Assembly: GCA_023475165.1 (NCBI GenBank)
Contig: JAMCWA010000034.1
Span: forward strand, 31,081 to 95,080
DNA from: Bacillota bacterium
GTDB lineage: Bacteria > Bacillota > Sulfobacillia > JAMCWA01
DNA: 64,000 bases
Direction of reading: 5' to 3'
Shown here: piece after piece, positions 1-64,000 of the stretch
Layout of the letters: every line of letters begins with the position of its first letter
How positions within the stretch are numbered: the first letter of the stretch is position 1
Notes under the pieces: generated by a model
Told to the model about the DNA's origin: nothing
What the model saw: the letters and a program-made list of their open reading frames with translations, nothing else
Database searches by the model: none
Translations under genes and position numbers: made by a program

Positions 1-376
1 AGCGGTTGGCCAGGGAAAAGGCATCCAGTCCCAGACCGGCAAAGGTTTGGGGTGAGGTCGTCCCTTCTATAACCGTCAGGTCAGCCCCCTTGGAGACCCT
101 TTCGAAGCTGTGGAGGACCCTTTCTAGGCTTTCTTCCGGATTACGGTAGCGGGTGAGATAGTAGGCGCTGGTGGTGACCGGTACCAAAACCTCAAGAGGC
201 TCCTTCATCTTAAGGACATGATGCATGAGGATGGCGTCTTCGTCCTCCGGTCGACCGGCCCCAACAGGCTTAAAATAGGCTACCTTCAAGCCCTGTTCCT
301 GGAGCTTCAGGGCTAGCCCCAGGCAGACGGCAGTCTTGCCACTGCCCGCATTTCCCATGACATAAAGGCTCTTCAT
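1..376 (-). CDS. BioD-like/phosphotransacetylase-N-terminal-like domain protein (partial; continues beyond the window start)
   Basis: Minus-strand ORF starting at ATG 376-374, translated as MKSLYVMGNAGSGKTAVCLGLALKLQEQGLKVAYFKPVG... This P-loop/BioD-like fold resembles the N-terminal domain of Pta. The upstream region has a GAGGGGTGAGGG-type SD. The gene sits immediately upstream of acd. Confidence 0.5.
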   Translation of the reverse strand, partial: MKSLYVMGNAGSGKTAVCLGLALKLQEQGLKVAYFKPVGAGRPEDEDAILMHHVLKMKEPLEVLVPVTTSAYYLTRYRNPEESLERVLHSFERVSKGADLTVIEGTTSPQTFAGLGLDAFSLANR

Positions 377-403
377 ATCCCTCACCCCTCATTTTTTGTT
401 AGA

Positions 404-2515
404 CTAAGAGGCAATGGTGATCTTGACATCCAGGGCGGATACCCCTTTCTCATAAGCCAGGAGCGGGTTTATATCCAGTTCTGTAATCTCAGGGAAGTCC
501 CGAACCAGTTGCGCCACTTGGCCGATGGTCTCCACCACACTCTTGACATCGGCGGGGGCATCACCTCGGAAACCCTTGAGCAGGGTAAAGGCCTTGGTTT
601 CCCGGATCATCCGCTCGATCTCCCGTTGTGTCAATCCCTGCGCCAGTCGGAAGGAGACATCCTTAAGCAGGTTGACGTAGATCCCGCCTAAGCCGAACAT
701 AAGCAGCGGCCCGAACTGAACATCACGCTTCATGCCGATGATAAGTTCCCGCCCCCGCGGGACCATCTTCTGAACCTCTATGCCGCAAATCTGGACGTTT
801 CCCAAGTAGTGATGGACATTGTCCAGAATATCCACAAAGGCCCTCTCCACCTCACCAGATGAGTTCAAATTGAGCTTGACACCGCCGACGTCGGTCTTGT
901 GCAGGATCTTCGGCGAGGCCACCTTCAAGACCACAGGATACCCCACCTCTTCGGCGAAGGTGGCCGCCTGTTCCGGGGTAACCGCCAGAGAAGTGGGGGC
1001 AACGGTGATCCCGTAATGAGCCAGGACCTCCGCTCCTTCACTCCCTAGCAAAACCACTCGGTCCAGATCACGGACTTCCCTAAAGATGTCGGCTACGCGT
1101 CTCTTCTCCCCAAGGAAGGAGTATTCCCTTTCCTCTTTGGCCTCAAGCCGGTGCTGGTTGTAACGAACCAAACCGGCCAGGGAACCGATGGCCGGCTCGG
1201 GAAAGGGGAAGCAGGGAATGTTACTGCGAGAAAGCCTCTCGGCGGCCTCCACCACCTTGGTGCCACCCATGAAGGCAGTGACAACGGGTTTATCCGGGAA
1301 ATTCTTTCTAATGTCGATGATGACCCCGGCCACCTTCAAGGGATCCAGGGTGGCGGTCGGCGTCAGGAGCACCAGGACACTGTCGACGCCGGGGTCAGCC
1401 AGGACAGTGTTGAGGGCGAAGGCGTAGCGGCGCTCATCGGCGTCCCCGATAACATCTACCGGGTTATAGACATTGGCCTCAAGGGGGAGGTTTTTCCGAA
1501 GGTTATCCACCGTCTCTTTCGTAAAACGGGCCATCTTCAGATCCTGGTGTTCCACGTTATCGGTAGCGATAATGCCAGGGCCGCCGGAATTGGTAACGAT
1601 GGCTACCCGGTCCCCCTTGGGAATAGGCTGAGTGGCAAAGGCTATGGCCAGGTTGAAAAGCTCTTCCATGCTTCTGGCCCGCAGGATTCCGCTCTGCTTG
1701 AAGGCCGTTTCATAGGCCTGATCGCTGCCGGCTAAGGCCCCGGTATGAGAAGAGGCGGCCTGGGCTCCCGCCTTGCTGGTTCCAGACTTGATGAGGATGA
1801 TCGGTTTTTTCAGGCTGGCTTTTCGGGCCACCTGTACAAACCTCTCCCCTTCCACCACGCTCTCGATGTAGCCCACGATCACCCGGGAGTAGGGATCCTC
1901 AGCCGCATCGGCGATGAAGTCGGCTTCATTCAGGTCGGCCTTATTCCCCAGGCTGACAAACTTACTGAAACCCAATCCCTTTTGCAGGCTCCAATCCAGA
2001 ATAGAGGCGCAAAGGGCGCCGCTCTGCGACAAGAAGGCAATCTCGCCTTTAAGCGGGGAGTTGGCGGAGAAGGAAGCATTGATTGGGGTATAGGTATCCA
2101 TCAGGCCGAGACAATTAGGCCCCAGCATCCGCATCTTGTATTCTTTTACGATCTGGTTCAGCTCTTCTTCCAGTGCGGCACCTTCCTTGCCCACTTCCTT
2201 GAACCCGGCGGTAATGACCACCAGATTCCTTATTCCGGTCCGACCACACTCTTTGGCCACCTCCAGGACCAGGGACACTGGCACAGAAAGGACGGCCAGA
2301 TCCACCACCTCGGGCACCTCGGAGACCTTCTTATAGCAGCGCTTTCCCAGAATTTCCTCTTCCCGGGGGTTGATGGGATACAGATTCCCATGATAACCGC
2401 TGGAGATAATATTATTGACGATGGCGTAACCGATCTTTCCGGGGGTGCGAGAAGCCCCAATGACTGCCACCGAAGTAGGATTAAACAGCTTTTCCAGGTA
2501 GGCCAAGGACGTCAC
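404..2515 (-). CDS. acd: Acetate--CoA ligase (ADP-forming), fused alpha/beta subunits (NDP-forming acetyl-CoA synthetase)
   Basis: Contains a CoA-binding motif (LFNPTSVAVIGAS), succinyl-CoA-synthetase-like and ATP-grasp regions, about 700 aa. The ORF track begins at ATG 2683, but the conserved N-terminus suggests the GTG at 2515, which has a GGATAGAGAG SD. Confidence 0.8.
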   Translation of the reverse strand: MTSLAYLEKLFNPTSVAVIGASRTPGKIGYAIVNNIISSGYHGNLYPINPREEEILGKRCYKKVSEVPEVVDLAVLSVPVSLVLEVAKECGRTGIRNLVVITAGFKEVGKEGAALEEELNQIVKEYKMRMLGPNCLGLMDTYTPINASFSANSPLKGEIAFLSQSGALCASILDWSLQKGLGFSKFVSLGNKADLNEADFIADAAEDPYSRVIVGYIESVVEGERFVQVARKASLKKPIILIKSGTSKAGAQAASSHTGALAGSDQAYETAFKQSGILRARSMEELFNLAIAFATQPIPKGDRVAIVTNSGGPGIIATDNVEHQDLKMARFTKETVDNLRKNLPLEANVYNPVDVIGDADERRYAFALNTVLADPGVDSVLVLLTPTATLDPLKVAGVIIDIRKNFPDKPVVTAFMGGTKVVEAAERLSRSNIPCFPFPEPAIGSLAGLVRYNQHRLEAKEEREYSFLGEKRRVADIFREVRDLDRVVLLGSEGAEVLAHYGITVAPTSLAVTPEQAATFAEEVGYPVVLKVASPKILHKTDVGGVKLNLNSSGEVERAFVDILDNVHHYLGNVQICGIEVQKMVPRGRELIIGMKRDVQFGPLLMFGLGGIYVNLLKDVSFRLAQGLTQREIERMIRETKAFTLLKGFRGDAPADVKSVVETIGQVAQLVRDFPEITELDINPLLAYEKGVSALDVKITIAS

Positions 2516-2703
2516 CTCTCTATCCTGTTTACGAAGGGCCTGGGCGGGTGAGGAAGATGGGGTTTGTACCAAGAAGTATTTTCTAGGTACCAGTCTACCA
2601 CAAGGTCTGCCAGTAGTAAACGGAGCAGGAGAAATTCCTAATATGGCGAGAAGGCGGAACTTTGACAAAGCTCTATGTAACATGATGGGGGCAGGTTAGA
2701 CAC

Positions 2704-3036
2704 CTACCCCATCTGTCCGCGGTTCTGCCCCAACCGCTGCTCGGCCAGGGCGATCATCTTTCGGACCATGTGTCCCCCGATGGCCCCACCCGTTCGGCCG
2801 CCGATTCGTCCCAGTTCCCGGGAGGGCATCTGGGCCCATCCAAGGCGCCGTATTTCATCATCCAGTCCCAGCTCTTGAGCCACCTGCAGCTTGGCTCTGT
2901 CCAGGAATTCCTGGTAAGAAGTCTGATTCAGATCCGGCGCTGCAGGCACCGGCAAAGCAATCTCCCTGACGGTTTCCAGTTTTAAGTTGTGTAATCCCCG
3001 TTCGGCCCCGGATAATAAGGGACGACGCCTGGCCAA
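2704..3036 (-). CDS. Small acid-soluble spore protein, alpha/beta type (N-terminally extended)
   Basis: Motifs KLQVAQELGL... and GRIGGRTGGAIGGHMVRKMIALAEQ match the SASP alpha/beta signature. The strong SD GGGAGGTG (3043-3050) with 6-nt spacing favours the TTG start at 3036 over the ORF-track ATG at 3096. Confidence 0.6.
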   Translation of the reverse strand: MARRRPLLSGAERGLHNLKLETVREIALPVPAAPDLNQTSYQEFLDRAKLQVAQELGLDDEIRRLGWAQMPSRELGRIGGRTGGAIGGHMVRKMIALAEQRLGQNRGQMG

Positions 3037-3183
3037 AGACTTCACCTCCCTTTTCCCTGTTTCCCTTTCTATTTTTTGCATTAGGGGGCATCTCATGCGA
3101 GGTTCTTTCTGGGGAACTGGGCAGGAAAAGTCTTTTTGACGTCGAAATCAATAACGGATTTGTTTCTATCGGGAGGTGCTGGA

Positions 3184-3639
3184 ATGGCCGAAAGACACTC
3201 ATATCAGGAGGCCATTGATATTTTGGGGGTCGCACCTTATACCTTCCGTCAACTTCTAGATGACTACTGCGATCTGGTCTTCTCGGAAGAGGAAAGGGCC
3301 AGTGGGGAGCTAACTGCAGAGCAGCTGGAGACCCTGAAAAAGATAATTCAGCTCCGAGGGGAAGGTAAGGCTAAGGACAAGATCCGCGAATTCCTGTCAG
3401 AATCCCGGACGGATGAACCCCAGGAGGGAAAGGAATCCTTCCTCGTAGAAAAGATGGAACAGCTCGCCCGTGAGCTAAGACGGAGTGAAGACCGCCGGGT
3501 TGAGGACCGGGACAAGCTCTTGACAGCCCTGATGAGAACGCAACAGGAGATCCAACACCTTCGCTATGAATTGTCCCGGCAGACCTCGCGCAAGGAGAGA
3601 AAGAAAAAAGGCTTGTTCTCGCGCCTCTTTGGCCCCTAG
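3184..3639 (+). CDS. Hypothetical coiled-coil protein with possible N-terminal MerR-like HTH
   Basis: ATG 3184 is preceded by GGGAGGTG. The N-terminus (HSYQEAIDILGVAPYTFRQLL) resembles a MerR-type HTH, and the remainder is charged and coiled-coil-like. The TAG stop lies inside repeat copy 1. Confidence 0.4.
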   Translation: MAERHSYQEAIDILGVAPYTFRQLLDDYCDLVFSEEERASGELTAEQLETLKKIIQLRGEGKAKDKIREFLSESRTDEPQEGKESFLVEKMEQLARELRRSEDRRVEDRDKLLTALMRTQQEIQHLRYELSRQTSRKERKKKGLFSRLFGP

Positions 3640-4003
3640 GAGACTGCTGACGAACTGCGTTTTGAGTGGTTAACCCGCCCGGGAAAAGCCGCCATAGTCT
3701 GTGACATTTCTATGGCGGCCGCACTCCTGGCGGCTTTAGCCAAAAGCCGCCATAGTCTGTACTGCGCTTGATCGCGATCGTACTTCTGGCGGCTTTAGCC
3801 CAATCGTAAGGGCGAGACCTCAAATCAGCCCAGATGCTAGGAGCGACCAGGCTCCGAGGCGAGGCATACTAGGTGGTACGTTGAGCGAGGAGCCGCCGGA
3901 GCGACAATCGGCAATAATAACGCCCCTTTAATAAACAGGTTCTTTCTGGCAGATTGCGCCACACCGCAGATGGGTGTTTTTCAGCGGTCTCCTAGGAGAC
4001 TGC
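3636..4003 (+). repeat. Modular intergenic repeat, full-length copy 1 (boxB ... boxA)
   Basis: Starts CTAGGAGACTGCTGACGAACTGCGTTTTGAGTGGTTAACCCGCCCG (boxB) and ends CCGCAGATGGGTGTTTTTCAGCGGTCTCCTAGG (boxA). The termini are imperfect inverted repeats (GGAGACyGCTGA). Internal tandem hairpin subunits (GCCGCCATAG...CTATGGCGGC and CTGGCGGCTTTAGCC, twice). Confidence 0.85.
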
Positions 4004-4030
4004 GATCTACGAAGGGATGAGGAAAGCGGT

Positions 4031-4300
4031 ATGTGTCCACTCTTGACGCCACAACTTCTCTGGGGCCTTGTCCTGGCCCTGTTGTTAATTTTCTTTTCTG
4101 GTTATTTCTTTGACCAGTTGAACAGGAAAGGCTTTCTTTCCGGCCGCCTGGCCACGTGGCTGGATCTACTGGTGGAGGGGAGCGTTTTTTTTGCCCTAAC
4201 TCGGGTTATTCTTAACTTGGATTGGCCAAAAGTATTCGTCGTCCTGGGAATCTATGCCCTGTATGGAGCTTATGTCCTGTATTCGGAAGCAAGAAAATAG
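4031..4300 (+). CDS. Small membrane protein (2 predicted TM helices)
   Basis: The internal ATG at 4031 has a GAGGAAAG SD. The product is hydrophobic (LLWGLVLALLLIFFSGYFF...). The upstream part of the longer ORF lies inside repeat copy 1. Confidence 0.35.
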   Translation: MCPLLTPQLLWGLVLALLLIFFSGYFFDQLNRKGFLSGRLATWLDLLVEGSVFFALTRVILNLDWPKVFVVLGIYALYGAYVLYSEARK

Positions 4301-4318
4301 GGATAAGGACGTGACTTA

Positions 4319-5635
4319 TTGAAGTACCATATTGTTAATTTTGGCTGCCAGATGAACCTGCGGGACGCAGAGGTAATGGCGGGAATACTGGAAAAAGCCG
4401 GCTACGAAAGGGCAGAAGACATGGATGCCGCCGACGTCATCCTCGTCAATACCTGTGCCGTTCGGGATAGTGCTGAGAGGAAGATATATGGACAAATTGG
4501 CACCCTGGCCGAACTGAAGAAGAAAAGGCCGGGTCTGAAGATCGCTGTCACGGGTTGCCTGGCGCAACGCCCGGAGACCCCGGAGAAAATGCTTAATGTG
4601 GCTCCTCATGTCGATCTCCTTTTCGGAACCCATAACCAGCACGAGGTGGCCAATTTATTAGAACGGGTCAACGACAGCCGGGAGATGACGATAGATGTTT
4701 GGGACCAGGAGGGGGCAGTTCTGGAACATCTCCCCAGTCGGCGGGAAGACGGGTTGAAGGCTTGGGTTACCATCATGTACGGTTGTAATAATTTTTGTAC
4801 CTATTGCGTAGTTCCACAGGTCAGAGGACGTGAAAGGAGCCGCAATCCGGAGGGCATCCTGAGGGAAGTTAGAGAACTGGGCGAAAAAGGCTACAAGGAG
4901 ATCACCCTGCTGGGCCAGAATGTCAACTCCTACGGGAAGGATCTGGGCGGGACTTATACCTTCTCGGACTTGTTGCTGGATCTGGACAAGGTCCCCGGGA
5001 TTGAGAGAATCAGGTACATGACCTCCCATCCCCGGGACTTTTCCGACCGGCTGATTGAGGTCATCGCTGCCAGTCGCAAGGTCTGTGAACACTTCCATCT
5101 GCCCATCCAGTCTGGTAGTGACGAGATCCTCCGGCGCATGAACCGCGGTTACTCTCGCGAAAAATATCTGGAACTGACGAAGAAGATCCGGCGCGCCCTT
5201 CCGCAAGCCAGCCTGAGTACGGACATCATCGTTGGTTTCCCAGGAGAGAGGGAGGAGCACTTCCAAGAGACCCTGGAACTGATTCAGGAGGCCAGGTTTG
5301 ACGCTGCCTTTACCTTTATCTTCTCGCCTCGCTCCGGGACCCCCGCCGCCGGCATGCCCGAACAGATCCCCTACGAGGTGAAAAAGGAGCGCCTGGCTCA
5401 ATTGATGGAGGTGCAAAACCAGATCAGCTTGGAGAAAAACAAGGCTATGGTCGGGAAGATTTATGAGGTCCTTTTGGAAGGCCTTTCGCCAAAGAATCCG
5501 GACCGGCTGACGGGCCGAACCCGTACCAACAAGATCGTCCTCTTGTCAGGACCGGGGGAGAAGGTGGGGCAATTGGCTTCCGTCAAGATCCAACGGGCCA
5601 AGACCTGGACCCTGGACGGGGAACTAGAAGGGTAG
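4319..5635 (+). CDS. miaB: tRNA-2-methylthio-N6-dimethylallyladenosine synthase (radical SAM methylthiotransferase)
   Basis: N-terminal MTTase domain (MKYHIVNFGCQMN), a CNNFCTYC radical SAM motif and a C-terminal TRAM domain. TTG start with an AAGGA SD. Confidence 0.9.
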   Translation: MKYHIVNFGCQMNLRDAEVMAGILEKAGYERAEDMDAADVILVNTCAVRDSAERKIYGQIGTLAELKKKRPGLKIAVTGCLAQRPETPEKMLNVAPHVDLLFGTHNQHEVANLLERVNDSREMTIDVWDQEGAVLEHLPSRREDGLKAWVTIMYGCNNFCTYCVVPQVRGRERSRNPEGILREVRELGEKGYKEITLLGQNVNSYGKDLGGTYTFSDLLLDLDKVPGIERIRYMTSHPRDFSDRLIEVIAASRKVCEHFHLPIQSGSDEILRRMNRGYSREKYLELTKKIRRALPQASLSTDIIVGFPGEREEHFQETLELIQEARFDAAFTFIFSPRSGTPAAGMPEQIPYEVKKERLAQLMEVQNQISLEKNKAMVGKIYEVLLEGLSPKNPDRLTGRTRTNKIVLLSGPGEKVGQLASVKIQRAKTWTLDGELEG

Positions 5636-5700
5636 CTGCGGTATAACGCGGGCAACTGGGGGTAAACTCTCCTTGAGAACTTGCCAAAGGAGGGTCCTGC

Positions 5701-6000
5701 ATGGCCTTGATTGAAGTGAAGGTGCTACCGGTGGGAACGCCAACCCCCAGTATTTCCAGCTACATCACCGCCTCCTACCAGGCTCTGGACGAATTCCCCG
5801 ACCTTCGTTACCAGGTTACTCCCACCTCCACTGTCTTAGAGGGAAACCTCGACCAGGCCCTAAGAGCCATCCGACGGATGCACGAGGCCACTTTTCAGGG
5901 GGGAGTGAAAAGGGTCGTGACCACCATCTCCATTGATGACCGGTTGGATAAGGAGTTAGACATGGATGAGGCCGTGGAGGCTGTGGTGGACGAGGTCTGA
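5701..6000 (+). CDS. MTH1187/YkoF-family protein (DUF77, thiamine-binding-like)
   Basis: Family pattern IEVKVLPVG...YQVTPTSTVLEG...GGVKRVVTTISID, with a good SD (AAAGGAGGG). Confidence 0.75.
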   Translation: MALIEVKVLPVGTPTPSISSYITASYQALDEFPDLRYQVTPTSTVLEGNLDQALRAIRRMHEATFQGGVKRVVTTISIDDRLDKELDMDEAVEAVVDEV

Positions 6001-6168
6001 GCCTCTTTGCAGATCCCCAGGCCGCCTTTTGCCGGCGCCCTTTGAACTAGCTGCTTTGTTTCAGGGTAGCATGAAAAGTAAGGTCTTTTCCGATCCAATC
6101 CACTGGGCAGGGTAGCTCTTTGACCCGGTGGATTTTGTTTTTTCGTGGAGAGCCTGGCCTTCCGGCTA

Positions 6169-6177
6169 TGGTATAAT
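6169..6177 (+). promoter_or_regulatory. Extended -10 promoter element (TGgTATAAT) upstream of mutS
   Basis: TATGGTATAATT in the 175-bp miaB/ykoF–mutS gap. Confidence 0.4.
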
Positions 6178-6230
6178 TGGGGACGAGGATTGCCAAAGGC
6201 GACCATGTTTTTGAGGAGGATTTCAATCGC

Positions 6231-9026
6231 TTGGACTCCGCCACCCCCATGCAATCACAATACCTGGCCATAAAGAGGGAACACCAGGACAAGATCCTCT
6301 TTTTCCGGTTGGGCGACTTCTACGAGATGTTTTACGAAGATGCTGAAGTAGCCGCCAGGGAGCTGGAGATCACCTTGACCTCGCGGGAGGGCGGACGAAA
6401 TCAGCGCGTCCCCATGGCGGGTATCCCCTACCATGCCGCCGATTCCTACATTTCCCGACTAATCGAAAAGGGATACAAGATCGCCATTTGTGAGCAGATG
6501 GAGGACCCGCGCTTGGCTAAAGGCCTGGTCCGGCGGGAGGTGGTTCGGATCATCACTCCGGGGACCGCGGTGGATACCCGCCTGCTCGACGATAAAAGCA
6601 GCAACTATCTGGTCAGTCTTGCGGGCTCCAGCCAACTCGTCCCCCGGGAGGGAGCCGTAACCTCGCCAGCCGATGCCGGGCGAACAGGAGCGCCCTCTCT
6701 CGTTGACCGTCCGGGTAGCTTTTCCCCTGACCCCTCGCCGGTTACCAAACCAGTCGTGCCAAGGGATAGTGAGGCTTTCGGCCTGGCCCTGGTGGAAGCC
6801 TCCACCGGGGAATTTGCGGTAACGGAGTTTTCTGGACCGGACGCCCTGAACCGTCTTCTGGAGGAGCTAGGCCGTCTGGAGCCCCGGGAGTGCCTTCTCG
6901 CGCCGACCCTGCAGGGCCACACGCGGCTAAACTCCTTTCTCAAGGAGCAACTGCGCGCCACTGTCACCCCTTACCGCCCGGAGTTTTACGATCCGGCTTT
7001 GGCCCGGCGCAAGCTTCTTGATCAGTTGCAGGTAGTTTCCTTGCGCGGCTTCGGCTGTGATGACCTGCTCTTGGCCATTGCGGCGGCGGGGGCCTTGCTT
7101 CATTACCTGGAGGAAACCCAAAAGACAACCCTGACCCATATCAACCGCCTGCGCACCTATCATCCCGAAGAATACATGGTCTTGGATGCCGCCACCAGGC
7201 GCCATCTGGAGCTAGTGCGTCGTTTTCCCGATGGAGCCAGAAAAGGGAGCCTGCTTTGGGCCCTGGACGAAACGGTGACGGCCATGGGGGGACGCCTTCT
7301 CCGAGAGTGGATCGAGAGGCCCCTGAAGGATCTGGTCAACATCCAGGCCAGACTGCAGAGTGTTCGCCAGTTGGTAGAGGACGCCTTTCTCCGAACGGAT
7401 TTGCGGGACCTCTTCCGTTCGGTGCTCGACCTGGAACGCCTCCTGGGGAAGGTCATTTACGGGACGGCCACACCCCGTGATCTCTTAGCCCTCCGGCAAT
7501 CCTTGTCCGTCTTGCCCAAGATCAAAGGTTTGCTGACTGCTCGGGCAGCAGAAGCTGGAGCCGAAGGGGGACAACCCGATCCTTACTTCCCGGAGCTTTT
7601 GTCCAGGCTGGCCCGGGAAATCGAGCCCCTAACTGACCTGGAGGACTTGATTCAGAGGGCCCTTCGTGAGGATGCCCCTCTGTCCGCGCGGGAAGGAGGG
7701 ATCATTCGGGAAGGCTTTCATTCTGAGGTAGACCGGCTGCGAGAAGCTCAAAGGGAAGGTAAGAATTGGATTGCTGCCCTGGAAGGGCAGGAACGCGAAA
7801 AAACGGGGATCAAGTCTCTCAAGGTGGGGTTTAATAAGGTCTTCGGCTATTATTTGGAGGTGACCAATCCCAACTTGCCCCTGGTGCCCGCTTACTATCT
7901 CCGTAAGCAGACTTTGGCCAACGCCGAGCGCTACATCACTCCGGAATTAAGGGAGAAGGAAGACTTAATCCTCGGGGCGGAGGAGCGCTTGAGCAAATTA
8001 GAATACGAGATCTTTTCCCAGCTGCGCGAACAGGTAGCCGGTCGGGCCGCCCCGATTCAAGCCAGCGCCCGGGCCATCGCTCAATTGGATGCACTGGCTT
8101 CCCTGGCTGAGGTGAGCCGACGTCATGATTACCAGGAACCCAGTCTGACTCAGGATAGTGTTATTCTTCTGAAGGAAGCTCGCCATCCTGTCCTAGAGAG
8201 GATCTTGCCGACGGGAACCTTTGTTCCCAATGATGTATTCATTGACGGGGAGGAAGACCGTGTCCTGATCATCACCGGACCCAATATGGGCGGCAAGTCC
8301 ACCTACATGCGTCAGACCGCTCTGAACGTCCTTCTGGCCCAGATGGGTTGCTTCGTTCCGGCGCGGGAGGCGCGCATCGGTTTGGTGGATCGGCTCTTCA
8401 CCCGGATCGGGGCCTGGGATGACCTGTCCTCCGGGCAGAGCACCTTCATGGTGGAAATGGCGGAGGTGGCCAACATCCTTAACCATGCCACCTCTCGCAG
8501 TCTGGTGTTGCTGGACGAGATCGGGCGGGGCACCAGTACCTTTGACGGGTTGGCCATCGCCTGGGCGGTGGTGGAATACCTGCAAAACAAGGAGCGCCTC
8601 GGAGCCAGGACCCTCCTGGCCACCCACTACCGTGAACTCATCGAGCTGGAGGATCTCCTGGAGGGGGTAAAAAACTACTCGGTGGCGGTCCGAGAAAAAG
8701 GGGAGGAGATGGTATTCCTGCGTCGCGTGGTACGGGGCGGAGCCGACGGCAGTTATGGGATACAGGTGGCCCGCTTGGCTGGTATTCCGGCTCACGTCAT
8801 TGCCCGGGCCAAAGAAATCCTACACACCCTGGAGAACCGGGAGCAGGTCAAGAGAGGTAACCGGCGCCGGTCTGCCCGCAACCAGGCTGGCTACGTCCAA
8901 CTGACCTTCTTTGAACCCCTTTTGGAGCCCGTTCTGGAGGAAATCAGGAGCCTGGATGTGATGAACCTCACCCCGCTGGAGGCCCTGCAAAAGATTCATG
9001 CCTGGCAGGAAAGGTTGAAGAAGTGA
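6231..9026 (+). CDS. mutS: DNA mismatch repair protein MutS
   Basis: TPMQSQYLAIKREH...LFFRLGDFYEMF and a Walker A motif (GPNMGGKST). The ORF-track start at 6177 overlaps an extended -10 (TGgTATAAT, 6169-6177). TTG 6231 sits 10 nt from a GAGGAGGA SD, and ATG 6252 is an alternative. The connector region carries a roughly 50-aa P/S-rich insertion at about 6627-6780. Confidence 0.88.
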   Translation: MDSATPMQSQYLAIKREHQDKILFFRLGDFYEMFYEDAEVAARELEITLTSREGGRNQRVPMAGIPYHAADSYISRLIEKGYKIAICEQMEDPRLAKGLVRREVVRIITPGTAVDTRLLDDKSSNYLVSLAGSSQLVPREGAVTSPADAGRTGAPSLVDRPGSFSPDPSPVTKPVVPRDSEAFGLALVEASTGEFAVTEFSGPDALNRLLEELGRLEPRECLLAPTLQGHTRLNSFLKEQLRATVTPYRPEFYDPALARRKLLDQLQVVSLRGFGCDDLLLAIAAAGALLHYLEETQKTTLTHINRLRTYHPEEYMVLDAATRRHLELVRRFPDGARKGSLLWALDETVTAMGGRLLREWIERPLKDLVNIQARLQSVRQLVEDAFLRTDLRDLFRSVLDLERLLGKVIYGTATPRDLLALRQSLSVLPKIKGLLTARAAEAGAEGGQPDPYFPELLSRLAREIEPLTDLEDLIQRALREDAPLSAREGGIIREGFHSEVDRLREAQREGKNWIAALEGQEREKTGIKSLKVGFNKVFGYYLEVTNPNLPLVPAYYLRKQTLANAERYITPELREKEDLILGAEERLSKLEYEIFSQLREQVAGRAAPIQASARAIAQLDALASLAEVSRRHDYQEPSLTQDSVILLKEARHPVLERILPTGTFVPNDVFIDGEEDRVLIITGPNMGGKSTYMRQTALNVLLAQMGCFVPAREARIGLVDRLFTRIGAWDDLSSGQSTFMVEMAEVANILNHATSRSLVLLDEIGRGTSTFDGLAIAWAVVEYLQNKERLGARTLLATHYRELIELEDLLEGVKNYSVAVREKGEEMVFLRRVVRGGADGSYGIQVARLAGIPAHVIARAKEILHTLENREQVKRGNRRRSARNQAGYVQLTFFEPLLEPVLEEIRSLDVMNLTPLEALQKIHAWQERLKK

Positions 9027-11119
9027 TGGCAAGAATCCGGGTGCTGTCCGAGGACACCATTCGTAAGATCGCCGCCGGTGAAGTGGTGGAACGGCCGGCT
9101 TCGGTCGTCAAGGAACTGGTAGAAAACTCCCTGGATGCCGGAGCCAAAAGGGTCTACATCGAGATTGAGGGCGGCGGCAGTGAACTGATCCGGGTAGTGG
9201 ACGACGGGGAGGGGATTCCGGAAGAGCAACTTCCCCTGGCCTTGGAACGTCATGCTACCAGCAAGATTCGCCAGGCGGAGGATCTCTACTGCATCACCAG
9301 CCTGGGTTTCCGAGGAGAAGCGTTGCCCAGCATTGCCGCCGTTTCCTTTCTCGAGATTCTATCGCGTCCCCCTGGTCAGACGGCGGGCACCCGCCTGGCT
9401 TTGGAGGGGGGTAAGCAGATCGCCCTGGAAGAGAGCCCTTCTCCCCAGGGAACCACCATAACCGTCCGTCAGCTTTTCTTCAATACCCCAGCCCGCAAGA
9501 AGTTCCTCAAGACGTCCGCAGCCGAGGCGGCTCAGGTGGCCGATACGGTCTTGAAGCTGGCTGTGGCCCGTCCCGAGGTAGCCTTCCGTTTGGTGCGGGA
9601 TGGCCGACCGGTACTGGCCACAGGCGGGGAAGGGAATCTCCTGGTCACGGTAGCCGATCTTTTCGGGAGCGAACTGGCGCGGGGGCTCATCGCCATCAGG
9701 GGGGAAGAGTCTGATCGTGACCAGGACGTCCGGATGAGGAGAGGCTCGCCTCCTGCCACCAGTCACCCCGGAGCTACGCCGGACCCATCCGAGTCCACCC
9801 CGAGCGAGAGGAGCGGTACTGCTCAAACCAGGCCCGCCAGGACGCCAGCTTCCAATGGAGAACCCTGGTCGCGTCCGCGCCTAAGCGGTCTTCTGGGCCG
9901 ACCCGAGCTGGCCAGAGGTAAGCGGAGCCACCAGTACCTCTTCTTAAATGGGCGGGTCATAAAGAACCCTGGTTTGCGGGCGGTGGTGGAAGAAGCCTAC
10001 GGACGGCTGTTGACTCCGGGGCGCTACCCGATTTTCTTTGTTTACCTGGAAATGGATCCGACCGGTTTCGACGTCAACGTCCATCCGGGCAAGCACGAGG
10101 TCAGGTTTTACCGGGAAAAGGAGATCCGCTCCCTCCTGTATCAGGCTGTGCGGAGTTCTCTGGCCAGGGGCCAGTTGATCCCGGAGATAGGTCTGGCCGA
10201 AGGATACGGACAGCGCCGACCAGGGGACAGCCGGTTGGCCCTGGCGGAGGCGGGTATGGTCTGGCCCGACCGGCTTTTCGAGGCCGCGAGCGCCGGCAAG
10301 TCGTCAGATGCGGGGAAGGATGCATGCACGGGGGAAGTGATCGAATCTAACCCCTCTCTTCGGACCGACAAGAGCGGGAACCCTGGCGCGACCGGAACAG
10401 AGGAGCTCGGGCGTCCCTCGCCAGAGTCGGCCGAGGTCGCCGCGAACGGGGGAGGGAATCAATCTGCCGCTAACGCTTGGTGGTGGCACGATGGCTTTGC
10501 CCAGCTTCGTCTATCTCTGCAGACCGCACCCAGCGAGAGCGGTCTGCCTGAGCTCCGCATCCTGGGACAACTGGGTGCCAGCTATATCCTGGCGGAAGGG
10601 GGGGACGGTCTCTACTTCCTGGACCAACATGCCGTCCACGAACGCATTTTTTACGACTACTTTTTGCGACAAAAGGGCAAAATGGATAACGGGAACCAGG
10701 AATACCTATTTCCCCCTGTTTTTGAGCTGTCCCCCCTGGAGTATTCTTGGTGGGAAGAAGCCCGCGAACAACTAAGGGAGTTGGGGATGGTCACCCGCGA
10801 ATTCGGTGGTACCAGCGTCCTGGTTCAGGCGGCTCCCGCGGAGCTGGAGCAACATCTGGATCGAACCCTTTTTCTGGATCTCTTGACTCGACTCCATGAG
10901 GAGTCGTCTGCGAGCCTTGATCACTGGGGTAGGGCGGTCACGGCCCTGGCCGCCTGCCAGGCCGCCGTCAAGGCCAGGGACAGGCTCTCCCACCCCGAGA
11001 TGGAGCGTCTCGTCTCGGACCTGGCCCAATGTCAGGATCCCTTTCATTGCCCACATGGACGCCCGACTTTTTTAAAGATAACTTATCAAAAACTGGAGCA
11101 GTACTTCCGGCGAAAATAG
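9026..11119 (+). CDS. mutL: DNA mismatch repair protein MutL
   Basis: Classic GHKL N-terminus (IRVLSEDTIRKIAAGEVVERPASVVKELVENSLDAGA) and a C-terminal dimerisation/endonuclease region. The start overlaps the mutS stop. The linker is long and low-complexity. Confidence 0.9.
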   Translation: MARIRVLSEDTIRKIAAGEVVERPASVVKELVENSLDAGAKRVYIEIEGGGSELIRVVDDGEGIPEEQLPLALERHATSKIRQAEDLYCITSLGFRGEALPSIAAVSFLEILSRPPGQTAGTRLALEGGKQIALEESPSPQGTTITVRQLFFNTPARKKFLKTSAAEAAQVADTVLKLAVARPEVAFRLVRDGRPVLATGGEGNLLVTVADLFGSELARGLIAIRGEESDRDQDVRMRRGSPPATSHPGATPDPSESTPSERSGTAQTRPARTPASNGEPWSRPRLSGLLGRPELARGKRSHQYLFLNGRVIKNPGLRAVVEEAYGRLLTPGRYPIFFVYLEMDPTGFDVNVHPGKHEVRFYREKEIRSLLYQAVRSSLARGQLIPEIGLAEGYGQRRPGDSRLALAEAGMVWPDRLFEAASAGKSSDAGKDACTGEVIESNPSLRTDKSGNPGATGTEELGRPSPESAEVAANGGGNQSAANAWWWHDGFAQLRLSLQTAPSESGLPELRILGQLGASYILAEGGDGLYFLDQHAVHERIFYDYFLRQKGKMDNGNQEYLFPPVFELSPLEYSWWEEAREQLRELGMVTREFGGTSVLVQAAPAELEQHLDRTLFLDLLTRLHEESSASLDHWGRAVTALAACQAAVKARDRLSHPEMERLVSDLAQCQDPFHCPHGRPTFLKITYQKLEQYFRRK

Positions 11120-12282
11120 AGGACAACAATTGCGCCCAAGCAGATGGTGTCATTCAGCGGTCTCAAGGGGGTGGTTTTCTGCCCGAGTCAAGTATCGAAG
11201 GTAAGGAGAAAGGCCAAGGCGCCGCCCGCCACCGCCACCGAGGGCCCGAGCAAAGACGCGAGGAAGACCACGCCAGGGGCGGGCCGCTCCTGGTTCTGGC
11301 GGGTCCGACCGCTGTGGGAAAGACTGAACTGAGCATCCGCCTGGCCAAAGAGGTGGGAGGAGAGATCATTAACGCCGACTCCACCCTGGTATACCGCTTC
11401 CTCGATGTCGGTACGGCCAAACCAACCGTGGCGGAAAGGCAGGGTGTTCCGCACCACCTCATTGACATCCTTGACCCCAACCAACCCTTTAGCGTGGCCG
11501 AGTTCTGCGTCCTGGCGAGGCAAGTTATCGTCCAGGTACAAAGCCGGCGCCACTTGCCTATCCTCGTTGGTGGAACAGGGCTTTACTTAAAGGCGCTGGT
11601 AGAAGGGTATGAATTCGCCGAAACGCAGGCCGATATGGGTTTCCGGGACTACCTCCGCCGGTTAGCCCAGGCCCAAGGTCCGGTGGCACTCCACAGCCGC
11701 CTAACCCAGGTGGACCCGGGGAGAGCCGCCAGAATCCATCCCCACGACGTCAAACGGGTCATCCGGGCCCTCGAGATTCATCAGCAATTGCACAGCCCCA
11801 TGAGTCAAGTGGAGGCTGCGCGGGCACCAGGATACGAGGTTCTTTTCCTTGTCCTGACCAGGCCCCGGGAGACCCTCTACCGGCGCATCGATCAGCGGGT
11901 CCTGGGGCAGATTAGGGCGGGACTGGTAGAGGAAGTGGCTCTTCTCTTGTCGCGTGGTTACGACCCACAGCTCTTCCCCTTGCGGAGTCTGGGTTACAAG
12001 GAGATCATTGCCTATCTCAAGGGGCTCTGTAGCCTGGAAGAAGCCATTCGGCTCATCCAGCGCAATACCCGGCGATTGGCCAAACGGCAATTGACCTGGT
12101 TTAAGGGACAGAAGGGAATAACCTGGATTGAGGTCGGAGAAAATACTGAAGAAACTCTAGCAGCGATTACCAGACAGGTGGAAGAAAAGTGGGGCCCTCT
12201 GGAAAGAGGCCTAGCTCACCCCTCAAGCGATCAATTGCTCAGAAAAAAGACTGGCGAGGAAGAGGGATGTCTGGTAAAATAA
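11029..12282 (+). CDS. miaA: tRNA dimethylallyltransferase
   Basis: P-loop (GPTAVGKTELSIRLAKE) and conserved core. The only canonical in-frame starts (ATG 11029, TTG 11047) lie inside mutL and would add a roughly 85-aa low-complexity extension, and a repeat fragment sits at 11124-11167. The true start is probably downstream and non-canonical. Confidence 0.75.
   Translation: MSGSLSLPTWTPDFFKDNLSKTGAVLPAKIEDNNCAQADGVIQRSQGGGFLPESSIEGKEKGQGAARHRHRGPEQRREEDHARGGPLLVLAGPTAVGKTELSIRLAKEVGGEIINADSTLVYRFLDVGTAKPTVAERQGVPHHLIDILDPNQPFSVAEFCVLARQVIVQVQSRRHLPILVGGTGLYLKALVEGYEFAETQADMGFRDYLRRLAQAQGPVALHSRLTQVDPGRAARIHPHDVKRVIRALEIHQQLHSPMSQVEAARAPGYEVLFLVLTRPRETLYRRIDQRVLGQIRAGLVEEVALLLSRGYDPQLFPLRSLGYKEIIAYLKGLCSLEEAIRLIQRNTRRLAKRQLTWFKGQKGITWIEVGENTEETLAAITRQVEEKWGPLERGLAHPSSDQLLRKKTGEEEGCLVK
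11124..11167 (+). repeat. Repeat family, terminal fragment (copy 2)
   Basis: ACAATTGCGCCCAAGCAGATGGTGTCATTCAGCGGTCTC aligns to the boxA end. It lies inside the mutL 3' end and the miaA 5' region. Confidence 0.6.
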
Positions 12283-12333
12283 TCACGCGAGAAATAGTGG
12301 ATATCGGGAAAGTAGCTGGGGGGGCAAAGAAGA

Positions 12334-12579
12334 ATGGTCAAGAATCAGCTTAATCTGCAAGACGGCTTCTTGAATCAGGTCCGCAAGGACAACATGCCTG
12401 TTACCATTTACCTGGTAAATGGATTCCAACTGAAGGGCATTGTCCGGGGATTCGATAGCTTCACCGTTGTTCTGGAAAATGAGGGCAAGCAACTCCTGGT
12501 TTATAAGCATGCCATTTCCACCGTAACCCCCATGCGGCCCATATCCACCAATTTTATGGAGCCAAAGAAAGAAGAATAA
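12334..12579 (+). CDS. hfq: RNA chaperone Hfq
   Basis: Sm-like motifs ([40 protein letters not shown]...YKHAIST). Confidence 0.9.
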
Positions 12580-12813
12580 ATGACAAGCGGTCTTGCCTAT
12601 TACCCAGGCCAGGGAAGGCAGTTTTGCCTCTCATCAATTGATTTAGCTTTAGGAAGCGTAGCCAAGGGATGAGCCTGAGCCTGGTTTTCTATGGATTCTT
12701 GGTCTGGAAAGAGGGCCAAGATTTTTTCTTTTTCCGGCAGGATTTTTGTTGGCAGAGAACGAATACTTAGTTAAGAAACTTAATGAAGCCCAAACAGGCC
12801 CGCAAACTACTGG

Positions 12814-12916
12814 GGGACTGCTCGCAAACTGCGGTTTGCGCGGTCATCCCGCCCGGGATACCGTCAGGGCCAGAGCGCTCCAGAATGCCCAGAGGCTATG
12901 GAGGGCCGGTCTCCCG
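12814..12916 (+). repeat. Repeat family, copy 3
   Basis: GGGACTGCTCGCAAACTGCGGTTTGCGCGGTCATCCCGCCCGGGATACCG...GGCCGGTCTCCC, colinear with copy 12. Confidence 0.7.
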
Positions 12917-12950
12917 ACAAAGCCGTTTGGACTTGAGAGGAGGATAGTTC

Positions 12951-15503
12951 TTGGGAGAGGAGAGCAAGGCTTCTTTCCATAACCTGGCTTGGACCGTAAC
13001 CGAGGGAGCCATTTGGGCGGTTGGGCTTCTCTTTTCCCAACCCGGGGAGCAGGTGGTTCTTGCCCAATGTAACCGCTCCGGGGCTCTAGCAGGGCCACCG
13101 AACACTGTTAGACGGGGGGACATGTCACAAGGGGAAGGATCTCTCCAGAACAGCCCAGGCTCCCTGGACGAAGCTCGATTGGCCTGTGGAGGTTGGATCA
13201 ACGTTACCGAAAAACCGGGGGAATATTTCTCGCCGTCCGTCGTCAAAACGGCGGAGAGACTCCACGTCTTTTGGATCGGTCAAGAAGGCGAGGAATACCT
13301 GGTTTATGTTCGTGGGTATGCCACCCGCGAGGAGGCCGGAAGCGAAAGCGGCAGGCCCGTGTCCCTGGGGGCGGTTCACCAAGAAGAGGCTTATCCCTTG
13401 GACGAAGGCATCCCCATCTCTAAGACCAAAGAGAGGGCCTATAACCTGGCAACTTGCCCTGATCAGGGGGGAGGGGTCTGGGCCTTCTGGGAAGCCTGGT
13501 CAGGAGAAGGGGTATCGCTAAAGGGACGCCACTGGGAAAGGGAGACCGGGTGGTCCGAGACTTTCACCATTCCCACGGGTACGGCCCGGGCCTACTGGCC
13601 AACCCTGGTGGCTGCTGACGATCGCCTTTGGGTAGCCTGGATGTCACCCAACGATTCCGCCGACGGCTACGACATCATGCTAGCCTCTTACCAGGATGGG
13701 ACCTGGACCGCGCCCGTACGGGTCAATGAAACCCGAGGTTTTCACCTCTACCCATCCCTGGGACTGGATCAGGCCGGACGAGTCTGGGTTGCCTGGAGCC
13801 ACGACTCCCCAGAGGACTACTACGCTGACCTGACCAGCTCCGTTCCTTACCTGCAAACCCCCTGGGCTCGCCGCAAGCGCAACCTTTGGTTTAAGAAGTT
13901 TCGTGTCGCCCTGCGGGGGACTGATGGTTTCCGCTGGTGGGCCCTTGATTCCGCAGGAGCCGGAGAAGTTCCTGTTTTCGACCACGCCTTTTGGCCTGTT
14001 ATCAGTTTTGACCCCTGGGGTCGAGCAGTGTTGCTGGTCAGAGACTATGAAGCCAAAAGCCAACTCTTCCGCGTCCAGTTGGCCGTCGCAACAGCTAATG
14101 GTTGGCAGGTCGTACCAGTGGGCGGTGGCGGTTCTATCGTCCTCGCACCGGCGCGGGCCGCTTTTATGGGGGATCTTCTCCGTCTGGCCTGGGCCTCCAA
14201 TCCGGACGGCCTTGGGGAGGAGAGCCAGCCTGAATTTCAGGTCCTGCGGATTAGCGACTGGCCAGGTTCGGCCATGCGGCCTGAGGTTATCAGCGGGCAA
14301 CCCGCCAGGCCCAATAGCCAGCCGGTGCAAGAGCGCGCCAGAGAGCCAGAACGGTCAGACGATGAGGCCAACGATCCTCCCTTCTCGCGGGAAGGGGAAG
14401 GTTCAGGAGCGGGCGCCCCTTCTAGCCCGCTCTGGGGTCTTCCGGCCACTTCAAAACCGGGGGAAAGCTCGGCAGTCGCCTCTCGTACCCAGGTGGGTCC
14501 CTGGCGCGTCCTTTTCGGGAACATCCATATTCACACCGAGATTTCCAAGTGCCGGCGGCCCACGAGCCACTCCCTTGACCTGAATTACCGTTGGTGCATG
14601 GACTGTATGGGGCAGGAATTCGCCTCCCTAACAGACCATGCCGAGACCAAGACCGCCTACCAGTGGTGGCTTAACCGCAAAACTGCCCGCTTTTACAATA
14701 CCGACACCTTTGTTACCCTTTTGGGTTACGAATGGACCTTCAATCTGAGGGACCGCCAGGTGCGCCATCACGGGCATGTCAACGTCTATCTCCGTGGCGA
14801 AAGCGAGCAATACTGGGGAGCTAGGGCGGAAGGAAGCAACTCCCTGGAAAAGCTCTGGTCCCTCCTCCCAGCCGGCGAGGCCCTGGCGATTCCCCACCAC
14901 CCGGCGGCCTACCCTTTCCAACGCAATTGGGACTGGCACGATCCGGAACGGGAACCGGTGGTAGAGATCCACCAGGACCGGCGCGGCTCCTTCGAATACC
15001 GGGGTTGCCCCGGCGGGACGGTCCTTTCGGCAGAACAGCTCCTCGATGGCTGTTTCGTTCAGGATGCGCTGGCCAGAGGCCACCGCTTGGGCTTTGTCTC
15101 GGGGGGCGACCATCAAGGGCTTTCCCTAACGGCTGTTCTGGCGGCCGGTTGCAGCCGCGAGGACATCTTTGCGGCCCTGAAGCTACGGCGGTGCTATGCC
15201 ACCACTGGGGGGAGGATCCTTCTTTTCTTTGCGATTGAGGGTGCCCCCATGGGCGCTGAGGTACACTTGGGAGATCATGGCATTGAAGGTCTGGTTCAGG
15301 TGAGGGGGACGGATGTCTTGGAATCCGTGATCATTATCAAGAATAATCAGGACTGGCTGGTTAAGGATTTGAGGAATTTGAGCACATGGGAGGCCAGGGT
15401 ATCTTTTGCTGACGTCGAGGCCCGGCGAGGGGATTTCTATTACGTCCGAGTGGTACAAAGAGACGGAGAGCTGGCCTGGGGGAGTCCCATTTGGATTAAA
15501 TGA
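12951..15503 (+). CDS. Two-domain protein: N-terminal BNR/Asp-box beta-propeller plus C-terminal PHP-domain metal-dependent phosphoesterase (DUF3604-like), paralog 1
   Basis: TTG start with a GAGAGGAGGA SD. Asp-box (SYQDGTWTAP) and repeated W-rich blades, then a P/S-rich linker. The C-terminus has an HxH PHP motif (FGNIHIHTEIS), LTDHAE, HHP and a conserved tail (YYVRVVQRDGELAWGSPIWI). Confidence 0.6.
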   Translation: MGEESKASFHNLAWTVTEGAIWAVGLLFSQPGEQVVLAQCNRSGALAGPPNTVRRGDMSQGEGSLQNSPGSLDEARLACGGWINVTEKPGEYFSPSVVKTAERLHVFWIGQEGEEYLVYVRGYATREEAGSESGRPVSLGAVHQEEAYPLDEGIPISKTKERAYNLATCPDQGGGVWAFWEAWSGEGVSLKGRHWERETGWSETFTIPTGTARAYWPTLVAADDRLWVAWMSPNDSADGYDIMLASYQDGTWTAPVRVNETRGFHLYPSLGLDQAGRVWVAWSHDSPEDYYADLTSSVPYLQTPWARRKRNLWFKKFRVALRGTDGFRWWALDSAGAGEVPVFDHAFWPVISFDPWGRAVLLVRDYEAKSQLFRVQLAVATANGWQVVPVGGGGSIVLAPARAAFMGDLLRLAWASNPDGLGEESQPEFQVLRISDWPGSAMRPEVISGQPARPNSQPVQERAREPERSDDEANDPPFSREGEGSGAGAPSSPLWGLPATSKPGESSAVASRTQVGPWRVLFGNIHIHTEISKCRRPTSHSLDLNYRWCMDCMGQEFASLTDHAETKTAYQWWLNRKTARFYNTDTFVTLLGYEWTFNLRDRQVRHHGHVNVYLRGESEQYWGARAEGSNSLEKLWSLLPAGEALAIPHHPAAYPFQRNWDWHDPEREPVVEIHQDRRGSFEYRGCPGGTVLSAEQLLDGCFVQDALARGHRLGFVSGGDHQGLSLTAVLAAGCSREDIFAALKLRRCYATTGGRILLFFAIEGAPMGAEVHLGDHGIEGLVQVRGTDVLESVIIIKNNQDWLVKDLRNLSTWEARVSFADVEARRGDFYYVRVVQRDGELAWGSPIWIK

Positions 15504-15549
15504 CAGTTGGCATGAGACAGTCCAGCTTCTGCCAGCAGGAGGAGGAGAA

Positions 15550-17430
15550 AAAATGCGGGGAGAAGTAGCCGGGCGGGGTAACGGTACGGCCACCATTCAT
15601 CCTGATGTTCCGGTGCGTGTAAAGGCACGGGGTAGTTGGGTGATTACCTATACGGCTGGGGAAAGGGGGATCGAGGTTGGAGGAAGCGTCCGTTTGGAGA
15701 TCCCCAACGGTTTCAGTATGCCCCAACTCCACTATCCAGAACTGCCGGGTCACACCAGTGCCACCTGTTCTAACCCCAGGGTCAAGCTCCAACTGACCCT
15801 GGACTGGCCAGCGGGGCGTCGGGCGTATGTAACCCGTTGGGGGCGACACGTTTACATCAAGGTCCTGGATGAACGACTGGCCCCGGGCGAGACCATTACC
15901 ATTACTTATGGTAACGTCCACCGCTTTGCCTTTGTCGGGGCCGAAGCGCCGATCCTGGCCGATCTCGTGGAGTTCACCGTGGCGACGGACACCGATGGGC
16001 AGCGCCGGGCCCCCTTTAGCGGCTACTACCTGCTGCCGGAGTCACCTAGGCTTAGGATCATCAATGGATCGGCCAGGACCTTGCGCGTCCTGGTGCCTTC
16101 CCAGGCCGAGGTGGGTAAGCCGGTGGAGGTTTCCGTGGTGGCGGAAGATGAATCCGGCAATGTGGCCACTGACTTTCAGGGCGAGATCAGTTGGTCTTCC
16201 CCCGATGAGACGGCCATCCTCCCGCCAATGACCTCCTTCGTGGGGAACCAGCAGGGCATCCACCGGCCCGAAAAAGGTATCACCTTCCTTACCCCCGGGG
16301 AGAAACGGATTCGGGTGGAGGGGCCCAATGGACTGGTAGGCGAAAGTCCTCCGCTAGAGGTCGGGGATACGGCGCGAGAACTCAAGATCTACTGGGGCGA
16401 CCTGCACGGACATACCGCTCTTTCCGACGGCTTTGGGACTCCAGAAGATTACTACCAGTATGCGCGGGAAGTGGCCGGCCTTGACTTTGCGGCCATTTCC
16501 GATCATGCCCAGTATATGTCTGATGAGGACTGGGAGCACATCAAGGACGTCGGAAGGCGGTTTTACCAGCCCGGCCGCTTCGTCACCATCCTGGGTTACG
16601 AGTTCTCGCACAACCCGGTCAAGCCGCCTTACTACGGCGACAAGTGCGTCTACTACCCGGAGCTGGAGGGACCCCTTCTCCGCGAAACGGATATGTGGCA
16701 CGAAGAGTACGTCGACCTGCCCTCCCTCGGAGAGCAATTTAAGGCCCACGGGGCCTTAATGGTGATTCATGCCCACGCCCATGGGGTTACCAGCTACTAT
16801 GACCCGCACTTGACGCGGCTTTACGAGATTCACTCCATCTGGGGTTCTTCCGAATACCCCGGCAACCCGCGACCGGTACTTTCCTTTCACCGGCAGGACG
16901 CTTCCCAGGACTGTGCTCAAGCCGCTCTGGCCAAGGGTTTTCGGGTGGGTTTTACCGGCTCTTCCGACTGTCACATGGGGCGACCGGGCTACACCCGCTG
17001 GTTGGCAAGGGTCCCGGCCTATAGAAATGGTCTGGTGGCGGTGCTGGCTTCCGCCCTGACTAGAAAGGAGGTCTTCGGTGCGCTGTGGGATCGCCGGTGC
17101 TACGCAACCACAGGCGAGAAGATCCTCCTGGATTTCACCCTCGAGGGACATCAGATGGGCGAGGAGTTGACACTACCGCCGGGTCAGAAGAAGATCAGGG
17201 CACGGGTCAAGGTAACGGGAACGGGTGACCTGGGTCCCCTCACCATCGTCAAAAACGGCCGGGACTTCTACACTTACCAGGGTCTGGGGCCAACGGCGTC
17301 CTTTGAATGGGTGGATCAAGAGATTGGCGGACCATCTTACTATTACTTGCGGGTAACCCAAAAGGATGGTGCTACAGCCTGGTCCAGCCCGATCTGGGTT
17401 GATCAGTCTAGCTTTTCGCAAGATTGCTGA
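15550..17430 (+). CDS. PHP-domain metal-dependent phosphoesterase, DUF3604-like, paralog 2
   Basis: Internal ATG 15550 with a GGAGGAGGAG SD. PHP motif (WGDLHGHTALSDG) and C-terminal tail (YYYLRVTQKDGATAWSSPIWV). The N-terminus is a beta-sandwich-like domain. Confidence 0.6.
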   Translation, partial: KMRGEVAGRGNGTATIHPDVPVRVKARGSWVITYTAGERGIEVGGSVRLEIPNGFSMPQLHYPELPGHTSATCSNPRVKLQLTLDWPAGRRAYVTRWGRHVYIKVLDERLAPGETITITYGNVHRFAFVGAEAPILADLVEFTVATDTDGQRRAPFSGYYLLPESPRLRIINGSARTLRVLVPSQAEVGKPVEVSVVAEDESGNVATDFQGEISWSSPDETAILPPMTSFVGNQQGIHRPEKGITFLTPGEKRIRVEGPNGLVGESPPLEVGDTARELKIYWGDLHGHTALSDGFGTPEDYYQYAREVAGLDFAAISDHAQYMSDEDWEHIKDVGRRFYQPGRFVTILGYEFSHNPVKPPYYGDKCVYYPELEGPLLRETDMWHEEYVDLPSLGEQFKAHGALMVIHAHAHGVTSYYDPHLTRLYEIHSIWGSSEYPGNPRPVLSFHRQDASQDCAQAALAKGFRVGFTGSSDCHMGRPGYTRWLARVPAYRNGLVAVLASALTRKEVFGALWDRRCYATTGEKILLDFTLEGHQMGEELTLPPGQKKIRARVKVTGTGDLGPLTIVKNGRDFYTYQGLGPTASFEWVDQEIGGPSYYYLRVTQKDGATAWSSPIWVDQSSFSQDC

Positions 17431-17506
17431 TCGACTGCGGAAGGAGAGCTCTTGAGTAAGGCTTACCCTCAAGCAGACGATGAAACTAATTCCGACGGAG
17501 GCATCA

Positions 17507-18499
17507 ATGATGAAAGCAATGGAAACGTATCAAAGAAGGTACAGTCAGATCCCCCTCTTTGACCCCACGGCTGGTAAGGTGGTGGTGGGGCCGCCAGGGG
17601 AAGGGTCGGGCAACTGGGCCGGGGCACCCAGCGTGCTCTACGATCAGGGCGCAGGCAAGTTCTACCTTTATTACCGCCTGCGGCGTCCCCGTGGTCAGGG
17701 ACGCGGCTTTGCCTGCCGGGTGGCGGAGTCCACGGACGGCCTACACTTTCAGGACATCTGGGAGGCGCGCAAGGAAGAGCTGAACACCTCCTCCCTGGAA
17801 AGGGGCTGCCTTTATCAGGAGACGGATGGGTCCTGGCGCCTGTATTTGAGCTACGTGGATCCGGCCGACCAACGCTGGCGAGTGGACCTCCTGGAGGCGG
17901 CCTCTCCCAAGGAATTTGACCTTTCACAACGCCATCAGGTCCTCACCGCCGCCGCGTCTGGAGTCGAAGGGGTGAAAGATCCCTATGTCATCAAATTAGG
18001 CGGGCTCTACTATATGTTCTTGAGCTATGCTCCCTCTCCCCGCGAGGCGGATGAAAAGACCAGGAACGATATGCACGCTACCTCCGACGTCTTCAATACT
18101 GGAATAACCACCTCGGAAACCGGTCTGGCCCTCAGTGCCGACGGGAGAAACTTCCGCTGGGTAGGCGGGGTCCTGGCACCCGGTAAGGGCTGGGACCGTT
18201 TCACCGCCCGCATCACCTCGGTTCTCTATCAGCCTCCCATCTTTCACGTTTTTTACGACGGTTCAGCCTCGGTTCAGGATAACTATGAGGAGCAGGTGGG
18301 ACTGGCCATCAGCTTCGACCTGCAAAGCTTCCGCCGCGTGAGCGAGGATGCCCCCTTAGTAGTCTCACCCCATGCCTCGGGGTCCGTCAGGTACCTGGAC
18401 GTCATCGAAGTCAGTGGCCGGCTTTATTACTACTATGAATTTGCCCGTCCCGACGGCAGCCACGACCTGAGAGTCGAGGTGGTTAGACGTGAATCCTGA
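17507..18499 (+). CDS. Glycoside-hydrolase-like five-bladed beta-propeller protein (GH130/GH43-superfamily-like)
   Basis: ATG 17507 with a GGAGG SD. DP/W-rich blades (VKDPYVIKLGGLYYMF; FYDGSA). Family assignment is tentative. Confidence 0.45.
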   Translation: MMKAMETYQRRYSQIPLFDPTAGKVVVGPPGEGSGNWAGAPSVLYDQGAGKFYLYYRLRRPRGQGRGFACRVAESTDGLHFQDIWEARKEELNTSSLERGCLYQETDGSWRLYLSYVDPADQRWRVDLLEAASPKEFDLSQRHQVLTAAASGVEGVKDPYVIKLGGLYYMFLSYAPSPREADEKTRNDMHATSDVFNTGITTSETGLALSADGRNFRWVGGVLAPGKGWDRFTARITSVLYQPPIFHVFYDGSASVQDNYEEQVGLAISFDLQSFRRVSEDAPLVVSPHASGSVRYLDVIEVSGRLYYYYEFARPDGSHDLRVEVVRRES

Positions 18500-20186
18500 C
18501 TTATATAACCTCCGAGAAAAAACAGCCGTCGCCAGGCAGGAATGGGTTGAATCCACCCTGGCCAGACTCTCCTTGGAGGAAAAGATAGGGCAGCTTTTCA
18601 TGGTCACCTTTGCCGGGACCGAGATTTCTCCGGAACTGGTAAACTTCCTTCTTGGTCATCATATTGGTGGGGTGACCATTGGCGGCCGGAATATTACCAG
18701 TCCCGCTCAGATTGCCGCCCTGAACCTGGGACTGCAGTCAGCCTTCAAAAATGCCGGTGCCCCCCCGCTCCTCGTTTCTTTGACCCAGGAAGGGGGGATT
18801 GTCACCCGGTGGCACTATCCGGCCACCATCGTCCCTTCGGCCATGGCCATCGGGGCCACCGGCTCTTTGGAACTGGCCAAGGAGTGTGCCCGGGTGACCG
18901 CTCGGGAGTTGCGGGCGGCCGGTTTTAACCTCAACTTTGCCCCTACGGTAGACGTAAACAACAACCCGCTAAACCCCGTCATCGGTACCCGGTCTTACGG
19001 TGAAGTGCCGGAGCAAGTGGCCAGGTTCGCTGTAGCCGCCATCCTGGGACAGAGAGAGGTCGGCCTCGCCTCTTGTGCCAAGCACTTCCCCGGTCATGGG
19101 GATACCAGCGTCGATTCTCATCTTGGGCTGCCGGTGATACCCCATGGACTGGAACGGCTGGAAGAGGTGGAACTGGTCCCCTTCCGGGCGGCCATTGCCG
19201 CCGGGGTGGAGACGGTGATGACGGCCCACATCCTCTTCCCGGCTCTGGACGGCCAAAGGCCAGCCACCTTGTCCCGGGCTGTTCTGACGGGTCTGCTGCG
19301 CGAACGACTGGGTTTTGCCGGCCTGATCATCACCGATTCCATGACCATGGAGGCCATCGCCGCCAATTACGACCTGGGCGAGGCCGCTGTCCTGGCCCTG
19401 GAGGCCGGGGCGGACATCCTGCTCACCGGTGGAGACAGGAAAACCCAAGAAGAGATGTATCAGGCGGTCCTAAAAGGAGTGGAAAATGGCCGTTTGGGGA
19501 TCGATCAAATCGAAAAATCCCTGCGACGCATCCTGGGCTTGAAGTGGGACCTGGAAGTGGGGAAAGATCTGGGGCTTTATGCTGAGCAGTCCCAGCAATC
19601 TTCCGTGGGACACTCCGCCGCGCCGGTTGTTTCCTGGCCAGTGCCGGGGCATCTGGATGTGGCCCGAACAACGGCTCGCCGCTCCCTGACCCTGGTCCGC
19701 GATCGGGACGGCCTCGTACCTTTGCGGCTCACCCCCGGCCAGAAACTGGCTCTCATCGAGTTTCGCCTGGTTCGCTTTTCGTTGGTGGAAGAGTCCCGGC
19801 GAACCTCCCGTTATCTGAGCCAACTTTTCCAGAGCCGCTATCATGGCGTGACATCCCTTACTTTGGACCCTTCCCCTTCCCAAGGAGAGAAGAAAGCCGC
19901 CCGAGACCTGGCGGCGGCGGCCGACCTGGTGGTGGTGGCTACCCGTAACACCAATGCTTATGAGGAGCAGGCTCGTCTGGTCAGGGAACTTCTGGCTTTG
20001 GACAAGCCCGTGGTGGTGTTGGCTATCCGCAATCCCTATGATCTGGCCGCCATCCCGGAGGTGGGGAGTTACCTGATAACCTACGGCGACGCCCCTGTCT
20101 CTTTGGAGGCGGCGGTGGCTTGTCTTTTCGGCGATTTCGCACCTGTGGGGAGGTTACCGGTGACCTTGCCCGTCGGAATCGGCTAG
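18489..20186 (+). CDS. Glycoside hydrolase family 3 protein (NagZ-like beta-N-acetylhexosaminidase) with C-terminal domain
   Basis: Motifs EKIGQLFMV, AKHFPGHGDTSVDSHLGLPVIPH and TDSMTMEAI. GTG start overlaps the previous gene. The TAG stop is donated by repeat copy 4. Confidence 0.78.
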   Translation: MNPDLYNLREKTAVARQEWVESTLARLSLEEKIGQLFMVTFAGTEISPELVNFLLGHHIGGVTIGGRNITSPAQIAALNLGLQSAFKNAGAPPLLVSLTQEGGIVTRWHYPATIVPSAMAIGATGSLELAKECARVTARELRAAGFNLNFAPTVDVNNNPLNPVIGTRSYGEVPEQVARFAVAAILGQREVGLASCAKHFPGHGDTSVDSHLGLPVIPHGLERLEEVELVPFRAAIAAGVETVMTAHILFPALDGQRPATLSRAVLTGLLRERLGFAGLIITDSMTMEAIAANYDLGEAAVLALEAGADILLTGGDRKTQEEMYQAVLKGVENGRLGIDQIEKSLRRILGLKWDLEVGKDLGLYAEQSQQSSVGHSAAPVVSWPVPGHLDVARTTARRSLTLVRDRDGLVPLRLTPGQKLALIEFRLVRFSLVEESRRTSRYLSQLFQSRYHGVTSLTLDPSPSQGEKKAARDLAAAADLVVVATRNTNAYEEQARLVRELLALDKPVVVLAIRNPYDLAAIPEVGSYLITYGDAPVSLEAAVACLFGDFAPVGRLPVTLPVGIG

Positions 20187-20345
20187 GAGAGTGCCGACGA
20201 ACTGCGTTTTGAGTGGTGAACCCGGCCGAGCAAAGACGGCACAATCTATGAAAGGCTTGATAATGAACGCTCTTCTGGCGGCTTTAGCCCAATCGTTAGG
20301 GCGAGACCGCGGAAAAAGCCCCATCTTTGTGGCACAATCGCCAGG
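20184..20345 (+). repeat. Repeat family, copy 4
   Basis: CTAGGAGAGTGCCGACGAACTGCGTTTTGAGTGGTGAACCCGGCCGAG...CTGGCGGCTTTAGCCCAATCGTTAGGGCGAGACCGCGGAAAAAGCCCCATC. Its TAG is the GH3 stop codon. Confidence 0.8.
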
Positions 20346-20425
20346 AGAAGTTCTTCGAGGATCTGTCGCAAATTCTAACGATTATGGCGCAATAAGAGTA
20401 GCTTTTTGCGTGGGAGGGAAAAGCG

Positions 20426-22078
20426 GTGGGTGACTACGTCCTGGTGGAGGGATTTAACGAGATTTATGATGCCTCGACGGCTGTGGAGTTGAGCTCTCCT
20501 CTCAGTTCCTACACCTTAACCCTTAAGGCCTGGTTGATAAAACAAAAGAAAGGGCAAGCGGTGGCCTGGAACACGGCCAAAATCCCCGAAGAGGCCTTGG
20601 GGAAGCGAGTGATCCTGGTCTGGCCGATGGCCCTGGGAATGGGCTCACGGGTGCCCCAGCCCTCAGGGCAGTTTGATCTTTATTTGAACTCCGAGAAACT
20701 TCTTTCCTTTCGGCTGACCAAGAACCCGGAATTATGGGGCGGCAAAGAGGTCTCTTTCCTCTTCCAGGTCAAACGAGTGGCGCTGGAAGAGGAGCTGGCC
20801 AGCTACGGACTGGCCTTTCTCTCCTTGCCCTGGTCTAAGGTAGAGATCGGCACCAGGGCCACCATCACGGTACGACCCGCAGGTCCCGAGTCGGAACGCT
20901 GGTTCCGGATCGATAAACCCTTCGGTGGAGAGGCGACAAAGAGCAATTTCCTGGAGGACGGCCTGGCCCGCATCCTGGTGGGTAAAAGGGAGAGACACCG
21001 CCTGGGGCCATATCACCTCTTTTGGGGCGATCTTCACACCCATTCTGGCGGCCACACCGGTGCTGACGGCTGCGGCGATGGGAGCATCGACGAGAACTAC
21101 CTTTACGCCCGCGACGTTTCTAACCTGGACATTTACGCCCTGACGGATCACGACTGGCAGCTGACCTCGCCGGCCATGTGGCGGCAGCGACAGGAAAAGG
21201 CCTTCTCCTATTACGAGCGGGGAAACTTTGTCACTTTCAGCGCCTACGAGTGGAGTTGCCGCGGCGCTACCCGTCACTATGGCCACCGGAACATCTACTT
21301 TCTGGACGACGGCCAACCGTTCTTCTCGTACAAGGACGAGAACTCCGATACACCGGCCAAACTGTGGGCAGCCCTGGAGAAGACGGGAGCCGAGGCCCTT
21401 TCCATCGTCCACCATCCGTCCCTGGCCAGGATCGCTTATAACCAGAACTGGGAATACCACAACCCCAAGTTCGAACCTGTCGCCGAGATCTTCTCCGTCT
21501 GGGGAAGCTCAGAAAGCTTTGATAGCCCCGATCGTTCCACTTTCTCCGACCATGTCCCGGGAACCTTCTTGCTGGATGCCCTGCGGAGGGGATACCGTCT
21601 GGGGTTCATTGCCTCCAGCGATGGCCATGACGGCCACCCAGGGGGGGCCGAAGCTTGGACCGGCCTGGCTCTCCGCCCCAAACCGTACGGGAGCGGCTTG
21701 GTGGCGGTCTATGCGGAAGAACTAACCCGGGAGGCCGTTTTCGAAGCCCTGCGCCGGCGTCGCGTCTACGCCGTTACGGGGGCCAGGATCCAACTAGGTT
21801 TTTGGGTAGCTGGTCATTTCATGGGGGAAGAGACGCATATGAAAGCGGGAGTCAGGCCGGAAATCCGGATTTCGGTCGAAGGGATCTTTCCCCTCGAACT
21901 GATCGAGGTCGTCCGGGACGGTCACGTTATCGGGCGCTGGGGCTGGGGAGAAAAGAGGGCGGAAATCTTGCACGTCGACGAGACACCTCCACCCGGTCTG
22001 CATTTTTACTACCTCCGGGTTCGCCAAGGAGATGGGGAAATGGCCTGGTCCAGCCCGGTCTGGGTGGTGGTTTCATGA
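20426..22078 (+). CDS. PHP-domain metal-dependent phosphoesterase, DUF3604-like, paralog 3
   Basis: GTG start with a GGGAGGG SD. PHP motif (WGDLHTHSGGHTGADGCGDG) and tail (FYYLRVRQGDGEMAWSSPVWVV). Confidence 0.6.
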   Translation: MGDYVLVEGFNEIYDASTAVELSSPLSSYTLTLKAWLIKQKKGQAVAWNTAKIPEEALGKRVILVWPMALGMGSRVPQPSGQFDLYLNSEKLLSFRLTKNPELWGGKEVSFLFQVKRVALEEELASYGLAFLSLPWSKVEIGTRATITVRPAGPESERWFRIDKPFGGEATKSNFLEDGLARILVGKRERHRLGPYHLFWGDLHTHSGGHTGADGCGDGSIDENYLYARDVSNLDIYALTDHDWQLTSPAMWRQRQEKAFSYYERGNFVTFSAYEWSCRGATRHYGHRNIYFLDDGQPFFSYKDENSDTPAKLWAALEKTGAEALSIVHHPSLARIAYNQNWEYHNPKFEPVAEIFSVWGSSESFDSPDRSTFSDHVPGTFLLDALRRGYRLGFIASSDGHDGHPGGAEAWTGLALRPKPYGSGLVAVYAEELTREAVFEALRRRRVYAVTGARIQLGFWVAGHFMGEETHMKAGVRPEIRISVEGIFPLELIEVVRDGHVIGRWGWGEKRAEILHVDETPPPGLHFYYLRVRQGDGEMAWSSPVWVVVS

Positions 22079-22278
22079 TGTTTTTCCTGTCAGGCAGGAA
22101 CCTGATTGCCCACCGCGAAATATACTTTTGTCAGAAGTTGAATGACGCTGCCGTTTTTCAAGGAAACACCCTTGCCCCGCTCGGTACGCTGAGGCATAAG
22201 AAGGTCACAGACGACGGTTGATCGGCGGGGACTCCAGCGCCCACTTATGAAGTAAACCTACGGAAGGTAAGGAAAAGG

Positions 22279-23505
22279 ATGAAGAAACGACGTCTCCTGG
22301 CTACCGGAAAACCAGAGCTCTTGAAAAATATCAACGTCGGGCTGATCCTGGACATCATCAAGGGGCAAGGACCCATCTCGCGGGCGGAAATCGCCCGGGT
22401 TTCGGGGATTAGTCCTCCCACCGTCTCCCACCTGGTCAACCGCCTGGCGCAAGAGGGGGTGGTGGAAGAAATCGGCTTTGGCACTTCCATCGGCGGGCGG
22501 CGGCCAGTTCTGGTTCGCTTTAATCCAGCCGCCGCCTTTGTACTGGGTGTCGACGTCGGTGGCAGCCGCTGCTCCGCCGGCCTCACCGACCTGGCCGGTC
22601 GTATCCTGGCTAAAGAGGAGGTCCATTATCCACCCCGTGGCGGCGAGAGGTCGCTGATGATCATCGAGGACTTGATCCGCCACCTCCTGGAACAAGCCCC
22701 GGGTGGGAGGAAGAAGGTCAGGGGAATCGGCTTGGGGGTACCGGGTTTTGTCGATAGCCGACAGGGTCGGGTTTTGCTGGCGGCGGGCCTGCGATGGGAG
22801 AATATGGCACTGAAGGAACATTTGCAGAATTCCTTCGACCTGCCCGTCTTTCTCGACAACAATGTCCGGACCCTGCTCCGGGGGGAGAAGTGGTTTGGTC
22901 AGGCCCGGGGTAAGGAGAATGCCCTGTATATTCTCATTGGTCTGGGTATCGGGGCCGGAGTCATGATCGGAGGCGAGATTTACCCCGGGACGGATCAGGC
23001 GGCCGGCGAAATCCGCTATACCCTGCTGGATCGCCGTGCCCTACAATTGGCGCCGGAACCCGGCGGCTTTTTGGAGGGGAGGGTGGCGGCGGGCGGTGTG
23101 ACTGCCCGGGCGCGGGAAGGCTGGATGAGCACCGGGTCCTGGCCACCGTCACCAGTCCAAACGGCGGGAGAGCTCAAAGTCTCCGAGGTTTTCGCGGCGG
23201 CGGGGCAGGGGGATCCCTTAGCTAACAAGGTGACCCAGGAGATGGTGGACTACCTGGGAATGACGGTGGTGAACCTGGCCTGCCTGCTTAATCCGGAAGT
23301 GGTTATCTTTGGAGGTGAAGTACCGGAAGCGTACCCCGAACTGTTGGAAAGAGTAAGGGGTATAGTGTCTCGCTTTTGCCCATATCCACCGGCGCTGGTC
23401 GGTACGGAGTTACGGGAAGATGCCGGCATCCTGGGCTCAGTGGCCGGGATCCTGGCGCAGGAAAGAAGGACCTTGTCTTTCTTGGGCTATGATCTCCTGG
23501 CCTGA
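22279..23505 (+). CDS. ROK-family transcriptional regulator (NagC/XylR-like)
   Basis: N-terminal HTH (ISRAEIARVSGISPPTVSHLVNRL) followed by a ROK sugar-kinase-like fold. SD is AAGGAAAAGG. A rho-independent terminator lies downstream. Confidence 0.8.
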   Translation: MKKRRLLATGKPELLKNINVGLILDIIKGQGPISRAEIARVSGISPPTVSHLVNRLAQEGVVEEIGFGTSIGGRRPVLVRFNPAAAFVLGVDVGGSRCSAGLTDLAGRILAKEEVHYPPRGGERSLMIIEDLIRHLLEQAPGGRKKVRGIGLGVPGFVDSRQGRVLLAAGLRWENMALKEHLQNSFDLPVFLDNNVRTLLRGEKWFGQARGKENALYILIGLGIGAGVMIGGEIYPGTDQAAGEIRYTLLDRRALQLAPEPGGFLEGRVAAGGVTARAREGWMSTGSWPPSPVQTAGELKVSEVFAAAGQGDPLANKVTQEMVDYLGMTVVNLACLLNPEVVIFGGEVPEAYPELLERVRGIVSRFCPYPPALVGTELREDAGILGSVAGILAQERRTLSFLGYDLLA

Positions 23506-23546
23506 AAACACAGGGGAATTCCCGGGACACTTGTAACTGCCCTTTT

Positions 23547-23576
23547 GGCCGCCATTTTGGCGGCCTTTTTTCGTTT
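23547..23576 (+). terminator. Rho-independent terminator after the ROK regulator gene
   Basis: GGCCGCCattttGGCGGCC followed by TTTTTTCGTTTT. Confidence 0.6.
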
Positions 23577-23657
23577 TCTCAAGGAGTCTTCGCGCCCTTT
23601 GCGTCCACCAGACGTATAATATCTCGGAGTTTGCAGCTGCTCTGGAGGGTAATGGGC

Positions 23658-24626
23658 ATGGAGAAAAAGGAAGACGAGATGGGACGCCCGACCTCACTCG
23701 AGGAAGTATTTGATTGGCTGGGAGCTGGGAAGATCAGCTCCAGCGAGGCCTTTGGGCTTTTTCAGGAGGTGGAGAAAGGGGCTTTGGCAGAACCGGACAG
23801 AACCAATCAGAAGGGTTTGGAAGAGGCCATGAAGGAACTGGACAGCCTGATCGGTTTGACGGAGGTAAAGGAGCTGGTCAAGGAAATCCAGGCTTTTGTA
23901 GAGATTCAGAGGCGGCGGGCCAAAGAAAACCTGGTCAGTGAGCCCCTGGTCCTGCATATGATCTTTAAGGGAAATCCGGGTACAGGTAAGACCACCGTGG
24001 CCCGCATCCTCGGAAAGATCTTTCGGGAGATGGGGGTCCTGCAACGCGGCCACCTAGTGGAGGTGGAGCGGGCCGATCTGGTTGGGGAATACATAGGACA
24101 TACCGCCCAGAAAACCCGCGAGCAGATCAAGCGCGCTCTGGGGGGAATTCTCTTCATTGACGAGGCCTATGCCCTGGCCAGGGGCGGCGAAAAGGATTTC
24201 GGCAAGGAGGCCATTGATACCCTGGTCAAGTCCATGGAGGACCACCGTGACAATCTCATCTTGATCCTGGCCGGCTACCTGCAGGAGATGGAGACTTTTG
24301 TCCGCACCAACCCCGGGTTGCGTTCGCGCTTCCCGATTCATATCGATTTCCCGGACTATGATGTGCAGGAACTGCTGGAAATCGCCGAACTGCTGCTAAA
24401 GAAGCGCCAATACCGCTTCAGTCCAGAGGCCAGAGAGGTTTTGACCGCCAGTCTACTGCAAAAGACGGCATCTAAGGAGAGCCACTTCGGCAACGCCCGC
24501 CTGGTAAGAAACATCATTGAGAAGTCTCTTCGGCAGCAGGCGGTCCGCTTGGTCGGTCGTGACCGGCTCACCCGAGACGACCTCATGCTGATCACCCGTT
24601 CCGATATTTTGGGCGCCTTGGACTAG
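23658..24626 (+). CDS. spoVK: Stage V sporulation protein K-like AAA+ ATPase
   Basis: CbbX/SpoVK-type AAA with Walker A (GNPGTGKTTVARILGKIF) and Walker B (ILFIDEAY) motifs. ATG 23658 sits 8 nt from a GGAGGG SD. The TAG stop lies within repeat copy 5. Confidence 0.8.
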   Translation: MEKKEDEMGRPTSLEEVFDWLGAGKISSSEAFGLFQEVEKGALAEPDRTNQKGLEEAMKELDSLIGLTEVKELVKEIQAFVEIQRRRAKENLVSEPLVLHMIFKGNPGTGKTTVARILGKIFREMGVLQRGHLVEVERADLVGEYIGHTAQKTREQIKRALGGILFIDEAYALARGGEKDFGKEAIDTLVKSMEDHRDNLILILAGYLQEMETFVRTNPGLRSRFPIHIDFPDYDVQELLEIAELLLKKRQYRFSPEAREVLTASLLQKTASKESHFGNARLVRNIIEKSLRQQAVRLVGRDRLTRDDLMLITRSDILGALD

Positions 24627-24672
24627 GAGACTCCTCGGAAACCGCGGTTTGACTGGTTAACCGTAACCGGCC
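24624..24672 (+). repeat. Repeat family, degenerate boxB (copy 5)
   Basis: TAGGAGACTCCTCGGAAACCGCGGTTTGACTGGTTAACCG. Its TAG is the spoVK stop. Confidence 0.6.
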
Positions 24673-24691
24673 AGGGAGGAGGGGCAAAGAG

Positions 24692-25294
24692 GTGAATGAC
24701 TGCCTCATGGTGGGCAAACCAAATGTCGGTAAAACCCTCTTCCTTCTCAACTTCGCCGAGTTCCTGGGGGTGAAAATAGGCGAGATCACCAAGGAAAATC
24801 CGGACGGTAGTCTGGAGAGCAAGATTTACCGCCTAGAACAGGCCAAGGCGACCCTGGTCGGCAGTGAACCTCATACTACCAGAGGGCTCCTTTCTTTAAC
24901 CGTAGGACTCCCCATGGGGAAGGGCAAGACCAGACTGACCCTGGTGGATTCTACCGGCCTCACCGATTCCATCCACACGGTGGCGGAAGTCCGGCGGGCC
25001 ATGGTTCAGACCCTGCGGCGCTTGCGAAAGGCGGATCTGATCCTCCACCTGTTGGATGCGGCGGAGATCGGGGAGTCTCCTGCGGCCCTGGCTGAGATTG
25101 ACCGGCAAATCGCCCGCTACGCCTCCAGCCGCTGTCCCTATGCCATCCTGCCCAACAAAATGGACCTCCCGGCGGCCATGGCCGGCCTGCGGTCAATCAA
25201 GGAGGCCTTCCCAAATCAGAACATCCTGCCAGTCTCAGCTCTGCAACGGACGGGTTTTCGGGAGGTGAAGGCGTTTGTCAGTAAGAATCTCTGA
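24692..25294 (+). CDS. Small GTP-binding protein (HSR1/MMR-type GTPase domain)
   Basis: G1 GKPNVGKT, G3 DSTG and G4 NKMD motifs. GTG start with a GGGAGGAGGGG SD. Confidence 0.55.
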   Translation: MNDCLMVGKPNVGKTLFLLNFAEFLGVKIGEITKENPDGSLESKIYRLEQAKATLVGSEPHTTRGLLSLTVGLPMGKGKTRLTLVDSTGLTDSIHTVAEVRRAMVQTLRRLRKADLILHLLDAAEIGESPAALAEIDRQIARYASSRCPYAILPNKMDLPAAMAGLRSIKEAFPNQNILPVSALQRTGFREVKAFVSKNL

Positions 25295-25910
25295 GGTCCT
25301 GGTCGACCTTCTAGCCATTGCCTTGGTGGGACTGGCGATCAAGTTCATGGACGACTGCCTTGACCAGGAACTGGACAGCGCCGCGGGGGCGCGAAATTGG
25401 GCCTGCTGGCTGGGCCGCGGCCTCGTCCCGTACGCCATGCTCTGCCTGGGTCTGGCGGCCGGAATGCGTCCGGCCTTGAGCGTTCCGCTTTTCCTGGCCG
25501 CCTATGCCCTGGGGATGGTCAACGCCCCCCTGACCCTGAATCCCTCTGGATTTCTGGCTGCCTGGGAATCACTGACGGTACTTCTCCTCGGGCTGGTCCT
25601 TTTTGGCTGGCGAGCCATTCTTTGGGCTTCATGTCTAATTCTGGCCATACAAATGGGTGACGACTTCTTGGACAGCCGGTCCAGCGAACCAGCGGAGTAC
25701 AAGGCGCAACGGGGCTGCTCAGAATCCGGGCCGGTAGGAGCATCCTTACCCTCAAGAGGGACCTCGCGTTGGCCTTCCTTGGATCAGGTGGAAAGGGCCC
25801 TGATCTTTCTGATTCTTCTCCTGGTGTCCTTACGACTTCACTTTCTCCCAAGCCTTTACGCCTTGTTGGCCGCGGCCTTCATTATGTTCCTGACGAGCAG
25901 GCTACCCTAG
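25275..25910 (+). CDS. Integral membrane protein (hypothetical)
   Basis: Multiple hydrophobic helices. TTG start with a GGAGGTG SD, overlapping the previous gene. The TAG stop is donated by repeat copy 6. Confidence 0.4.
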   Translation: MSVRISEVLVDLLAIALVGLAIKFMDDCLDQELDSAAGARNWACWLGRGLVPYAMLCLGLAAGMRPALSVPLFLAAYALGMVNAPLTLNPSGFLAAWESLTVLLLGLVLFGWRAILWASCLILAIQMGDDFLDSRSSEPAEYKAQRGCSESGPVGASLPSRGTSRWPSLDQVERALIFLILLLVSLRLHFLPSLYALLAAAFIMFLTSRLP

Positions 25911-25975
25911 GAGACTGCTGACGAACTGCGGTTTGAGTGGTCAACCCGCCCGAGAAAGTGGGTCGGCCGTGCGGA
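25906..25975 (+). repeat. Repeat family, boxB (copy 6)
   Basis: CCTAGGAGACTGCTGACGAACTGCGGTTTGAGTGGTCAACCCGCCCGAG. Its TAG is the stop of the membrane-protein gene. Confidence 0.8.
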
Positions 25976-25989
25976 GGGAGGAGTATGTG

Positions 25990-26214
25990 ATGGATTGGTT
26001 TACTGTGGTCATAATCAACCTCCTGTTCCTTCTGCTAGGCTATGCCCTGGGGCGGCGACGCGGTCTGCTTCAGGGGGAGAAGCATGGGATGGTCGTCACA
26101 CCCCTCCTCCTGAAAGAGGAGGTCCTTTCCCGCGGCATCTGCCCCCTCTGTGGAACAGCGTTTTTCACCATGGAGGAGCAGGTCCATCCTCGGCCGGACA
26201 GGCTAACAGAATAG
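25990..26214 (+). CDS. Small membrane-anchored protein with CxxC pair (hypothetical)
   Basis: ATG 25990 with a GGAGGGAGGAG SD. One TM helix and a C...CPLC motif. Confidence 0.3.
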   Translation: MDWFTVVIINLLFLLLGYALGRRRGLLQGEKHGMVVTPLLLKEEVLSRGICPLCGTAFFTMEEQVHPRPDRLTE

Positions 26215-26227
26215 CCATTCCGCTGCA

Positions 26228-27184
26228 GTGAATAATACTCCTGTGACCGGAAAATTCCCAAACGGGGGTGTTCCCTTGCCTTTTCCGACGCGACGTCAGA
26301 GAAAGGGGTATGACCGGCCCGAAAGGGGCGCATCGACTTGGGCCATCAGCCTCCTAACCGGGGTTCTGGTGTTAGGCGCCGTCAGTGAGAGGAACCTCGG
26401 GGGACTGGTGGCCGCTCTAACCCTCTGGCTGAGCCTGGTCCTTTTTTTTGACCTTTATCCTTGGACAAGCATTCCGGCCAGGAATAGGCCCGGGGGGCGG
26501 CACCGGCGGGTTGGTCTGACCATCCTCCTCTTGACCCTGGCAATCCTAGGCTTCAGCCTGGTGGAAGGTTACTTTGACTTGATGCAAGCTCGGCGCCAAG
26601 TAGAGGAAGCCCTGCACCGGGGTCTAGCTCATCTTATGGGGCAGGTGCCCGGGGCCCCTTCGCTCTTGGGTAATCCCGAGTTTGGGAGGCAGGGCGACCA
26701 GAGAAAAACGGGCGCGGAGAAAGCCCCGAGAGCGGAGGAGCCCCAGCCCTCTATTACACGAGCTGGAACGGAGAAGGCTCTAGCTTTCCCCATTGGCCTG
26801 GAACCAGGTCAACCTATCCCGGCCCTGGTAACGCGAGTAGTCGATCCGGGCACCCTAATCCTGGACGGAAAGGTGAAAGCAAAGCTGGCCGGACTGGCCC
26901 CACCGCCTCGGGAATCTCCCGCCTATGAAGAGGCCCTCCTCTACCTGAAAGTGCTGGTTGGTCAGGAACAAGTTGAAGTCTCCTTCTGCCCCTATAACCA
27001 AGACTCGGAGGAACTGTATGCCGTGGTCTCTTTTCGAGGCCAGTCTTTGAACCTGGAACTTCTGGAGAGGGGCCTGGCCCTGGTCAATAAGACCGCCGGT
27101 AGTGACTTTGACCTGTTGACCTGGGAACTCAAGGAAAGGACCGCCCAGAAGAACCGCCGCGGCTTCTGGACCGCCGTCAGGTAA
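26228..27184 (+). CDS. Membrane-anchored thermonuclease (SNase)-like domain protein
   Basis: The C-terminal 130 aa (ALVTRVVDPGTLILDG...GQEQVEV...LLERGLALV...RRGFW) is SNase-like. The catalytic D and E positions look altered, so it may be non-catalytic. The N-terminal half has TM segments. Confidence 0.5.
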   Translation: MNNTPVTGKFPNGGVPLPFPTRRQRKGYDRPERGASTWAISLLTGVLVLGAVSERNLGGLVAALTLWLSLVLFFDLYPWTSIPARNRPGGRHRRVGLTILLLTLAILGFSLVEGYFDLMQARRQVEEALHRGLAHLMGQVPGAPSLLGNPEFGRQGDQRKTGAEKAPRAEEPQPSITRAGTEKALAFPIGLEPGQPIPALVTRVVDPGTLILDGKVKAKLAGLAPPPRESPAYEEALLYLKVLVGQEQVEVSFCPYNQDSEELYAVVSFRGQSLNLELLERGLALVNKTAGSDFDLLTWELKERTAQKNRRGFWTAVR

Positions 27185-27216
27185 ATGACATCAACATGAC
27201 CTGAACTTGACTTTCC

Positions 27217-27247
27217 CTTGATAAGCAGAACCGACGGATGGTATAAT
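27217..27247 (+). promoter_or_regulatory. Sigma-A-type promoter (TTGATA, 19 nt, TGgTATAAT) for the ynbB-like–glnA unit
   Basis: A -35 TTGATA at 27217-27222 and an extended -10 at 27239-27247. A 170-nt leader follows. Confidence 0.4.
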
Positions 27248-27265
27248 CAAGCCCAGGGAGGAGGT

Positions 27266-27318
27266 CTAAGGAGACCGCCGAAAAACCCCCATCGGTGTGG
27301 CGCAATCCGCCGAGGAAT
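27266..27318 (-). repeat. Repeat family, boxA-type end in the ynbB leader (copy 7)
   Basis: GGAGACCGCCGAAAAACCCCCATCGGTGTGGCGCAATCCGCC is the reverse complement of the boxA end plus the GTGTGGCGCAATC module. Confidence 0.65.
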
Positions 27319-27420
27319 TTTCCCTTTTAATATCCTGCCGAAAGCGCCAAGGATTTAACCGGTGCCCCCGCAGGGCACCTGGGAAAAAGTCAATTCTCTG
27401 ACAAGAGAGGCCAACCCCTG

Positions 27421-28839
27421 ATGCTGGAAACCTTCAAGCTCCTGCCCCAAGGCTACCACCTGGACGATGGGCTGCTAAGTCTGGCCGCGGAGGTCCTTTC
27501 CGAGGTGAAAGGGGAGTGGGAGAAGAGGGATGAGATTACCGTCCAGAATCAAATGCGGGTTTTACGAAGCTTCCACCAAGTGGGAGTGTCAGCCACCCAC
27601 TTCTCGCCCGGCAACGGGTATGGTTATGGGGATCTCGGACGGGAGGGGATCGAGAGGGTTTTTGCCCGGGTCTTTGCCGCCGAGGCCGCCCTGGTACGCT
27701 GGCAAATGGTGTCCGGGTCCCACGCCCTGGCCACGGCCCTCTTTGGCCTGCTCCGGCCGGGGGATGAACTCCTCTCCGTTACTGGTACGCCCTATGATAC
27801 CCTGAGGGAGATTATCGGCTTTGGGCAGGCGGAGTCGACTCAGGAGAAGGTCTCACCCCCGCCGGAAGGGGAACCGAGTGCCGGGGAATGGCGGACTCAG
27901 CCGGACTTGACCGGGCAAGACCCCTCCCCACGGTCGGTCTCTCGCCCGGGGCCCCAAGACGGAGGACGCAGGCTTAATCCTGGTTCGCTGGCGGATTTCG
28001 GGGTGACCTACCGGCAAATCGCCCCGCGGATGGACGGGACCCTGGACGAGGCCGCCCTGCGGGAAGCTGTCAACCAGCGAACCCGGGTTGTCTTCCTTCA
28101 GCGGTCACGAGGCTACACCTGGACAGCCGCGAGGAATCTGGAGCAGATCAAGGACTACATCCAGAGAGTCAAGGCCATTAACCCAGGGGTTCTCTGTCTG
28201 GTAGATAATTGCTACGGGGAATTCGTGGAGACCCGTGAACCGACCCAGGTGGGAGCCGATCTGGTGGTGGGTTCCCTGATTAAGAACCCCGGAGGGGGCC
28301 TGGCCCCGACCGGCGGCTACCTGGCCGGGAGAGCCGATCTGGTTGAAGCAGCGGCAGCCCGACTCTACGCCCCGGGGTTGGGTAGCCACGTGGGTCCATC
28401 GCTGGGGGACAACCGGCTCTTCTTTCAGGGCCTTTTTCTGGCTCCCCATCTGGTAGGGGAGGCCATCAAAGGTGCCATTTTCACCGCTCGCCTCTTTGAG
28501 CGGCTCGGCTACGAGGTTTCCCCGCACTGGCAAGAGCAGCGGACCGATCTGATTCAGGCCTTGCGGCTGGGAAAGCGGGAGAGGTTGCTCTCCTTTTGCC
28601 AGGCCGTCCAGTCGGCCTCGCCCGTTGATGCCCATGTCCGGCCTGAGCCCTGGGCCATGCCGGGATACAGCGACGAGGTGATCATGGCGGCGGGAACCTT
28701 TGTTCAGGGAGCTTCCCTGGAGCTTTCTGCCGACGGTCCCCTGCGCGAGCCCTATATAGCTTACTTGCAGGGTGGACTGGTCAAGGAACAGGTAATACTG
28801 GCCGCTCTGCTGGCGGCCCAACGGTTGGGAGACCGCTGA
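27421..28839 (+). CDS. Methionine gamma-lyase-family PLP protein (YnbB / aluminium-resistance-like)
   Basis: Conserved with the YnbB-like family encoded upstream of glnA in Bacillus. It carries a roughly 50-aa P/S-rich insertion at about 27829-27985. The stop TGA lies within repeat copy 8. Confidence 0.72.
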
Positions 28840-28883
28840 AAAAACCCATCTGCTGTGTCGTAATTTCGGCGCAATCCGTCAGG
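28827..28883 (-). repeat. Repeat family, boxA-type end in the glnA leader (copy 8)
   Basis: GGGAGACCGCTGAAAAAACCCATCTGCTGTGTCGTAATTTCGGCGCAATCCG. It contains the ynbB-like stop TGA. Confidence 0.65.
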
Positions 28884-28909
28884 AAGAAGTTAACAATGGA
28901 GGTGTTGTC

Positions 28910-30244
28910 ATGGGTCAGCCACTAGGCAAAGAAGACGTCCTGAAACTCTGTCAGGAGAAGCGTGTGGAGTTTTTGCACCTGCAATTCACCGACATCCTGG
29001 GTGTACTGAAGAACGTGGCCATCCCCGTCAACCAACTGGAGAAGGCCCTGGATGGCCAGCTCATGTTTGATGGGTCCTCCATCGAGGGGTTTGTCCGGAT
29101 TGAGGAGTCGGACATGTTCTTACGACCCGACCCCAACACCTTTGCCATCTTCCCGTGGAGTGATCCCCAGCATCCTGTAGGCAGGATGATTTGCGATATC
29201 TATAACCCGGATGGCACGCCCTTTGAGGGGTGTCCACGTGGTACTTTGAAAAGGGCCATAGCGGAAGCAGGCGAGATGGGGTATGCCATGTATGCCGGGC
29301 TGGAGGCCGAATTCTTTCTCTTTGAGCTGGATCAGGAGGGACGGGCGACCACCAAGAGTAACGATCAAGGCAGCTACTTTGACCTCTCCCCCTTAGACCG
29401 TGGTGAGGAAGCCCGGAAGGACATGGTCCTGGCCTTACAAAACATGGGCTTTGAAATCGAGGCGTCGCACCACGAGACGGCCCCGGCCCAGCATGAGATC
29501 GATTTCCGCTATGCCGACGCCGTTGCTGCCGCTGACAACGTGGCCACTCTCCGCTTTGTCGTCCGGTTGATCGCCAAGAACCACGGTCTGCACGCCACTT
29601 TCATGCCCAAGCCTCTGTTTGGGGTGAACGGTTCCGGCATGCACACCCACCAATCCCTTTTCCGGTACGGAGAAAACGCCTTCTACGATCCCAAGGCACC
29701 CTTGGAACTTAGCAGTACCGCCCTCTATTACATCGGGGGGCTGATGCGTCACGCCCAGGGTTTTACCGCCATCACCAACCCGCTGGTCAACTCATACAAA
29801 CGGTTGGTCCCAGGATTTGAGGCCCCCGTCTACGTGGCCTGGTCGGAACGCAACCGTAGCCCCCTCATCCGGATCCCTGTTCGCCGTGGCGTGGGGACTA
29901 GAATTGAACTGCGCAGTCCCGATTCCGCCGGGAACCCTTACCTGGGCCTGGCCGTAATGTTAAAGGCCGGCCTGGATGGAATAAGAAATCGAATCATGCC
30001 TCCGCCACCGGTCAACCGCAATATCTACCGCATGACGGCGGCGGAAAGACAGGAGTTGGGGATCGGCAACCTGCCAGCCAACCTGGGAGAGGCCCTGGAG
30101 GAATTGAAAAAAGATGCCATCATCCGGGAAGCCTTGGGGGACCACATCTTTGAGCACTTTGTTGAGGCCAAGGAAATCGAGTGGGACATCTACCGGACCC
30201 AAATCCACCAGTGGGAGATTGACCAGTATCTCTGGTTATTCTAA
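28910..30244 (+). CDS. glnA: Glutamine synthetase type I
   Basis: N-terminal beta-grasp ([21 protein letters not shown]) and the full catalytic domain. SD is GGAGGTG. Confidence 0.92.
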
Positions 30245-30330
30245 GAATCTGCCAGGCGGCGCGCCTGACGCCGTCTGAAAGAGTCAGGCTGGCGCAAAGT
30301 TGATCAGATCCTTCCAGCCCACCAGGCCCA

Positions 30331-30628
30331 GGAGACCGTTGAAAAACTTCCATCCGCGGTGTGGCGCAATCTGTAAAAAAGAACCTCTTTATTAAAGGGG
30401 CGTCACTATGGCAGATTGTCGCTCCGGCGGCTCCTCGCTCAACGTACCCCCAGTACGCCTCGCTTCGGAGCCTTGTCGCTCCTAGTATCTGGACTGGATT
30501 TGAGGTCTTGGCCTAACGATTGGGCTAAAGCCGCCTGAAGAACGTTTATTGTCAAGCCTTTTATAGATTATGCCGGCTTTGCTCGGGCGGGTCAACCACT
30601 CAAAACGCAGTTCGTCAGCTCTCTCCTG
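30331..30628 (-). repeat. Repeat family, full-length copy in inverted orientation (copy 9)
   Basis: Reverse complement is colinear with copy 1 across all modules (boxA ... module C GGAGCGACAAGGCTCCG... boxB ending CGCAGTTCGTCAGCTCTCTCC). Confidence 0.85.
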
Positions 30629-30799
30629 GGTCGGTGTCTTCTCCGCGACCGGCGCCCAGCGCACCGCGGCTCAGCTTCAGCCCGCCGGACGGCACCGCGC
30701 GGACTCTCCATCCCTGGAGAGCCTCGCTTCCCCGGGGGGCGGTGCCGGGCTCGATCGAAATCGGCTCATACGACATCGACCCAGGCCGGGCTGAAGTTT

Positions 30800-31408
30800 T
30801 CAATGGATGACGCGGTATAGTCCAATAACCTTGCCCAGAATTCGTACAAACTCCGCCAGAATGGGTTCCATATGGGGATTTTCAGGCTGTAATCGGATGT
30901 GGTCCTTTTCCTTGAAAAAACGTTTTACCGTGGCTTCATCTTCCAGGAGGGCCACGACGATCTCCCCGTTAAGGGCGGTGGGTTGTTGCTGGACCAAAAC
31001 GTAATCGCCGTTCAGGATCCCCGCTCCGATCATGCTCTCACCCTGAACCCTAAGCAGAAAGACCTCGCCCTCTCCGGTGAGTTCCTGGGGGAGGGGTAGA
31101 TAGTCCTCCACGTTTTGCTCCGCCAAAATGGGCTGACCCGCCGTCACCCGTCCCACCAGTGGTACGCTTCTGACGTTTTTGTCCGCCTTTGGGGCACCAT
31201 CCAGGACTTCAATGGCCCTGGGCTTACTAGGGTCGCGCCGGATCAACCCCCTGGCCTCCAGGCGCCTCAGGTGACCATGGACGGTGGAACTTGAGTTAAG
31301 ACCCATAGCGGCACCAATCTCCCGGACCGACGGGGGATAGCCTTTCTTTCTGACTTCCTCCTTAATGAAATGAAGAATCTGCTTTTGCCGGAGGGAAAGC
31401 TCTCTCAT
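30800..31408 (-). CDS. lexA: LexA repressor
   Basis: N-terminal wHTH ([29 protein letters not shown]), the Ala-Gly cleavage region, and S24 peptidase Ser/Lys (GESMIGAGI...KRF). Confidence 0.9.
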
Positions 31409-31467
31409 TGCGTTATTCCTCCTCGTGGCCCCATTCCGTTGTCGAAAGTGTTCGATTCACCTTCGCT

Positions 31468-31496
31468 ATTGTACCATCTTTTGGCACCTTTGTCAA
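31468..31496 (-). promoter_or_regulatory. lexA promoter (TTGACA, 17 nt, TACAAT on the minus strand)
   Basis: Minus-strand reading is TTGACAaaggtgccaaaagatggTACAAT. The downstream CGAACACTTTCG is only a partial Cheo-box. Confidence 0.55.
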
Positions 31497-31642
31497 ACTG
31501 GCGTTCGAACAAGAATTAACGGCAGATTTTAATACCTAGGGGGTATGACGAGAAGCAAGAGTGAGCTTCACCGAGGAATATCGGGGAAACGGCCACTTTT
31601 CCCCATTTTTCCTGCGATTATCTTTGCACCGAAGAAAAAACC

Positions 31643-31670
31643 TTGACAGGGGGAAAGAATCTGTTACAAT
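31643..31670 (+). promoter_or_regulatory. speH promoter (TTGACA, 16 nt, TACAAT), divergent from lexA
   Basis: ccTTGACAgggggaaagaatctgtTACAATtgg. Confidence 0.55.
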
Positions 31671-31751
31671 TGGATGTGATTGAAATTCGGGCCGCTTCCT
31701 GCGGGTTTGCCACGCGGCCTGATTTACAGCAAAAAGGGGGTTGATAATGAG

Positions 31752-32126
31752 ATGAATGCTTTGGGGCGGCATTTACTATCTGAGGTCTACGGCTGCACCG
31801 CCGGCGTCCTCAACGATCCAGAAAGGATCGAAAAGATCATGGTTAATGCGGCTCTGAAAGCCGGAGCAGAAATCCGCGAAGTGAGCTTCCACCAGTTCAG
31901 CCCTCAAGGTGTCAGTGGTGTGGTGATCATTTCCGAATCCCATCTGGCCGTTCACACCTGGCCAGAGCTGGGATATGCTGCCGTCGACGTTTTTACCTGT
32001 GGTGATGATGTGGATCCCTGGATTGCCTTAAACCAGATCGTCAAGGAATTTGGCGCCAGGAACATGACGGCTACAGAAACCAAGCGGGGCATTTTTGAAA
32101 CGGAGTCACAAGCCGCGGGTTCTTAA
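31752..32126 (+). CDS. speH: S-adenosylmethionine decarboxylase proenzyme (class 1B)
   Basis: MNALGRHLLSEVYGC...ESHLAVHTWPE...VDVFTCG. A consensus sigma-A promoter lies upstream and a terminator downstream. Confidence 0.85.
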   Translation: MNALGRHLLSEVYGCTAGVLNDPERIEKIMVNAALKAGAEIREVSFHQFSPQGVSGVVIISESHLAVHTWPELGYAAVDVFTCGDDVDPWIALNQIVKEFGARNMTATETKRGIFETESQAAGS

Positions 32127-32237
32127 TCCAGGGCAGTACGAGCCGCTCGTAAACTGCTACCTTAATGGGAGGTGCTGTGTTTATTTTACGGCGAAAGATT
32201 CTAGCCAAGAGAAAGAGGAAAAAGACCAAAACTGGTG

Positions 32238-32290
32238 GCCCTACGGTAATTAGTGGATAGAGATCCATACCGTAGGGCAAATCTTTTTTA
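32238..32290 (+). terminator. Rho-independent terminator after speH
   Basis: GCCCTACGGTA-loop-TACCGTAGGGC followed by aaaTCTTTTTT. A second small hairpin (CCTGCCgacacaGGCAGG then ATTTTGG) follows. Confidence 0.6.
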
Positions 32291-32373
32291 GGATTCCTGC
32301 CGACACAGGCAGGATTTTGGCGCGCCCTTGCTGAATGGAAAAATGACTCGAATAGTGCGAGGGTAGGAGGTTG

Positions 32374-33450
32374 ATGGTAGTGGATGAGACTTTGCGGTTG
32401 TTGCAGGACCTGACGGACGCCGCGGGGGTCCCAGGGTTTGAGGATGAGGTCCGTGGTGTCATCAGGCGGTATCTAGAGCCCTTGGCCGAGGTAGAGGTGG
32501 ATCGTCTCGGCAGCATCATTGGCCGCAAGAAGGGGAGTGCCGAAAGCCCGCGTATCATGCTCTCTGGTCACATGGACGAGATCGGTTTCATGGTCACCTA
32601 TATTACTAAAGAAGGCTACATAAAATTTCAAACCCTGGGCGGCTGGTGGGAACAGGTGATGCTGGCTCAACGGGTGATCATCAAGACCCGCCAGGGTGAC
32701 GTCCCGGGACTCATCGGCTCTAAACCCCCCCACATCCTGGGTCCGGAAGAGCGGAAAAAGATGGTGGAAAAGAAAGACATGTTCATCGATGTCGGGGCCT
32801 CCAGCGACGAAGAGGTTAAGGCCTTCGGGATTCGCCCCGGTGATCCGGTGATCCCGGACAGTCCCTTTGCCACCATGAAGAATGGAAAACTGATCATGGC
32901 CAAGGCCTGGGATGATCGCTTGGGTTGCGCCATCTTCCTGGAGGTGTTGAAGCGACTGCAAGGAGTGGACCATCCCAACACGGTCTACGGGGTGGGAAGC
33001 GTGCAAGAAGAGGTGGGTCTGCGGGGAGCCACCACCAGCTCAGAAGTGGTCGATCCCGATGTGGGCTTTGCCCTGGAGGTGGGGATCGCTGGTGATATGC
33101 CCGGCGTCAGGCCCGAAGAATCCCAGGAGAAACTGGGGAAGGGACCGACGATTCTGCTTTACGATGCCAGCATGGTCCCTCACCGTCGCCTGCGGGACCT
33201 GGTGATAGAGACGGCGGAAAGCAACGGCATCCCCTATCAGTTTAATGCCATGGCCGGGGGTGGAACCGATGCCGGGCGCATTCACGTCCATGGGCGTGGC
33301 GTCCCCAGCCTGGTAATCGGTGTACCCACCAGGTACATCCATAGCCACACCGGCGTTATCAACCGCGATGATTACGAGGGGGCCGTACGCCTGATGGTGG
33401 AGGTCATCAAGCGTCTGGACCAGGCCACGGTGCGGGGCCTGGTGGGGTAA
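32374..33450 (+). CDS. M42-family aminopeptidase (YsdC/FrvX-like)
   Basis: Near end-to-end colinearity with the M42 family ([34 protein letters not shown]). TTG 32371 and ATG 32374 are alternative starts. Confidence 0.8.
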
Positions 33451-33481
33451 GAAAGGCTGGAAGCGGGAGGGTTTGTTGCAG

Positions 33482-33934
33482 ATGGAAAGAAGTTTTGTCA
33501 TGGTCAAACCCGATGGTGTCCAACGCGGGTTGGTAAACGAAGTGATCGGGCGTTTGGAGCGTAAAGGTCTCAAGCTGGTAGCCTTGAAGCTGATGCGGAT
33601 TTCTCCAGAACTGGCTGAGCGCCACTATGAAGCCCACAGGGGTAAACCCTTCTTCCCCGGTCTGGTAGATTTCATTACCTCCGGACCGGTGGTAGCCATG
33701 GTCTGGGAAGGAAAGAAGGCTGTGGGCATTGTCCGCTCCCTGATGGGTGCCACTGACCCCAGCGTCGCCGCTCCAGGAACCATACGCGGAGACCTGGCCA
33801 GCGACATCGGTAACAACGTGGTGCATGGGTCCGACTCGCCCGAGTCGGCCGAACGAGAGATTGGCCTCTTTTTTGCCCCCGAGGAGGTCCTGTCCTACGA
33901 ATTGAGCAATAACCCCTGGGTCTACGGGGGATAG
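33482..33934 (+). CDS. ndk: Nucleoside diphosphate kinase
   Basis: [18 protein letters not shown]...NVVHGSDS; catalytic His present. Confidence 0.9.
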
Positions 33935-34071
33935 AGGCAGAACTGCTGAAGAGCGGCCTTTCCCGCTAAGAAAATGGCGGCGTTTGCCGGATACCCTCCT
34001 GGTCCCGGTCATTCGATAAATGGCGGAGGGCCTCCGATTCTTGCCTGATCTGCGACAGCGAAGGAAGGAAA

Positions 34072-35124
34072 ATGAGCCTACTGCCCGTCGACAGACTAGT
34101 CTTGATTCTCCTTTCCCTGGGACTGGTCCTGGGACTCTACGGCTTCCTGGTAGAGCCCGGGCGGATTCGGATCAAGAGGAAAGACTATCGGCTGGAACAA
34201 CTTCCTCCGGGGAAAAGCCTGAAAATCATTCACCTTTCTGATCTCCACGGTCGTCTGACCTTTGGGCCAATCCGGGATTTGACAAAGTGGATTAATGCAG
34301 AACAGACAGACCTGATTGCTGTTACCGGCGACCTCGTCAGCCGAAAACGGGATATCGGCCCGATGGTGACGTTATTGAGCACCTTTCGCGCCCGCTACGG
34401 GGTCTTCTTTGTCGCGGGCAACCATGACCACGCCGCTCGCGGGACGGGACCAGGCGCGCGCTGGTTAAAAGCGGATCTGGAAAAGGTCGGGGTTACGGTC
34501 CTCGACAATACCGGGAGAAGGCTTGACCTCGGCCAGCTGGATCAGCCTGCCCCTGACGCCCCCAACGGCGCCAGGACGGCTGCTCAGGAAGACCTTGAAG
34601 ACAGGCCGCCCCCCTTTGCCTGCGCCGGCGGTTCCCGCCCAAGTCTTGACCCCGGTTCAGATCCGGCCATAAGCCCGACCTTGAGTCCTGGCTCTGGTTC
34701 ATGGTCTTTTCCGCCGCAGGTGTCGGCTCCCCGTGGGAGGCAAAGCCTATATCTTCTGGGGGTCGATGACCCCGTCAGCGGCCGTGCCGAATTGGGCCAG
34801 GCTGTAGCCGGTTGTCCACCGGGAAGCTTAAAGATTCTTCTCGCCCACAGTCCAGACGTGGTTGATGACGCTTCGACAAATGGTATCAGCGTCGTCCTGG
34901 CCGGTCACACGCACGGCGGGCAGGTGTGTTGTCCCTTTTTAGGGGCCATCGTCACGGGCTCTCGCTTCGGACGGCGCTTTGCCCGGGGCGAGTACCAGGT
35001 CCGTCAGACCCTTTTGTTGATTAATCGCGGACTCGGGACCACCCTTCTCCCGCTCCGGCTTTTCTGCCCGCCGGAGATTGGGGTCTATTGTTTTCGGGGG
35101 GAGGAAGCTGGGAGAGGCATCTGA
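34072..35124 (+). CDS. Membrane-anchored calcineurin-like metallophosphoesterase (YkuE-like)
   Basis: Motifs HLSDLHG, GDLV and GNHDH...GHTHGGQ. It contains a roughly 65-aa P/S/G-rich insertion at about 34534-34738. Confidence 0.7.
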   Translation: MSLLPVDRLVLILLSLGLVLGLYGFLVEPGRIRIKRKDYRLEQLPPGKSLKIIHLSDLHGRLTFGPIRDLTKWINAEQTDLIAVTGDLVSRKRDIGPMVTLLSTFRARYGVFFVAGNHDHAARGTGPGARWLKADLEKVGVTVLDNTGRRLDLGQLDQPAPDAPNGARTAAQEDLEDRPPPFACAGGSRPSLDPGSDPAISPTLSPGSGSWSFPPQVSAPRGRQSLYLLGVDDPVSGRAELGQAVAGCPPGSLKILLAHSPDVVDDASTNGISVVLAGHTHGGQVCCPFLGAIVTGSRFGRRFARGEYQVRQTLLLINRGLGTTLLPLRLFCPPEIGVYCFRGEEAGRGI

Positions 35125-35198
35125 TCCAAGAGGCTGCGGACGAACCTCTCTTTTCCTATTTTGCGGCGGATAAATCTGAGCGGAGGCTTGGTTAAGCT

Positions 35199-36155
35199 AT
35201 GAGTACACTTTACCGTTACTATCAGGCAACGGACGAGGGGGCCCTGGTCCGACTTTGGAATCTCTGTCTGCCGCAGGACCCCGTCAACCAGGAGAACTTC
35301 CGGCACAAGGTCCTCTTTGATCCCAATTTGAACCGGGAGGGGTTTTGGGTGGCGGAAGAGGGTGGACATCTGGTTGGGGCCGGGCTGGGTTTGGTGCGCC
35401 GGGCACCCCTGGGTGACCTGGGGCTGGAGCCGGAGCGAGGCTGGATATCCTTCCTCTTTGTCCATCCCGAGTTCCGCCGGCTGGGGATCGGCAGGACCCT
35501 GCTCCAGCGGCTGATGGACTTCTTCCGGGCCCGCCAACGCCGACTGGTTCAGGTGGTGGGTTATGCCCCTTATTACTTTTTCCCTGGGGTCGATCCCCAG
35601 GCCTACCCGGCGGGCCTGTCCTTTTTCAAGGCAAGCGGTTTCGCCAAGGCTTTTGAAGCCGTGGCCATGGCCAGGAGCCTGGAGGGGTTTTTGGTACCGG
35701 AGGAAGTCCGGGAGCGCACTCGCCAGCTTCGCCAGGAGGGCTTTGAGGTCGGTTTCTGGCGACCGGAAGATACCTTGCCACTCTTGGAGTTTGCCCGCCG
35801 GGAGTTTCCCGGGTGGTATCCCTCGGTCCTGGACGGCTTGCAGCGGGGTTTGGGCCACAAGATCGTGGTGGCCAGGCAGGGCCAGGAGATTGTGGGTTTC
35901 ACCCAGTGGGAGAACTCCTACAACGACCCGCCGCAGGGGGCAGCGGGTCGCTTTGGGCCCTTTGGGGTCAGCCCGGCCCTCCGGAGCCGGGGCCTGGGTG
36001 CTGTCATCTTTTACCACCTGGTGGAGGCGGTACGTCAACAGGGGGCCCGGTACCTGTGGTTGGGTTGGGCGGGGGGCCGCAATGTCAACTTCTACCTCCG
36101 CGCCGGTCTGCAGGTAACGCGACGCTACGAGATACTGAAGCGGGAGCTGACCTGA
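35199..36155 (+). CDS. GNAT-family N-acetyltransferase (tandem GNAT domains)
   Basis: Two acetyl-CoA-binding motifs (RRLGIGRTLL and RSRGLGAVIF). A terminator follows. Confidence 0.7.
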   Translation: MSTLYRYYQATDEGALVRLWNLCLPQDPVNQENFRHKVLFDPNLNREGFWVAEEGGHLVGAGLGLVRRAPLGDLGLEPERGWISFLFVHPEFRRLGIGRTLLQRLMDFFRARQRRLVQVVGYAPYYFFPGVDPQAYPAGLSFFKASGFAKAFEAVAMARSLEGFLVPEEVRERTRQLRQEGFEVGFWRPEDTLPLLEFARREFPGWYPSVLDGLQRGLGHKIVVARQGQEIVGFTQWENSYNDPPQGAAGRFGPFGVSPALRSRGLGAVIFYHLVEAVRQQGARYLWLGWAGGRNVNFYLRAGLQVTRRYEILKRELT

Positions 36156-36213
36156 GGGAAGTGCAAGGAGTTTCTGGCGTTTAGCCGTCACCCCCCACCG
36201 ATTGCGGGGAAAA

Positions 36214-36256
36214 AGGAGCCTGTAGACCATCGACAGGCTCCTTTCCGCTTTTTGTC
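36214..36256 (+). terminator. Rho-independent terminator after the GNAT gene
   Basis: AGGAGCCTGT-agaccatcg-ACAGGCTCCT followed by TTCCGCTTTTTGT. Confidence 0.65.
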
Positions 36257-36529
36257 TCCTCGTATAAATGTTAGAGACCTCTTTCCGGGCTTGCGGAGCA
36301 ACCGTAAGTAATGAGCCGGGCCCAAAGAGGCAACTCACTGGTTCGGGCCTCCACTTCCAATTTAGACAACTCCCCTGCGGGTATGCCGGCCTCCCGTGGC
36401 GCCTGTCGGGGTCTTGTTTTATATTTGGTCTGATGAAAACAGATTGCCTAAACCACCTATGAGAAGTTATACTGAGGATATGGGATTCCCTGCAGGAATT
36501 CCCAGCTGGAAACAAAGGGGGATGGACAG

Positions 36530-37234
36530 TTGGACAGACAACAACATATCGTGGCCATCGGAGCCCACACCGGCGACATGGAGCTCACCGCCGGAGCTGT
36601 GCTGGCTAAGTACAGCCAGGCCGGCCACCGGGTAACCGTGGTCTCCCTTACACCGGGAGAAAAGGGGCACCCCCGTCTGGAGCCCGAGGAGTACGCCCTG
36701 CAGAAAACCAGGGAGGGGCAGGCGGCCGCCGCCATCCTGGGGGCTGAGGCCGTCTTTTTGCCCTTTCGGGACGCCGAGCTTCCGGTGAACGAAGGAAGCG
36801 TTTCCCAGGTGGCCAACCTGATTCGCCAGCTCAAACCGGACATCCTCATTACCCATTGGCAAGAGAGCATTCACCGCGATCATATCGCCACCCACCAGAT
36901 TGTCCGGGAGGCCCGCTTTTACGCCGGACTGAAGACGATAAAGGGCGACTGGCCCGCCCATTGGGTTAGACAGCTCTATTACGCCGATAACTGGGAGGAC
37001 GCCCGGGGCTTCTCTCCTGAGGTCTTTATCGATATCGCTTCCGTTCGCGACCGGTGGATCCGGGCCATGGAGGAATTCGCTTTCGCCCGTGGCGAGACAT
37101 CACGTTTTCCCTATATTGAGTATTACAAGGCGCTGACGGTGGTGCGGGGCGCTCCCGCCGGCTTTACCTATGCCCAGGCCTTCGCCGTTCCGCCCGGCTC
37201 GCTGACCCAACGGTTGGCGTTTTTCCCGGCGTGA
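36530..37234 (+). CDS. PIG-L/LmbE-family N-acetylglucosaminyl deacetylase
   Basis: IVAIGAHTGDMELTAGAVL...HRDH motif. TTG start with an AAGGGGGA SD. Probably operonic with the downstream MFS gene. Confidence 0.7.
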   Translation: MDRQQHIVAIGAHTGDMELTAGAVLAKYSQAGHRVTVVSLTPGEKGHPRLEPEEYALQKTREGQAAAAILGAEAVFLPFRDAELPVNEGSVSQVANLIRQLKPDILITHWQESIHRDHIATHQIVREARFYAGLKTIKGDWPAHWVRQLYYADNWEDARGFSPEVFIDIASVRDRWIRAMEEFAFARGETSRFPYIEYYKALTVVRGAPAGFTYAQAFAVPPGSLTQRLAFFPA

Positions 37235-37308
37235 CTGGACTAGCATCCCCGCGGCTGGCACGTCGTAAAAGCCTGTTTTCCCAATCTTTCTGTCCGGGAG
37301 TAGATTTG

Positions 37309-38586
37309 ATGAAAGCCTTCGGTGAATACGCCAGAGCCGTCACAAATCTCGGCCCTCACGCCTGGAGGTTTCTCCTTTTCTCCACATTTAGCAGCGTGGG
37401 CTGGAGCATGTTTAATCTCAATTTCAACCTTTATCTCTATGCCCTGGGGTACAAGCAGGACTTCATCGGTATTCTGAACGGATTACCTTCCCTGGCTATT
37501 TTGGCTCTGGGACTACCCATTGGGATGATGGCCGACCGAAAAGGTTATGTGAAGTTTCTGGTCGCCGGCGCCGTGCTGACGACGTTGTCTTCCCTCGGTC
37601 TGGCCCTGAGCGTCACCCGGTCCGCCCTCCTGCTTTACTCCTTCTTAAGTGGTCTGGCCGGGGCCGCCTCCTGGGTCGTTGGGGCACCGTTCCTGATGTC
37701 CATCAGCAAACCCGAAGAACGTGTCTACCTGTTCTCGGTACAGTCCGCCATCATGATGGGTACAGGCTTTTTTGGGAGTCTTCTGGCCGGTGCGGTGCCG
37801 GATTATTTAGCTGGTCGTTGGGGTGTTTCCAGTACGGCCGTTATGCCTTTGCGGGTGGCGCTCCTAATCAATGTACTCTTCGCTCTCCTTGGCACGTTGA
37901 CACTATTAGGTATGAAGGAGAGCAAGCCGGGCGCATCCGCCGCCCCTGGCCAGAGGACGACCCACCCATTGCCCCGTACTGGGAAGGAAATGGTTCTTTT
38001 TATCAAGCTCCTTGGGCCCCAAGCCATGGTCGCTTTGGGAGCCGGGGCTATGGTGACCTTTTTTCAACTGTTCTTCAACCTGAGGTTTGGCATGGAACCA
38101 GGTAAAATCGGGACTGTCTTCGCCTTTTCCTCCGTCACGACCATGTTAGCTACTTTAGTGGCGCCCCTGCTGTCCGGGCGGCTGGGAAGGGTGCGTACCG
38201 TAGTCGTGACAGAGCTGCTGTCAATACCCTTTCTGCTGACCCTGGCCTACTCGGCCAATGTCGGAATGGTTGTTTCCTCTTACTACCTTCGCACTGCCCT
38301 CATGAATATGGCCGGCCCCATCCAGCAAACCTTCGTCCTGGAGCAGGTGGACGAGAGGCAAAGGGCCACCCTGACCAGCCTGGGCGCCATGTTGGGAAGC
38401 CTCGGCCGCGGTGGCATCGGTCCCATCATCAGCGGTTACCTGCAGGTGGTCTCTGGCTTCAGCCTGGCCTTCACCTTCACTACCATCTGCTATGTCATTG
38501 GGGCCCTGCTCTTCTGGTTCTTCTTCCGGAGGGCTGATGGGGCACCGCCGGCTTCCCTCAGGCTTGCCAGCAAAACCTTGGTTTAA
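37309..38586 (+). CDS. MFS transporter
   Basis: Twelve-TM MFS topology with a GLPIGMMADRKG loop. ATG 37309 has a GGGAG SD. Confidence 0.7.
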   Translation: MKAFGEYARAVTNLGPHAWRFLLFSTFSSVGWSMFNLNFNLYLYALGYKQDFIGILNGLPSLAILALGLPIGMMADRKGYVKFLVAGAVLTTLSSLGLALSVTRSALLLYSFLSGLAGAASWVVGAPFLMSISKPEERVYLFSVQSAIMMGTGFFGSLLAGAVPDYLAGRWGVSSTAVMPLRVALLINVLFALLGTLTLLGMKESKPGASAAPGQRTTHPLPRTGKEMVLFIKLLGPQAMVALGAGAMVTFFQLFFNLRFGMEPGKIGTVFAFSSVTTMLATLVAPLLSGRLGRVRTVVVTELLSIPFLLTLAYSANVGMVVSSYYLRTALMNMAGPIQQTFVLEQVDERQRATLTSLGAMLGSLGRGGIGPIISGYLQVVSGFSLAFTFTTICYVIGALLFWFFFRRADGAPPASLRLASKTLV

Positions 38587-38881
38587 GATGCCGCGACCGT
38601 TCAACGCTACTGTACCAGCTTCCGCCGGCGTAATCCCTACCAGCAAAACCTTGGTATAAGACGCCGCGACCTTCAACCTTGGTCCCCGGGCTGGCCCAGG
38701 TGCTTCAACATCTCCTGTGCTGTCAATCGCCGCCATTGGCCCGAGCTGCCGATAGACGGATGGTTAGGCTTCATCTCCCGGTCCCTTTGGGCCCGGGATT
38801 TGTTTTTGGCCACCTGACTGGGCAGGGTCACAAAATTTTTTTGGATCATTTTTAGAGCAGCAGGAATAATAATAAAGGCGT

Positions 38882-38911
38882 CGAACATATGTTTAATAGA
38901 ACAAATTTTCG
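38882..38911 (+). promoter_or_regulatory. Tandem LexA (Cheo/SOS) boxes upstream of the yolD-like–dinB pair
   Basis: CGAACATATGTTTA matches 12 of 14 positions of CGAACATATGTTCG. AGAACAAATTTTCG follows 2 nt later. Both lie in an AT-rich promoter region 30-60 nt before ATG 38940. Confidence 0.5.
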
Positions 38912-38939
38912 TCTCTAGCATATCAGGAGGGCTCAAAAG

Positions 38940-39194
38940 ATGGTGGCAGAAATAGCCGAACCGGTGGATGTTGTGGCCATCTTTAACCAGGGCCGCCTGG
39001 AGCCAGCCGTCTTTTTGTGGAACAAAAGAAGATATCGCGTTCGCCGTGTCACCAACACCTGGCGGGATACGGAAGGCCAGTACCGGCGTCACTTCTTTGC
39101 CGTCCTGGTTGAAACCGGCAGTGACCTCTATGAGCTGTGTTTTCGGACCAGGGACCTCTCCTGGCAGCTGCTGAAGGTCTATTCCGACGGATAA
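38940..39194 (+). CDS. Hypothetical small protein encoded upstream of dinB (possible YolD-like polymerase accessory factor)
   Basis: Strong SD (CAGGAGGG), 84 aa, sited between two SOS-box-like sequences and dinB. The family call is tentative. Confidence 0.4.
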   Translation: MVAEIAEPVDVVAIFNQGRLEPAVFLWNKRRYRVRRVTNTWRDTEGQYRRHFFAVLVETGSDLYELCFRTRDLSWQLLKVYSDG

Positions 39195-39218
39195 TGAACC
39201 CGGCGGGAGCCCGCCTGA

Positions 39219-39250
39219 CGCCCAGATCGGTGTTTTTCAGCGGTCTCCGA
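39219..39250 (+). repeat. Repeat family, boxA fragment (copy 10)
   Basis: CGCCCAGATCGGTGTTTTTCAGCGGTCTCCGAGG, preceded by a GC hairpin (CCCGGCGGGAGCCCGCC). Confidence 0.7.
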
Positions 39251-39260
39251 GGAATCGATT

Positions 39261-40466
39261 ATGTCATCAGAACGAACTATCTTCCACATCGATATGAACG
39301 CCTTCTTCGCCGCGGTGGAACAAGTAACTAATCCGGCCTACCGGGGCCGTCCCCTCATCGTCGGGGGCGATCCGGACCGCCGCGGCGTGGTTTCTACTGC
39401 CTCCTATGAGGCGCGTAGGTTCGGCATTAAAGCCGGTATGTCCCTCTGGGAGGCCCGGCGGCTTTGTCCAAACGGCATCTTCGTCCAGGGCAATCCCGCC
39501 CGGTATCTTGATATCTCCCTGCGTCTGCTTAATCTGTATCAAAGCTTTACCCCTTTGGTGGAGCCATTTTCCATTGATGAGGCCTTTTTGGATGTCACCG
39601 GCAGCGCACATCTCTTTGGTGGGTCCGAGGCCATGGCCCGCGAGATAAAAAGGAGGATGCGACAACAATTCGATCTGACCGCCTCCATTGGACTTGCCCC
39701 TAATAAACTCTTGGCCAAAATGGCCTCCGATTTACAAAAACCCGATGGATTAGTTATACTGAGAAGGGAAGACGTACCCAGAAGGCTATGGACCCTTCCC
39801 GTAGGGGAGCTTTACGGGGTCGGGGAGAAGATGGGAAGACACCTGGTGGACCTGGGGTTGACCACCATTGGGGCCCTGGCACAGGCTCCGGTACAGCTCC
39901 TGCGCCATTATTTCGGGGTGGTGGGGGAGACCCTACATCAGATGGCCAACGGTCTGGACGATTCCCCAGTAGATCCTTACGCCGGTCTCCTGGTCAAATC
40001 TATGGGGCACGAGCTGACCTTACCGGCGGATACCGATGACCGGGAGGTAATTGGGCGAACCTTGCTTCAACTCTCGGATCAAGTGGGTCGGCGCCTGCGC
40101 CGGGACGGCTATCAGGGGAGGAAGGTCACCGTTAAGATCCGGCAGAGCGACTTTGTCACCATCACGCGCGATCAGACCATGGACGAATACACCGATCTGG
40201 AAGAGGTAATCTACGAGACCGCTCACGGGCTTTTTGTGAAAAACTGGCCTGGCTGGCCCAAAATACGCCTCCTTGGCGTCAGTGTATCTGGCCTGGTCAA
40301 CGCCCGGCGACTCCAGCAGTTATCCTTTTGGGATGACCGGGACAGGCTGAGCCGCGTCACCCGGGCCGTGGACGCCATCCGGGATAAATACGGGGAAGGG
40401 GCGGTGCTGAAGGCCAGATTGCTGGTTCCAGCCAGGCTGGGAAAGGCAGCTCGGCCAGCGCCCTGA
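39261..40466 (+). CDS. dinB: DNA polymerase IV (Y-family)
   Basis: IFHIDMNAFFAAVE...SIDEAFLDVTG plus little-finger domain. Confidence 0.9.
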   Translation: MSSERTIFHIDMNAFFAAVEQVTNPAYRGRPLIVGGDPDRRGVVSTASYEARRFGIKAGMSLWEARRLCPNGIFVQGNPARYLDISLRLLNLYQSFTPLVEPFSIDEAFLDVTGSAHLFGGSEAMAREIKRRMRQQFDLTASIGLAPNKLLAKMASDLQKPDGLVILRREDVPRRLWTLPVGELYGVGEKMGRHLVDLGLTTIGALAQAPVQLLRHYFGVVGETLHQMANGLDDSPVDPYAGLLVKSMGHELTLPADTDDREVIGRTLLQLSDQVGRRLRRDGYQGRKVTVKIRQSDFVTITRDQTMDEYTDLEEVIYETAHGLFVKNWPGWPKIRLLGVSVSGLVNARRLQQLSFWDDRDRLSRVTRAVDAIRDKYGEGAVLKARLLVPARLGKAARPAP

Positions 40467-40473
40467 TACAGGC

Positions 40474-40620
40474 CTAGGAGACCGCTGACGAACTGCGGTT
40501 TTAGTGGTTAACCCGCCCGAGAAAAGCCGCCATAGTCTGTGCCGCGCTTGATGGCAATCTTTCTTCTGGCGGCTTTAGCCAAATGGTTGGAGCAAGACCG
40601 CTGAAAAACACCCATCTGCG
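40474..40620 (+). repeat. Repeat family, copy 11 (boxB ... reverse boxA)
   Basis: CTAGGAGACCGCTGACGAACTGCGGTTTTAGTGGTTAACCCGCCCGAG ... CTGGCGGCTTTAGCC ... GAGCAAGACCGCTGAAAAACACCCATCTGCG. Confidence 0.85.
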
Positions 40621-40721
40621 TGCTCCCTGGTTTGGGAGAGGGGCTTCAGACGTACGAGGAAGGAGGGGAAGGTGGCGCTCCTCCCGGGGAGAAACGAGAG
40701 GTGGCCGCACCGCCAACCAAT

Positions 40722-41504
40722 ATGATCTATATCGGTACATCGGGCTATAAATACCCCGACTGGCGCGGAGCCTTCTATCCGGCTGAAGTAAAGGACCAGG
40801 ACATGCTCTCCTACTACGTGACACAGTTCCCCGTAGTAGAACTGGACTTTACGTATTATCAAATGCCGGGTATCCGAACCATGGCCGGAATCGAAAAGAA
40901 GTCGCCGGAGGGCTTCATTTTTTGCGTCAAGGCCAATCGCGCCATGACCCATGAAGTTCCCGGGGAAGGAGAGGTCCAAGACGTCTTTCAGCGCTTCCTC
41001 TTGGCCTTATCTCCCATGATTCAGGCCGGGAAACTGGGGTGTCTGCTGGCTCAGTTCCCCTGGAGCTTTCAACCGACGGCGCCGAACCGTGATTATATAA
41101 AGAAATTTCGCGACTGGACGGGGGATATACCCCTGGTGGTGGAGTTCCGCCACATCGGGTGGCTGACCCAGGAGACTTATCAATTCCTTAAAGAACAAGA
41201 GCTGGCCTACTGTGCCGTAGATGAACCGCCCCTCAAGGGTTTGCTGCCGCCCCTGGCGGTGGTGACGGCGCCCATAGCCTACGTCCGGTTTCACGGGCGG
41301 AATAAGGAGAAGTGGTGGAAGCACAAAGAAGCCTGGGAGCGCTACAACTACCTCTATTCCCGAGAGGAACTGGCCCAGTGGCTGCCCCGGATTATGAAGA
41401 TGGCCAGCCAGGCCACCAAGACCTACGTCCTTTTCAATAATTGCCATGCCGGCCATGCCGCCGCCAACGCCCGGCTGCTGAAGGCCATGCTGGAAGAGGT
41501 ATAA
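40722..41504 (+). CDS. DUF72-family protein (UPF0759)
   Basis: MIYIGTSGYKYPDW... family pattern. The upstream part of the longer ORF overlaps repeat copy 11, so I take the internal ATG. Confidence 0.7.
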   Translation: MIYIGTSGYKYPDWRGAFYPAEVKDQDMLSYYVTQFPVVELDFTYYQMPGIRTMAGIEKKSPEGFIFCVKANRAMTHEVPGEGEVQDVFQRFLLALSPMIQAGKLGCLLAQFPWSFQPTAPNRDYIKKFRDWTGDIPLVVEFRHIGWLTQETYQFLKEQELAYCAVDEPPLKGLLPPLAVVTAPIAYVRFHGRNKEKWWKHKEAWERYNYLYSREELAQWLPRIMKMASQATKTYVLFNNCHAGHAAANARLLKAMLEEV

Positions 41505-41562
41505 ACCCAAACCCGGTAAGCTGGCACAAAACTGGACTTCTTGATACCAGGGGGTAGAAAAC

Positions 41563-42345
41563 ATGCGTATTGCTATCATCGGGGGAACCGGGGTTTATGA
41601 CCCCCGGATCTTATCGGATATTCGCGAAGAGCGGGTGGCTACGCCCTATGGCGAGGTTTCCTGCAAGATCGGTAGATACAAGGGGGAGGAGGTGCTCTTC
41701 CTGGCTCGCCACGGGGAGAAGCACTCCGTTCCACCTCATCTGGTCAATTACCAGGCCAACATCTGGGCTCTCAAGAAGGTGGGTATCACCAGAATAATCG
41801 CCACGGCGGCGGTCGGCTCTTTGAACCCGGACCTGCGACCGGGGGACTTTGTGTTCACCGACCAGTTCATCGACTTTACCCACGCCCGTCCTTTTACCTT
41901 TTTTGAAGGCGGTGAAAGGGGAGTGGTGCACACCGATTTTACCGAGCCCTACTGCCCGGAGATCCGGGGCGCCATGGAACAAAGGGCCAGTACGCTGGGT
42001 ATCAGATACCATAATAGGGGTACCTACCTATGCACCGAAGGGCCCCGCTACGAAACCCCGGCCGAGATCAAGGCCTTTGCCCGACTGGGAGCCGACCTGG
42101 TGGGAATGACCAACGTTCCCGAGGTGGTCCTGGCCCACGAAGCCGGGATTTGTTACGGCCTGGTGGCCATGGTTACCAATTTTGCCTCCGGAATCTCGCC
42201 GACCCCCTTGACCCATGAGGAGGTCCTGGAAGTCATGGCCGAAAATGGGGAGAAACTAAAGGCCCTGGCCATGGGGATCATTGAGAGTTTGCCGGTGACC
42301 AGAACCTGTCACTGCGGCGATCCCTGGGAACACCTCTTGGTCTGA
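41563..42345 (+). CDS. mtnP: S-methyl-5'-thioadenosine phosphorylase (PNP/MTAP family)
   Basis: IAIIGGTG...LARHG and CTEGPRYETPAE motifs. Good SD. Confidence 0.85.
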   Translation: MRIAIIGGTGVYDPRILSDIREERVATPYGEVSCKIGRYKGEEVLFLARHGEKHSVPPHLVNYQANIWALKKVGITRIIATAAVGSLNPDLRPGDFVFTDQFIDFTHARPFTFFEGGERGVVHTDFTEPYCPEIRGAMEQRASTLGIRYHNRGTYLCTEGPRYETPAEIKAFARLGADLVGMTNVPEVVLAHEAGICYGLVAMVTNFASGISPTPLTHEEVLEVMAENGEKLKALAMGIIESLPVTRTCHCGDPWEHLLV

Positions 42346-42460
42346 TTTCCAGAGAAGGGGTCAGGAGTTATTCCCGGCCCCCTCTTTCGGTTTAAGCCGT
42401 CTCGCCCCAGGTTTTACTCAGACGGGTTTACTTCTAGCGACGTCGTTTGTCAGCAGTCCC

Positions 42461-42655
42461 CTAAGTCTGCCTCCCCGGGTTCTGCGTGGTCAAAGAACGC
42501 TCAGCTCGTTCGATCGCCAGTTTCACCAACCGCCCACAGTCTTGCGAACTTACCGCCCCCCAGCCCCGGTCTTGGACGGTTCCTAAGACCCCCAGTTCTG
42601 AGGCCAGTTGGTATTTCAGGTTTTCCGACATCACCTGTCTTCCTTTGCCCGGCAT
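42461..42655 (-). CDS. Small acid-soluble spore protein, alpha/beta type
   Basis: ENLKYQLASELGV...GRLVKLAIERAE. SD GGGAGGTG with 6-nt spacing. It lies in an otherwise ORF-poor 650-bp gap. Confidence 0.65.
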   Translation of the reverse strand: MPGKGRQVMSENLKYQLASELGVLGTVQDRGWGAVSSQDCGRLVKLAIERAERSLTTQNPGRQT

Positions 42656-42997
42656 AAGTTACACCTCCCTGGCAGCGGACAGCATCCTTTTTCACTGCCA
42701 TTGTTAGTTTACCTACGCCAGAGAAAGGGCTATGCCTGAGAAGATTTGTAGTTAACAGAAAAAGCAACCACAGTTGTAAGACAGTTGCTGACTTTCGCTG
42801 CGCTGCCTTTGGCGTGATAAGTAGTTCGCTCCCGTCATGGCGGCTGGCTCCGCAGATCTTCACCGGCCGCACTACCGCTCAACTTCGGTCCTAAAGGCCA
42901 GCGCGGTCATTCACCCGACCCACAGGACTGGTCTTCCATCTTTTGGTGGTGCCGCCGCCGGCAGCCTGGACGGCTACCTCAAAAAGCGCGCCCCATT

Positions 42998-44110
42998 TCA
43001 TGACCACGGGAACCTGGCCTGAAGATCGGCAGCCAGAGCCTGCGTCAATTCATAGATGCGCTGAGCCAGTTCCGGCGGTAGAAGCCCGGTGCCACAACTG
43101 GGAGTGATCATGGACCGGGAGAGTAGAAGCTCTCGTGGTACTCCTTGGCGCTCCAAGGAATCCAGATACCCCAGGTATCTTCCCCGCAAGGAAGCGACGT
43201 TTTCCTCCTTCGCTCTGGGTGAGGTCGGAACTATTCCCCAGGCGACGACCCCACCCCTCTGCAGGAAGGCCGTCAGCTTTTCCGCGTAGGGCAGAAGAGA
43301 GGAGAAATAGTTATAGGCGTCCAGATTGAGGATCTCCAGCGAGGAATCCAGCAGCAGGGACCAGTCGGTCTGGGAGCAGATGTGGGCACCGGGTAGGCCG
43401 CCCTGTTCACGAATGGCGCCAAAGATGGCTTCCAGAGAAGTGGTAATGTCCTCCCTCGTTAGAGCCAGAAAATTGGCCGTGCCGTAAACGTAAAGGAAAG
43501 AGTCATCGACGAAGATGATCACCGGATGACCGAAAGCCGCCAAGCGCTGTACCTGCCAGGCAGCATCGAGTTCCAGGCTCTTAACCAGGAGTTCTCGCAG
43601 TTCCTGGTCGTAGAAAGAGGCCCGGCGGCTATTATCCAGAAGTTGAAACCCCGCTGTCACCGGCCCGATGATTTGCCCTTTCAGGTAGCGTAGCGGCAAC
43701 GTTTCCTGGCCCTTCTCATGGCCAGGAGGGCGCGTGAATCTTTCCCTTGAAGCCAGGGCCTTTTGGAAGGAGGAAAAACCCCGGGCTGCCTCCTCTGTCA
43801 GCGCGAAGAACTCCAGGTTTCCCGTTTCCCGGGCCTGTAAGTACTCCTCGTAGAAGCGCAGGACCTGTCGGTAGAAGACCTCATCCCTGGGAACATAGGA
43901 AGGGTTGTGTCCTTCCTCGACCTTCACCAAGCCCAATCTGACCAAAGGGGTCAGGAATTGATAGACAAAGTTCTCGCGAAAAGAAGCCTGGGGCAATTGG
44001 GGCCAGTGGGGAGCAGAGGGGAAATGCCGAAAGATCAAGTCCAAGGCCGGGCCTGCCTCCAGGAGGGGTAAACTCCCGATGCCGGTGGCTAGAAAGTGCG
44101 GTTCTTGCAT
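42998..44110 (-). CDS. Cobalamin-independent methionine-synthase-like (MetE C-terminal/URO-D-like family) protein
   Basis: N-terminal FLATGIGSLP and C-terminal ITPSCGTG resemble the MetE catalytic-domain family. ATG 44110 with a GGTGAGAGGG SD (GTG 44119 is an alternative start). Confidence 0.55.
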   Translation of the reverse strand: MQEPHFLATGIGSLPLLEAGPALDLIFRHFPSAPHWPQLPQASFRENFVYQFLTPLVRLGLVKVEEGHNPSYVPRDEVFYRQVLRFYEEYLQARETGNLEFFALTEEAARGFSSFQKALASRERFTRPPGHEKGQETLPLRYLKGQIIGPVTAGFQLLDNSRRASFYDQELRELLVKSLELDAAWQVQRLAAFGHPVIIFVDDSFLYVYGTANFLALTREDITTSLEAIFGAIREQGGLPGAHICSQTDWSLLLDSSLEILNLDAYNYFSSLLPYAEKLTAFLQRGGVVAWGIVPTSPRAKEENVASLRGRYLGYLDSLERQGVPRELLLSRSMITPSCGTGLLPPELAQRIYELTQALAADLQARFPWS

Positions 44111-44226
44111 CCCTCTCACCTTCTAAAATTTCTTGACAGGGGGGGCAGGAAAAAGTCTCCCTTCTGTCGAAATTCTACCATTACACAGCGAAAAATGGCA
44201 AGTAAATTGAATCGGGTGTTCCCTTA

Positions 44227-45840
44227 TTGAAGGCAGCGCCGAGTGACTCAAAGAGCCTTATTCGGAAAGGCGGTATCCTTTTTGACCGCAGGCTATATCC
44301 GGCCGCCCGTGAGGCCTGGCAAGAGGCCTTGGTTCTGGCAGAAGGGGAAGAAAGTCCGCCGGATAAAGCCCGCGCCCTGAACGCCCTCGGGGTACTTTTT
44401 CTCGCCCAGAGGGACCTGGAACAAGCCCTGGATCTTTTGTCCAAGGCTCTGGCTATCCTTTTGGAATCTCCTGCTCCGGACCAGCGTCTCATGGGACAGG
44501 TCTATTTTAATCTGGGTTCTGTTCACTGGTATGCCGAAAGCAACAGAGCAGGCCTGGATGCCCTAAGAAGCGCCCTGGCCATCTTTGAGGCCCAGGGCAA
44601 CCGGCTATCTATCGCCCGTGCTCGTCTGAGCCTGGGGGCCTTGGCTATCCTGGATGAGGACTTTGAGGAAGCCGCCAAACAGACGGCGGCCGCCTTGGAG
44701 ATTTTCCAAGAAGAGGACCAACCCTACTTTTCCGGCATCGCCGCCAAGAATCTTGGGGCCATCCGAACGGCCCAAGGTGACTACCTGACAGCGGATCAGC
44801 ACCTTCGTCAGGCCTGGCAGTTAATGAAGGAAGCCGGTGATCTGAATCAGATCGCCTACACCCTCACCGAGCTTTCCCGCCTCCAGTTGAGGCAAGGTCG
44901 GCTGGCAGAAGCGGTCCGCTCCGGCCACCGAGCCCTGGTTACCCTCCTTTCCGACGTCGGGACAATGGACAAGGCGGAGGCGGCTCGCATCCATTATCTC
45001 TTCGCCGAGATATTCTCGGTCCGGGGAGACTACGACAAATCCCTGGGCTATCTGCAGAGGGCCATGGCCTACTACCAGAGCCTGGGGATGAGGCGAGAAC
45101 TGGAAACGGCCACAAACTCCTTCGCCACCATGCAGGCAGCCCGGTCTAAGGCAGCGCCCGCTGTCAGTCGGGATCAGGAGACTACTGGAGGCCGAAAGGG
45201 GATCATCGGGCCGCTGGACAGTTCCTCTCCGGGCGGCGCCTCCGCCAAGTCCAGAAGGGCACTGGTCAAAGAGGAGCTACATCTCAAGTACCTGGACACC
45301 TTTTTCTCCCTGGTCGACCTCCTGGAGGAAAAGGAGCCCTACACCCGTGGGCACTCAGAAAGGGTTACCGCTTATACCCTGATTATGGCCAATGAGCTGG
45401 GATTGGGTGAGAAGGATAAAGAGACCCTGGCCGTTTCCGGGCGGTTGCACGACGTGGGGAAGTTGACCATTGACGCCACCATCTTGAATAAACCGGGACC
45501 CCTGGATGAAAGAGAACGGCTCTTGGTGCAACGCCATCCCGTTGCCGGGGCGGAAATGCTCCGCTCCACCATTAGTTCCTATGAGGCCCTGGCCGTGATC
45601 CGGCATCATCACGAACGCTTCGACGGTGGCGGCTATCCGGAAGGTCGCCAGGGCCAGGAGATTCCCCTTTTGACCCGCATCTTAACGGTAGCCGACGCTT
45701 ATGACGCCATGACCAGCGATCGGCCCTACCGGCCCGCCTTGAGCCATAGCCAAGCCCTGGCCGAGTTGGAGGATAAGGCTGGGACCCAGTTTGACCTGAA
45801 TATGGTTGACGCCTTCATTAGGTGTCATTCCATAGGGTGA
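44227..45840 (+). CDS. TPR-repeat protein with C-terminal HD-GYP domain (c-di-GMP phosphodiesterase-type)
   Basis: TPR-like repeats across the N-terminal 300 aa, then HD-GYP motifs (HSERV...HDVGK...HHERFDGGGYP). Confidence 0.75.
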   Translation: MKAAPSDSKSLIRKGGILFDRRLYPAAREAWQEALVLAEGEESPPDKARALNALGVLFLAQRDLEQALDLLSKALAILLESPAPDQRLMGQVYFNLGSVHWYAESNRAGLDALRSALAIFEAQGNRLSIARARLSLGALAILDEDFEEAAKQTAAALEIFQEEDQPYFSGIAAKNLGAIRTAQGDYLTADQHLRQAWQLMKEAGDLNQIAYTLTELSRLQLRQGRLAEAVRSGHRALVTLLSDVGTMDKAEAARIHYLFAEIFSVRGDYDKSLGYLQRAMAYYQSLGMRRELETATNSFATMQAARSKAAPAVSRDQETTGGRKGIIGPLDSSSPGGASAKSRRALVKEELHLKYLDTFFSLVDLLEEKEPYTRGHSERVTAYTLIMANELGLGEKDKETLAVSGRLHDVGKLTIDATILNKPGPLDERERLLVQRHPVAGAEMLRSTISSYEALAVIRHHHERFDGGGYPEGRQGQEIPLLTRILTVADAYDAMTSDRPYRPALSHSQALAELEDKAGTQFDLNMVDAFIRCHSIG

Positions 45841-45879
45841 GCGGAAGGTAAGACTTTACAGTGAGGAGGTGACAAAACA

Positions 45880-46125
45880 ATGAAAAGGGTTTTAAGAAGA
45901 GGCCTGTTGCTCCTGCTGGCTCTGATCCTGATAACCACCTTCGCTTCCACGGTTCTGGCCGCCAGCAGTAACAGCACGGCGGATAACCCCGTGGCGGAAG
46001 CGCACCGGAGCGAGGTGGGAGAAATGCATGAGCGGGCTCACGATGCTGTCATCAGCGGTGGCGTAAGTACCATGGGTATCAGTATCGGACCACCCATGTG
46101 GGGCAAGGAAGAATGGGACGAGTGA
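45880..46125 (+). CDS. Small secreted protein (signal peptide)
   Basis: Strong SD (GAGGAGGTGA). N-terminus is KR-rich followed by a hydrophobic stretch and an AxA site. Confidence 0.45.
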   Translation: MKRVLRRGLLLLLALILITTFASTVLAASSNSTADNPVAEAHRSEVGEMHERAHDAVISGGVSTMGISIGPPMWGKEEWDE

Positions 46126-46342
46126 ACCTCTCCCGCCCGAAGAGGCGGGATAAGGATGGCTGATCCTTGACCAGGCCGGCGGGCAAAACCTGCCGGCCTC
46201 TAGCTTGGTCCTGCCGCCGGCGACGCATCGTCCCTAAGCAACCCCGACGCTCTTCAAACTACCCTGCAAAAACTTCTCCCCAGGTAGGATTTTTCCTTTC
46301 GCTTGGAGAAGTAATTTTAAAACCAGTAGGGAGGAATAGAGA

Positions 46343-47395
46343 TTGGAAAAGAGGATTTTGGGACGAACGGGGTTGAGCGTGACCGTGATAGGCTTTGGGG
46401 GCATCCCCATCATCGATAAGCCCAATGAAGAAGCCATCGCCGTCGTCCAACGAGCCCTGGATGTAGGGATCAACTTCATCGATACTGCCCGCGCCTACGA
46501 GAGGAAGAACGGGCCTTTTCTCTCCAGCGAAGAGAAGATTGGAGAGATCATGCGTCAGAGGCGGGGGGAAGTGGTACTGGCAACCAAGACTCATACTCGC
46601 AGCCGCGAAGGCGCCGCCGCCGACATCGAAAAGAGTCTGGCTAACCTCAAGACGGGCTATGTCGATCTCCTACAGCTCCACGCCGTGGATAGCCTGGAGG
46701 CGCTAAACCAGGTACTGTCACCCGAGGGGGCGCTGGCCGCGGTCCAGGCAGCTCAGAAGGCCGGCCAGGTGCGTTTTATCGGCATCACCGGACACCGACC
46801 CGACGTCCTCTTGGAGGCCTTGAAGACCGGGCTCTTTGACACCGTTATGGTCCCGGTGAACATTGTCGACCGTTTCATTTACAATCCGGAAGCCTCCCTG
46901 CTGCCCTATGCCCAGGAACACAATATCGGCGTTATCGTCATGAAACCCCTGGCCGGCGGCGCTCTCAAGGAGAATGTCCCAGAAGCCCTACGCTATTCCA
47001 TGGCCCAAAAGGTCACCACCGTTATCCCAGGGATGGGCAGTCTGAGAGAGGTTGAGGAGGACGTGGCCATTGGCGAGTCCTTCCAACCGCTAACCCAGGA
47101 AGAGGAGAACCTTTTAGCTAAACAGGCCAGGGCCCTCGGTAGCGACTTTTGCCGGCAGTGTGGCTACTGTAAACCATGCAGTGTGGGGATTGACATCCCC
47201 TTCGTCTTCCGCCTGGAGGGGTATTTCACCCGTTATGGTCAGAAGGAATGGGCCAAAGCCCAATACGCCGAGGTGGACATCAAGGCCAGTGAGTGTATTG
47301 AATGCGGGAATTGCGAACCGCGCTGTCCTTATAGCCTGCCCATCATTAACAAGCTGAAGACGGCTCACGCCCGGCTCATGGGACTGGCCGTTTAA
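46343..47395 (+). CDS. Aldo/keto reductase fused to a C-terminal 4Fe-4S dicluster domain
   Basis: AKR fold (ILGRTGLSVTVIGFG, IDTARAYE) plus two CxxCxxC-type cysteine clusters (CRQCGYCKPC; CIECGNCEPRCP). Confidence 0.8.
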   Translation: MEKRILGRTGLSVTVIGFGGIPIIDKPNEEAIAVVQRALDVGINFIDTARAYERKNGPFLSSEEKIGEIMRQRRGEVVLATKTHTRSREGAAADIEKSLANLKTGYVDLLQLHAVDSLEALNQVLSPEGALAAVQAAQKAGQVRFIGITGHRPDVLLEALKTGLFDTVMVPVNIVDRFIYNPEASLLPYAQEHNIGVIVMKPLAGGALKENVPEALRYSMAQKVTTVIPGMGSLREVEEDVAIGESFQPLTQEEENLLAKQARALGSDFCRQCGYCKPCSVGIDIPFVFRLEGYFTRYGQKEWAKAQYAEVDIKASECIECGNCEPRCPYSLPIINKLKTAHARLMGLAV

Positions 47396-47404
47396 GAGGG
47401 GCGG

Positions 47405-47617
47405 CGGATGGGTATTTTTCAGCGGTCTCCCAGGAGAGTGCTGACGAACTGCGGTTTGAGTGGTTAACCCGCCCGAGATACCGTTGGGGCGAGACCGCTC
47501 AAAAATGCCCAGATGCTAGGAGCGACAAGGCTCCGAGGCGAGGCGTACTAAGTGGTACGTTGAGCGAGGAGCCGCCGGAGCGACACCGCAGATGGGTGTT
47601 TTTCAGCGGTCTCCTAG
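47405..47617 (+). repeat. Repeat family, copy 12 (boxA-boxB ... module C ... boxA)
   Basis: GATGGGTATTTTTCAGCGGTCTCCCAGGAGAGTGCTGACGAACTGCGGTTTGAGTGGTTAACCCGCCCGAG ... GGAGCGACAAGGCTCCGAGGCGAGGCG ... CCGCAGATGGGTGTTTTTCAGCGGTCTCCTAGG. Confidence 0.85.
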
Positions 47618-47631
47618 GGAGGTGAACCCCG

Positions 47632-48246
47632 CTGACAACTCAGTGCTTCCTGGTCCGCCACGGCGCCACACTCTGGAACGATCAGCAAAAACTCATGGGA
47701 CAGACCGACATCCCCCTTTCGCCGCTGGGGGAGAGACAGGCCAAGCAAGTGGCTGCCCGTCTCGCTACTGCCGGTCTATTTGCCGTCTACTCCAGTGATC
47801 TTTCCCGGGCCCGGGAGACGGGCCTGGCTGTGGCCCAGGCGGCGGGAGTCCCTCTTCATCTGGAGCCGCGCCTGCGGGAAGTGGCGGGCGGAACCTGGAC
47901 CGGTCTCAGCCTGGGCGAGGTCCAGGCCAAGGATGCCGCCCTCTTCGCTCACTGGAGGAAGGACCCCATGGGCATCCCTCTTGCCGGGGGAGAAAGCTAT
48001 CGGCAGGTCATGGAACGGGCTTGGGCCGCCTTCGACGAGATTGTCGCCCGCCACCGTGGGGGAAAGGTGGCCCTGATAGGGCATGGCGGTAGCCTCAGGA
48101 CCATCCTCCTCAAGGTCTTGGGACTGGACCACTTTCCCTCCGGCTACTTTGAGTTGAGCAACGCCGGGGTCAGCCTGGTGGAGGTCAGGGAGACAGGACC
48201 GGTGCTAGTCTATATGAACAGCACCTGCCACCTCGAGCTGGCTTGA
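47632..48246 (+). CDS. Histidine phosphatase (phosphoglycerate-mutase-like) family protein
   Basis: The catalytic RHG motif (FLVRHGATLWN) lies upstream of the first ATG (47695). No in-frame ATG/GTG/TTG exists after the stop at 47623. A CTG at 47632 sits 7 nt after a GGGAGGTG, immediately after repeat copy 12. Confidence 0.65.
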   Translation: MTTQCFLVRHGATLWNDQQKLMGQTDIPLSPLGERQAKQVAARLATAGLFAVYSSDLSRARETGLAVAQAAGVPLHLEPRLREVAGGTWTGLSLGEVQAKDAALFAHWRKDPMGIPLAGGESYRQVMERAWAAFDEIVARHRGGKVALIGHGGSLRTILLKVLGLDHFPSGYFELSNAGVSLVEVRETGPVLVYMNSTCHLELA

Positions 48247-48285
48247 CAGCACCAGGTGGAACGAGGTACCTCAAGGGACTAATCT

Positions 48286-48397
48286 CAAGGGACTGCTGAC
48301 GAACTGCGGTTTGAAGGGTTGACCCGCCCGAGAAAAGACGCCATCGTTTATGAAAAGCTTCGGCGAGACCGTTCAAAAAGCTCCAGATGCGGGGAGC
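48286..48397 (+). repeat. Repeat family, copy 13
   Basis: GGGACTGCTGACGAACTGCGGTTTGAAGGGTTGACCCGCCCGAG ... GGCGAGACCGTTCAAAAAGCTCCAGATGCGGGGAGC. Confidence 0.8.
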
Positions 48398-48545
48398 AAT
48401 TAGGCTTTGGGCGGAAGCATATATGGAAATACGGCGGGGACAACGAGGCTGCTGACCGGGGAACGGCTGTCGGTCCCACCGACATTCGTTGAACACCTGC
48501 TCCCGCTTGGCCGTGCGGGTGACCTATCACACTTCTATTCTTAGG

Positions 48546-51500
48546 ATGTGCTCAACCTTGCCTATAGGGGAATTTGTCGCCTTCGACTTTGAAACGACCG
48601 GCATTGACCAGGAAAGAGACGTTATCATCCAAATGGGCGCAGTGCGATTTCGGGACGGTGCGGTGGAGGATGAATTTGAGAGCCTGATCAACCCCCACCG
48701 TCCCCTGTCGGCCAAGGTGAGACGGCTCACAGGGATCAGCGACGAGAGTCTGGCCGGAGCCCCGGACATCAGTAATCGTTTGCCTGACCTCCTCCGTTTT
48801 ATCGGTGATACACCGCTCCTGGCCCATAACGCCGCCTTTGACCTGGCATTCTTAAAGAAAGCCCTGGTCCAGCGCGGCCTTCCCCCGGTGACCAATACGG
48901 TCTACGACACATACGAATTGGCTAGAATCCTCTATCCTACCGCCAAGTCCTTCTCCCTGGGATCCCTGTGCCAAACCGTTGGGGTAGCCCTGGAGCGTCC
49001 CCACAATGCCCTGGAAGACGCCCGTTCCGCTGGATGGCTGGCCATCAGGCTTTTGGCCAGACTGGAGGAATTTGATCACGACCTCCTGGTCAGGGCTGAC
49101 CGCTGGCTTGGGCCGTCGAACTGGGCGTGGAAGGAAGACTTTCGCGCCGCCGAAAAAGCGGCGTGGAGCAGGTTCGCTGCCAGCCCCCGCCGAGGTCCTT
49201 TCGGAGTGAAGTGGCAAGAGCCTGCCGGCGGCCTCTTTGCCAAGGAAGAGAGGGGAGAGCCGGAAGAGGGTAAGGAATTCCAGCCCCTGGACAGTTGGGA
49301 ACTCTCCCTTCTCTTGAAAGAAGGCGGCAGGGTGGCGGCTAAGCTAGCCCCTTACGAATACCGGGACGAACAGGTTCAAGCGCTACAGGTGGTGACTGCT
49401 GCCTTCACGGAGGGAAAATTCCTCTTGGTGGAGGCTGGCACCGGAACAGGGAAATCCCTGGCCTACCTCATTCCGGCCCTTCATTGGGCTCATCTTAATC
49501 AAGAACGGGTAATCGTCTCCACCCATACCATCACCCTCCAGGAACAGCTTTGGAACAAGGACCTTCCTCTGCTCCAGGGGGCCCTGCCCTTCCCTTTCCA
49601 GGCCGCCCTGCTCAAAGGGCGCTCCAACTATCTCTGCTTGGCCCGGCTGGAGGAACTGGGGGAAATGGAGAAAAACCTGGTGATGGCGCCCGGTGACCCC
49701 TCCAGCCAATCTGCCGGACGCGGCTTCGCGGGGAGCTACCGCGAAGGTGCGCCGCAAGGCCAGGCTTCTTTAGCCCGGGACGATTTAAGAGAACGCTTAT
49801 TCCTGGCCCGGCTAGAGGTTTGGTTGAGCGGTACCGATTCCGGCGATCGAAGTGAACTCCGGTTGGGCCGTGAAGAAGAGGACCTCTGGCGATTGGTCGG
49901 CGCCGATAACACCTGTCCGGGTACGGATTGTCCTCATTTCGACTGGTGCTTTGTCAGCCGGGTCCGCGCGGAGGCTTCTCAGGCCGACCTGATCCTGGTT
50001 AACCACGCCCTTTTGCTCTCCGATACCAGAATAAAGAACCGTCTTCTACCCCGGCACCGTCATCTGATCTTGGACGAGGCCCATCACCTGGAGGAGGTAG
50101 CCACCAACCACCTGGGGGTGGACCTCTATCAGAGCGAAGTGGAGCGGCTCCTCCGTGGACTGGATTCCGGGGGAGTCAGGAACGGCTTTCGTCCCGGTTT
50201 GATCAATAGTCTGGAGACCCTCTTGAAGCGCCTGGCCGAGCCGGAGCGGCGACAGGGCTTGTTGGATAGGCTCATGGCTTTAAAGACGGCCATCTTTGAC
50301 CTGGGGGCAGCTAATGAGAATTTCTTCATCCGACTGGGCCAGTGGGCTGGTCGAACCAAAAAGCCATCGGAAGAGGATTTCGACCTGATCACCTACACCA
50401 TCCCCGAGGACGACCGGGATCTCGTTCAGGCGCTCCTGGAAGAGGGGGAGGGCCTCCTGGGTTTGGCCGAGGCCCTTCGCCAGGGTTTGCTGGAGGTGAG
50501 GGAAGGCCTGAAGGAAGCCTTTCCAGACCACGCGATCCTATTGGCCCGGGTGGATCGGTACCTTTCCTACCTGCAAGACTACGCGGAAAGGGTAAGAAAT
50601 CTGACGACGGGAATCGCCGGCTTCGTCCGCTGGATCGAGTGGCATCCAGCGGAGAGAAATCCTGTCGGGACCGGCCGTTACCGCCGCGGTGGTGCCCTGC
50701 GGGCCGCCCCGGTGGAGGTCGGCAGTCTCTTGAGCGAACAATTCTTCCCCAGACTGCGTAGCGCCGTTTTGACCTCCGCCACTCTCACCGCCGCCTCCTC
50801 GCGCGACGGGGACCCCTTTGCCCATATCCGGCACCGGATCGGCTTTGACCGGCTCGATCCCAAGCGAGTCCTTTCCCAAAAGATCCTTTCCCCCTTCAAC
50901 TATGCCCAGCAATCTCTCATCCTCATCAATCGCGACCTACCGGTCCCCAACAAAGTCCGGGAACAAGAATACCTGGACGCTGCGGCCGATATGATTCGGA
51001 TGGTGCTGGGTATCACCGGTGGTCGGACCCTGGTTCTTTTCACCTCCCACCGTAGCCTTCGCTATGTCCACCAGCGCCTGGCCCTCGAGCTGGAACGGAT
51101 GGGCATCACCCTGCTTGGTCATTTCATCGATGGGTCGCGGGAGAAGGTTCTGGAGGAATACAAGGAAAACCAATCCAGTGTCCTCCTTGGGGCCAATAGT
51201 TTCTGGGAGGGGGTGGACCTGCCCGGTGAGCTTTTGACCTGCGTCATCATGGTCAGGTTGCCTTTCAGCCCACCTGGCAACCCGGTGCAACAGGCCAGGC
51301 AAAGGAGCCTGGAAGAGCAGGGCCTTTCCTCCTTCAGCCACCTCTCCCTACCGGAAGCCATCCTCCGCTTCAAGCAAGGCTTTGGCCGCCTGATCCGCCG
51401 CAAGACCGATCGCGGGGTGGTCTTGGTCCTGGATCCCCGCCTTGATCCCGCCCGAGGCGGCTATGGTCAGAGTTTCCTGGATTCCGTCCCGCACCCCGCG

Positions 51501-51572
51501 ATCTATGCCGGACATCGCCAGGAGATCCTGGCCAGGATAGCCGAATGGTTTGGAAAAAGAGGCGACTTGTAA
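48546..51572 (+). CDS. dinG: DinG-family ATP-dependent helicase with N-terminal DnaQ-like 3'-5' exonuclease domain
   Basis: Exonuclease motif FVAFDFETTG, then a DEAD_2 helicase with DEAHHL and an Fe-S Cys region. The start is ambiguous (TTG 48489 or ATG 48546). Confidence 0.85.
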   Translation: MCSTLPIGEFVAFDFETTGIDQERDVIIQMGAVRFRDGAVEDEFESLINPHRPLSAKVRRLTGISDESLAGAPDISNRLPDLLRFIGDTPLLAHNAAFDLAFLKKALVQRGLPPVTNTVYDTYELARILYPTAKSFSLGSLCQTVGVALERPHNALEDARSAGWLAIRLLARLEEFDHDLLVRADRWLGPSNWAWKEDFRAAEKAAWSRFAASPRRGPFGVKWQEPAGGLFAKEERGEPEEGKEFQPLDSWELSLLLKEGGRVAAKLAPYEYRDEQVQALQVVTAAFTEGKFLLVEAGTGTGKSLAYLIPALHWAHLNQERVIVSTHTITLQEQLWNKDLPLLQGALPFPFQAALLKGRSNYLCLARLEELGEMEKNLVMAPGDPSSQSAGRGFAGSYREGAPQGQASLARDDLRERLFLARLEVWLSGTDSGDRSELRLGREEEDLWRLVGADNTCPGTDCPHFDWCFVSRVRAEASQADLILVNHALLLSDTRIKNRLLPRHRHLILDEAHHLEEVATNHLGVDLYQSEVERLLRGLDSGGVRNGFRPGLINSLETLLKRLAEPERRQGLLDRLMALKTAIFDLGAANENFFIRLGQWAGRTKKPSEEDFDLITYTIPEDDRDLVQALLEEGEGLLGLAEALRQGLLEVREGLKEAFPDHAILLARVDRYLSYLQDYAERVRNLTTGIAGFVRWIEWHPAERNPVGTGRYRRGGALRAAPVEVGSLLSEQFFPRLRSAVLTSATLTAASSRDGDPFAHIRHRIGFDRLDPKRVLSQKILSPFNYAQQSLILINRDLPVPNKVREQEYLDAAADMIRMVLGITGGRTLVLFTSHRSLRYVHQRLALELERMGITLLGHFIDGSREKVLEEYKENQSSVLLGANSFWEGVDLPGELLTCVIMVRLPFSPPGNPVQQARQRSLEEQGLSSFSHLSLPEAILRFKQGFGRLIRRKTDRGVVLVLDPRLDPARGGYGQSFLDSVPHPAIYAGHRQEILARIAEWFGKRGDL

Positions 51573-51624
51573 AGAGGAGACGGTTTATATAGAATGTGGT
51601 CAGAGACACCGCCCAACGTACCAC

Positions 51625-51679
51625 CTAGGAGACTGCTGACGAACTGCGTTTTGCGTGGTTAGCGCGCCCTAACGGTATC
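51625..51679 (+). repeat. Repeat family, boxB (copy 14)
   Basis: CTAGGAGACTGCTGACGAACTGCGTTTTGCGTGGTTAGCGCGCCC. Confidence 0.8.
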
Positions 51680-51740
51680 TTGGACGGATTGAGCACTCGA
51701 AATGCAGTTCTTCAGCAGTCCCCTGGCGAAAGGAGTCCAT

Positions 51741-52550
51741 ATGCGCCTGCTTCTGACCAACGATGACGGTATCCACGCCGAGGGTCTTCAGTCCTTACGG
51801 CAAGTCTTGTCCGCATCCCCCATGATGGAGGTCTTCACCGTGGCACCGGATCGCGAACGGAGCGCCAGCGGTCATGCTATTACCATGCACCGGCCCCTCC
51901 TGGTGGATGAGATTAAGACTAACGGCCGGAGGGAAAGAGCCTGGGCAGTGGGAGGTACTCCGGCCGATTGCACCAAACTGGCGGTGGAGGCCATCCTCGA
52001 GGAGAGGCCCGATGTGGTGATTTCCGGTATCAATCGCGGGCCCAACCTCGGCACGGATGTCTTTTATTCGGGAACCGTCTCCGCTGCTATTGAGGGGGCT
52101 ATGTACGGCCTTCCCGCTCTGGCTGTCTCCCTGACCGCCTTCGAAGGTTTGGATTATACCTTTGCCGCCCATTTTGTTCGCCATCTCCTCGGGTATTTAC
52201 CCCAGTTGTCCCTCAAACCCCGCATCCTGCTCAATGTGAACATCCCGGCCGTTGAACCCTCCCAGATCAACGGAGTGCGCTTCACCCGGTTGGGTGTGCG
52301 GCAATACCGGAACGTCTTTGATCGTCGCCTCGATCCCCGCGGCCGGGTCTATTACTGGCTGGCGGGTGAGCTTTTAGACCCAGACAACGACCCAGACAGC
52401 GACGTCATTGCCATCAAGAACAACTTCATCTCCATAACCCCCATCCATCTCGATCTGACCAGTCATCAGACCCTGTACGATTTGCAGCAAGTGGAGATAG
52501 ATCTGGGGGAGATAGTGGACAGGTCAGGAATCCTCCACCGGACGCAGTAG
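51741..52550 (+). CDS. surE: 5'/3'-nucleotidase SurE
   Basis: MRLLLTNDDGIHAEGL... SD is AAAGGAG. Confidence 0.9.
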   Translation: MRLLLTNDDGIHAEGLQSLRQVLSASPMMEVFTVAPDRERSASGHAITMHRPLLVDEIKTNGRRERAWAVGGTPADCTKLAVEAILEERPDVVISGINRGPNLGTDVFYSGTVSAAIEGAMYGLPALAVSLTAFEGLDYTFAAHFVRHLLGYLPQLSLKPRILLNVNIPAVEPSQINGVRFTRLGVRQYRNVFDRRLDPRGRVYYWLAGELLDPDNDPDSDVIAIKNNFISITPIHLDLTSHQTLYDLQQVEIDLGEIVDRSGILHRTQ

Positions 52551-52569
52551 GGAAGAGGGGGAGGTCAGC

Positions 52570-53616
52570 TTGAAGCAGGTTGGTCTGGTTTACCATCCCG
52601 ACTATCTCTATCATGATCCAGGGGAGCATCCCGAAAACGCCGCCCGGCTGCAGCGGGTCCTGGACCTATTAGAGGAGATGGGAACCAAACAGAGACTGGT
52701 GCAAGTGAAGCCCCGCCAGGCCACAGTTACCGAGATCGCCTACGTCCATCGGTTGGCTTACATTGAAGAGGTGAAGCGCTTTGCCGAAGGGGGCGGTGGT
52801 CATTTTTCCATTGATACCAGTGGCTCGCCCCAGACCTACGATGTAGCCCGCCTGGCGGTCGGCGGAGCCCTCTCGGGCCTGGATGCCATTATGATGGGTC
52901 TTGACAGCGCTTTTGCCCTGGTCCGCCCCCCGGGTCATCACGCCTTTCCGGGAGAGGGAATGGGGTTCTGTTTCTTCAACAATGTGGCAGTGGCGGCCCG
53001 GTACGCCCAACGCCGGTATAGTTTTGAGCGAATCCTCATCGTGGATTGGGACGTCCACCATGGCAACGGGACCGAGACCATCTTTTATGGAGACCCCAAT
53101 GTCCTCTACTTCTCGGTCCATCAAAGCCCCTTCTATCCCGGAACGGGCCACATCGATGACGTGGGCTGGGGAGAGGGGCAGGGGTTCAACGTCAACGTCC
53201 CTCTACCTGCCGGACAGGGTGACGCCGCCTACCGCCATGTCTTCCAAGAAATCCTTCTGCCGGTGGGGCGTGAGTTTCAACCGGACCTGGTTTTGATCTC
53301 CGCGGGGCAGGATAGTCATTTTGCCGACTACCTGGGCGGCATGCAGGTGACGGCGGCGGGTTTCGGGGAATTGGCCGGAATGGTTCGCCAGGTCGCGGAT
53401 GAGTTCGCCGGCGGGCGAGTCCTGGCGGTTTTGGAAGGAGGGTACAGCCCCCCGGCCATGGCGGCCAGTGTCCTCTCCATCCTCAGCCGGCTGGGAGATT
53501 TGGATCTAAAGATCCCCGAAGATACTTCTGGCCTGCAGGAATCGCCTGATGAGCTGGCTAGGCGACGCGTGGCAGAGGTCAAAGCCGTTCAGCGGCATTT
53601 TTGGAAAAATCTCTGA
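52570..53616 (+). CDS. Histone-deacetylase-family amidohydrolase (AcuC/Aph-like)
   Basis: PGHHA and DWDVHHGNGTE motifs. TTG start with a GGGGGAGG SD. Confidence 0.8.
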   Translation: MKQVGLVYHPDYLYHDPGEHPENAARLQRVLDLLEEMGTKQRLVQVKPRQATVTEIAYVHRLAYIEEVKRFAEGGGGHFSIDTSGSPQTYDVARLAVGGALSGLDAIMMGLDSAFALVRPPGHHAFPGEGMGFCFFNNVAVAARYAQRRYSFERILIVDWDVHHGNGTETIFYGDPNVLYFSVHQSPFYPGTGHIDDVGWGEGQGFNVNVPLPAGQGDAAYRHVFQEILLPVGREFQPDLVLISAGQDSHFADYLGGMQVTAAGFGELAGMVRQVADEFAGGRVLAVLEGGYSPPAMAASVLSILSRLGDLDLKIPEDTSGLQESPDELARRRVAEVKAVQRHFWKNL

Positions 53617-53794
53617 CTTTGCCAGCGGGCCTTTTGCCGTCCTGATCGGCACGGCCTTTCTGACGAAACCTTCACCGGCGGGATAGGATGCCAGCGGCAA
53701 CCTGTCCCGTTTTGACGTTTGTTCACCGACATGGCGATTTTTGATAACATAATGGGGCGGCGCGGGGAAAAAATAAATCTGGGGGTGTTTAATC

Positions 53795-54025
53795 ATGCCG
53801 CGTCGTAATCGCAAGCTGGTACCAAAGGCAGAGCGCAAGCTTGACCAGTTGAAGTACGAGGTGGCCGATGAACTAGGGCTAGACGACGATATCGAAAACC
53901 GTGGCTGGGAGAATATGACTACCCGTGAAGTCGGCAAGATCGGCGGCAATATGGTGCGACGCATGGTTCGTTTCGCCGAGAAAGAAATGCCGATGGAGCA
54001 AAACGAAAATGGCAAGAGCAGCTAG
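53795..54025 (+). CDS. Small acid-soluble spore protein, alpha/beta type
   Basis: LVPKAERKLDQLKYEVADELGL...GKIGGNMVRRMVRFAEKE. SD is GGGGGTG. Confidence 0.7.
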   Translation: MPRRNRKLVPKAERKLDQLKYEVADELGLDDDIENRGWENMTTREVGKIGGNMVRRMVRFAEKEMPMEQNENGKSS

Positions 54026-54218
54026 CCTGAAGAAGTCCAGCTTCTCTCAGCTCACTGGGTTTGGGTCGATGTAATTGATGCTCCTCGCTGACCTGGAGCA
54101 CTACGGCCTTCCGGCCGGTACCGTCGTAAACTCCCGTCCCTGGGGGGCGAGCATCTTGCCAAATGGCTTAGGCGCAAGTCATAAAAGTCATAAAAGGTAA
54201 GGCGCTCGCTCCCCCGTT

Positions 54219-54262
54219 TAGGAGACGCTGAAAAACATGAAAAACAAACACCCTAGTGTGGC
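54219..54262 (-). repeat. Repeat family, degenerate boxA-type fragment (copy 15)
   Basis: TAGGAGACGCTGAAAAACATGAAAAACAAACACCCTAGTGTGGC. Confidence 0.4.
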
Positions 54263-54336
54263 CTTTAAGGAGGTGTTATTCCTTCTTGCACTTAGTACGT
54301 CCGGATAAGAAGTGGCCGTATTGGCCGGCCCTCTCA

Positions 54337-54568
54337 TTCGGAGCCTTGTCGCTTGTAGCATCTCTGAGGGTCTTGGCCTTATAATTGGGCTAAAGCCGCC
54401 AGGAACAACCGCTATTCAGCGCGGCAGAGACTATGGCAGCTTTATTTGTTTTCGCGCGCGAACCAGGTCGCAGGCGGCTAGACATCGAGCGCGGCAGCCA
54501 CTGGCAGAGACTATGGCAGTTTTGCTCGGGCGACAACTCAAAACGCAGTTCATCAGCACTCTCCTAGG
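54337..54568 (-). repeat. Repeat family, near-full copy in inverted orientation (copy 16)
   Basis: CGGAGCCTTGTCGCT ... GGGCTAAAGCCGCCAG ... two copies of GGCAGAGACTATGGCAG ... CTCGGGCGACAACTCAAAACGCAGTTCATCAGCACTCTCCTAGG. Confidence 0.8.
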
Positions 54569-54912
54569 GGGTTTCACCCGTCTAACAACTTGGAGAACTC
54601 TTTACCCACGAAGATCACCGCTCATCGTTAGAATCTGGAGCCAGTTTCATAGGATGGCACTACGTTCATGCTATCCTTTTTTGTTTATCGGGCGGGCTGT
54701 TTTAGAGACTACTGAGTAACTCGGTGGTCTCCCAGCCTCGGTTTTTTGAGCCTCATTTGGTTCGCTCATCGGATTGACTGTCCTGACAGTCCTAGGTTTT
54801 CTCATATCGTTCGGCCCGAGCCGAACGGGTACTTTATAGAATGAACCGCTTGTGAATTAACGAACCATCCTGAATAGCGTCGCGATTCCGCATCGCGAAA
54901 ACTTTTTCTCAC

Positions 54913-56490
54913 ATGCAGGAATTTTGCCAGGTTCCACGAAATATGATAAAGAACCTGCTGGCCATCGTGCTGAAGGCGGCAGGAAAACGACTTAAGGAGG
55001 TTGAAAAACAGGTGTCGGACAAGTCACTACCAGTCGAAAAGGTCCCCGCTGGTTACGGACCCCCCTGGGAACGGGGCGAGGAGATGCCGGCCACGCTTCC
55101 CTTTAACTGGTCTAACGCGTGGAAGGTTATCGGCCCCGGCTTTATTCTCCTTTCTCTCTCCATTGGCAGCGGCGAGTGGCTCATGGGCCCTGCCAGCGTC
55201 CTGAAGTACGGCACCTTCGTCCTATGGATCGTTTCCATCGGCATCATCACGCAAGCTGCTTTTAACCTGGTCATGACCAAGTATACCCTTTACACCGGTG
55301 AGCCGATCATGGTTGGGCTTACCCGCCTGGCACCGGGACCGTCCCTTTGGGTACCAATATGGGTGTTGATTTCGGTCGTCTCCATTGGGCCTGGCTGGGC
55401 CGCTGGTTCCGCTACCGCCATGGCGGCCATGTTCATGGGACGCATGCCCGGCAATGCTGACAAGGCCGTGGTTCTTGGGTCGGGCGTCGTCCTCTTTCTT
55501 ACCACTGTTTTCATCCTCATGTTCGGCGGTAAAGTCGAAGCCTGGCTGGAAAAGGTCAATAAGTGGATCGTCTATTTCATCTTTGGCAGCCTCTTCATCC
55601 TGGTTATCCTTTTTGCCCCCTTTGATAAATGGATCGAAGTGGCCGGTGGCTTCTTCAAGTTCGGCCAGTTGCCCAAAGGCAAGGTGGATTGGTTCCTCCT
55701 GGCCGGACTGGCCGGCTATGCCGGGGCCGGCGGCATCTTGAACATGGGTGTCACCAACTGGTATCGCGACAAGGGCTACGGCATGGGTGCGGTTGTCGGC
55801 TATATTCCCTCCCTCGTTGGTGGCAAGGAAATCCGCGTGGCCAAAAGCGGCAGGGTTCCACCCCAGAATCAAACCACCTTGGAAAGGTTCAAGGATTGGT
55901 GGAGATACGTGGTCCTCGACCAGATCGGCGTCTGGACCGTTGGAGCCTTCGTAGGTATGTTCCTAACGGTTCTTCTCTCCTATTCCATGGTCCCCACGGG
56001 CACCAACATGGACGGTTGGGCGGCCGCTGCCCACCAGGCCGAAGGTGTTGGTAAGGTGATGGGCTCCCTCGGCTGGTACTGGGTTTTGATGATCGGTTTC
56101 TGGGTCCTGTACGGTACCCAGCTTTCCAACAGCGATAGTTTCGTACGACAGATGTCTGACCTCCTCTGGGTAGCCAGCCCGTGGGTGCGGGAAAAGCTTT
56201 CCAAAGAGGACATTCGCCGCCTCTACTACGGCTTGCTCATCCTCTTCACCATCTGGTCCATTTATCTGGCCTTCCAGGGGACGCCTATGTTCCTGGTGGC
56301 CTTCATGGCCAACGCCGCCAACCTGGCCTTCACCGTGGGAGGTTTGCAGCTCCTTTTCCTGGAAAAATTCTATCCGAAGGAATTGAAGACCCCCCTCTGG
56401 GCCAAGGCGTTGATCGTCCTCCTGGTCCTCTTCTATGGTGCCTTCACGTTCATTGGTTTCGGGACCAAGTTCTTTGGCCTGAAGCTCTAA
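54913..56490 (+). CDS. Nramp-like (MntH-related, divergent) polytopic membrane transporter
   Basis: GPGFILLSLSIGSGEWLMGPA resembles the Nramp GPGFL...DPGN region. About 11 TM helices. Confidence 0.5.
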   Translation: MQEFCQVPRNMIKNLLAIVLKAAGKRLKEVEKQVSDKSLPVEKVPAGYGPPWERGEEMPATLPFNWSNAWKVIGPGFILLSLSIGSGEWLMGPASVLKYGTFVLWIVSIGIITQAAFNLVMTKYTLYTGEPIMVGLTRLAPGPSLWVPIWVLISVVSIGPGWAAGSATAMAAMFMGRMPGNADKAVVLGSGVVLFLTTVFILMFGGKVEAWLEKVNKWIVYFIFGSLFILVILFAPFDKWIEVAGGFFKFGQLPKGKVDWFLLAGLAGYAGAGGILNMGVTNWYRDKGYGMGAVVGYIPSLVGGKEIRVAKSGRVPPQNQTTLERFKDWWRYVVLDQIGVWTVGAFVGMFLTVLLSYSMVPTGTNMDGWAAAAHQAEGVGKVMGSLGWYWVLMIGFWVLYGTQLSNSDSFVRQMSDLLWVASPWVREKLSKEDIRRLYYGLLILFTIWSIYLAFQGTPMFLVAFMANAANLAFTVGGLQLLFLEKFYPKELKTPLWAKALIVLLVLFYGAFTFIGFGTKFFGLKL

Positions 56491-56504
56491 AAACTGGATA
56501 ATTT

Positions 56505-56595
56505 CCTGGCGGTTGCGCCGTAATCTCCATTTTAGGGGAAGTTAATCGGCGGCTTGCGCCAACGCAGATGGGGGTTTTTCAGCGGTTTCCTAGTT
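56505..56595 (+). repeat. Repeat family, copy 17
   Basis: CCTGGCGGTTGCGCC ... GGCGGCTTGCGCCAACGCAGATGGGGGTTTTTCAGCGGTTTCCTAG. Confidence 0.65.
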
Positions 56596-56604
56596 GGGAA
56601 CGCA

Positions 56605-56643
56605 GGGCCCTACCTTCTCACAAGGTAGGGCCTCTTTTTTGTT
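56605..56643 (+). terminator. Rho-independent terminator between the Nramp-like gene and sigK
   Basis: GGGCCCTACCTT-ctcaca-AAGGTAGGGCC followed by TCTTTTTTGTT. Confidence 0.65.
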
Positions 56644-56744
56644 GGTTAGGGCTCGACAATTCGGCTGGAAAAAAGGAGAGTTCTTAATCGTTGTTTTTTA
56701 CCTGGCGCCGACCGCTGTACTGGCACCGACCGTCCCTTCCCGGC

Positions 56745-56753
56745 ATACTATAG
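56745..56753 (+). promoter_or_regulatory. Mother-cell-type (sigE/sigK) -10 element CATACTATA upstream of sigK
   Basis: Matches CATAnnnTA, with AC about 17 nt upstream. Confidence 0.4.
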
Positions 56754-56790
56754 AAAGGTGACCGGAATCTCCATCAGCGGGGGTGAAAGT

Positions 56791-57150
56791 TTGGAAGGCG
56801 CACTGATCTGGCTGCTGGTGGCTTTCCTCAAAAGTCTGCGACTGCTGCATGGCTATCTCAGTAGTAACACCTTTCCCCAACCCCTGAGTGAAGAGGAGGA
56901 AACCCGCTACCTTAAGTTGCATGAAAAGGGCGATCTGAAGGCTAAAGGTGTACTGGTGGAAAGGAACCTGCGCCTGGTGGCCCACGTGGTGAAAAAATTC
57001 GGCAACATCCCGGATTCGGAGGATCTCATTTCAATAGGCACCGTAGGGCTGATCAAGGCCATTGACACCTTCGACCGTAAGAAGGGCACCAAGTTGGCCA
57101 CCTATGCGGCGCGCTGTATTGAAAACGAAATCTCAAAGACAGCACCTTAG
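56791..57150 (+). CDS. sigK: RNA polymerase sigma-K factor, 5' portion only (pro-sequence plus region 2); gene interrupted by an intervening element
   Basis: [23 protein letters not shown]...[13 protein letters not shown]...[17 protein letters not shown]...[17 protein letters not shown] is colinear with SigK. It then diverges (SKTAP*) into AT-rich DNA at about 57135. TTG 56791 has a GGGGGTG SD (the ORF-track GTG at 56758 is an alternative). A CATACTATA sigE/sigK-type -10 lies upstream. Confidence 0.8.
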
Positions 57151-57580
57151 CTATATTTTGGGGCTGTTTTGGGTGATTTTTAGCTAAAAGAAGATGATAG
57201 GGACAGAAATTAAACCATAATAAAATATTGAAATTTTTTTGAAAACTAGCAGGAAATTTCGAGTTTGTAGCTAATAAAATTAGTAGCTGCCAAAAGTGAA
57301 TATTATAGGGAATGATGGGGGTGGAAGAGACCCTTGCGGGCGCCGTAGGAGTAATTTATCGCGAGGTGGCGCGATAAAGAACCTCTCAGGCAAAAGGACT
57401 ACTCCCGAACCCAACTCTGGAGAGTTTCCTTAAAGTATGTTTTAAGGAGCGCCAAAGGGGAAAGCAGAGGATTGCTAATCTCTCAGGCAAGAGGTGATTG
57501 GCAGGAATCGTACGTAGGTGTGAGGTGCTCCGTGTTGCCGCAAGGCGGGGGGAGAATTGTGTGAAGGGAGGTGAGGTAAC

Positions 57581-57796
57581 ATGCCCGTGCTGGTTCATGA
57601 GGGGATTTACCAGATCCATTGGTGCATCCACAGCGGATCTGCAGCACTGCCCCTTTCCCTGACCAACCGAGCATCGGCGGAGGAGGCTTCGAAGATCGTC
57701 GAGAAGGGACTAATGGGGATGCGCGGACAGCGGATCCTGGAGCAGTTGTTTGCGAACAAGATGGCACTGTCGGAGGCGTTGTCGTGGGAGAAATGA
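57581..57796 (+). CDS. Small ORF (71 aa), candidate precursor peptide of the downstream radical-SAM operon
   Basis: Strongest SD in the region (GGGAGGTGAGG, 5-nt spacing). An aromatic/His-rich N-terminus (HEGIYQIHWCIHS) and a C-terminal ...LSWEK. A 10-bp-stem hairpin follows before the rhodanese gene. Confidence 0.35.
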   Translation: MPVLVHEGIYQIHWCIHSGSAALPLSLTNRASAEEASKIVEKGLMGMRGQRILEQLFANKMALSEALSWEK

Positions 57797-57823
57797 GTTG
57801 CGTCAGTGCACCGCGCGGTGGCC

Positions 57824-57855
57824 AGGGGGTCCGCCGCCTTCGTGACGGACCCCCT
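57824..57855 (+). promoter_or_regulatory. Stable hairpin between the small ORF and the rhodanese gene (putative attenuator / mRNA-processing structure)
   Basis: AGGGGGTCCG-12 nt-CGGACCCCCT, a 10-bp GC stem with no U-tract. Preceded by the palindrome CACCGCGCGGTG. Confidence 0.4.
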
Positions 57856-57894
57856 ACTGTGCGAAGAACGGAGTCAGAGAGGAGAGGATCACAT

Positions 57895-58233
57895 ATGCAA
57901 ATTGACGCCATAACAAAAGAGGAGTTGCTGTCCATGTATGGTAATCCAGACGTCATTGTACTCAATGTCCTTCCCCGCGACTGGTTTGAGCGTGCCCATA
58001 TCCTGGGGTCGATCTCAATCCCCGTGGAAGAGTTGGCGGGTCGCTTGGACTGTTTACCTAGCGACAAGCTCATCGTTACGTACTGCGCAAGCTACGGGTG
58101 TACCTCCTGTGTCGAGGCGGCGCAGTTCTTGGCCAGCCACGGCTTTAACGTCAAGGTTTACAGAGGTGGGACCAAGGAGTGGATGGAAGCCGGTCTTCCG
58201 TGGGAGGGCAGCGAAAGAGACCATGAGCCCTGA
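57895..58233 (+). CDS. Rhodanese-domain protein (single-domain sulfurtransferase)
   Basis: ATG 57895 with a GGAGAGGA SD. Rhodanese fold with a Cys loop (TYCASYGCTSC). The long upstream extension in the ORF track is low-complexity and rejected. Confidence 0.7.
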   Translation: MQIDAITKEELLSMYGNPDVIVLNVLPRDWFERAHILGSISIPVEELAGRLDCLPSDKLIVTYCASYGCTSCVEAAQFLASHGFNVKVYRGGTKEWMEAGLPWEGSERDHEP

Positions 58234-59434
58234 TCATCCTCTCGCGATCCTACGCGATTCCCCGCTGTACGCTTCGGACCCACGTTTCCGACGCAGAGCG
58301 GATATGCGACTGGCTCGGGAGCAGAAGTTTGCCACCCTGCGCCTGTTCAACCTCGACATAGAGGTTACCACGGTTTGCAACCTAGCTTGTAGGACCTGCT
58401 ACAATCTACCGGCCCAGACACAGATTATGAGAGTGGAGGAGTTCAGCCATATCCTGGCGGACGCACGGCAGCTTGTCGGTCGTCTGGGCATGGATGGGCT
58501 CTGGCTGACGATTTCCGGTGGAGAGCCGTTAATGAATGAACACCTTTGGGACATGCTTCGGCTGGCCCAAGCCCAAGGCGTTGAAGGTATTGCCATCATC
58601 ACTAATGGCACCCTCGTCAACGAAGAAACGGCAAAGCGGATTCGATCTCTGGGGATCTCAGAAGTCATGATATCGCTCGATGGGGCTAGCGAGCGGATAC
58701 ACGATGCCATCCGGGGCCTCGGGTCGTTTGCAAGGACCATCGGCGGCGTTAAGGCTATGATGGAGCACTGTTCCGGTACATTCCTTGGCTGCACACTGAC
58801 CCTTACCAAGCTAAACATGGACGAGATCAAAGCTTACGTCGATTTCGCCTTCGACCTGGGGTTCAACTATGCGTGGATCAATCCCCCGCTTTACTGCGGG
58901 CGTATGGTGCAATCACAGCTTAGCATCTCGTACGAGGAACACATAAGAGTGATGAATCTCGTTAGAGAACTCGACACCAGGTACTTCAGGCAGGGTTTCG
59001 CGGTGTACTATAATGTCCCGTACTACCCGCTTACTGATCCGATCTCTCCCTATTTGGATCTGAGCACGGCCTGCCCCTGGGGTCGCAACAACCTAACTGT
59101 CACCACCGACGGCTCAGTCCTCCCTTGCTTGTACAGTCGCGACTTACGTTTGGGGAATGCCTTCGAACAGCCCCTAGTCGCCCTCTACCAATCATCTGTG
59201 CTGAAGGGGTTCCGTGACGGATCGCTGCTCGCTGAGCCGTGCCGTTCCTGCTCCTACCGGGGATTCTGCGGGGGCTGCCGTGCTAGAACGTACTATCTCA
59301 CCGGGGACTGGTTCGCTGCCGACCCTTGGTGCCCGCTTGTCCGGGGCTCCACTGAGGAGCAACTCAGGGTGTTTCCCTCGGGTTTGCCAAAAGAAAACGT
59401 GGGAGGGATGCAGCATAACAGAACGGTCGACTAA
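58223..59434 (+). CDS. Radical SAM enzyme with C-terminal SPASM domain (peptide/cofactor-modifying type)
   Basis: CNLACRTCY (CxxxCxxC) and the SPASM cysteine array (CPWG...C...CRSCSYRGFCGGCRARTY...CP). No N-terminal RRE is present. Confidence 0.85.
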   Translation: MSPDHPLAILRDSPLYASDPRFRRRADMRLAREQKFATLRLFNLDIEVTTVCNLACRTCYNLPAQTQIMRVEEFSHILADARQLVGRLGMDGLWLTISGGEPLMNEHLWDMLRLAQAQGVEGIAIITNGTLVNEETAKRIRSLGISEVMISLDGASERIHDAIRGLGSFARTIGGVKAMMEHCSGTFLGCTLTLTKLNMDEIKAYVDFAFDLGFNYAWINPPLYCGRMVQSQLSISYEEHIRVMNLVRELDTRYFRQGFAVYYNVPYYPLTDPISPYLDLSTACPWGRNNLTVTTDGSVLPCLYSRDLRLGNAFEQPLVALYQSSVLKGFRDGSLLAEPCRSCSYRGFCGGCRARTYYLTGDWFAADPWCPLVRGSTEEQLRVFPSGLPKENVGGMQHNRTVD

Positions 59435-59447
59435 CGGGGGCCTACCC

Positions 59448-60611
59448 GTGTCCTACTACATCAGGCGTTATGTCGTCGCCCTTTGCCTTCTGGAGTTCTT
59501 TGCCTTTAAGATCCTCGATCCGTACTATATCCAGTTCATGACCACGGAGCGGGGACTTGGTCTCACCCCTACCCAATTTGGCTTATTTGTGTCCCTGGCC
59601 TCGGCGGTCACCTCCGCTATCGACTACTTGTCCGGAGCCTTTGCAGACCGGCTGGGCCGGCGACTCTCTTGGGGGCTGGCAATGTTTTCTTACGGGCTAG
59701 GCATGCTATGGCTGAGTTCGGTTTCTGCCTTTGGACCTGCGCTGGTCACTGCTGTGTTCATGGGGACTTCCTACGCCTTCGCGAGCGGCGCACGCGAAGC
59801 TTGGCTCTACGATAATGTCGGCCAAGAGGGCACGCGGCAGGCCTTCGGTAAGGTCTACCTTTACTCGGTCCCGTTTACCATGCTAGGCATGGGGGCGGCG
59901 TTCGGTTTGGGCGGCCTGGGCAGCCTGCGCCTCCCGATCGCCTTGACCGGCCTTATCGTCCTGGCCGACGGCTTGTTTATCATGACCTTCCCAGAGAACT
60001 ATGGCAGTTACCGCCGCCGCGGATGGCTGGAGGTCCTCAAGGTCGGGTTCCGCCAGTTTCTGGAGAGCCGTGTTCTGTGGCTGACGGCAGCCCAGAGCTT
60101 CTTCTTCACCCTCCCTATCTGGATTACCACCGCCTGGTGGATAACCTACCTGGTGCAGCAGTTCGGCGTAGACTTGAGGGACACAGCCCTTGCCTTCGGC
60201 GTTACTTCGCTGGCTGCAGCAATGACCGGGTTTTGCATCTGCAAGATGAAGGCCACCGACTACCGCAAGCTTATCCTTTGGCCGACACTGTTATCGTCGT
60301 TGGCTTTCCTGCTGATGCCCTTGGCTCCTACGCCGTGGGCTTTCGTGGCCCTGGTCATCGCGGCGGTTGCCTCCGGCTACTTCAGGGGGAGCGGCATCAC
60401 TCTCTTGGAGAACGAGCAGATCAGTGAGGAGCGGGCGACGGCACTCTCGTTCTTGAACACCCTGCGTAGCGCATTCTGGGCGGTGGCTCCTCTCTTGTGG
60501 GGTGCCCTTATCTCCGCCTTTGGACTTGAGGTCGCATTCTTTCTCGCAGGAGCAGCTTCGCTGATCTCTCTGCTCCTGCTGATACTTGCGTTAGCGCTAA
60601 GGGGTGGCTAG
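59448..60611 (+). CDS. MFS transporter (putative exporter)
   Basis: GTG 59448 with a GGGGG SD. About 12 TM helices and a DRLGRR loop. Confidence 0.7.
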   Translation: MSYYIRRYVVALCLLEFFAFKILDPYYIQFMTTERGLGLTPTQFGLFVSLASAVTSAIDYLSGAFADRLGRRLSWGLAMFSYGLGMLWLSSVSAFGPALVTAVFMGTSYAFASGAREAWLYDNVGQEGTRQAFGKVYLYSVPFTMLGMGAAFGLGGLGSLRLPIALTGLIVLADGLFIMTFPENYGSYRRRGWLEVLKVGFRQFLESRVLWLTAAQSFFFTLPIWITTAWWITYLVQQFGVDLRDTALAFGVTSLAAAMTGFCICKMKATDYRKLILWPTLLSSLAFLLMPLAPTPWAFVALVIAAVASGYFRGSGITLLENEQISEERATALSFLNTLRSAFWAVAPLLWGALISAFGLEVAFFLAGAASLISLLLLILALALRGG

Positions 60612-60613
60612 CC

Positions 60614-61984
60614 ATGAAAGGGATTGTTGTGCCCGAGCGACCCTACCACCTATCTTGGGACCTCACTACGGCGTGCCGACTTCACTGTAGCTTCTGCTAC
60701 AGCGCTGGAGGAAGGCCCCACCCGGCCGAAACTACCGAGCTAATTGAAACGATCCTCGACAATGTGGTGGAACTGAAACCACTACACCTAGGCATCGGCG
60801 GGGGAGATCCCCTGTTAAGCCCGTACATTGCCGAACTATTGCAGCGGCTAGTGGAACGAATGAGGGACGAGACACCAATCATCACCGTGGACACTATGAT
60901 GGTGAACCGACGAGAGGATCTGGTCCGGCAGGTCCGGCGACTCAACGAGGATTTCGGAGAACACCGGATACAGTTCTACCTGAGCATCCACGGGGCCCCC
61001 GAGGTTCATGACCGAATCGTTGGACTCAAGGGGCACTTCGAGGAACAGGTGGAGGGCATCAAGCTCCTAAAGCAGTACGGGGTCAACTTCAACTTGGGTA
61101 TCGTACCGACGAGGGAAAACCTTGACCAACTCGACGCAATGCTTGCCTTGGCCCTGCGTCTGGGCGCTGGTCTCCTCAACATCTCCCAATTCGTCCCTAT
61201 CGGGAGGGGTGACCGGGCATACGATCACAACCTGAGCCCCGAGCAGTACCGTCGGCTCCTGGACTGGATCGTGACGCGTAATGCTCAACTCCGCCGGCGC
61301 TACATAGTGACCCACGAGCACTGGATGGCGGCTGTTGATCAGGCGCTTTTTACGAGCAGCCTTTTTGTTGGTTGCAGCGCTGGGATTTACTACTTCGGCG
61401 TACGCAGCAATGGCGATGTCGTTCCTTGTCAGCTTAACCCGTATGTGCTCGGCAATGTCCGGGAGGCAAGACTGACCGAGATCTGGCGGTGGCACCCCTT
61501 GCTGCAACGATGGAGGGAGCGGCGCGTTGACGGCCGATGTGGCGATTGCCCCCTGCTCTTCAAGTGCGGAGGCTGCCGGTGCAACGCTGTGGCGTACTCC
61601 GGCGACTTTTTCGGTGAAGATTCACTTTGTCCCTTTGCAGCAGAAGAGTTAATCAGCCTGAATCAAACGGGCCAAGAGGTTAACGCCACAGCAGTCAATG
61701 GCAGCTTGTCGGAAACAGCCATTAGGAATGACATGTGGATTGTAAAGCTGGTTACGCTTGCCACCCCGCAAGGCGATTCTTTGGTCATCCGCAACGAGCC
61801 CCGAAACACTTTCGTTGAGCTTAACGGTGACGCGACCATCATCTACGGCCTGGTTCCGCCACAATATGGGATCACGTTAGGTGACCTCAGGGCTGTCTTT
61901 AAGGAGCGCACAGGCAAGGAACTGCCCGTGGAGGAATTGGGGGCACTAGTCCGTTCGGGGGTCCTAGGATGCGTAGCCGGATAA
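60614..61984 (+). CDS. Radical SAM/SPASM enzyme with C-terminal PqqD-like RiPP-recognition element
   Basis: CRLHCSFCY; SPASM array (CSAG...C...GRCGDCPLLFKCGGCRC...CP). The C-terminal 100 aa (LVIRNEPRNTFVELNGDATIIYGL...LGDLRAVFKERTG) resemble PqqD/RRE. Confidence 0.85.
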   Translation: MKGIVVPERPYHLSWDLTTACRLHCSFCYSAGGRPHPAETTELIETILDNVVELKPLHLGIGGGDPLLSPYIAELLQRLVERMRDETPIITVDTMMVNRREDLVRQVRRLNEDFGEHRIQFYLSIHGAPEVHDRIVGLKGHFEEQVEGIKLLKQYGVNFNLGIVPTRENLDQLDAMLALALRLGAGLLNISQFVPIGRGDRAYDHNLSPEQYRRLLDWIVTRNAQLRRRYIVTHEHWMAAVDQALFTSSLFVGCSAGIYYFGVRSNGDVVPCQLNPYVLGNVREARLTEIWRWHPLLQRWRERRVDGRCGDCPLLFKCGGCRCNAVAYSGDFFGEDSLCPFAAEELISLNQTGQEVNATAVNGSLSETAIRNDMWIVKLVTLATPQGDSLVIRNEPRNTFVELNGDATIIYGLVPPQYGITLGDLRAVFKERTGKELPVEELGALVRSGVLGCVAG

Positions 61985-63144
61985 CATACTCCGTGCAGGC
62001 GCGGCACGTTGAGATACGCCGGGGGCGCGTTTGCGGAGTCAGAACTTACGAGGACTCCCAGGCTCATTTCGTGACGTACTTCGGGCGAACCGTCGTTGTG
62101 GACGGTGCTTGCGGACCGAGAGTGTTCACGCTTCCTCGGGCTGCTGAATGGGAACCAGACCCTGTGCATTTGGACGTCGACCGAGGTCTTCTCGAGAAAG
62201 AACGCTTGCTTGTTGCTGTTGATGTAGTGGCGAGCTATCCCGTCGATGCCGCGCTTTCGTTTTATCGGGAGGAACGGGTGGTAGAGACCGATGGCTTTGT
62301 CAAGCGCCAGTGCATAGGCTTCTATGCCTTACGGCTTCGAGAACAGTCCAGATCCTATGTGTACGCTGACGTTGCTCCCGAGAAGTTGGGTGAGCTGTGT
62401 GCTCTGCACACGCTGCCCCAGGGCGCACCCGTTCCAGACGGGCTACCGATTGTCCTAAGCCCCAACGCTGTTGGCCATATCTTTCACGAGTGGGCCCATC
62501 TACTAGAACTTGACTTTTTAGGGCATGAGGCTGCGTCGCGTATCGAGGGCAGCCCGGTCTTTGACGACTGTGCGGATCTCCAGGTCTTCGAAGATCCTGG
62601 GACAGAGACCGTGGGATTCAATGCTTTCAGCGACGACGCCCGAATCGCTAGGCGGATGCCTCTTGTAGAGCGAGGCAGGATAGCGGGGTTCATAGACAGC
62701 GCCGCATTCCCACACCGCTACTTCGGGTGCGGATATCTCGGATACAACAATAGCGGCCATCCTGTTCCTCGCACGACCAACCTCATGGTTCAGGCTAGGC
62801 CAACGGCATACGAGGTCGAGCGAGCACTAGTGGTCACTGGACTTGACCTGGAACTCTTGACCGCAGATCCCCTCCATGCTCGGATCGGCCTCAAGAGTAG
62901 CGAGGGTGTTTACGTGGAGCACGGGATGCCGGTACACCGAGTAACTTGGACGGGTGGGGGCGAAACGACGGTCCAGAGGCTAGTATCGAGCATGATGTTT
63001 CTTAACCCCTCGCATATCCGCGTCCCCGTAGTTGGTGGAATTTGTGTCAAAAATGGCATCGCGGTTCGCTCCGCTCAGAGCGCGCCAGCAGCGCTGCTTG
63101 AGGCTTGTACGGCGCGCTTACCGTGGAAGAACTTGTCGGCATGA
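61969..63144 (+). CDS. TldD/PmbA-family metallopeptidase-like protein
   Basis: HEWAH motif and a C-terminal G-rich PmbA_TldD-like segment (GYNNSGHPVPRTTNLMV). The start overlaps the previous gene. Confidence 0.55.
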   Translation: MRSRITYSVQARHVEIRRGRVCGVRTYEDSQAHFVTYFGRTVVVDGACGPRVFTLPRAAEWEPDPVHLDVDRGLLEKERLLVAVDVVASYPVDAALSFYREERVVETDGFVKRQCIGFYALRLREQSRSYVYADVAPEKLGELCALHTLPQGAPVPDGLPIVLSPNAVGHIFHEWAHLLELDFLGHEAASRIEGSPVFDDCADLQVFEDPGTETVGFNAFSDDARIARRMPLVERGRIAGFIDSAAFPHRYFGCGYLGYNNSGHPVPRTTNLMVQARPTAYEVERALVVTGLDLELLTADPLHARIGLKSSEGVYVEHGMPVHRVTWTGGGETTVQRLVSSMMFLNPSHIRVPVVGGICVKNGIAVRSAQSAPAALLEACTARLPWKNLSA

Positions 63145-63477
63145 TGAAACGCAAGCCTGCGAATCAAGTGGCAGGGCGGTTGAAGGGACGGTCCGGACGG
63201 GGCAACCGGCCCGGACCATGGGACACGGAGAGCCCGCGAGCTTGTTTGGTTGCCCCAGACGACCCGCCCAGGTGGGCCAGGAGGCCGCATACGTGAGTGT
63301 TGGGTTTGGCACGGGCAACGTGTACCGGTGTGGTCATCGGATGTTGCCGAGCTCGGTTGACAGTGGCGACGTACTGAACGGAGGTTGCCGGCCTCCTGAG
63401 CTCTCATGCGGCCAACATACCATCTTGAACACCACCACGGGGTCGACTGACGGTGCACCGGTGTGGGTGCATTAGGG

Positions 63478-63606
63478 TCTCACCATGTCGTATGCGAAAC
63501 TGAAGTCAACCACCTCGGCCAGCCTGCGCAGGAAGTGGTCCCGGGTGACACGTTTCTTCAAGAGAGAAGTCGTAGAACAGCTTGCGTGATGGCAGTTTCT
63601 TTCGCA
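63478..63606 (-). pseudogene. Frameshifted N-terminal remnant of an IS5/IS1182-type transposase
   Basis: On the minus strand, AAAGGAGGAG SD then MRKKLPSRKLFYDF, frame-shifting into ...RDHFLRRLAEVVDFSFAYDMV (DUF772-like transposase N-terminus), followed by a stop. Confidence 0.3.
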
Positions 63607-63642
63607 TAATGGCTGCAGCTCCTCCTTTGGATCTCCCCGCAC

Positions 63643-64000
63643 CTATATTTCCTTCATTTCACTAAGGGGCAAGGCCCGGCAACGCGAAATTTGGCAACAG
63701 CCCCATGACCGCACTGGTACACATTTTTCCTTGCCAAACCCACCGCGGGCGTACTGGAAGATCTCTTCGATGGCCTCTGGTGTGAAGAGGGGGGAGGTGC
63801 GCCCCGCCACCTTCAGGTGGTGGGCGATGTACTCCCTGGTTTCCGGGGCGGTGAGTCCGCGCATGTGGTACCGCACCGTGAGCCGCTGCGTGATGTGGTC
63901 GTAGCAGGAGAGCCGGAGCATGTCCCGCAGGGGGGGCTGGTCCACGAGGATGAGCGCCATGGGGCAGGTGCTCTCCATGGCGATGTTGGTGAGCAGCCTG
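63643..64000 (-). CDS. ExeA/TniB-like AAA+ ATPase (transposition helper), C-terminal part; continues past the window end
   Basis: QRLTVRYHMRGLTAPETREYIAHHLKVAGRTSPLFTPEAIEEIFQYARG matches the ExeA/TniB C-terminal signature. The ORF stays open to position 64000. Confidence 0.5.
   Translation of the reverse strand, partial: RLLTNIAMESTCPMALILVDQPPLRDMLRLSCYDHITQRLTVRYHMRGLTAPETREYIAHHLKVAGRTSPLFTPEAIEEIFQYARGGFGKEKCVPVRSWGCCQISRCRALPLSEMKEI

Follow-up and report, generated by a model that had tools for sequence, protein, structure and literature searches.

Results

A dense family of intergenic repeats

The window, as we call the whole 64-kb stretch of DNA analysed here, carries among others a MerR-family gene, mutL, miaA, spoVK, glnA, lexA, dinB, dinG, surE and an Nramp transporter gene, and between its genes lies a family of repeats in which profile and BLAST searches found 13 boxB-type ends and 16 boxA-type modules (B and A hereafter) over 18 intergenic loci (Table 1). 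The repeats cover 2388–2421 nt (3.7% of the window), account for ~30% of what is non-coding in the core of the window and occupy 17 of 38 spacers. An earlier, sequence-only reading of this DNA had reported at least 17 copies in 64 kb and a density of about 4%, which agrees with these counts; BLAST of the 369-nt full copy (3635–4003, which reads as had been described for 3636–4003) against the window recovered the copies listed at that stage, nhmmer profiles confirmed the weak ones at 11122–11165 and 54219 and gave no further copies in the window, and the 18 loci include a weak extra copy at 42410–42463 and a mini pair at 54702–54734. The positions given for the copies hold too, except that the one placed at 56505 aligns from 56540.

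Pattern matching at ≤3 mismatches gave four sites for boxB and six for boxA in the window, with none expected for either, and the 14-nt terminus TAGGAGACYGCTGA had 35 matches at the same threshold against 9.1 ± 3.3 in shuffles, the mini pair at 54702–54734, absent from the earlier list, being among them. Pairwise identity between B ends averaged 74% (range 48–94%), and the BLAST matches to the 369-nt copy at 30327–30630 (85–90% identical) and 54338–54568 (70% identical) were both inverted. Many copies are single-ended (six solo A ends and three to four solo B ends in the profile search) or strongly decayed, hence most are no longer mobile. A CRISPR or tandem array was rejected, as the spacing of the copies is irregular (855 to 14567 nt) and Tandem Repeats Finder found nothing.

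At the repeats, contigs assembled from short reads end or turn chimeric, as one NCBI contig did here, which would suit an artefact of assembly or a segmental duplication confined to this region; we give this explanation next to no weight, as two independent assemblies (Logan SRR22746115 and NCBI GCA_023379645.1) reproduced the copies at 99.9–100% identity, the copies differ from one another by 6–50% and have different flanks at every copy, and two more copies are present at an unrelated locus (contig L008) of GCA_023379645.1, a second assembly of the same species. Restriction of the copies to this region, which the earlier reading had named as grounds for refuting it, is contradicted by the copies in L008. 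Another contig of that assembly (L009) is 99.92% identical to the window and has the same insertions, with no polymorphism. Logan contig L003 begins 6 nt inside the solo B end at 25904–25958.

Table 1. Repeat copies in the window, with their modules and surroundings
Position	Strand	Structure	Context and search details
3635–4003	+	full composite B-H-H-A'-C-D-A	left junction holds the TAG stop (3637–3639) of a MerR-family gene
3993–4003		fragment of a further B-type end	last 11 nt of the full copy; TAGGAGACTGC
11122–11165	+	degenerate solo A end	between mutL and miaA; profile E = 8e-07
12807–12920	+	B-A' copy, diverged, without outer A end	BLAST from 12810, profile
20180–20352	+	B-H-A' copy	left junction holds the TAG stop of gene 18489–20186; BLAST from 20183
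24620–24672	+	degenerate solo B end	junction holds the TAG stop of spoVK (23631–24626); BLAST from 24623
25904–25958	+	solo B end	junction holds the TAG stop of gene 25275–25910; BLAST from 25906
27267–27320	-	solo A end	probably in the 5' leader of gene 27421–28839; BLAST from 27269
28825–28888	-	solo A end	upstream of glnA; BLAST from 28828
30326–30631	-	near-full composite B-H-A'-C-D-A	between convergent glnA and lexA
39205–39253	+	solo A end	8 nt upstream of the dinB start codon; BLAST from 39212
40472–40634	+	B-H-A' copy	downstream of dinB; BLAST from 40473
42412–42466	-	degenerate solo B end	between convergent genes; E = 1.6e-11; BLAST 42410–42463
47384–47435	+	solo A end	abuts the two-ended copy 47427–47619
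47427–47619	+	two-ended B-A'-C-A copy	BLAST 47404–47618; whole locus 47384–47619
48283–48421	+	B-(partial H)-A'-(partial C) copy	upstream of dinG; BLAST from 48291
51622–51728	.	two facing B ends, minimal palindromic element, 107 nt	upstream of surE; BLAST from 51624
54219–54570	-	diverged composite: B (54521–54570), two H, A'/C remnants, degenerate A (54219)	
54702–54734	.	mini inverted pair, two TIR cores back to back	TTAGAGACTACTGA gtaac TCGGTGGTCTCCCA
56540–56594	+	solo A end	downstream of Nramp transporter gene; BLAST from 56548

Modular anatomy and folding

The units measure 33–369 nt and are bounded by terminal inverted repeats (TIRs) of 12–16 nt, TAGGAGACyGCTGA ... TCAGCrGTCTCCTA, the B and A ends being slightly different and having in common a 12-nt inverted core, GGAGACyGCTGA. 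The modular build with inverted ends that had been read from the letters was confirmed, with B, A, H and C modules all present; the internal hairpin module H occurs zero, one or two times per copy, and the inner A'-C-D-A unit also occurs alone, as a stand-alone copy in L008. Ends abut at 3993 and 47430, the palindrome GCGGTCTCCTAGGAGACTGC earlier noted at junctions is present at 3984–4003 with a CCAGG variant at 47420–47441, and the head-to-tail junction within the locus 47384–47619 reads GGTCTCCCAGGAGAG. Stop codons in all six frames leave the units without coding capacity, and an open-reading frame that overlaps a copy (54312–54719) had no Pfam match.

The many solo ends, and IS21-type genes lying just beyond the window end (contig L007), would fit the view that the repeats are single ends and inner pieces left over from the decay of full-length insertion sequences and not a non-autonomous family of its own, but modules H, A', C and D are common to different copies, are non-coding in all frames and show no similarity to transposases, and complete two-ended units of 107–369 nt recur, which makes this origin very improbable. 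The IS21-type genes were also rejected as a driver of the family: IS21 ends are TG...CA, and neither these nor the IS21 target duplications match. Non-coding, irregularly spaced and free of tandem repeats, the copies are neither parts of IS elements nor a CRISPR array, the other outcome that the earlier reading had named as refuting it.

Two-ended copies fold into long stem-loops (z = −4.9, −6.6 and −6.7), with a 16-bp terminal stem in the fold of a two-ended copy and z = −6.7 for the palindromic element at 51622–51728, whilst one-ended copies fold no better than shuffles (z = −1.5 and +0.25). Across six to seven copies, which are recent paralogues, the H stem shows decay and wobble pairs and no double compensatory changes.

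The repeats had been likened to REP/BIME systems, and a REP/REPIN-like or IS200/IS605-type (PATE) family would have a Y1 HUH transposase (RAYT/TnpA) move it in single-stranded form and insert it 3' of CTAG without duplication. Like REP, BIME and REPIN sequences the repeats are extragenic, dense and found within operons, inverted doublets exist (51622–51728), CTAG is constant as the left flank, and their mild orientation bias (see below) could reflect a replication-strand preference. However, a REP unit is an imperfect palindrome of 20–40 nt preceded by a conserved GTAG, whereas a B or A end by itself neither has this GTAG-plus-hairpin build nor folds, so that the likeness to REP/RAYT systems is not supported; the units, at 100–370 nt, are far larger and have TA on both sides, and their ends are true inverted repeats of 12–16 nt. 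Terminal inverted repeats are not an IS200/IS605 feature. No transposase domain was found in the 10 window ORFs without evident function, and neither a Y1 transposase nor a RAYT, whose gene REPs often flank, was seen among these, and we hold an element of this type to be quite unlikely.

Target sites, stop codons and orientation

The flanks follow the general pattern Y-TA ... TA-R, mostly C-TA...TA-G. TA is the flank at eight of the 13 B ends and at five of the 10 terminal A ends, most of the others having one-transition variants (CA or TG); a pyrimidine precedes the flanking TA without exception (C at 12 ends, T at 4). Three of the six two-ended copies have TA on both sides and the rest one-transition variants, this TA being inseparable from the element-terminal bases; identical 4-mers flank one of the six, and all resemble YTAR or depart from it by one change. 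Among the copies with TA on both sides is the stand-alone A'-C-D-A unit of L008 (cttgT-TA-GGGCGAGAC ... GGTCTCC-TA-Gaggg). In two copies (54219/54568 and copy 1 of L008) the TA is perfect on both sides and the outer base differs, a point slightly in favour of a duplication of 2 bp and not 4. The preference for CTAG/TA suggested from the sequence is borne out by these flanks. A target duplication would be read from the flanks themselves, as the spacers of the only relative are too diverged to align and give no nucleotide-precise empty site; for the same reason TA or CTAG is not formally separable from the conserved terminal bases. The repeats, 3.7% of the sequence, hold 17 of the 83 CTAG and 7 of the 13 CCTAGG sites of the window. 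CTAG is three-fold depleted here.

Five copies overlap the stop codon of the upstream gene, with TAG at 3637, 20184, 24624 and 25908 and TGA at 28837. The last lies inside a repeat end, the solo A end at 28825–28888, which supplies gene 27421–28839 with its TGA stop and, before it, its final three codons (G D R). The claim that every copy is intergenic stands in so far as all lie between genes, but it has to be qualified for these five. A B end starts at the stop in four of four real genes ending in C-TAG and in none of eight ending in A/G/T-TAG (Fisher p about 0.002, our own calculation), and gene ends lie within 1–3 codons of those of the relative's orthologues. Read by eye, a promoter-like TTGATA-17-TATAAT lies just upstream of the solo A end at 27267–27320, and a terminator-like GC-rich hairpin with a T-run follows the solo A end at 56540–56594.

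In eight of the nine B-containing copies that lie in co-directional spacers, the B end is the one adjacent to the upstream gene (two-sided binomial p about 0.04, our own calculation), an orientation bias which a symmetric TA target does not predict. Judging by gene arrangement, copies in same-strand spacers are probably co-transcribed, and a simple promoter and terminator scan detected neither within the full copy. This placement within co-directional gene strings, with eight of nine copies in the same orientation to transcription, together with the modular build (H zero to two times), the strong folding of two-ended copies and the share of spacers occupied (17/38), agrees with host-retained structured elements of the BOX/ERIC kind, spread by a route other than TIRs (recombination, gene conversion) and kept for operon tuning via mRNA 3'-end protection, attenuation or processing; their present distribution would then owe little to transposition. 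Nevertheless we think this unlikely: differences between copies in the H stem amount to decay and wobble pairs and are never compensatory, one-ended copies fold unremarkably, the scanned full copy holds no terminator or promoter, transposition accounts better for the conserved TIRs, the TA flanks and the stand-alone unit at an unrelated locus, and the nearest relative is without the family, which argues against an old, conserved regulatory feature.

Distribution

That nearest relative (GlnA 91% identical) has no copies in 31 kb of syntenic DNA (contigs L004 and L010), a coarse test as the spacers are unalignable; its glnA–lexA spacer is 9 nt long, against 555 nt here. The boxB pattern gave only two chance matches in species-representative genomes (Larkinella and Mycobacterium), the boxB and boxA patterns gave none in JGI metagenomes, a scan of IMG/VR gave none and blastn of the full copy against PLSDB gave no match. 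Rfam at the gathering threshold returned for the whole window only a glycine riboswitch, elsewhere, and nothing on the repeats, and a scan of 3600–4040 at E ≤ 10 returned only chance miRNA matches (14–16 bits against a threshold of 93). Full-text literature searches with the terminal 12-mers found only unrelated PCR primers, and with the assembly accession no paper. The family had not been recognised as a described one when first read, and this agrees with the lack of matches in Rfam, species-representative genomes, JGI metagenomes, IMG/VR, PLSDB and the literature. Neither the window (10 ORFs without evident function), L007, L008 nor the scanned collections yielded an autonomous element or transposase with these ends.

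Discussion

The repeats are probably MITEs, a family of non-autonomous DDE-transposon derivatives specific to this lineage, which would insert at the TA of YTAR/CTAG sites as IS630- or IS5-type elements do. To this point the TIRs, the TA/CTAG flanks, the absence of coding capacity, the dispersed and diverged copies, the further copies found in the same species at an unrelated locus and the absence from the syntenic DNA of the closest relative. The family is previously undescribed; it adds a member to a well-known kind of element and does not establish a new one.

The core GGAGACyGCTGA of the B and A ends would be where a DDE transposase, presumably encoded elsewhere in the genome, binds and cleaves. 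Insertion would take place into the TA of a YTAR site, preferably (C)CTAG(G), with duplication of the TA or of the 4-nt YTAR, in the manner of IS630/Tc1-mariner-type elements (TA in CTAG) and IS5-type elements (YTAR). IS630 duplicates TA in CTAG (PMC2577343, Table 1, citing Tenzen and Ohtsubo 1991). As the element starts with GG and ends with CC, each insertion may rebuild a CTAG/CCTAGG site at both junctions, and this would explain the head-to-tail junction palindromes, the abutting copies and the composite elements. In the composites the inner TIR-bounded A'-C-D-A sits at a TA beside the B-H arm, and the transposase could use either the inner pair of ends (A' and A) or the outer pair (B and A), whilst solo ends would arise from deletions and decay. 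A terminal TAG, or the TGA within GCTGA, can act as the stop codon of the upstream gene, so that insertions into the last codons or the stop would be tolerated, which may account for the high density inside operons. Two-ended copies, if co-transcribed, would form long RNA stem-loops.

A more speculative version, which we put forward as an outside chance, is that the family seeds itself through the rebuilt (C)CTAG(G) sites, giving rise to arrays and composites, that the TAG/TGA stops it supplies let it saturate operon spacers and that it has perhaps been co-opted as RNA punctuation, which would explain the orientation bias, and that its transposase may be unrecognisable. A transposase without a recognisable relative is conceivable because neither the ends nor the modules match the public collections searched.

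The preferred MITE reading can be set beside several known systems. BOX elements, built as boxA-boxB(n)-boxC, are modular, intergenic and predicted to form stable RNA structures; to our knowledge they have no clear combination of TIRs and target-site duplications and no known transposase, and are specific to Streptococcus. Distinct end modules, a variable number of internal modules (H zero to two times) and an intergenic location are common to pneumococcal BOX and the present family, so the likeness first drawn to BOX holds for that variable number, but as an organisational analogy only, given the clean inverted ends and TA flanks seen here. MIRU of Mycobacterium lie in intergenic spacers inside operons with ends overlapping the flanking stop and start codons, and are tandem direct repeats of 40–100 bp without inverted ends; operon spacers and stop-codon overlap are alike in our family, which differs in its inverted ends.

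RUP, linked to IS630-Spn1 and TA targets, is like the family short, non-coding and intergenic, with TIRs, TA at its termini and targets and stops in all frames, and both occur in many copies per genome; mobilisation in trans by an IS transposase has been proposed for RUP and would apply likewise here (PMC2229807). Compared by description, RUP is a uniform 107-bp, A+T-rich element with a known cognate IS, whereas our family is G+C-rich, 33–369 nt long and modular or composite, and the two are not expected to be similar in sequence. Correia/NEMIS elements of Neisseria resemble it in TIRs, TA termini, size variants by internal deletion and high density, and they are co-transcribed with their neighbours and have ends that pair into long stem-loops (PMC2229807), to both of which the family may be likened; Correia ends are 24–26 bp, the long form has an IHF site, a motif of which no example was identified here, and sequence and host phylum are unrelated. 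MITEPsy1 of Pseudomonas syringae, IS5-derived (from ISPsy2) with the TIR GGAAGGTCTGAAAAAGCC, duplicates CTAG/YTAA, similar to the sites used by the family (PMC3189936). Its end resembles the A end GGAGACCGCTGAAAAACACC via GGA...CTGAAAAA, at only 11 of about 18 positions, and it is 100 nt long, occurs in few copies in a different host phylum and has a clear 4-nt duplication, where our family has a perfect 4-nt direct repeat in one of six two-ended copies and TA on both sides in three of six. For IS630/Tc1-mariner elements, the TA duplication in the palindromic CTAG (PMC2577343) corresponds to the mostly C-TA...TA-G flanks of the family, but as no matching TIR or IS630-family transposase was found, membership cannot be claimed.

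No MITE family has been described before in this deep-branching, uncultured, spore-forming Bacillota lineage. Extrapolated from the window, provided that this is representative, the species would have several hundred copies, a number that would rank with the denser MITE loads reported in bacteria. The repeats break or scramble short-read assemblies, seen here in contig ends within repeats and the chimeric NCBI contig, and they yield spurious or altered gene calls, one hypothetical protein being a translated repeat and some gene 3' ends being supplied by repeats. The family opens no new category of element; it provides a clean case for target choice at CTAG, and a useful one for alternative end usage in composite MITEs and for the tolerance of stop-codon insertions inside operons.

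Copy number and modular anatomy of the repeats

The full copy at 3635-4003 (369 nt, + strand, B-H-H-A'-C-D-A) matches in sequence the description given in the sequence-only reading, and BLAST of this copy against the window recovered every repeat site listed there, plus a weak additional site at 42410-42463. At ≤3 mismatches, the B-type end boxB matched four times and the A-type end boxA six times in the window, where shuffles expect 0, and the 14-nt terminus TAGGAGACYGCTGA occurred 35 times (chance 9.1 ± 3.3), including in a mini inverted pair at 54702-54734 missing from that list. An nhmmer search with profiles of 13 B-type ends and 16 A-type modules upheld the weak copies at 11122 and 54219 and added no others anywhere in the window. 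Repeats cover ~2.4 kb (3.7%) of the window, in keeping with the high density first estimated at ~4%; in its core part (404-57150) they form 30% of non-coding DNA and are present in 17 of 38 spacers, both values being approximate as the gene list was hand-curated. All copies lie between genes, as originally claimed, but five overlap the stop codon of the upstream gene.

Oriented copies open with the B end, (CC)TAGGAGACTGCTGACGAACTGCGGTTTGAGTGG..., and close with the A end, ...CGCAGATGGGTGTTTTTCAGCGGTCTCCTA(GG), the outer 12 nt of the two ends being inverted repeats of each other. Since the internal module A' is a diverged A end in inverse orientation, C-D is enclosed by another inverted-repeat pair, the inner one, made of A' and A; in composites A' is immediately preceded by T-TA or T-TG. 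A stand-alone A'-C-D-A unit on contig L008 (see below) shows that this inner pair by itself makes a complete element, and supports the reading of full copies as composites.

Modules and copies of the repeat family (start positions in the window unless stated)
Feature	Position or sequence	Description
Module H	AAAGCCGCC ... GGCGGCTTTAGCC	hairpin; 0, 1 or 2 per copy
Module A'	GGGCGAGACCGCTCAAAAATGCCCAGATGC	internal; diverged A end, inverse orientation
Module C	bracketed by GGAGCGAC	hairpin
Module D		A+T-richer
B...A copies	3635, 30326, 47427, 54219	
B-(H)-A' copies	12807, 20180, 40472, 48283	outer A absent
B facing B	51622	
Solo B ends	24620, 25904, 42412	
Solo A ends	11122, 27267, 28825, 39205, 47384, 56540	
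L008 copy 1		stand-alone A'-C-D-A; 92.6% identical to window 3806-3995; TA both sides
L008 copy 2		diverged B-A'-C

Two other features were recorded. The unusually long spacer 53617-54912 (1.3 kb), upstream of an Nramp-family transporter gene, holds a diverged repeat copy, the mini inverted pair and, at roughly 53617-54218 and 54735-54912, ~550 nt of unassigned sequence that matches nothing in Rfam at the gathering threshold. The MFS-type gene 37231-38586 has at its 3' end a 32-nt direct repeat (38567-38598 and 38640-38671, 94% identical, 73 nt apart) that is unrelated to the family.

Host genome and copies beyond the window

The window carries a spore-forming Bacillota gene set (mutS, mutL, miaA, hfq, spoVK, glnA, lexA, dinB, dinG, surE, SASP and sigK). 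GlnA shares 91% identity with one uncultured relative, ≤75% with all others and ~70% with Moorella, whilst DinG is 100% identical to MCL5038928.1, from a 97-kb contig of an NCBI 'Firmicutes bacterium' MAG. MCL4423854.1, from assembly GCA_023379645.1, falls in the same 90% cluster of DinG, and because contig L009 of that assembly is 99.92% identical to the window across 3.9 kb, that assembly represents the same species. Logan contigs of SRR22746115 match the window at 100% identity.

Copies are not restricted to this region, a restriction that the sequence-only reading had regarded as speaking against it. We searched the protein database with a peptide profile from the repeat's most open frame for mis-called genes that are translated repeats, and retrieved the hypothetical protein MCL5039709.1 (64 aa), in which the last 42 residues, at the C terminus, are a translation of A'-C-D modules. 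The protein clustering with it, MCL4426415.1, is a neighbour of MCL4423854.1 in the accession series and lies on L008 (GCA_023379645.1, JAMCQG010000328.1), where two copies occur at a locus that has no relation to the window; the N-terminal part of both proteins has no coding sequence in the window. With 781 accession numbers separating MCL5039709.1 from the DinG on the 97-kb contig, we infer that it belongs to the window's MAG, on another, 30-kb contig. An assembly artefact or local duplication is ruled out by the independent assemblies and the L008 copies.

L008 1-244 is a fragment of a short-chain dehydrogenase gene (Rossmann motif VVVTGGARGIG...) which stops exactly at the left TA of the stand-alone unit, the remainder of the gene being absent downstream in L008; in the NCBI annotation, the reading frame that continues into the repeat is the protein MCL4426415.1, and in the sister MAG MCL5039709.1. 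The start of L009 (JAMCQG010000002.1, 1-266) is chimeric, joining window 47507-47633, a repeat (nt 1-127), to the reverse complement of window 45938-46076 (nt 128-266), the repeat having seeded this misassembly. Similarly, both termini of Logan contig L003 fall inside repeats.

At the end of the core part, ORF 56758-57150 matches just positions 4-113 of the 227 in the SigK profile, so that it encodes only the N-terminal half of this sporulation sigma factor; homology ends after ...CIENEI at ~nt 57132, followed by A+T-rich DNA. Downstream come a glycine riboswitch (57312-57411) and a rhodanese / radical-SAM-SPASM / MFS / PmbA-TldD-like cluster, with IS21-type genes past the end of the window, the region running to 64000 and on to ~69.4 kb in Logan contig L007, which begins 43 nt before the sigK break. 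Neither the C-terminal SigK half nor, in these 12 kb, any repeat copy was seen; sigK looks to be split by a skin-type intervening element.

Absence from the near relative

GlnA (contigs L004, L005 and L006) and DinG (L010) gave access to a single near relative. It has the same gene order and zero repeat copies in 31 kb, glnA and lexA being separated by 9 nt, versus 555 nt in the window, including a 306-nt copy. A species-representative genome collection gave only two chance matches, the JGI metagenomes (two patterns), IMG/VR and PLSDB gave none, and unrelated primers were all that the terminal 12-mers retrieved from the literature. Within the species, B ends share a mean pairwise identity of 74% (range 48-94%), a divergence which indicates that the family has long been active, in this lineage only.

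One segment of ~11 kb (12951-23505) is missing from the relative's synteny, L004 having hfq-rubrerythrin-spoVK there. It holds three paralogous CehA/McbA-type (PHP-like) metallohydrolase genes with a common C-terminus YY.RV.Q.DG..AWSSPIW (repeat family D5), an uncharacterised gene (17480-18499) and, by eye only, a 565-aa gene with a family-3 glycoside hydrolase-like product and a ROK-like regulator; one repeat copy (12807) marks its left edge and another (20180) falls within it.

Probable insertion at CTAG and gene stops

The CTAG/TA preference suggested earlier is borne out by the flanks: TA lies directly outside the GGAGAC core at eight of 13 B ends and five of 10 terminal A ends, the others having mostly CA or TG, one transition off. 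TA is preceded by a pyrimidine in every case (C at 12 ends, T at four), from which, with the symmetry of the ends, the target is inferred as Y-TA-R, mostly CTAG and often CCTAGG. Two copies with perfect TA on both sides and unlike outer bases slightly favour 2 nt over 4 nt as the length of the putative duplication. CTAG is three-fold depleted in the window (83 observed, 238 expected from base composition), and the repeats contain one fifth of these sites (17 of 83) and seven of the 13 CCTAGG sites. Ends also meet other ends: at position 3993 an A end gives way to a B-end fragment of 11 nt, and at 47430 no gap separates a solo A end from the B end of the next copy, as expected if every insertion regenerates CTAG at both junctions.

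Where real genes end in C-TAG the B end begins exactly at the stop (4/4), versus 0/8 where another base precedes TAG (Fisher p ~0.002, our own calculation), and in gene 27421-28839 an A end supplies the last three codons and a TGA stop. Stop-overlapped genes end within 1-3 codons of the orthologous stops of the relative, so the insertions are located at the native stop or a few codons ahead of it, and the stop presently used is the junction-borne one.

Folding and orientation

Two-ended copies form long stem-loops closed by the paired ends (z = -4.9, -6.6 and -6.7), whilst one-ended copies show no folding beyond that of shuffled sequence (z = -1.5 and +0.25). Retention as a BOX-like structured element with an RNA function may be an added layer, but compensatory changes are absent, one-ended copies are unstructured and the relative is without the family. 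Rfam has no match for the repeat, and a simple scan of the full copy found no promoter or terminator inside. In co-directional spacers B adjoins the upstream gene in eight of nine B-containing copies (two-sided binomial p ~0.04, our calculation), a bias which a symmetric target does not predict and which may reflect RNA-level selection or strand bias of insertion.

A probable bacterial MITE family

Short non-coding units with 12-16 nt inverted ends that pair into a long stem-loop, TA (YTAR) flanks, dispersed and diverged copies and absence from the relative are together the features of a bacterial MITE family, here one of MITE type that is undescribed, lineage-specific, unusually dense and modular, and the interpretation given in the sequence-only reading is supported. 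Descent from REP/RAYT or IS200/IS605-type elements is unlikely, as a single end lacks the GTAG-hairpin build and the two ends are genuine inverted repeats of each other; that the repeats are decayed full-length IS is also unlikely, the interior common to copies being non-coding. The target signature of this MITE family occurs in two known transposase families, IS630 and IS5-type. For IS630, TA is duplicated within CTAG (PMC2577343, Table 1). IS5-type elements duplicate YTAR, and MITEPsy1, from ISPsy2, duplicates CTAG/YTAA and has an end, GGAAGGTCTGAAAAAGCC, with partial resemblance to the A end (PMC3189936). No transposase with these ends was found in the window, L007 or L008.

The anatomy suggests that regenerated CTAG sites would be targeted again by the family itself, that inner and outer end pairs may be used alternatively, and that insertions would be tolerated through the stop codon carried in the junction. 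Nothing found goes beyond known bacterial MITE features (reviewed in PMC2229807); the density, composite architecture and stop-codon junctions matter for the assembly and annotation of this organism.

Follow-up and report, generated by a model that had tools for sequence, protein, structure and literature searches.

Six open reading frames, designated P1 to P6 and all lying on the plus strand, span positions 12951–23505 of the window (the whole 64-kb stretch of DNA that was analysed), as stated in an earlier note on this sequence. The locus is bracketed by terminator-like hairpins: a 9-pair stem with a TTTTTTCTTT tail (12697–12721, plus strand) follows hfq (12334–12579, so named by NCBI), and a strong intrinsic-terminator-like hairpin of eight pairs, seven of them G-C, followed by TTTTTTCGTT (23547–23565, plus strand), lies after the ROK gene P6. 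The intergenic gaps from P1 to P6 measure, in order, 49, 49, −11, 239 and 200 nt, no terminator-like site was seen in the gaps before P5 and before P6, and P1–P6 look like one transcription unit. The whole is an insertion flanked by hfq and a spoVK-like gene in a high-GC Bacillota MAG, whose NCBI label, Bacillota (Firmicutes), goes no further and lends nothing to an earlier mention of Clostridia.

P1, P2 and P5 all passed the gathering cut-off of Pfam PF12228 (DUF3604; 20.4 bits) with 35.5, 40.0 and 82.2 bits, respectively, and the NCBIfam CehA/McbA model NF038032 aligned end to end with each (model positions 3–5 to 314–315 of 315), P5 (98.4 bits) and P2 (92.0 bits) scoring above its cut-off of 80 bits and P1 (61.0 bits) below it. 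This bears out the earlier description of three DUF3604-type PHP-fold proteins, and the motifs quoted for them were all found: IHIHTEIS in P1, LHGHTALSDG in P2 and LHTHSGGHTG in P5 for the HxH region, and YY(Y)(L/V)RV.Q.DG..AW(G/S)SP(I/V)W common to all three C-termini. BLASTP comparison of the catalytic modules (∼350 aa) gave 33% identity between P1 and P5 (E 6e-48), 35% between P2 and P5 (E 1e-46) and 32% between P1 and P2 (E 2e-37), a paralogy which, judged from these alignments, is far beyond chance. The three had been called tandem paralogs, which is right as to homology but not if local duplicates are meant; a recent local tandem duplication was rejected, as these are old subfamilies, 32–35% identical, and separate orthologues of each exist in other phyla. 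The candidate metal ligands, defined as the most conserved His/Glu/Asp positions of the family (H204, H206, H242, E275, H329, E354, D399 and H401 in P5 numbering), are kept in P1, P2 and P5, and thus none of them is a pseudogene. The paralogs vary at D202, H287, R288, H330 and D402, and three arginines, R435, R445 and R446, are conserved (all P5 numbering). P1, P2 and P5 are intact and represent three distinct subfamilies of PHP-fold metallohydrolases on the DUF3604/CehA-McbA branch. A literature search found nothing on DUF3604 function, none of the three subfamilies has a substrate-characterised member, and no solved structure was detectable by sequence search for proteins of these types.

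One plan of PHP barrel and C-terminal β-sandwich is shared by the three proteins, joined to three dissimilar N-terminal modules. P1 (12951–15503, plus strand; 850 aa; MCL5038897.1, ‘hypothetical protein’ at NCBI) carries a BNR-like β-propeller at about residues 60–440, only remotely related to BNR_2/BNR propellers, then a linker rich in P, S, G, A and E (residues 441–520, nt 14271–14510) and the barrel with its β-sandwich (residues ∼512–850, nt 14484–15503); its TTG start is backed by a GAGAGGAGGA ribosome-binding site and by an N-terminus that is conserved in P0241. P2 (15553–17430, plus strand; 625 aa; MCL5038898.1, ‘CehA/McbA family metallohydrolase’) has an N-terminal domain of ∼275 aa without a Pfam match (15553–16377), for which the earlier note's ‘beta-sandwich’ is a provisional label, ahead of the barrel and C-terminal β-sandwich (16387–17430). 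P5 (20426–22078, plus strand; 550 aa; MCL5038901.1, ‘DUF3604 domain-containing protein’) consists of an all-β N-terminal sandwich (residues 1 to ∼165), a helix (177–185), the barrel (residues ∼196–452, nt 21011–21781) and a C-terminal β-sandwich (456–549) bearing YYLRV.Q.DGE.AWSSP.W, and its AF2 model reached a pLDDT of 93.6 and a pTM of 0.94. The N-terminal modules thus differ as the earlier note had it, although P1 contains no canonical Asp box and the P5 domain, at ∼165 residues, is not ‘short’. Likewise, all six reported open reading frames exist, but P2 starts at the ATG at 15553, on which NCBI and Logan agree, rather than at 15550, and the public call of P3 begins at the ATG at 17510.

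P3 (17480–18499, plus strand) comprises 339 aa from the ATG at 17480, or 329 aa from the ATG at 17510 called by NCBI, and is a member of an extensive family that is strongly conserved but has no Pfam entry. Its label as a five-bladed-propeller GH-like protein fits weak similarity to such glycosidases and phosphorylases (GH43/GH130/GH32), but every GH threshold was missed (for GH43, 25.3 of the 32.2 bits required). Matches at E ≤ 0.1 among 25 members of the family were weak, consistent and confined to these types, to GH43 in 11, GH130 in six and GH32 in five; a PDB profile search returned solely propeller enzymes of these three types, and in the alignments a strand with the motif ‘VKDPYV’ falls on the one that bears the catalytic Asp in GH43 and GH130. 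The family is set apart from all three by an invariant, very basic motif of its own, Y(L/I)YYRxR(K/R)PR. P4 (18489–20186, plus strand; 565 aa), a two-domain protein whose frame overlaps the end of P3, stop codon included, by 11 nt, scored 310.7 bits with PF00933 and 207.3 bits against the NagZ equivalog cut-off of 207 and contains KHFPGHGDTSVDSH, upholding its assignment as a NagZ-like GH3 hydrolase. Its best match was PsNagA (6k5j; E 4.7e-108, residues 27–562), ranking above Bacillus subtilis YbbD/NagZ, and on sequence P4 is a NagZ-type exo-β-N-acetylglucosaminidase nearest to the cytosolic PsNagA.

The last gene, P6 (22279–23505, plus strand; 408 aa), encodes an N-terminal winged HTH (HTH_24, 37.6 bits) and a ROK domain (PF00480, 155.3 bits), in agreement with the ROK regulator recognized earlier; the ROK zinc motif CxCGxxGC is absent from its translation. 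Upstream of P1 lies a candidate operator, the 23-nt imperfect palindrome CTTAGTTAAGAAACTTAATGAAG (12766–12788) with a perfect core TTAAG-N3-CTTAA (12771–12783), which sits in the sole AT-rich stretch upstream of that gene, overlaps a weak promoter-like TTGGCA-N17-TAAGAA, occurs once in the window and is identical in a contig of the same species (L094). As arm matches of 8/10 are expected by chance ∼0.15 times per 370-nt spacer by our own estimate, the palindrome is suggestive only; we infer that P6 binds it, and the operon probably owes its repression to the ROK/wHTH regulator that it encodes.

The gene order miaA-hfq-P1-P2-P3-GH3 of the window recurs in L094, and a relative, L001, retains the GH3-P5-ROK part in synteny at ∼72–76% nucleotide identity. 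At the exact equivalent of the 239-nt non-coding P4–P5 spacer (20187–20425), L001 carries an insert of ∼3.4 kb that specifies a solute-binding protein together with two permeases of a CUT1-type ABC importer for sugars (oligosaccharides), homologues of which were found nowhere in the 64-kb window; the binding protein is similar to those for maltodextrin and arabino-oligosaccharides (E 3e-28), and its match to NagB2 reaches only 1e-9. P5-type genes of other Bacillota were found in sugar operons, namely RpiR-DUF7916-GH1-ROK kinase-DUF3604-ABC-RpiB-epimerase (L006), GH43-GH4-DUF3604 (L035) and PfkB kinase-DUF3604 (L021), and the commonest neighbours over 31 P5-type loci were MFS transporters and DUF6599 (7/31 each). 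P2-type genes of other phyla are orphan lipoprotein genes whose neighbours are not conserved. DUF3604 homologues are widespread, including in phyla and archaea without teichoic acids, and creatininase-family and amidohydrolase-family genes recur near them; the subfamilies are mostly single, two DUF3604 genes occurring together in one of 88 other loci. DUF3604 genes lie near P3 in three lineages among 53 P3 loci of at least 6 kb. The association of DUF3604 with GH3, ROK and P3 is not conserved beyond this lineage.

No signal peptides were found in P1–P5, and these enzymes are predicted to be cytoplasmic. This absence, the CUT1 importer of L001, the nearness of P4 to cytosolic PsNagA and the sugar operons that hold P5-type genes in other Bacillota together point to a cytoplasmic location and a sugar context. 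Our preferred reading, tentative and falling somewhat short of an even chance, is a cytoplasmic operon that catabolises an imported oligosaccharide or sugar derivative, with the PHP enzymes removing ester-type substituents. A metal cluster bound by His, Glu and Asp in P1, P2 and P5 would activate water, and the enzymes would strip the substituent off a sugar, either a residue or an intermediate; their N-terminal modules would supply substrate recognition, and the conserved positions at which the three differ, apart from the candidate ligands, may provide three specificities. P4 and P3 would then remove the unmasked residues, while the ROK protein would occupy the palindrome upstream of P1 until released by a sugar of the pathway. 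The single likeliest substituent, though itself a doubtful choice, is a phosphate ester, with sulfate, acyl or carbamoyl groups as the other candidates. Most characterised PHP enzymes are phosphoesterases, the GH1, GH4, ROK-kinase and PfkB neighbours of P5-type genes imply phosphorylated sugar intermediates, and an anionic group would suit the arginines R435, R445 and R446. Against phosphate, the sole characterised enzymes of the NF038032 family hydrolyse a carbamate ester, and the name phosphoesterase given earlier is unproven, as the matching family is called after the carbaryl hydrolases CehA and McbA. The operon reading as a whole is weakened by the poor conservation of the gene association in other lineages, by a locus that holds no transporter, kinase, NagA or NagB in the window, by a candidate operator that is one palindrome of modest weight, and by three subfamilies without a substrate-characterised member.

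On that carbamate chemistry, P1, P2 and P5 could instead be carbonyl hydrolases (N- or O-deacetylases, carbamoyl or acyl esterases) with amino-sugar oligosaccharides as substrates, filling in a GlcNAc pathway the role of NagA or a chitooligosaccharide deacetylase; we regard this as rather unlikely. CehA and McbA need their PHP-domain histidines to cleave a carbamate carbonyl ester, P2 and P5 pass the NF038032 cut-off, the locus combines a NagZ-type GlcNAcase with a NagC-like regulator but has neither NagA nor another deacetylase, and the recurrent creatininase- and amidohydrolase-family neighbours would agree. However, tblastn of plasmids with P1 or P5 missed CehA and McbA, which are therefore distant relatives, and as recently recruited xenobiotic enzymes they tell little about the ancestral substrate; the prevalence of phosphoesterases among PHP enzymes, and the sugar kinases and GH1/GH4 genes near P5-type genes, suit phospho-sugars better.

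Phosphoester chemistry, which suits the PHP fold, also underlay the earlier proposal of a pathway for teichoic-acid or peptidoglycan fragments, in which PHP enzymes would cut phosphodiesters of a phosphorylated cell-wall polymer and NagZ would recycle GlcNAc. NagZ-type GH3 enzymes serve muropeptide recycling in many bacteria and YbbD is among the P4 matches, yet the best of these is the chitobiose-cleaving PsNagA, all enzymes appear cytoplasmic, the L001 importer has a binding protein of the maltodextrin type, and DUF3604 is common where teichoic acids are lacking. The locus has no transporter or kinase, no NagA, NagB or NagK, no MurQ, MurP, AmiE-like or GlpQ/PhoD-like gene, and no MurNAc or teichoic-acid genes; the proposal, already weakly disfavoured, strikes us as very improbable. 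A mosaic, in which P3 with ROK and GH3 are ordinary sugar modules and three DUF3604 genes with unrelated substrates are chance neighbours, we consider improbable. P3 recurs beside ROK genes without any DUF3604 gene, DUF3604 genes are mostly single in unconserved neighbourhoods, and separate promoters could fit the gaps before P5 and P6, but P1–P4 are tightly packed, those gaps lack terminator-like sites, the GH3-P5-ROK order has survived divergence with a sugar importer inserted, and a P2-type DUF3604 gene and P3 occur together again in an unrelated lineage (L095–L097/L100). NCBI annotation already covers these genes at family level, and the locus offers a lead, not an answer, on the role of the large DUF3604 enzyme family.

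PF12228 is carried by 119 of 119 P5 homologues among the matches listed, but P1, P2 and P5 each cover its 591 positions only partially, in two stretches (the best of 34–36 residues in P1 and P2), and are therefore divergent subfamilies. The nearest structures, BVU_3505 (3e38) and TM0559 (2anu), are structural-genomics ‘predicted PHP-like metal-dependent phosphoesterases’ that have none of the N-terminal modules seen here and no detectable sequence-level match to these proteins. P6 shares the NagC/Mlc architecture of an N-terminal wHTH and a ROK sugar-binding domain, as well as an AT-rich palindromic candidate operator upstream of the first gene, but scores 161 bits against the NagC equivalog (cut-off 650) and 122.5 bits against Mlc (cut-off 530). 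PsNagA of Paenibacillus sp. FPU-7, which is cytosolic and cleaves chitobiose (PMC8233162), is like P4 a two-domain GH3 GlcNAcase, and its gene adjoins that of a sugar solute-binding protein, as is true here of the relative L001; the Paenibacillus locus, however, has a two-component regulator and no PHP/DUF3604 genes, and the binding protein of L001 shows no specific resemblance to NagB. CehA and McbA, carbaryl hydrolases that cleave a carbamate ester and require their PHP histidines (positions 467–504 in McbA; PMC8292978), share NF038032 end to end with P1, P2 and P5 and are likewise large proteins of several domains, in which a long N-terminal stretch precedes the PHP domain. They are, however, exported or periplasmic xenobiotic carbamate esterases of Proteobacteria (in part PMC8292978), whereas the proteins of the window are predicted to be cytoplasmic and to belong to a sugar operon.

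The six plus-strand open reading frames that the earlier note had placed between 12951 and 23505 were all recovered at their coordinates, except that the start of the second had been set one codon early, at 15550 instead of 15553. They encode three DUF3604/PHP-type proteins, P1 (12951–15503, 850 aa), P2 (15553–17430, 625 aa) and P5 (20426–22078, 550 aa), a propeller-like protein, P3 (17480–18499, 339 aa; 329 aa from the ATG at 17510 chosen as start by NCBI), a GH3 enzyme, P4 (18489–20186, 565 aa), and a regulator with wHTH and ROK domains, P6 (22279–23505, 408 aa). The intergenic distances from P1 to P6 are 49, 49, −11, 239 and 200 nt. Neither of the two larger gaps contains a terminator-like site, and P1–P6 apparently form one compact transcription unit. 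Upstream lie mutS, mutL, miaA and hfq (12334–12579), the last followed by a terminator-like hairpin (12697–12721), and a strong terminator-like hairpin is located downstream of P6 (23547–23565), beyond which a SpoVK-like AAA protein and then glnA and lexA are encoded. As this flanking order mirrors the arrangement of Bacillus, where mutSL-miaA-hfq, spoVK and glnA follow each other in that order, the six genes look inserted into conserved Bacillota synteny. The GC content of the locus (0.55–0.60) is no different from that of its flanks. An Rfam scan of the locus revealed no riboswitch or other RNA element at gathering thresholds, and the locus has no tRNAs; elsewhere in the window, a glycine riboswitch aptamer (RF00504, 53.2 bits with a gathering score set at 32) was detected at 57312–57411 on the plus strand, upstream of a run of plus-strand ORFs (57938–63144) that are presumably glycine-cleavage genes. 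A defence-system reading was discarded, as PADLOC gave no match for P1, P2, P3 or P5.

P1, P2 and P5 all exceeded the gathering score (20.4 bits) of the DUF3604 model PF12228 in the HMMER search that the earlier note had proposed, with 35.5, 40.0 and 82.2 bits, respectively, each covering only part of the 591 model positions. The CehA/McbA model NF038032 aligned end to end in all three (positions 5–315 of 315 in P1), and its cut-off of 80 bits was passed by P5 (98.4 bits) and P2 (92.0 bits) and missed by P1 (61.0 bits). The anticipated match to the PHP model itself (PF02811, gathering score 26.4 bits) did not materialize, the sole match being a subthreshold one of P2 (15.8 bits), because the three proteins are too remote in sequence from canonical PHP domains. 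The HxH motifs and the C-terminal YY.RV.Q.DG..AW.SP.W motif reported earlier were present in each, and the homology of the catalytic modules was borne out by BLASTP, in which the C-terminal ∼350 residues aligned with E-values of 6e-48, 1e-46 and 2e-37 at 32–35% identity. Searching the PDB by sequence, either with P5 alone or with a profile of 81 sequences, detected no entry. An AlphaFold model of P5 built on the 81-sequence alignment was confident (pLDDT 93.6, pTM 0.94), compared with a pLDDT of only 33 in a single-sequence run. It comprises an N-terminal all-beta domain (residues 1 to ∼165), an alternating beta/alpha barrel (∼196–452) and a C-terminal beta-sandwich carrying the conserved C-terminal motif (456–549). 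The barrel of the modelled P5 is the distorted (beta/alpha)7 barrel of the PHP fold; its fold matches include the PHP domains of PolC, DnaE and PolX, and the best two, with which Foldseek concurs, are structural-genomics proteins without known function.

Candidate metal ligands were assigned from conservation and from strand positions in the P5 model, using the PHP pattern of HxH after strand 1 followed by His, Glu, His, (His/Glu), Asp and His on later strands. Eight polar residues are near-invariant (at least 96% in the 81 sequences), namely H204, H206, H242, E275, H329, E354, D399 and H401 in P5 numbering, and all eight are present in P1, P2 and P5. They are predicted to lie behind consecutive strands of the barrel, in agreement with the PHP pattern, and we regard them as putative metal ligands. 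Since no reading frame is interrupted and no candidate ligand is lost, the genes are not pseudogenes with disrupted metal sites, an outcome that the earlier note had named as fatal to its reading. P1, P2 and P5 are PHP-fold metallohydrolases, all three intact and each with an accessory domain of its own. At other conserved positions they diverge: D202 is replaced by N in P1, H287/R288 by D/K in P2 and H/V in P1, H330 by A in P2, and D402 by M in P2 and Q in P1, and a DGHPG loop of ∼19 residues is absent from P1. These differences would fit three different specificities.

The three proteins had been viewed as tandem paralogs; they are not local duplicates but three old subfamilies, each with its own homologues elsewhere. 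Full-length P5-type homologues of ∼585–600 aa (35–42% identity) occur in Armatimonadota, WS1, Symbiobacteriaceae, Bathyarchaeia and others. In a Symbiobacteriaceae MAG (locus L026, 7631–11719) the P5-type gene ends a 1362-codon open frame whose upstream 789 codons have no Pfam match, and which may be a fusion or a mere open frame in high-GC DNA. The N-terminal domain of P2 recurs in proteins of Myxococcota, Acidobacteriota and Planctomycetota. As P2-type homologues (loci L036–L088; for example proteins P0059, P0063, P0067 and P0071) begin with lipoprotein-like signal peptides and the P2 of the window has none, this subfamily appears both exported and cytoplasmic. No signal peptide was found in any of P1–P5, and these five proteins are cytoplasmic. 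The N-terminal ∼400 residues of P1 were found by an exhaustive HMMER search to recur in proteins of 777–818 aa with the same propeller-plus-DUF3604 architecture, with remoter matches to BNR_2, BNR and PD40 propellers. The Asp-box propeller proposed for this region could not be upheld as such, since P1 has no canonical SxDxGxTW box and just two D(Q)xGxVWxxW repeats, and its best Pfam match is BNR_4 with an E-value of 0.093 (12.5 bits against 27.3); a remote BNR kinship is suggested by phmmer matches (1e-15 to 1e-19) that include BNR_2/BNR proteins. Long P/S/A/G-rich low-complexity insertions with a composition like that of the P1 linker (14271–14510) were also observed in MutS (6177–9026) and MutL (9023–11119), and linkers of this kind would seem to characterize the genome as a whole and not P1 in particular. 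Of 88 further loci retrieved for their DUF3604 genes, only L002 has two such genes adjacent to each other; an operon with three of them is uncommon.

P4 was correctly described as NagZ-like: it is a two-domain GH3 protein (PF00933, 310.7 bits; GH3_C, 40.8 bits) that just reaches the cut-off of the NagZ equivalog NF003740 (207.3 bits against 207). Its Asp-His motif at residues 198–211 reads KHFPGHGDTSVDSH (consensus KH(F/I)PG(H/L)GxxxxD(S/T)H). The closest solved structure (6k5j, E = 4.7e-108) is that of PsNagA from Paenibacillus FPU-7, by which (GlcNAc)2 is cleaved in the cytosol (PMC8233162). P4 is clearly predicted by these matches to be a NagZ-type GlcNAcase.

The label of a five-bladed-propeller GH-like protein for P3 fell below curated thresholds (GH43, 25.3 bits against 32.2). 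Some P3 homologues match GH130/GH32 with E-values of 2e-4 to 2e-5, and the best PDB profile match of P3 has an E-value of 0.006. P3 belongs to a very large family (1542 matches at E ≤ 0.001) of relatives of ∼330 aa, 50–60% identical from Poribacteria to Njordarchaeales, that is, across bacterial phyla and some archaea. The family itself has no Pfam entry, and a precomputed Pfam domain is carried by one of 120 relatives among the matches listed. Judged by the sequence tests applied, P3 lies outside every defined GH family. The family has a basic motif that does not vary, Y(L/I)YYRxR(K/R)PR, as well as a VKDPYV strand. In ∼45 metagenomic loci its commonest neighbours are Gfo/Idh/MocA oxidoreductases (nine), xylose-isomerase-like TIM barrels (six) and ROK proteins (five, three of them carrying an HTH), and the P3 gene is often directly followed by a ROK gene (loci L089–L177). 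P3 is in our view a candidate new family of carbohydrate-active proteins, which might be phosphorylases or act on an anionic sugar.

The wHTH and ROK domains of P6 (HTH_24, 37.6 bits; PF00480, 155.3 bits) agree with its description as a ROK regulator; the more specific NagC type was not sustained, as the equivalog scores were 161 bits against 650 for NagC and 122.5 against 530 for Mlc. ROK proteins typically contain a CxCGxxGC zinc motif, which is absent from the translation of P6, where the corresponding stretch reads AGEIRYTLLDRRALQLAPEPGGFLEG. Upstream of P1, a 23-nt imperfect palindrome with the core TTAAG-N3-CTTAA (12766–12788) is the sole element of its kind in the window, and no second copy was found before P5, before P6 or in L001, a contig of a relative. 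It is a plausible candidate operator of modest statistical weight.

In a contig of the same species (L094), the order miaA-hfq-P1-P2-P3-GH3 is repeated. The relative L001 shows the order GH3-SBP-permease-permease-P5-ROK, its P5 being 80% identical in protein and its DNA as such 72–76% identical, and carries a three-gene CUT1 sugar ABC importer (1399–4849) exactly at the position of the 239-nt spacer of the window (20187–20425). No homologue of these importer genes exists within the 64-kb window, and they were either lost in its lineage or gained in the relative. The solute-binding protein matches the chitobiose binders NagB2 and NagB1 with E-values of just 1e-9 and 2e-7; identification of the transporter as a chitobiose importer was unsupported, the protein being more like maltodextrin and arabino-oligosaccharide binders, its best PDB matches. 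P5-type genes of other Bacillota are found in sugar operons, in the contexts RpiR-DUF7916-GH1-ROK kinase-DUF3604-ABC-RpiB-epimerase (L006), GH43-GH4-DUF3604 (L035) and PfkB kinase-DUF3604 (L021), and an Armatimonadota-like locus (L002) reads polysaccharide lyase-DUF3604-DUF3604-sulfatase-GH31-GH42-like. Among 31 P5-type loci there was no conserved partner (MFS, seven; DUF6599, seven; sulfatase, four; assorted GHs). The four sulfatases were discounted, as some loci of the set come from Kiritimatiellae, Victivallales, Pirellulales and Verrucomicrobiota, all sulfatase-rich groups. P2-type loci in other phyla had no recurrent neighbour, and among 53 P3 loci of at least 6 kb a DUF3604 gene was near P3 in three lineages only, those of the window, L095–L097/L100 and L127. 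In the second of these, an unrelated lineage, a 672-aa DUF3604 protein whose catalytic type is P2-like accompanies a P3 homologue in the order GH78-like six-hairpin-DUF3604-AGE-type epimerase-like-P3-TauE/SafE sulfite-exporter-like-Lyase_1; the TauE neighbour, with the sulfatases elsewhere (L002), is a hint of sulfo-sugars. Plasmid and megaplasmid records place DUF3604 genes beside amidohydrolases, creatininase-family genes and a GPH sugar symporter. Guilt by association is too blunt a signal to name the substrate.

NCBI annotates P1 and P3 as hypothetical proteins, P2 as a CehA/McbA family metallohydrolase, P4 as a GH3 protein, P5 as a DUF3604 domain-containing protein and P6 as a ROK family protein, so the family-level identities are already public, and by that annotation all six genes fall in already named families. 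What is new is that three DUF3604 subfamilies are combined with a NagZ-type GH3 in a locus with its own ROK regulator, and that P3 is recognised as belonging to a large family as yet unclassified. DUF3604/CehA-McbA proteins are widespread in many bacterial phyla and archaea (at least 381 confirmed loci in one motif scan). The literature on the function of DUF3604/PF12228 is essentially empty, with incidental mention at most, and nothing useful was found on PHP domains in polysaccharide utilisation; a 2026 paper on a bile-salt 'metallohydrolase' concerns Amidohydro_3 and is irrelevant to DUF3604. The locus is one of few in which three DUF3604 subfamilies are tightly joined to enzymes of readable function, and the presence of a NagZ-type GlcNAcase and a sugar-responsive ROK regulator in the same operon makes decorated amino-sugar oligosaccharides a testable substrate class.

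As a general model, to which we give a little less than an even chance, the PHP enzymes would be de-esterases in a ROK-controlled pathway for an imported sugar. They would hydrolyse an ester-type substituent, carried either by the imported sugar or oligosaccharide itself or by phosphorylated intermediates derived from it, and removal of this substituent would unmask residues for P4 and P3, with the ROK protein repressing from the palindrome upstream of P1. The degradation of teichoic acid or peptidoglycan offered as an example in the earlier note is most improbable, no specific support for such a substrate having been found. The association of P1–P6 is confined to one lineage, and a mosaic of functionally unrelated genes would account for them, a reading that we hold to be very unlikely; the link between DUF3604 and sugar metabolism is loose but repeated, and strongest in Bacillota. 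A bolder form of the de-esterase model, in our view quite unlikely, would make the cytoplasmic DUF3604/CehA-McbA proteins an unrecognised class of carbohydrate de-esterases with glycan-recognition modules, stripping imported oligosaccharides of their phosphate, sulfate or acyl/carbamoyl groups, with three specificities directed at one decorated GlcNAc glycan and P3 acting in the same pathway as founder of a new GH or phosphorylase family. Should the enzymes prove to be common sugar-phosphate phosphatases, the locus would simply be one more sugar operon without characterisation; it would be considerably more interesting if the DUF3604 branch proved to be such a class.

Phosphate as the leaving group, possible if rather doubtful, is favoured by the precedent of phosphoesterases among PHP enzymes, by the kinase, GH1 and GH4 genes lying near P5-type genes elsewhere in Bacillota and by the conserved arginines. 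Non-hydrolytic chemistry is conceivable, since PsfC of fosfomycin biosynthesis is an oxidative PHP-fold enzyme, but nothing in the locus suggests it. Hydrolysis at a carbonyl, by a deacetylase or a carbamoyl or acyl esterase, is the main rival and in our estimate unlikely; it would also supply the deacetylase step that a GlcNAc pathway at this locus lacks. To our knowledge, man-made carbamates are the only substrates on which DUF3604/CehA-McbA proteins are known to act, and close similarity of CehA or McbA to the proteins of the window was not found. Within the NCBIfam family that matches, the one direct precedent from biochemistry is for carbonyl hydrolysis, as CehA and McbA both cleave carbaryl and require their PHP histidines to do so (PMC8292978).

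Follow-up and report, generated by a model that had tools for sequence, protein, structure and literature searches.

Ends of a modular, MITE-like repeat contain the stop codons of five genes in an uncultured Bacillota lineage

Introduction

How did a dispersed repeat come to hold the stop codons of the genes that precede it, and does it perform a function there? The question is raised by a 64-kb stretch of DNA (the whole stretch analysed, 64,000 nucleotides, is called the window here) from an uncultured Bacillota lineage with a compact genome and a G+C content of 58%. A preliminary description of this locus proposed that copies of a repeat supply the stop codons of at least five upstream genes, that the repeat is consistently found at the 3′ boundary of genes, and that this location reflects either a preference for stop codon or CTAG targets or a function in translational coupling or termination. 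Here, the repeat copies are catalogued, the gene ends are compared with those of repeat-free relatives, and the possible origins of the overlap are weighed.

Results

A modular repeat occupies a large share of the spacers

The repeat is modular, non-coding and MITE-like, and its copies are 40-360 bp in size. Counting in the 64-kb window yielded 23 termini at 17 sites, and the repeats make up 2226 of approximately 8455 intergenic nucleotides (about 26%). The 35-nt A end has eight matches in the window at three or fewer mismatches, while none were expected. Termini are of two types, A (CTAGGAGAC) and E (GGAGACCGCTGAAAAA), which have only GGAGACYGCTGA in common. The terminal inverted sequence common to A and E ends is GAGACYGCTGA, and it was found inverted at both ends of the elements located at 3636-3995, 30328-30629, 47430-47617, 51625-51726 and 54218-54567. 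The B modules are stable hairpins (z -3.8), and the 100-bp element at 51625-51726 (plus strand), which consists of two inverted A ends and is located 52 nt past a helicase stop, forms a long hairpin of -51 kcal/mol (z -7.7 against shuffled sequences). Solo A modules fold no better than shuffled sequences (z 0.2 to -0.7). According to the ORF list of the window, no reading frame is kept across the copies; the sole ORF that spans a repeat, 20191-20433 (80 codons), is open because that copy lost its TAA. Further fragments of the repeat are present in the left-flank contig, where there is no transposase.

Five genes end inside repeat termini

Inspection of the sequence together with the ORF list bore out the proposal that five upstream genes take their stop codons from the repeats. 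Four of these stops are TAG codons within CTAGGAGA(C/G). The first one, 3637-3639, ends a MerR-like ORF (Pfam MerR_1, 3136-3639) and belongs to a full composite copy, A-B-B-C-D-F-inverted E, that extends along the plus strand from 3636 to 3995 and has CTAG on both flanks. The second one, 20184-20186, ends the GH3 gene (18489-20186) at the site singled out in the preliminary description, where the modules A, B and C and an E-like module in direct orientation make up the copy (20183-20345, plus strand). The third and fourth are found in solo A copies on the plus strand: a diverged one at 24623-24666, the TAG of which (24624-24626) is the stop of a SpoVK-type AAA gene, and another one at 25907-25957, which replaces 13 nt of the relative's spacer and provides the stop (25908-25910) of a gene for a 211-aa membrane protein. 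Both the MerR-like and the membrane gene are considered real because a relative has orthologues of both. The fifth gene, Met_gamma_lyase/YnbB, ends on a TGA (28837-28839) within GGAGACCGCTGAAAAAA, nine nucleotides inside the terminus of a solo E copy (28825-28870, plus strand), so that TTG GGA GAC CGC TGA specifies the last four residues of YnbB and its stop. This TGA had been assigned to a boxA end. It does lie inside a repeat terminus, but that terminus belongs to the separate module E, which shares only GGAGACYGCTGA with A.

The remaining gene-facing ends leave the stop untouched. An A + B + C + direct E-like copy (40474-40625, plus strand) begins with a CTAG 8 nt past the PolIV stop, a diverged element with the A end TCAAGGGAC (48285-48421, plus) is found 40 nt past the histidine-phosphatase stop, and a diverged A end, CTGGGGGAC, with the start of C/D (12810-12900, plus) is located 230 nt past the hfq stop. 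On the minus strand, a degenerate A end, TTAGGGGAC (42410-42464), is 37 nt past the stop of the minus-strand gene 42501-42872. Solo E copies are found between the mutL stop (11119) and miaA (11122-11168, minus), in the ynbB leader 85 nt past the preceding stop (CTAAGGAGACC, 27266-27311, plus), adjoining the stop of gene 46343-47395 (47386-47433, minus) and after gene 54913-56490 (56548-56593, minus). Several E ends abut gene starts rather than stops.

The coincidence of stops and termini was assessed with a null model in which the 13 termini that face gene 3′ ends are placed uniformly in the available spacer. Four exact coincidences of the repeat TAG with a stop were seen and 0.21 were expected (Poisson-binomial, P=3.2e-5), a small sample of five overlaps and 23 termini that also underlies the target statistics given below. 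The overlap thus exceeds chance, but the word "consistently" used earlier was too strong, since an overlap with a stop was found for 5 of the 13 termini that face a gene end, eight being located 8-230 nt further downstream. Repeats lying in short spacers might touch stops by pure coincidence, and at three sites a non-repeat spacer of only 25-30 nt does raise the chance of contact. Nevertheless, the expectation of 0.21 already includes the short spacers (four seen, P=3e-5), and a fifth stop was found in the TGA frame, which makes this explanation hardly credible. The frames used were TAG four times, TGA once and the third frame never (P=0.045 for at least four of five in one frame). The A end contains stops in all three frames within its first 38 nt, and 7 of 10 A copies keep the third-frame stop. 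Two C-TAG stops were found in the window outside the repeats, at 54023-54025 and 60609-60611.

Repeat-free relatives end these genes at or near the same codon

No copies of the repeat were found by blastn or with nhmmer profiles in three syntenic relatives (L084, L086 and L089, about 50 kb at 70-80% nucleotide identity) or in 80 distant Bacillota loci. An exact 22-mer core had no matches in a collection with one genome per species (GTDB representatives), and its two matches in JGI metagenomes, both inside a coding region of 67% G+C, were due to chance. The housekeeping neighbours mutS, mutL, miaA, hfq, spoVK, glnA, lexA and dinB are arranged in the same order as in the repeat-free relatives.

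The MerR-like gene stops at the same codon as in its relative, where the stop is TAA, and the GH3 gene stops at the same position as in the relative (TGA) if one upstream codon indel is allowed. SpoVK is one codon shorter than in L086 and has the same length as in L002, and the membrane protein and YnbB are each three codons shorter than those of a relative; the locus search with ynbB reached only relatives of at most 52% identity, which are informative just for the C-terminal length. Overall, the five proteins encoded in the window are equal in length to those of the relatives or one to three residues shorter, never longer. The agreement of the stops indicates that the repeat sits on the gene end and that the protein is not really changed. 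The preliminary description reasoned that the coincidence would be trivial if repeat-free orthologues already ended at the same codon with the same stop. The answer is mixed: the stops of these orthologues lie at or close to the codon used in the window, yet they are TAA, TGA or A-TAG and never C-TAG. Among the stops of the relatives, 0/10 TAG and 1/12 TAA follow a C.

An ancestral origin of most of the overlap was also considered: the genes could already have ended in a stop followed by GGAG, either as decayed remnants of the repeat or as ordinary junctions of a stop and a Shine-Dalgarno sequence. The relatives' orthologous ends match the terminus at 9.0 of 15 positions compared to 8.0 for other gene ends (P=0.019), although this is a post-hoc and weak signal, with P values of 0.019-0.08. 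Two of these ends, those of the membrane gene (TAGGAGGCC; gene end gaaTAGgaggccctcgacc) and ynbB (CTGGAGGACCAATGA), each match at 10 of 15 positions in register with the stop of the window, and the GH3 end of the relative is TGAAGGAGT. In contrast, the ends in the window agree with the consensus at 12/12 to 35/35 positions up to the CTAG, whereas the relatives reach 8-10/15, and the orthologous ends of SpoVK and MerR lack real similarity (8/15, out of register). Since nhmmer detected no module in the relatives either, we regard an ancestral overlap as improbable.

Flanks point to a possible CTAG or TA-type target

The palindrome CTAG is present at 11 of the 23 termini, and one-base variants of it at most others. 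Because CTAG is palindromic, a target duplication and a part of the inverted repeat look alike. At two places, abutting ends make use of a single tetranucleotide. One is GGTCTC-CTAG-GAGACTGC (3987-4003), where the composite copy described above and an 8-nt start of another A-type end (GAGACTGC, 3996-4003, plus strand) have CTAG 3992-3995 in common. The other is GGTCTC-CCAG-GAGAG (47425-47440), where CCAG 47430-47433 is common to the solo E copy ending at 47433 and the next element, A + C + D + inverted E (47430-47617, plus strand), the right CTAG of which is followed directly by GGAGG before the histidine-phosphatase gene. No longer direct repeat was found in the flanks of the elements. A full inverted element (30328-30629, minus strand; E left, A right), located between the convergent genes glnA and lexA, is flanked by CCAG and CTGG, a pair in inverted and not in direct arrangement. 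Another full element (54218-54567, minus strand) has E at the left with a TTAG flank and A at the right with a CTAG flank, an orientation opposite to that of most copies. Of the 83 CTAG tetranucleotides in the window, coding sequence contains 55, and nine are free in the spacers. The idea that stop codons are the only safe location of a CTAG, this tetranucleotide being too rare elsewhere, was rejected on these counts.

Two known modes of insertion are compatible with these flanks. IS630 itself prefers the TA inside CTAG (Tenzen & Ohtsubo 1991, cited in PMC2170065). IS630/Tc1-mariner elements insert at TA and duplicate it, and the structure C-TA-[GGAGAC...GTCTCC]-TA-G seen here would fit, as do the TTAG and CTAG flanks of the element 54218-54567. 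Unlike in IS630, the CCAG/CTGG flanks require extra mutations, and no IS630-type (DDE_3) transposase was found as a partner. The second mode is that of IS5-type elements, with duplication of CTAG/YTAR. MITEPsy1 of Pseudomonas syringae, an IS5-family MITE of approximately 100 nt, duplicates the CTAG/YTAA at which it inserts (PMC3189936), and its inverted repeat, GGAAGGTCTGAAAAAGCC, as judged by eye, has GGA...CTGAAAAA in common with the E end GGAGACCGCTGAAAAAC. This likeness and the flanks are compatible with an IS5-type MITE and its CTAG/YTAR duplication; unlike MITEPsy1, the present repeat came with no IS5-type parent or transposase in our searches, and its 4-bp duplication is only a candidate.

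Alternatively, the repeat might have no target preference at all: the CTAG would be carried by the element, insertion around gene ends would be nearly random, and selection alone would have left the pattern. Several observations agree with this. An A end with stops in three frames would make insertions in the last codons tolerable, the frame counts of 4:1:0 follow the number of residues added (0 for TAG, 4 for TGA, 12 for the third frame), and no protein in the window became longer. The absence of C-TAG among the 10 TAG stops of the relatives is as expected if C and TAG came with the element, and the CCAG/CTGG of the element 30328-30629 is inverted like part of an end. Nevertheless, the two abutting pairs share one tetranucleotide instead of having one each, and two stops are exactly at the ancestral stop position. 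Furthermore, with the last 18 nt of each gene counted as possible target, 13% of the available sequence holds 5 of the 13 insertions (an estimate, approximately P=0.02), and stops in three frames within 38 nt would occur by chance about once in 20 cases. We consider that selection acting without target preference is a possible, if doubtful, origin of the pattern. The lack of C-TAG stops in the relatives also bears on the opposite extreme: if insertion strictly required a C-TAG stop that was already there, the ancestor must have had more such stops than are seen in the relatives.

The Shine-Dalgarno-like motif has no start codon at a usable distance

The AGGAG motif mentioned in the preliminary description is indeed located directly after TAG in every intact end, although without a start codon at a usable distance. 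A selected boundary cassette could be envisaged, in which the stop and AGGAG hold or re-start ribosomes, or in which the repeat acts as an mRNA 3′-end or terminator element. The A end is oriented toward the upstream gene in 8/9 informative asymmetric elements (P=0.02), and the stability of the B hairpins (z -3.8) would be in keeping with such a role. In addition, a solo E copy with the end GTCTCCGAGG (39208-39252, minus strand) lies 8 nt before the PolIV ATG (39261) and provides its only Shine-Dalgarno-like sequence, GAGG, where the relative has AAGGAG. There is also a precedent in mycobacterial interspersed repetitive units (MIRUs), which occupy the junctions between operon genes and insert harmlessly because they overlap the start or stop codons of the neighbours (PMC12548453). 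A MIRU, however, contains a short ORF that is coupled to the start of the next gene. In the present repeat an ORF is open in one copy (20191-20433), the others are closed, and the downstream starts are 60-240 nt off, so that a MIRU-like coupling repeat was rejected.

Other observations also count against a cassette. The consensus has no start codon 4-12 nt after AGGAG, the genes that begin 60-240 nt downstream have their own Shine-Dalgarno sequences, no frame is conserved across copies, and the solo A modules are unstructured. A scan of three repeat regions revealed no terminator- or promoter-like site inside the repeats, and no Rfam family matched them. Moreover, the relatives run the same gene junctions without the repeat, and 8 of the 13 gene-facing ends leave the stop untouched. 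A selected cassette is therefore quite improbable, and neither translational coupling nor a role in termination, both suggested previously, found support in these analyses.

Searches for a parent element

The repeat is short and non-coding, has terminal inverted repeats and many dispersed copies, and is absent from relatives, all of which are general properties of MITEs; an autonomous parent IS sharing its ends, another such property, was not found in the window, its flanks of approximately 12 kb, or the plasmid and viral collections. No transposase domain was detected with Pfam among the 30 larger ORFs of the window, and searches of the plasmid (blast) and viral collections gave no match. A decayed IS21-like element in the right-flank contig was rejected as parent because its ends are unrelated. 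An integron attC or gene-cassette repeat, with its GTTRRRY core and integrase, was rejected since the neighbours are housekeeping genes in conserved order, and a CRISPR-like reading was rejected on the gene context. Rfam covariance models did not match the repeats. Within the window, Rfam matched a single region, a glycine riboswitch (57312-57411).

Discussion

We infer transposition, a target rule and a role of selection from the pattern described above. The repeats are probably, with some reserve, what remains of a mobile element that prefers CTAG/TA-type or terminus-like sites, combined with selection that kept only harmless insertions. Of the origins put forward in the preliminary description, the one that best accounts for the CTAG flanks, the common tetranucleotides and the proximity of the stops to those of the relatives is a preference for CTAG or TA-type targets, or else selection at the very 3′ end of genes. 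Copies and fragments of one MITE-like element would have spread through the short spacers, preferring CTAG/TA-type sites in the manner of IS630-type (TA in CTAG) or IS5-type elements (4-bp CTAG/YTAR). Sites that resemble the end of the element, such as a stop codon with GGAG behind it, may also be preferred. While insertions into other parts of coding sequence would be lost, those on or within the last few codons would persist because the element end closes the reading frame at once. In one frame this closure would take place at TAG, as in four genes, adding no residues; in the second, at the TGA 9 nt further in, as in ynbB, the product of which would thus end in LGDR; and the A end would close the third frame at a TAA, TGA or TAG approximately 35 nt in. 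Since the landing and persistence of a selfish element would account for the pattern, the stop codons would be a by-product and not a coupling or termination device.

A more specific version, in which the element became adapted to operon junctions, seems rather unlikely. Its components would be insertion at sites that resemble its own end (a stop and GGAG), a three-frame stop at the A end that faces upstream, and a Shine-Dalgarno-like GAGG or GGAGG left or created at the E end that faces downstream. If true, the element could lodge between translated genes and cause no polar damage, and an element with inverted repeats would have reached the harmless insertion known from MIRUs. The orientation bias would be accounted for as well, as would the likeness of gene ends to the terminus before insertion.

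The behaviour of the repeat is already known from other bacterial repeats. In Streptococcus pneumoniae ATCC 700669, BOX elements encode the stop of 36 genes with no clear truncation compared to orthologues (PMC3049150). BOX, with the structure boxA-boxB(n)-boxC, resembles the present repeat in combining end modules with internal hairpins that vary in number, in being non-coding, MITE-like and often truncated, and in its many intergenic copies. The likeness is one of architecture and behaviour, Rfam being the library searched for a relation in sequence. Unlike BOX, the present repeat has CTAG-flanked GAGACYGCTGA ends, resides in an uncultured host and takes up a much higher share of the intergenic DNA, as measured in the window. 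In Coxiella burnetii, every functional gene in contact with QMITE1 or QMITE2 is touched at its 3′ end; the overlaps measure 1-50 bp, and the size of the protein hardly changes (PMC5896051). These overlaps are spread over many lengths, whereas four genes use the same terminal TAG here, and both the sequences and the hosts differ.

The family described here is thus a new, lineage-specific, non-coding modular repeat, and its supply of stop codons reveals no new mechanism. This very dense, previously undescribed repeat joins the few small mobile repeats of bacteria by which the final codons and stop codons of housekeeping genes are rewritten. The nearly unchanged length of the proteins with respect to repeat-free relatives supports the notion that the extreme 3′ ends of genes are safe havens for selfish DNA. 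For annotation, it follows that gene ends in this genome are partly encoded by repeats and that start and stop calls near them need care. Assemblies break at these repeats, and three assemblies from the same organism (L085, L001 and L091) have identical repeats and differ at other places.

Organization and Distribution of the Repeat

Self-comparison, motif searches and nhmmer profiles located the repeat, a small non-coding MITE-like element, at 17 sites in the window with 23 recognizable termini. With 2226 nt in total, the copies fill about a quarter of the window's intergenic sequence (~8.5 kb), and their organization is modular. The A end reads CTAG GAGACTGCTGACGAACTGCGTTTTGAGTGGTTAACCCGCCCGAG and the E end CTAG GAGACCGCTGAAAAACACCCATCTGCGGTGTGGCGCAATC; the inner parts consist of one or two B hairpins per element (AAAGCCGCCA...TGGCGGCTTT, z -3.8) and the modules C and D. 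GAGACYGCTGA is the sole sequence common to A and E, and is found inverted at both ends of the complete copies (3636-3995, 30328-30629, 47430-47617, 51625-51726 and 54218-54567). Solo ends of 40-50 nt make up many of the copies, and a 35-nt probe for the A end detected 8 copies against 0 expected. The hairpin predicted for the A-A copy has a folding energy of -51 kcal/mol (z -7.7). Within 38 nt the A end includes a stop in every frame: the TAG, a TGA in GACTGCTGA and a TAA in GGTTAACC, the latter being TGA or TAG in some copies. A possible extra, strongly decayed E-like copy (GACGCCGTCTGAAAGAGTCAGGCTGGCGCAAAG) at 30262-30300, between the glnA stop and the element 30328-30629, suggests erosion of older copies.

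Matches to the window were found in contigs of the uncultured 'Firmicutes bacterium' MAG GCA_023379645.1 and in Logan/ENA assemblies. The repeat core was found neither in GTDB representatives (one genome per species; exact 22-mer scan) nor in JGI metagenomes. Protein searches identified relatives with 75-83% amino acid identity, and contigs syntenic with the window at 2.4-33 kb (L084), 13-23.5 kb (L086/L087) and 31.6-51.9 kb (L089/L090) share 66-80% nucleotide identity with it. These contigs contain zero copies of any module by blastn, repeat search and nhmmer, and have the same gene junctions without the repeat. This absence at the same junctions indicates a lineage-specific expansion, as mobile elements behave.

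Gene content around the repeats was also recorded. An 11-kb sugar-utilization block (12951-23505; three DUF3604 genes, GH43-like, GH3 and ROK) lies between hfq and spoVK, an interval occupied in L086 by a rubrerythrin gene alone (9084-10001). In the L084 sugar block, GH3 and the third DUF3604 gene are separated by an ABC transporter (two permeases and a binding protein), which is missing from the window exactly at the repeat 20183-20345. Past the window's right edge, contig L088 (7800-12300) carries a decayed IS21-like element with many frame breaks, in which IstB is accompanied by fragments of IstA/Mu transposase; this element has no relation to the repeat ends. In the left-flank contig L093 (4325-4400), a DRTGG-domain gene ends in AAA TAG GAG TTT GA, followed by an F+E repeat fragment with its inner side toward the gene; TAGGAG is found at the stop beside the repeat, yet there is no recognizable terminus.

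Stop Codons Within the Repeats

Inspection of the sequence and the ORF list confirmed that five genes end inside repeats. Four TAG stops lie within CTAGGAGA(C/G), those of the genes coding for the MerR-like protein (3637-3639), GH3 (20184-20186), SpoVK (24624-24626) and a 211-aa membrane protein (25908-25910), and the TGA of ynbB (28837-28839) lies within GGAGACCGCTGAAAAAA. All five genes are genuine: four have Pfam matches (MerR_1, GH3 beta-N-acetylhexosaminidase-like, SpoVK-type AAA ATPase and Met_gamma_lyase/YnbB), and the membrane protein, without a Pfam match, has an ortholog in a relative.

The ancestral stops were examined in orthologs, where they are TAA, TGA or TAG. Two window genes stop at the same codon as their orthologs: the MerR-like protein (...SRLFGP*; relative ...SRLFGS*, TAA) and, given a one-codon indel, GH3 (...TLPVGIG*; relative ...TL-IGAD*, TGA). 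The other three stop one to three codons earlier. SpoVK (...GALD*) is one residue shorter than in L086 (...GALEG*, TGA), and its length equals that in the 61%-identical L002 (TAG stop). The membrane protein (...RLP*; relative ...RLPPAE*, TAG) and YnbB (...QRLGDR*; relative ...KELAPLEDQ*, TGA) are each three residues shorter, and YnbB homologs at greater distance are 3-10 residues longer at the C-terminus. The repeats that supply these stops are thus located on natural gene ends, and at most the last few residues were altered. Downstream of the membrane protein gene, the alignment with the relative resumes right after a 47-nt A module that stands in place of 13 nt of the relative's spacer.

The preliminary description placed the element consistently at the gene 3' boundary. 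This holds for 5 of the 13 termini facing a gene's 3' end, which overlap its stop, but the remaining eight lie 8, 37, 40, 52, 83, 85, 170 and 230 nt downstream. Under uniform placement in non-repeat spacer, the four exact TAG coincidences compare with 0.21 expected (P=3.2e-5). The frames used at overlapped stops were TAG four times, TGA once and the third frame never (P=0.045). TAG is an unusually frequent stop in the window (18/51 called genes, 14/47 without the repeat-borne ones; 10/44 in the relatives).

Probable Insertion-Site Preference

The suggestion that the element prefers a CTAG target, or is selected at gene ends, is backed by the palindromic CTAG/TA flanks, the tetranucleotides common to abutting ends and the excess of stop overlaps. 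Outside GAGAC, 11 of the 23 termini carry the tetranucleotide CTAG, and most of the remaining ones differ from it by one base (CCAG, CTGG, TTAG, CTCG); no longer direct repeat was found in these flanks. Abutting ends have one tetranucleotide in common in two cases (3987-4003 and 47425-47440). IS630 follows the same rule, with TA within CTAG as the target (PMC2170065, citing Tenzen & Ohtsubo 1991), and MITEPsy1, an IS5-family MITE with ends GGAAGGTCTGAAAAAGCC, has a 4-bp CTAG/YTAA target (PMC3189936). The end of ynbB, CTA(->TTG) GGA GAC CGC TGA, would be compatible with insertion into a Leu-Ala CTA-GCN; the relative's ynbB has CTC GCG at that spot.

A strict model, in which the target is a C-TAG stop already present, is argued against by the relatives, where C precedes 0/10 TAG stops and 1/12 TAA stops, and by the abundance of CTAG (83 in the window, 55 coding and 9 in free intergenic DNA). 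A looser rule may apply: in post-hoc comparisons, the relatives' sequences at the orthologous gene ends were closer to the terminus than those at the remaining gene ends (mean best match 9.0 vs 8.0 of 15, P=0.019), and the three scores of at least 10 among the relatives' 44 gene ends all belonged to genes with a window ortholog facing a repeat end, which points to such a rule. Taken together, these data lead us to lean toward an account in which some form of insertion-site preference, together with purifying selection, would place the repeats at gene ends. The main rival, in which the element itself brings the CTAG and the pattern results from selection only, appears rather unlikely.

CCAGG (outside to inside) replaces CTAGG at four termini (30328, 30629, 47430 and 51726), compared with CTGG at two. 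Vsr/Dcm-type very-short-patch repair in other bacteria produces changes in the same direction as CTAGG to CCAGG. CCWGG counts in the window are close to expectation.

Relation to Expression and to Known Elements

The alternative role proposed for the repeat, in translational coupling or termination, was not supported, so that the interpretation as a whole is partly supported while the stop overlaps stand. No start codon lies 4-12 nt 3' of the terminus AGGAG; downstream genes start 60-240 nt further on, each with its own Shine-Dalgarno sequence. The ORF list includes no ORF common to the repeat copies, solo A modules fold no differently from shuffled sequence, no terminator- or promoter-like sites were found within the repeats of the three repeat regions scanned, and the repeat has no Rfam match. 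MIRUs insert overlapping gene junctions, with coupling (PMC12548453); coupling of this type was tested for the window repeat and was not found. The closest system, in architecture and behavior alone, is the pneumococcal BOX element, which is modular, MITE-like and stop-encoding; in 36 genes a BOX element encodes the stop codon, and these genes are not clearly truncated (PMC3049150). Coxiella QMITEs are likewise confined to gene 3' ends (PMC5896051). The family is new, and its kind and behavior are already known.

Two remaining signs hint at some interplay with expression. The A end is oriented toward the upstream gene in 8 of 9 informative asymmetric copies (P=0.02), and at the PolIV gene an E end provides the sole Shine-Dalgarno-like sequence, GAGG, 8 nt upstream of the ATG; the relative's counterpart is AAGGAG. 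At this location (39245-39263) GTCTCCGAGGAATCGATT precedes the dinB ATG, so that the Shine-Dalgarno-like sequence is the repeat flank in mutated form (CTAG->CGAG + G); in the relative the start codon is TTG.

Other observations concern neighboring genes. In the stretch 47618-47700, the histidine-phosphatase gene has no ATG, GTG or TTG from an in-frame TGA (47623-25) to the RHG motif; a CTG (47632), 9 nt past a GGAGG abutting the repeat's CTAG, aligns with the relative's ATG, and the gene would have either a CTG start or a damaged one. An 80-codon ORF (20191-20433) begins with a GTG 4 nt past the GH3 stop, spans the entire repeat and ends in a TGA overlapping the next gene's GTG start (20426); the frame stays open solely through the loss of the third-frame TAA in this copy, so the ORF is probably due to chance. 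In the ynbB leader (27200-27270), a promoter-like TTGATA-N18-TATAAT pair lies immediately upstream of a solo E module, which is thus probably transcribed as 5' UTR. At 57312-57411 lies an aptamer of the glycine riboswitch family (Rfam RF00504, 53 bits).
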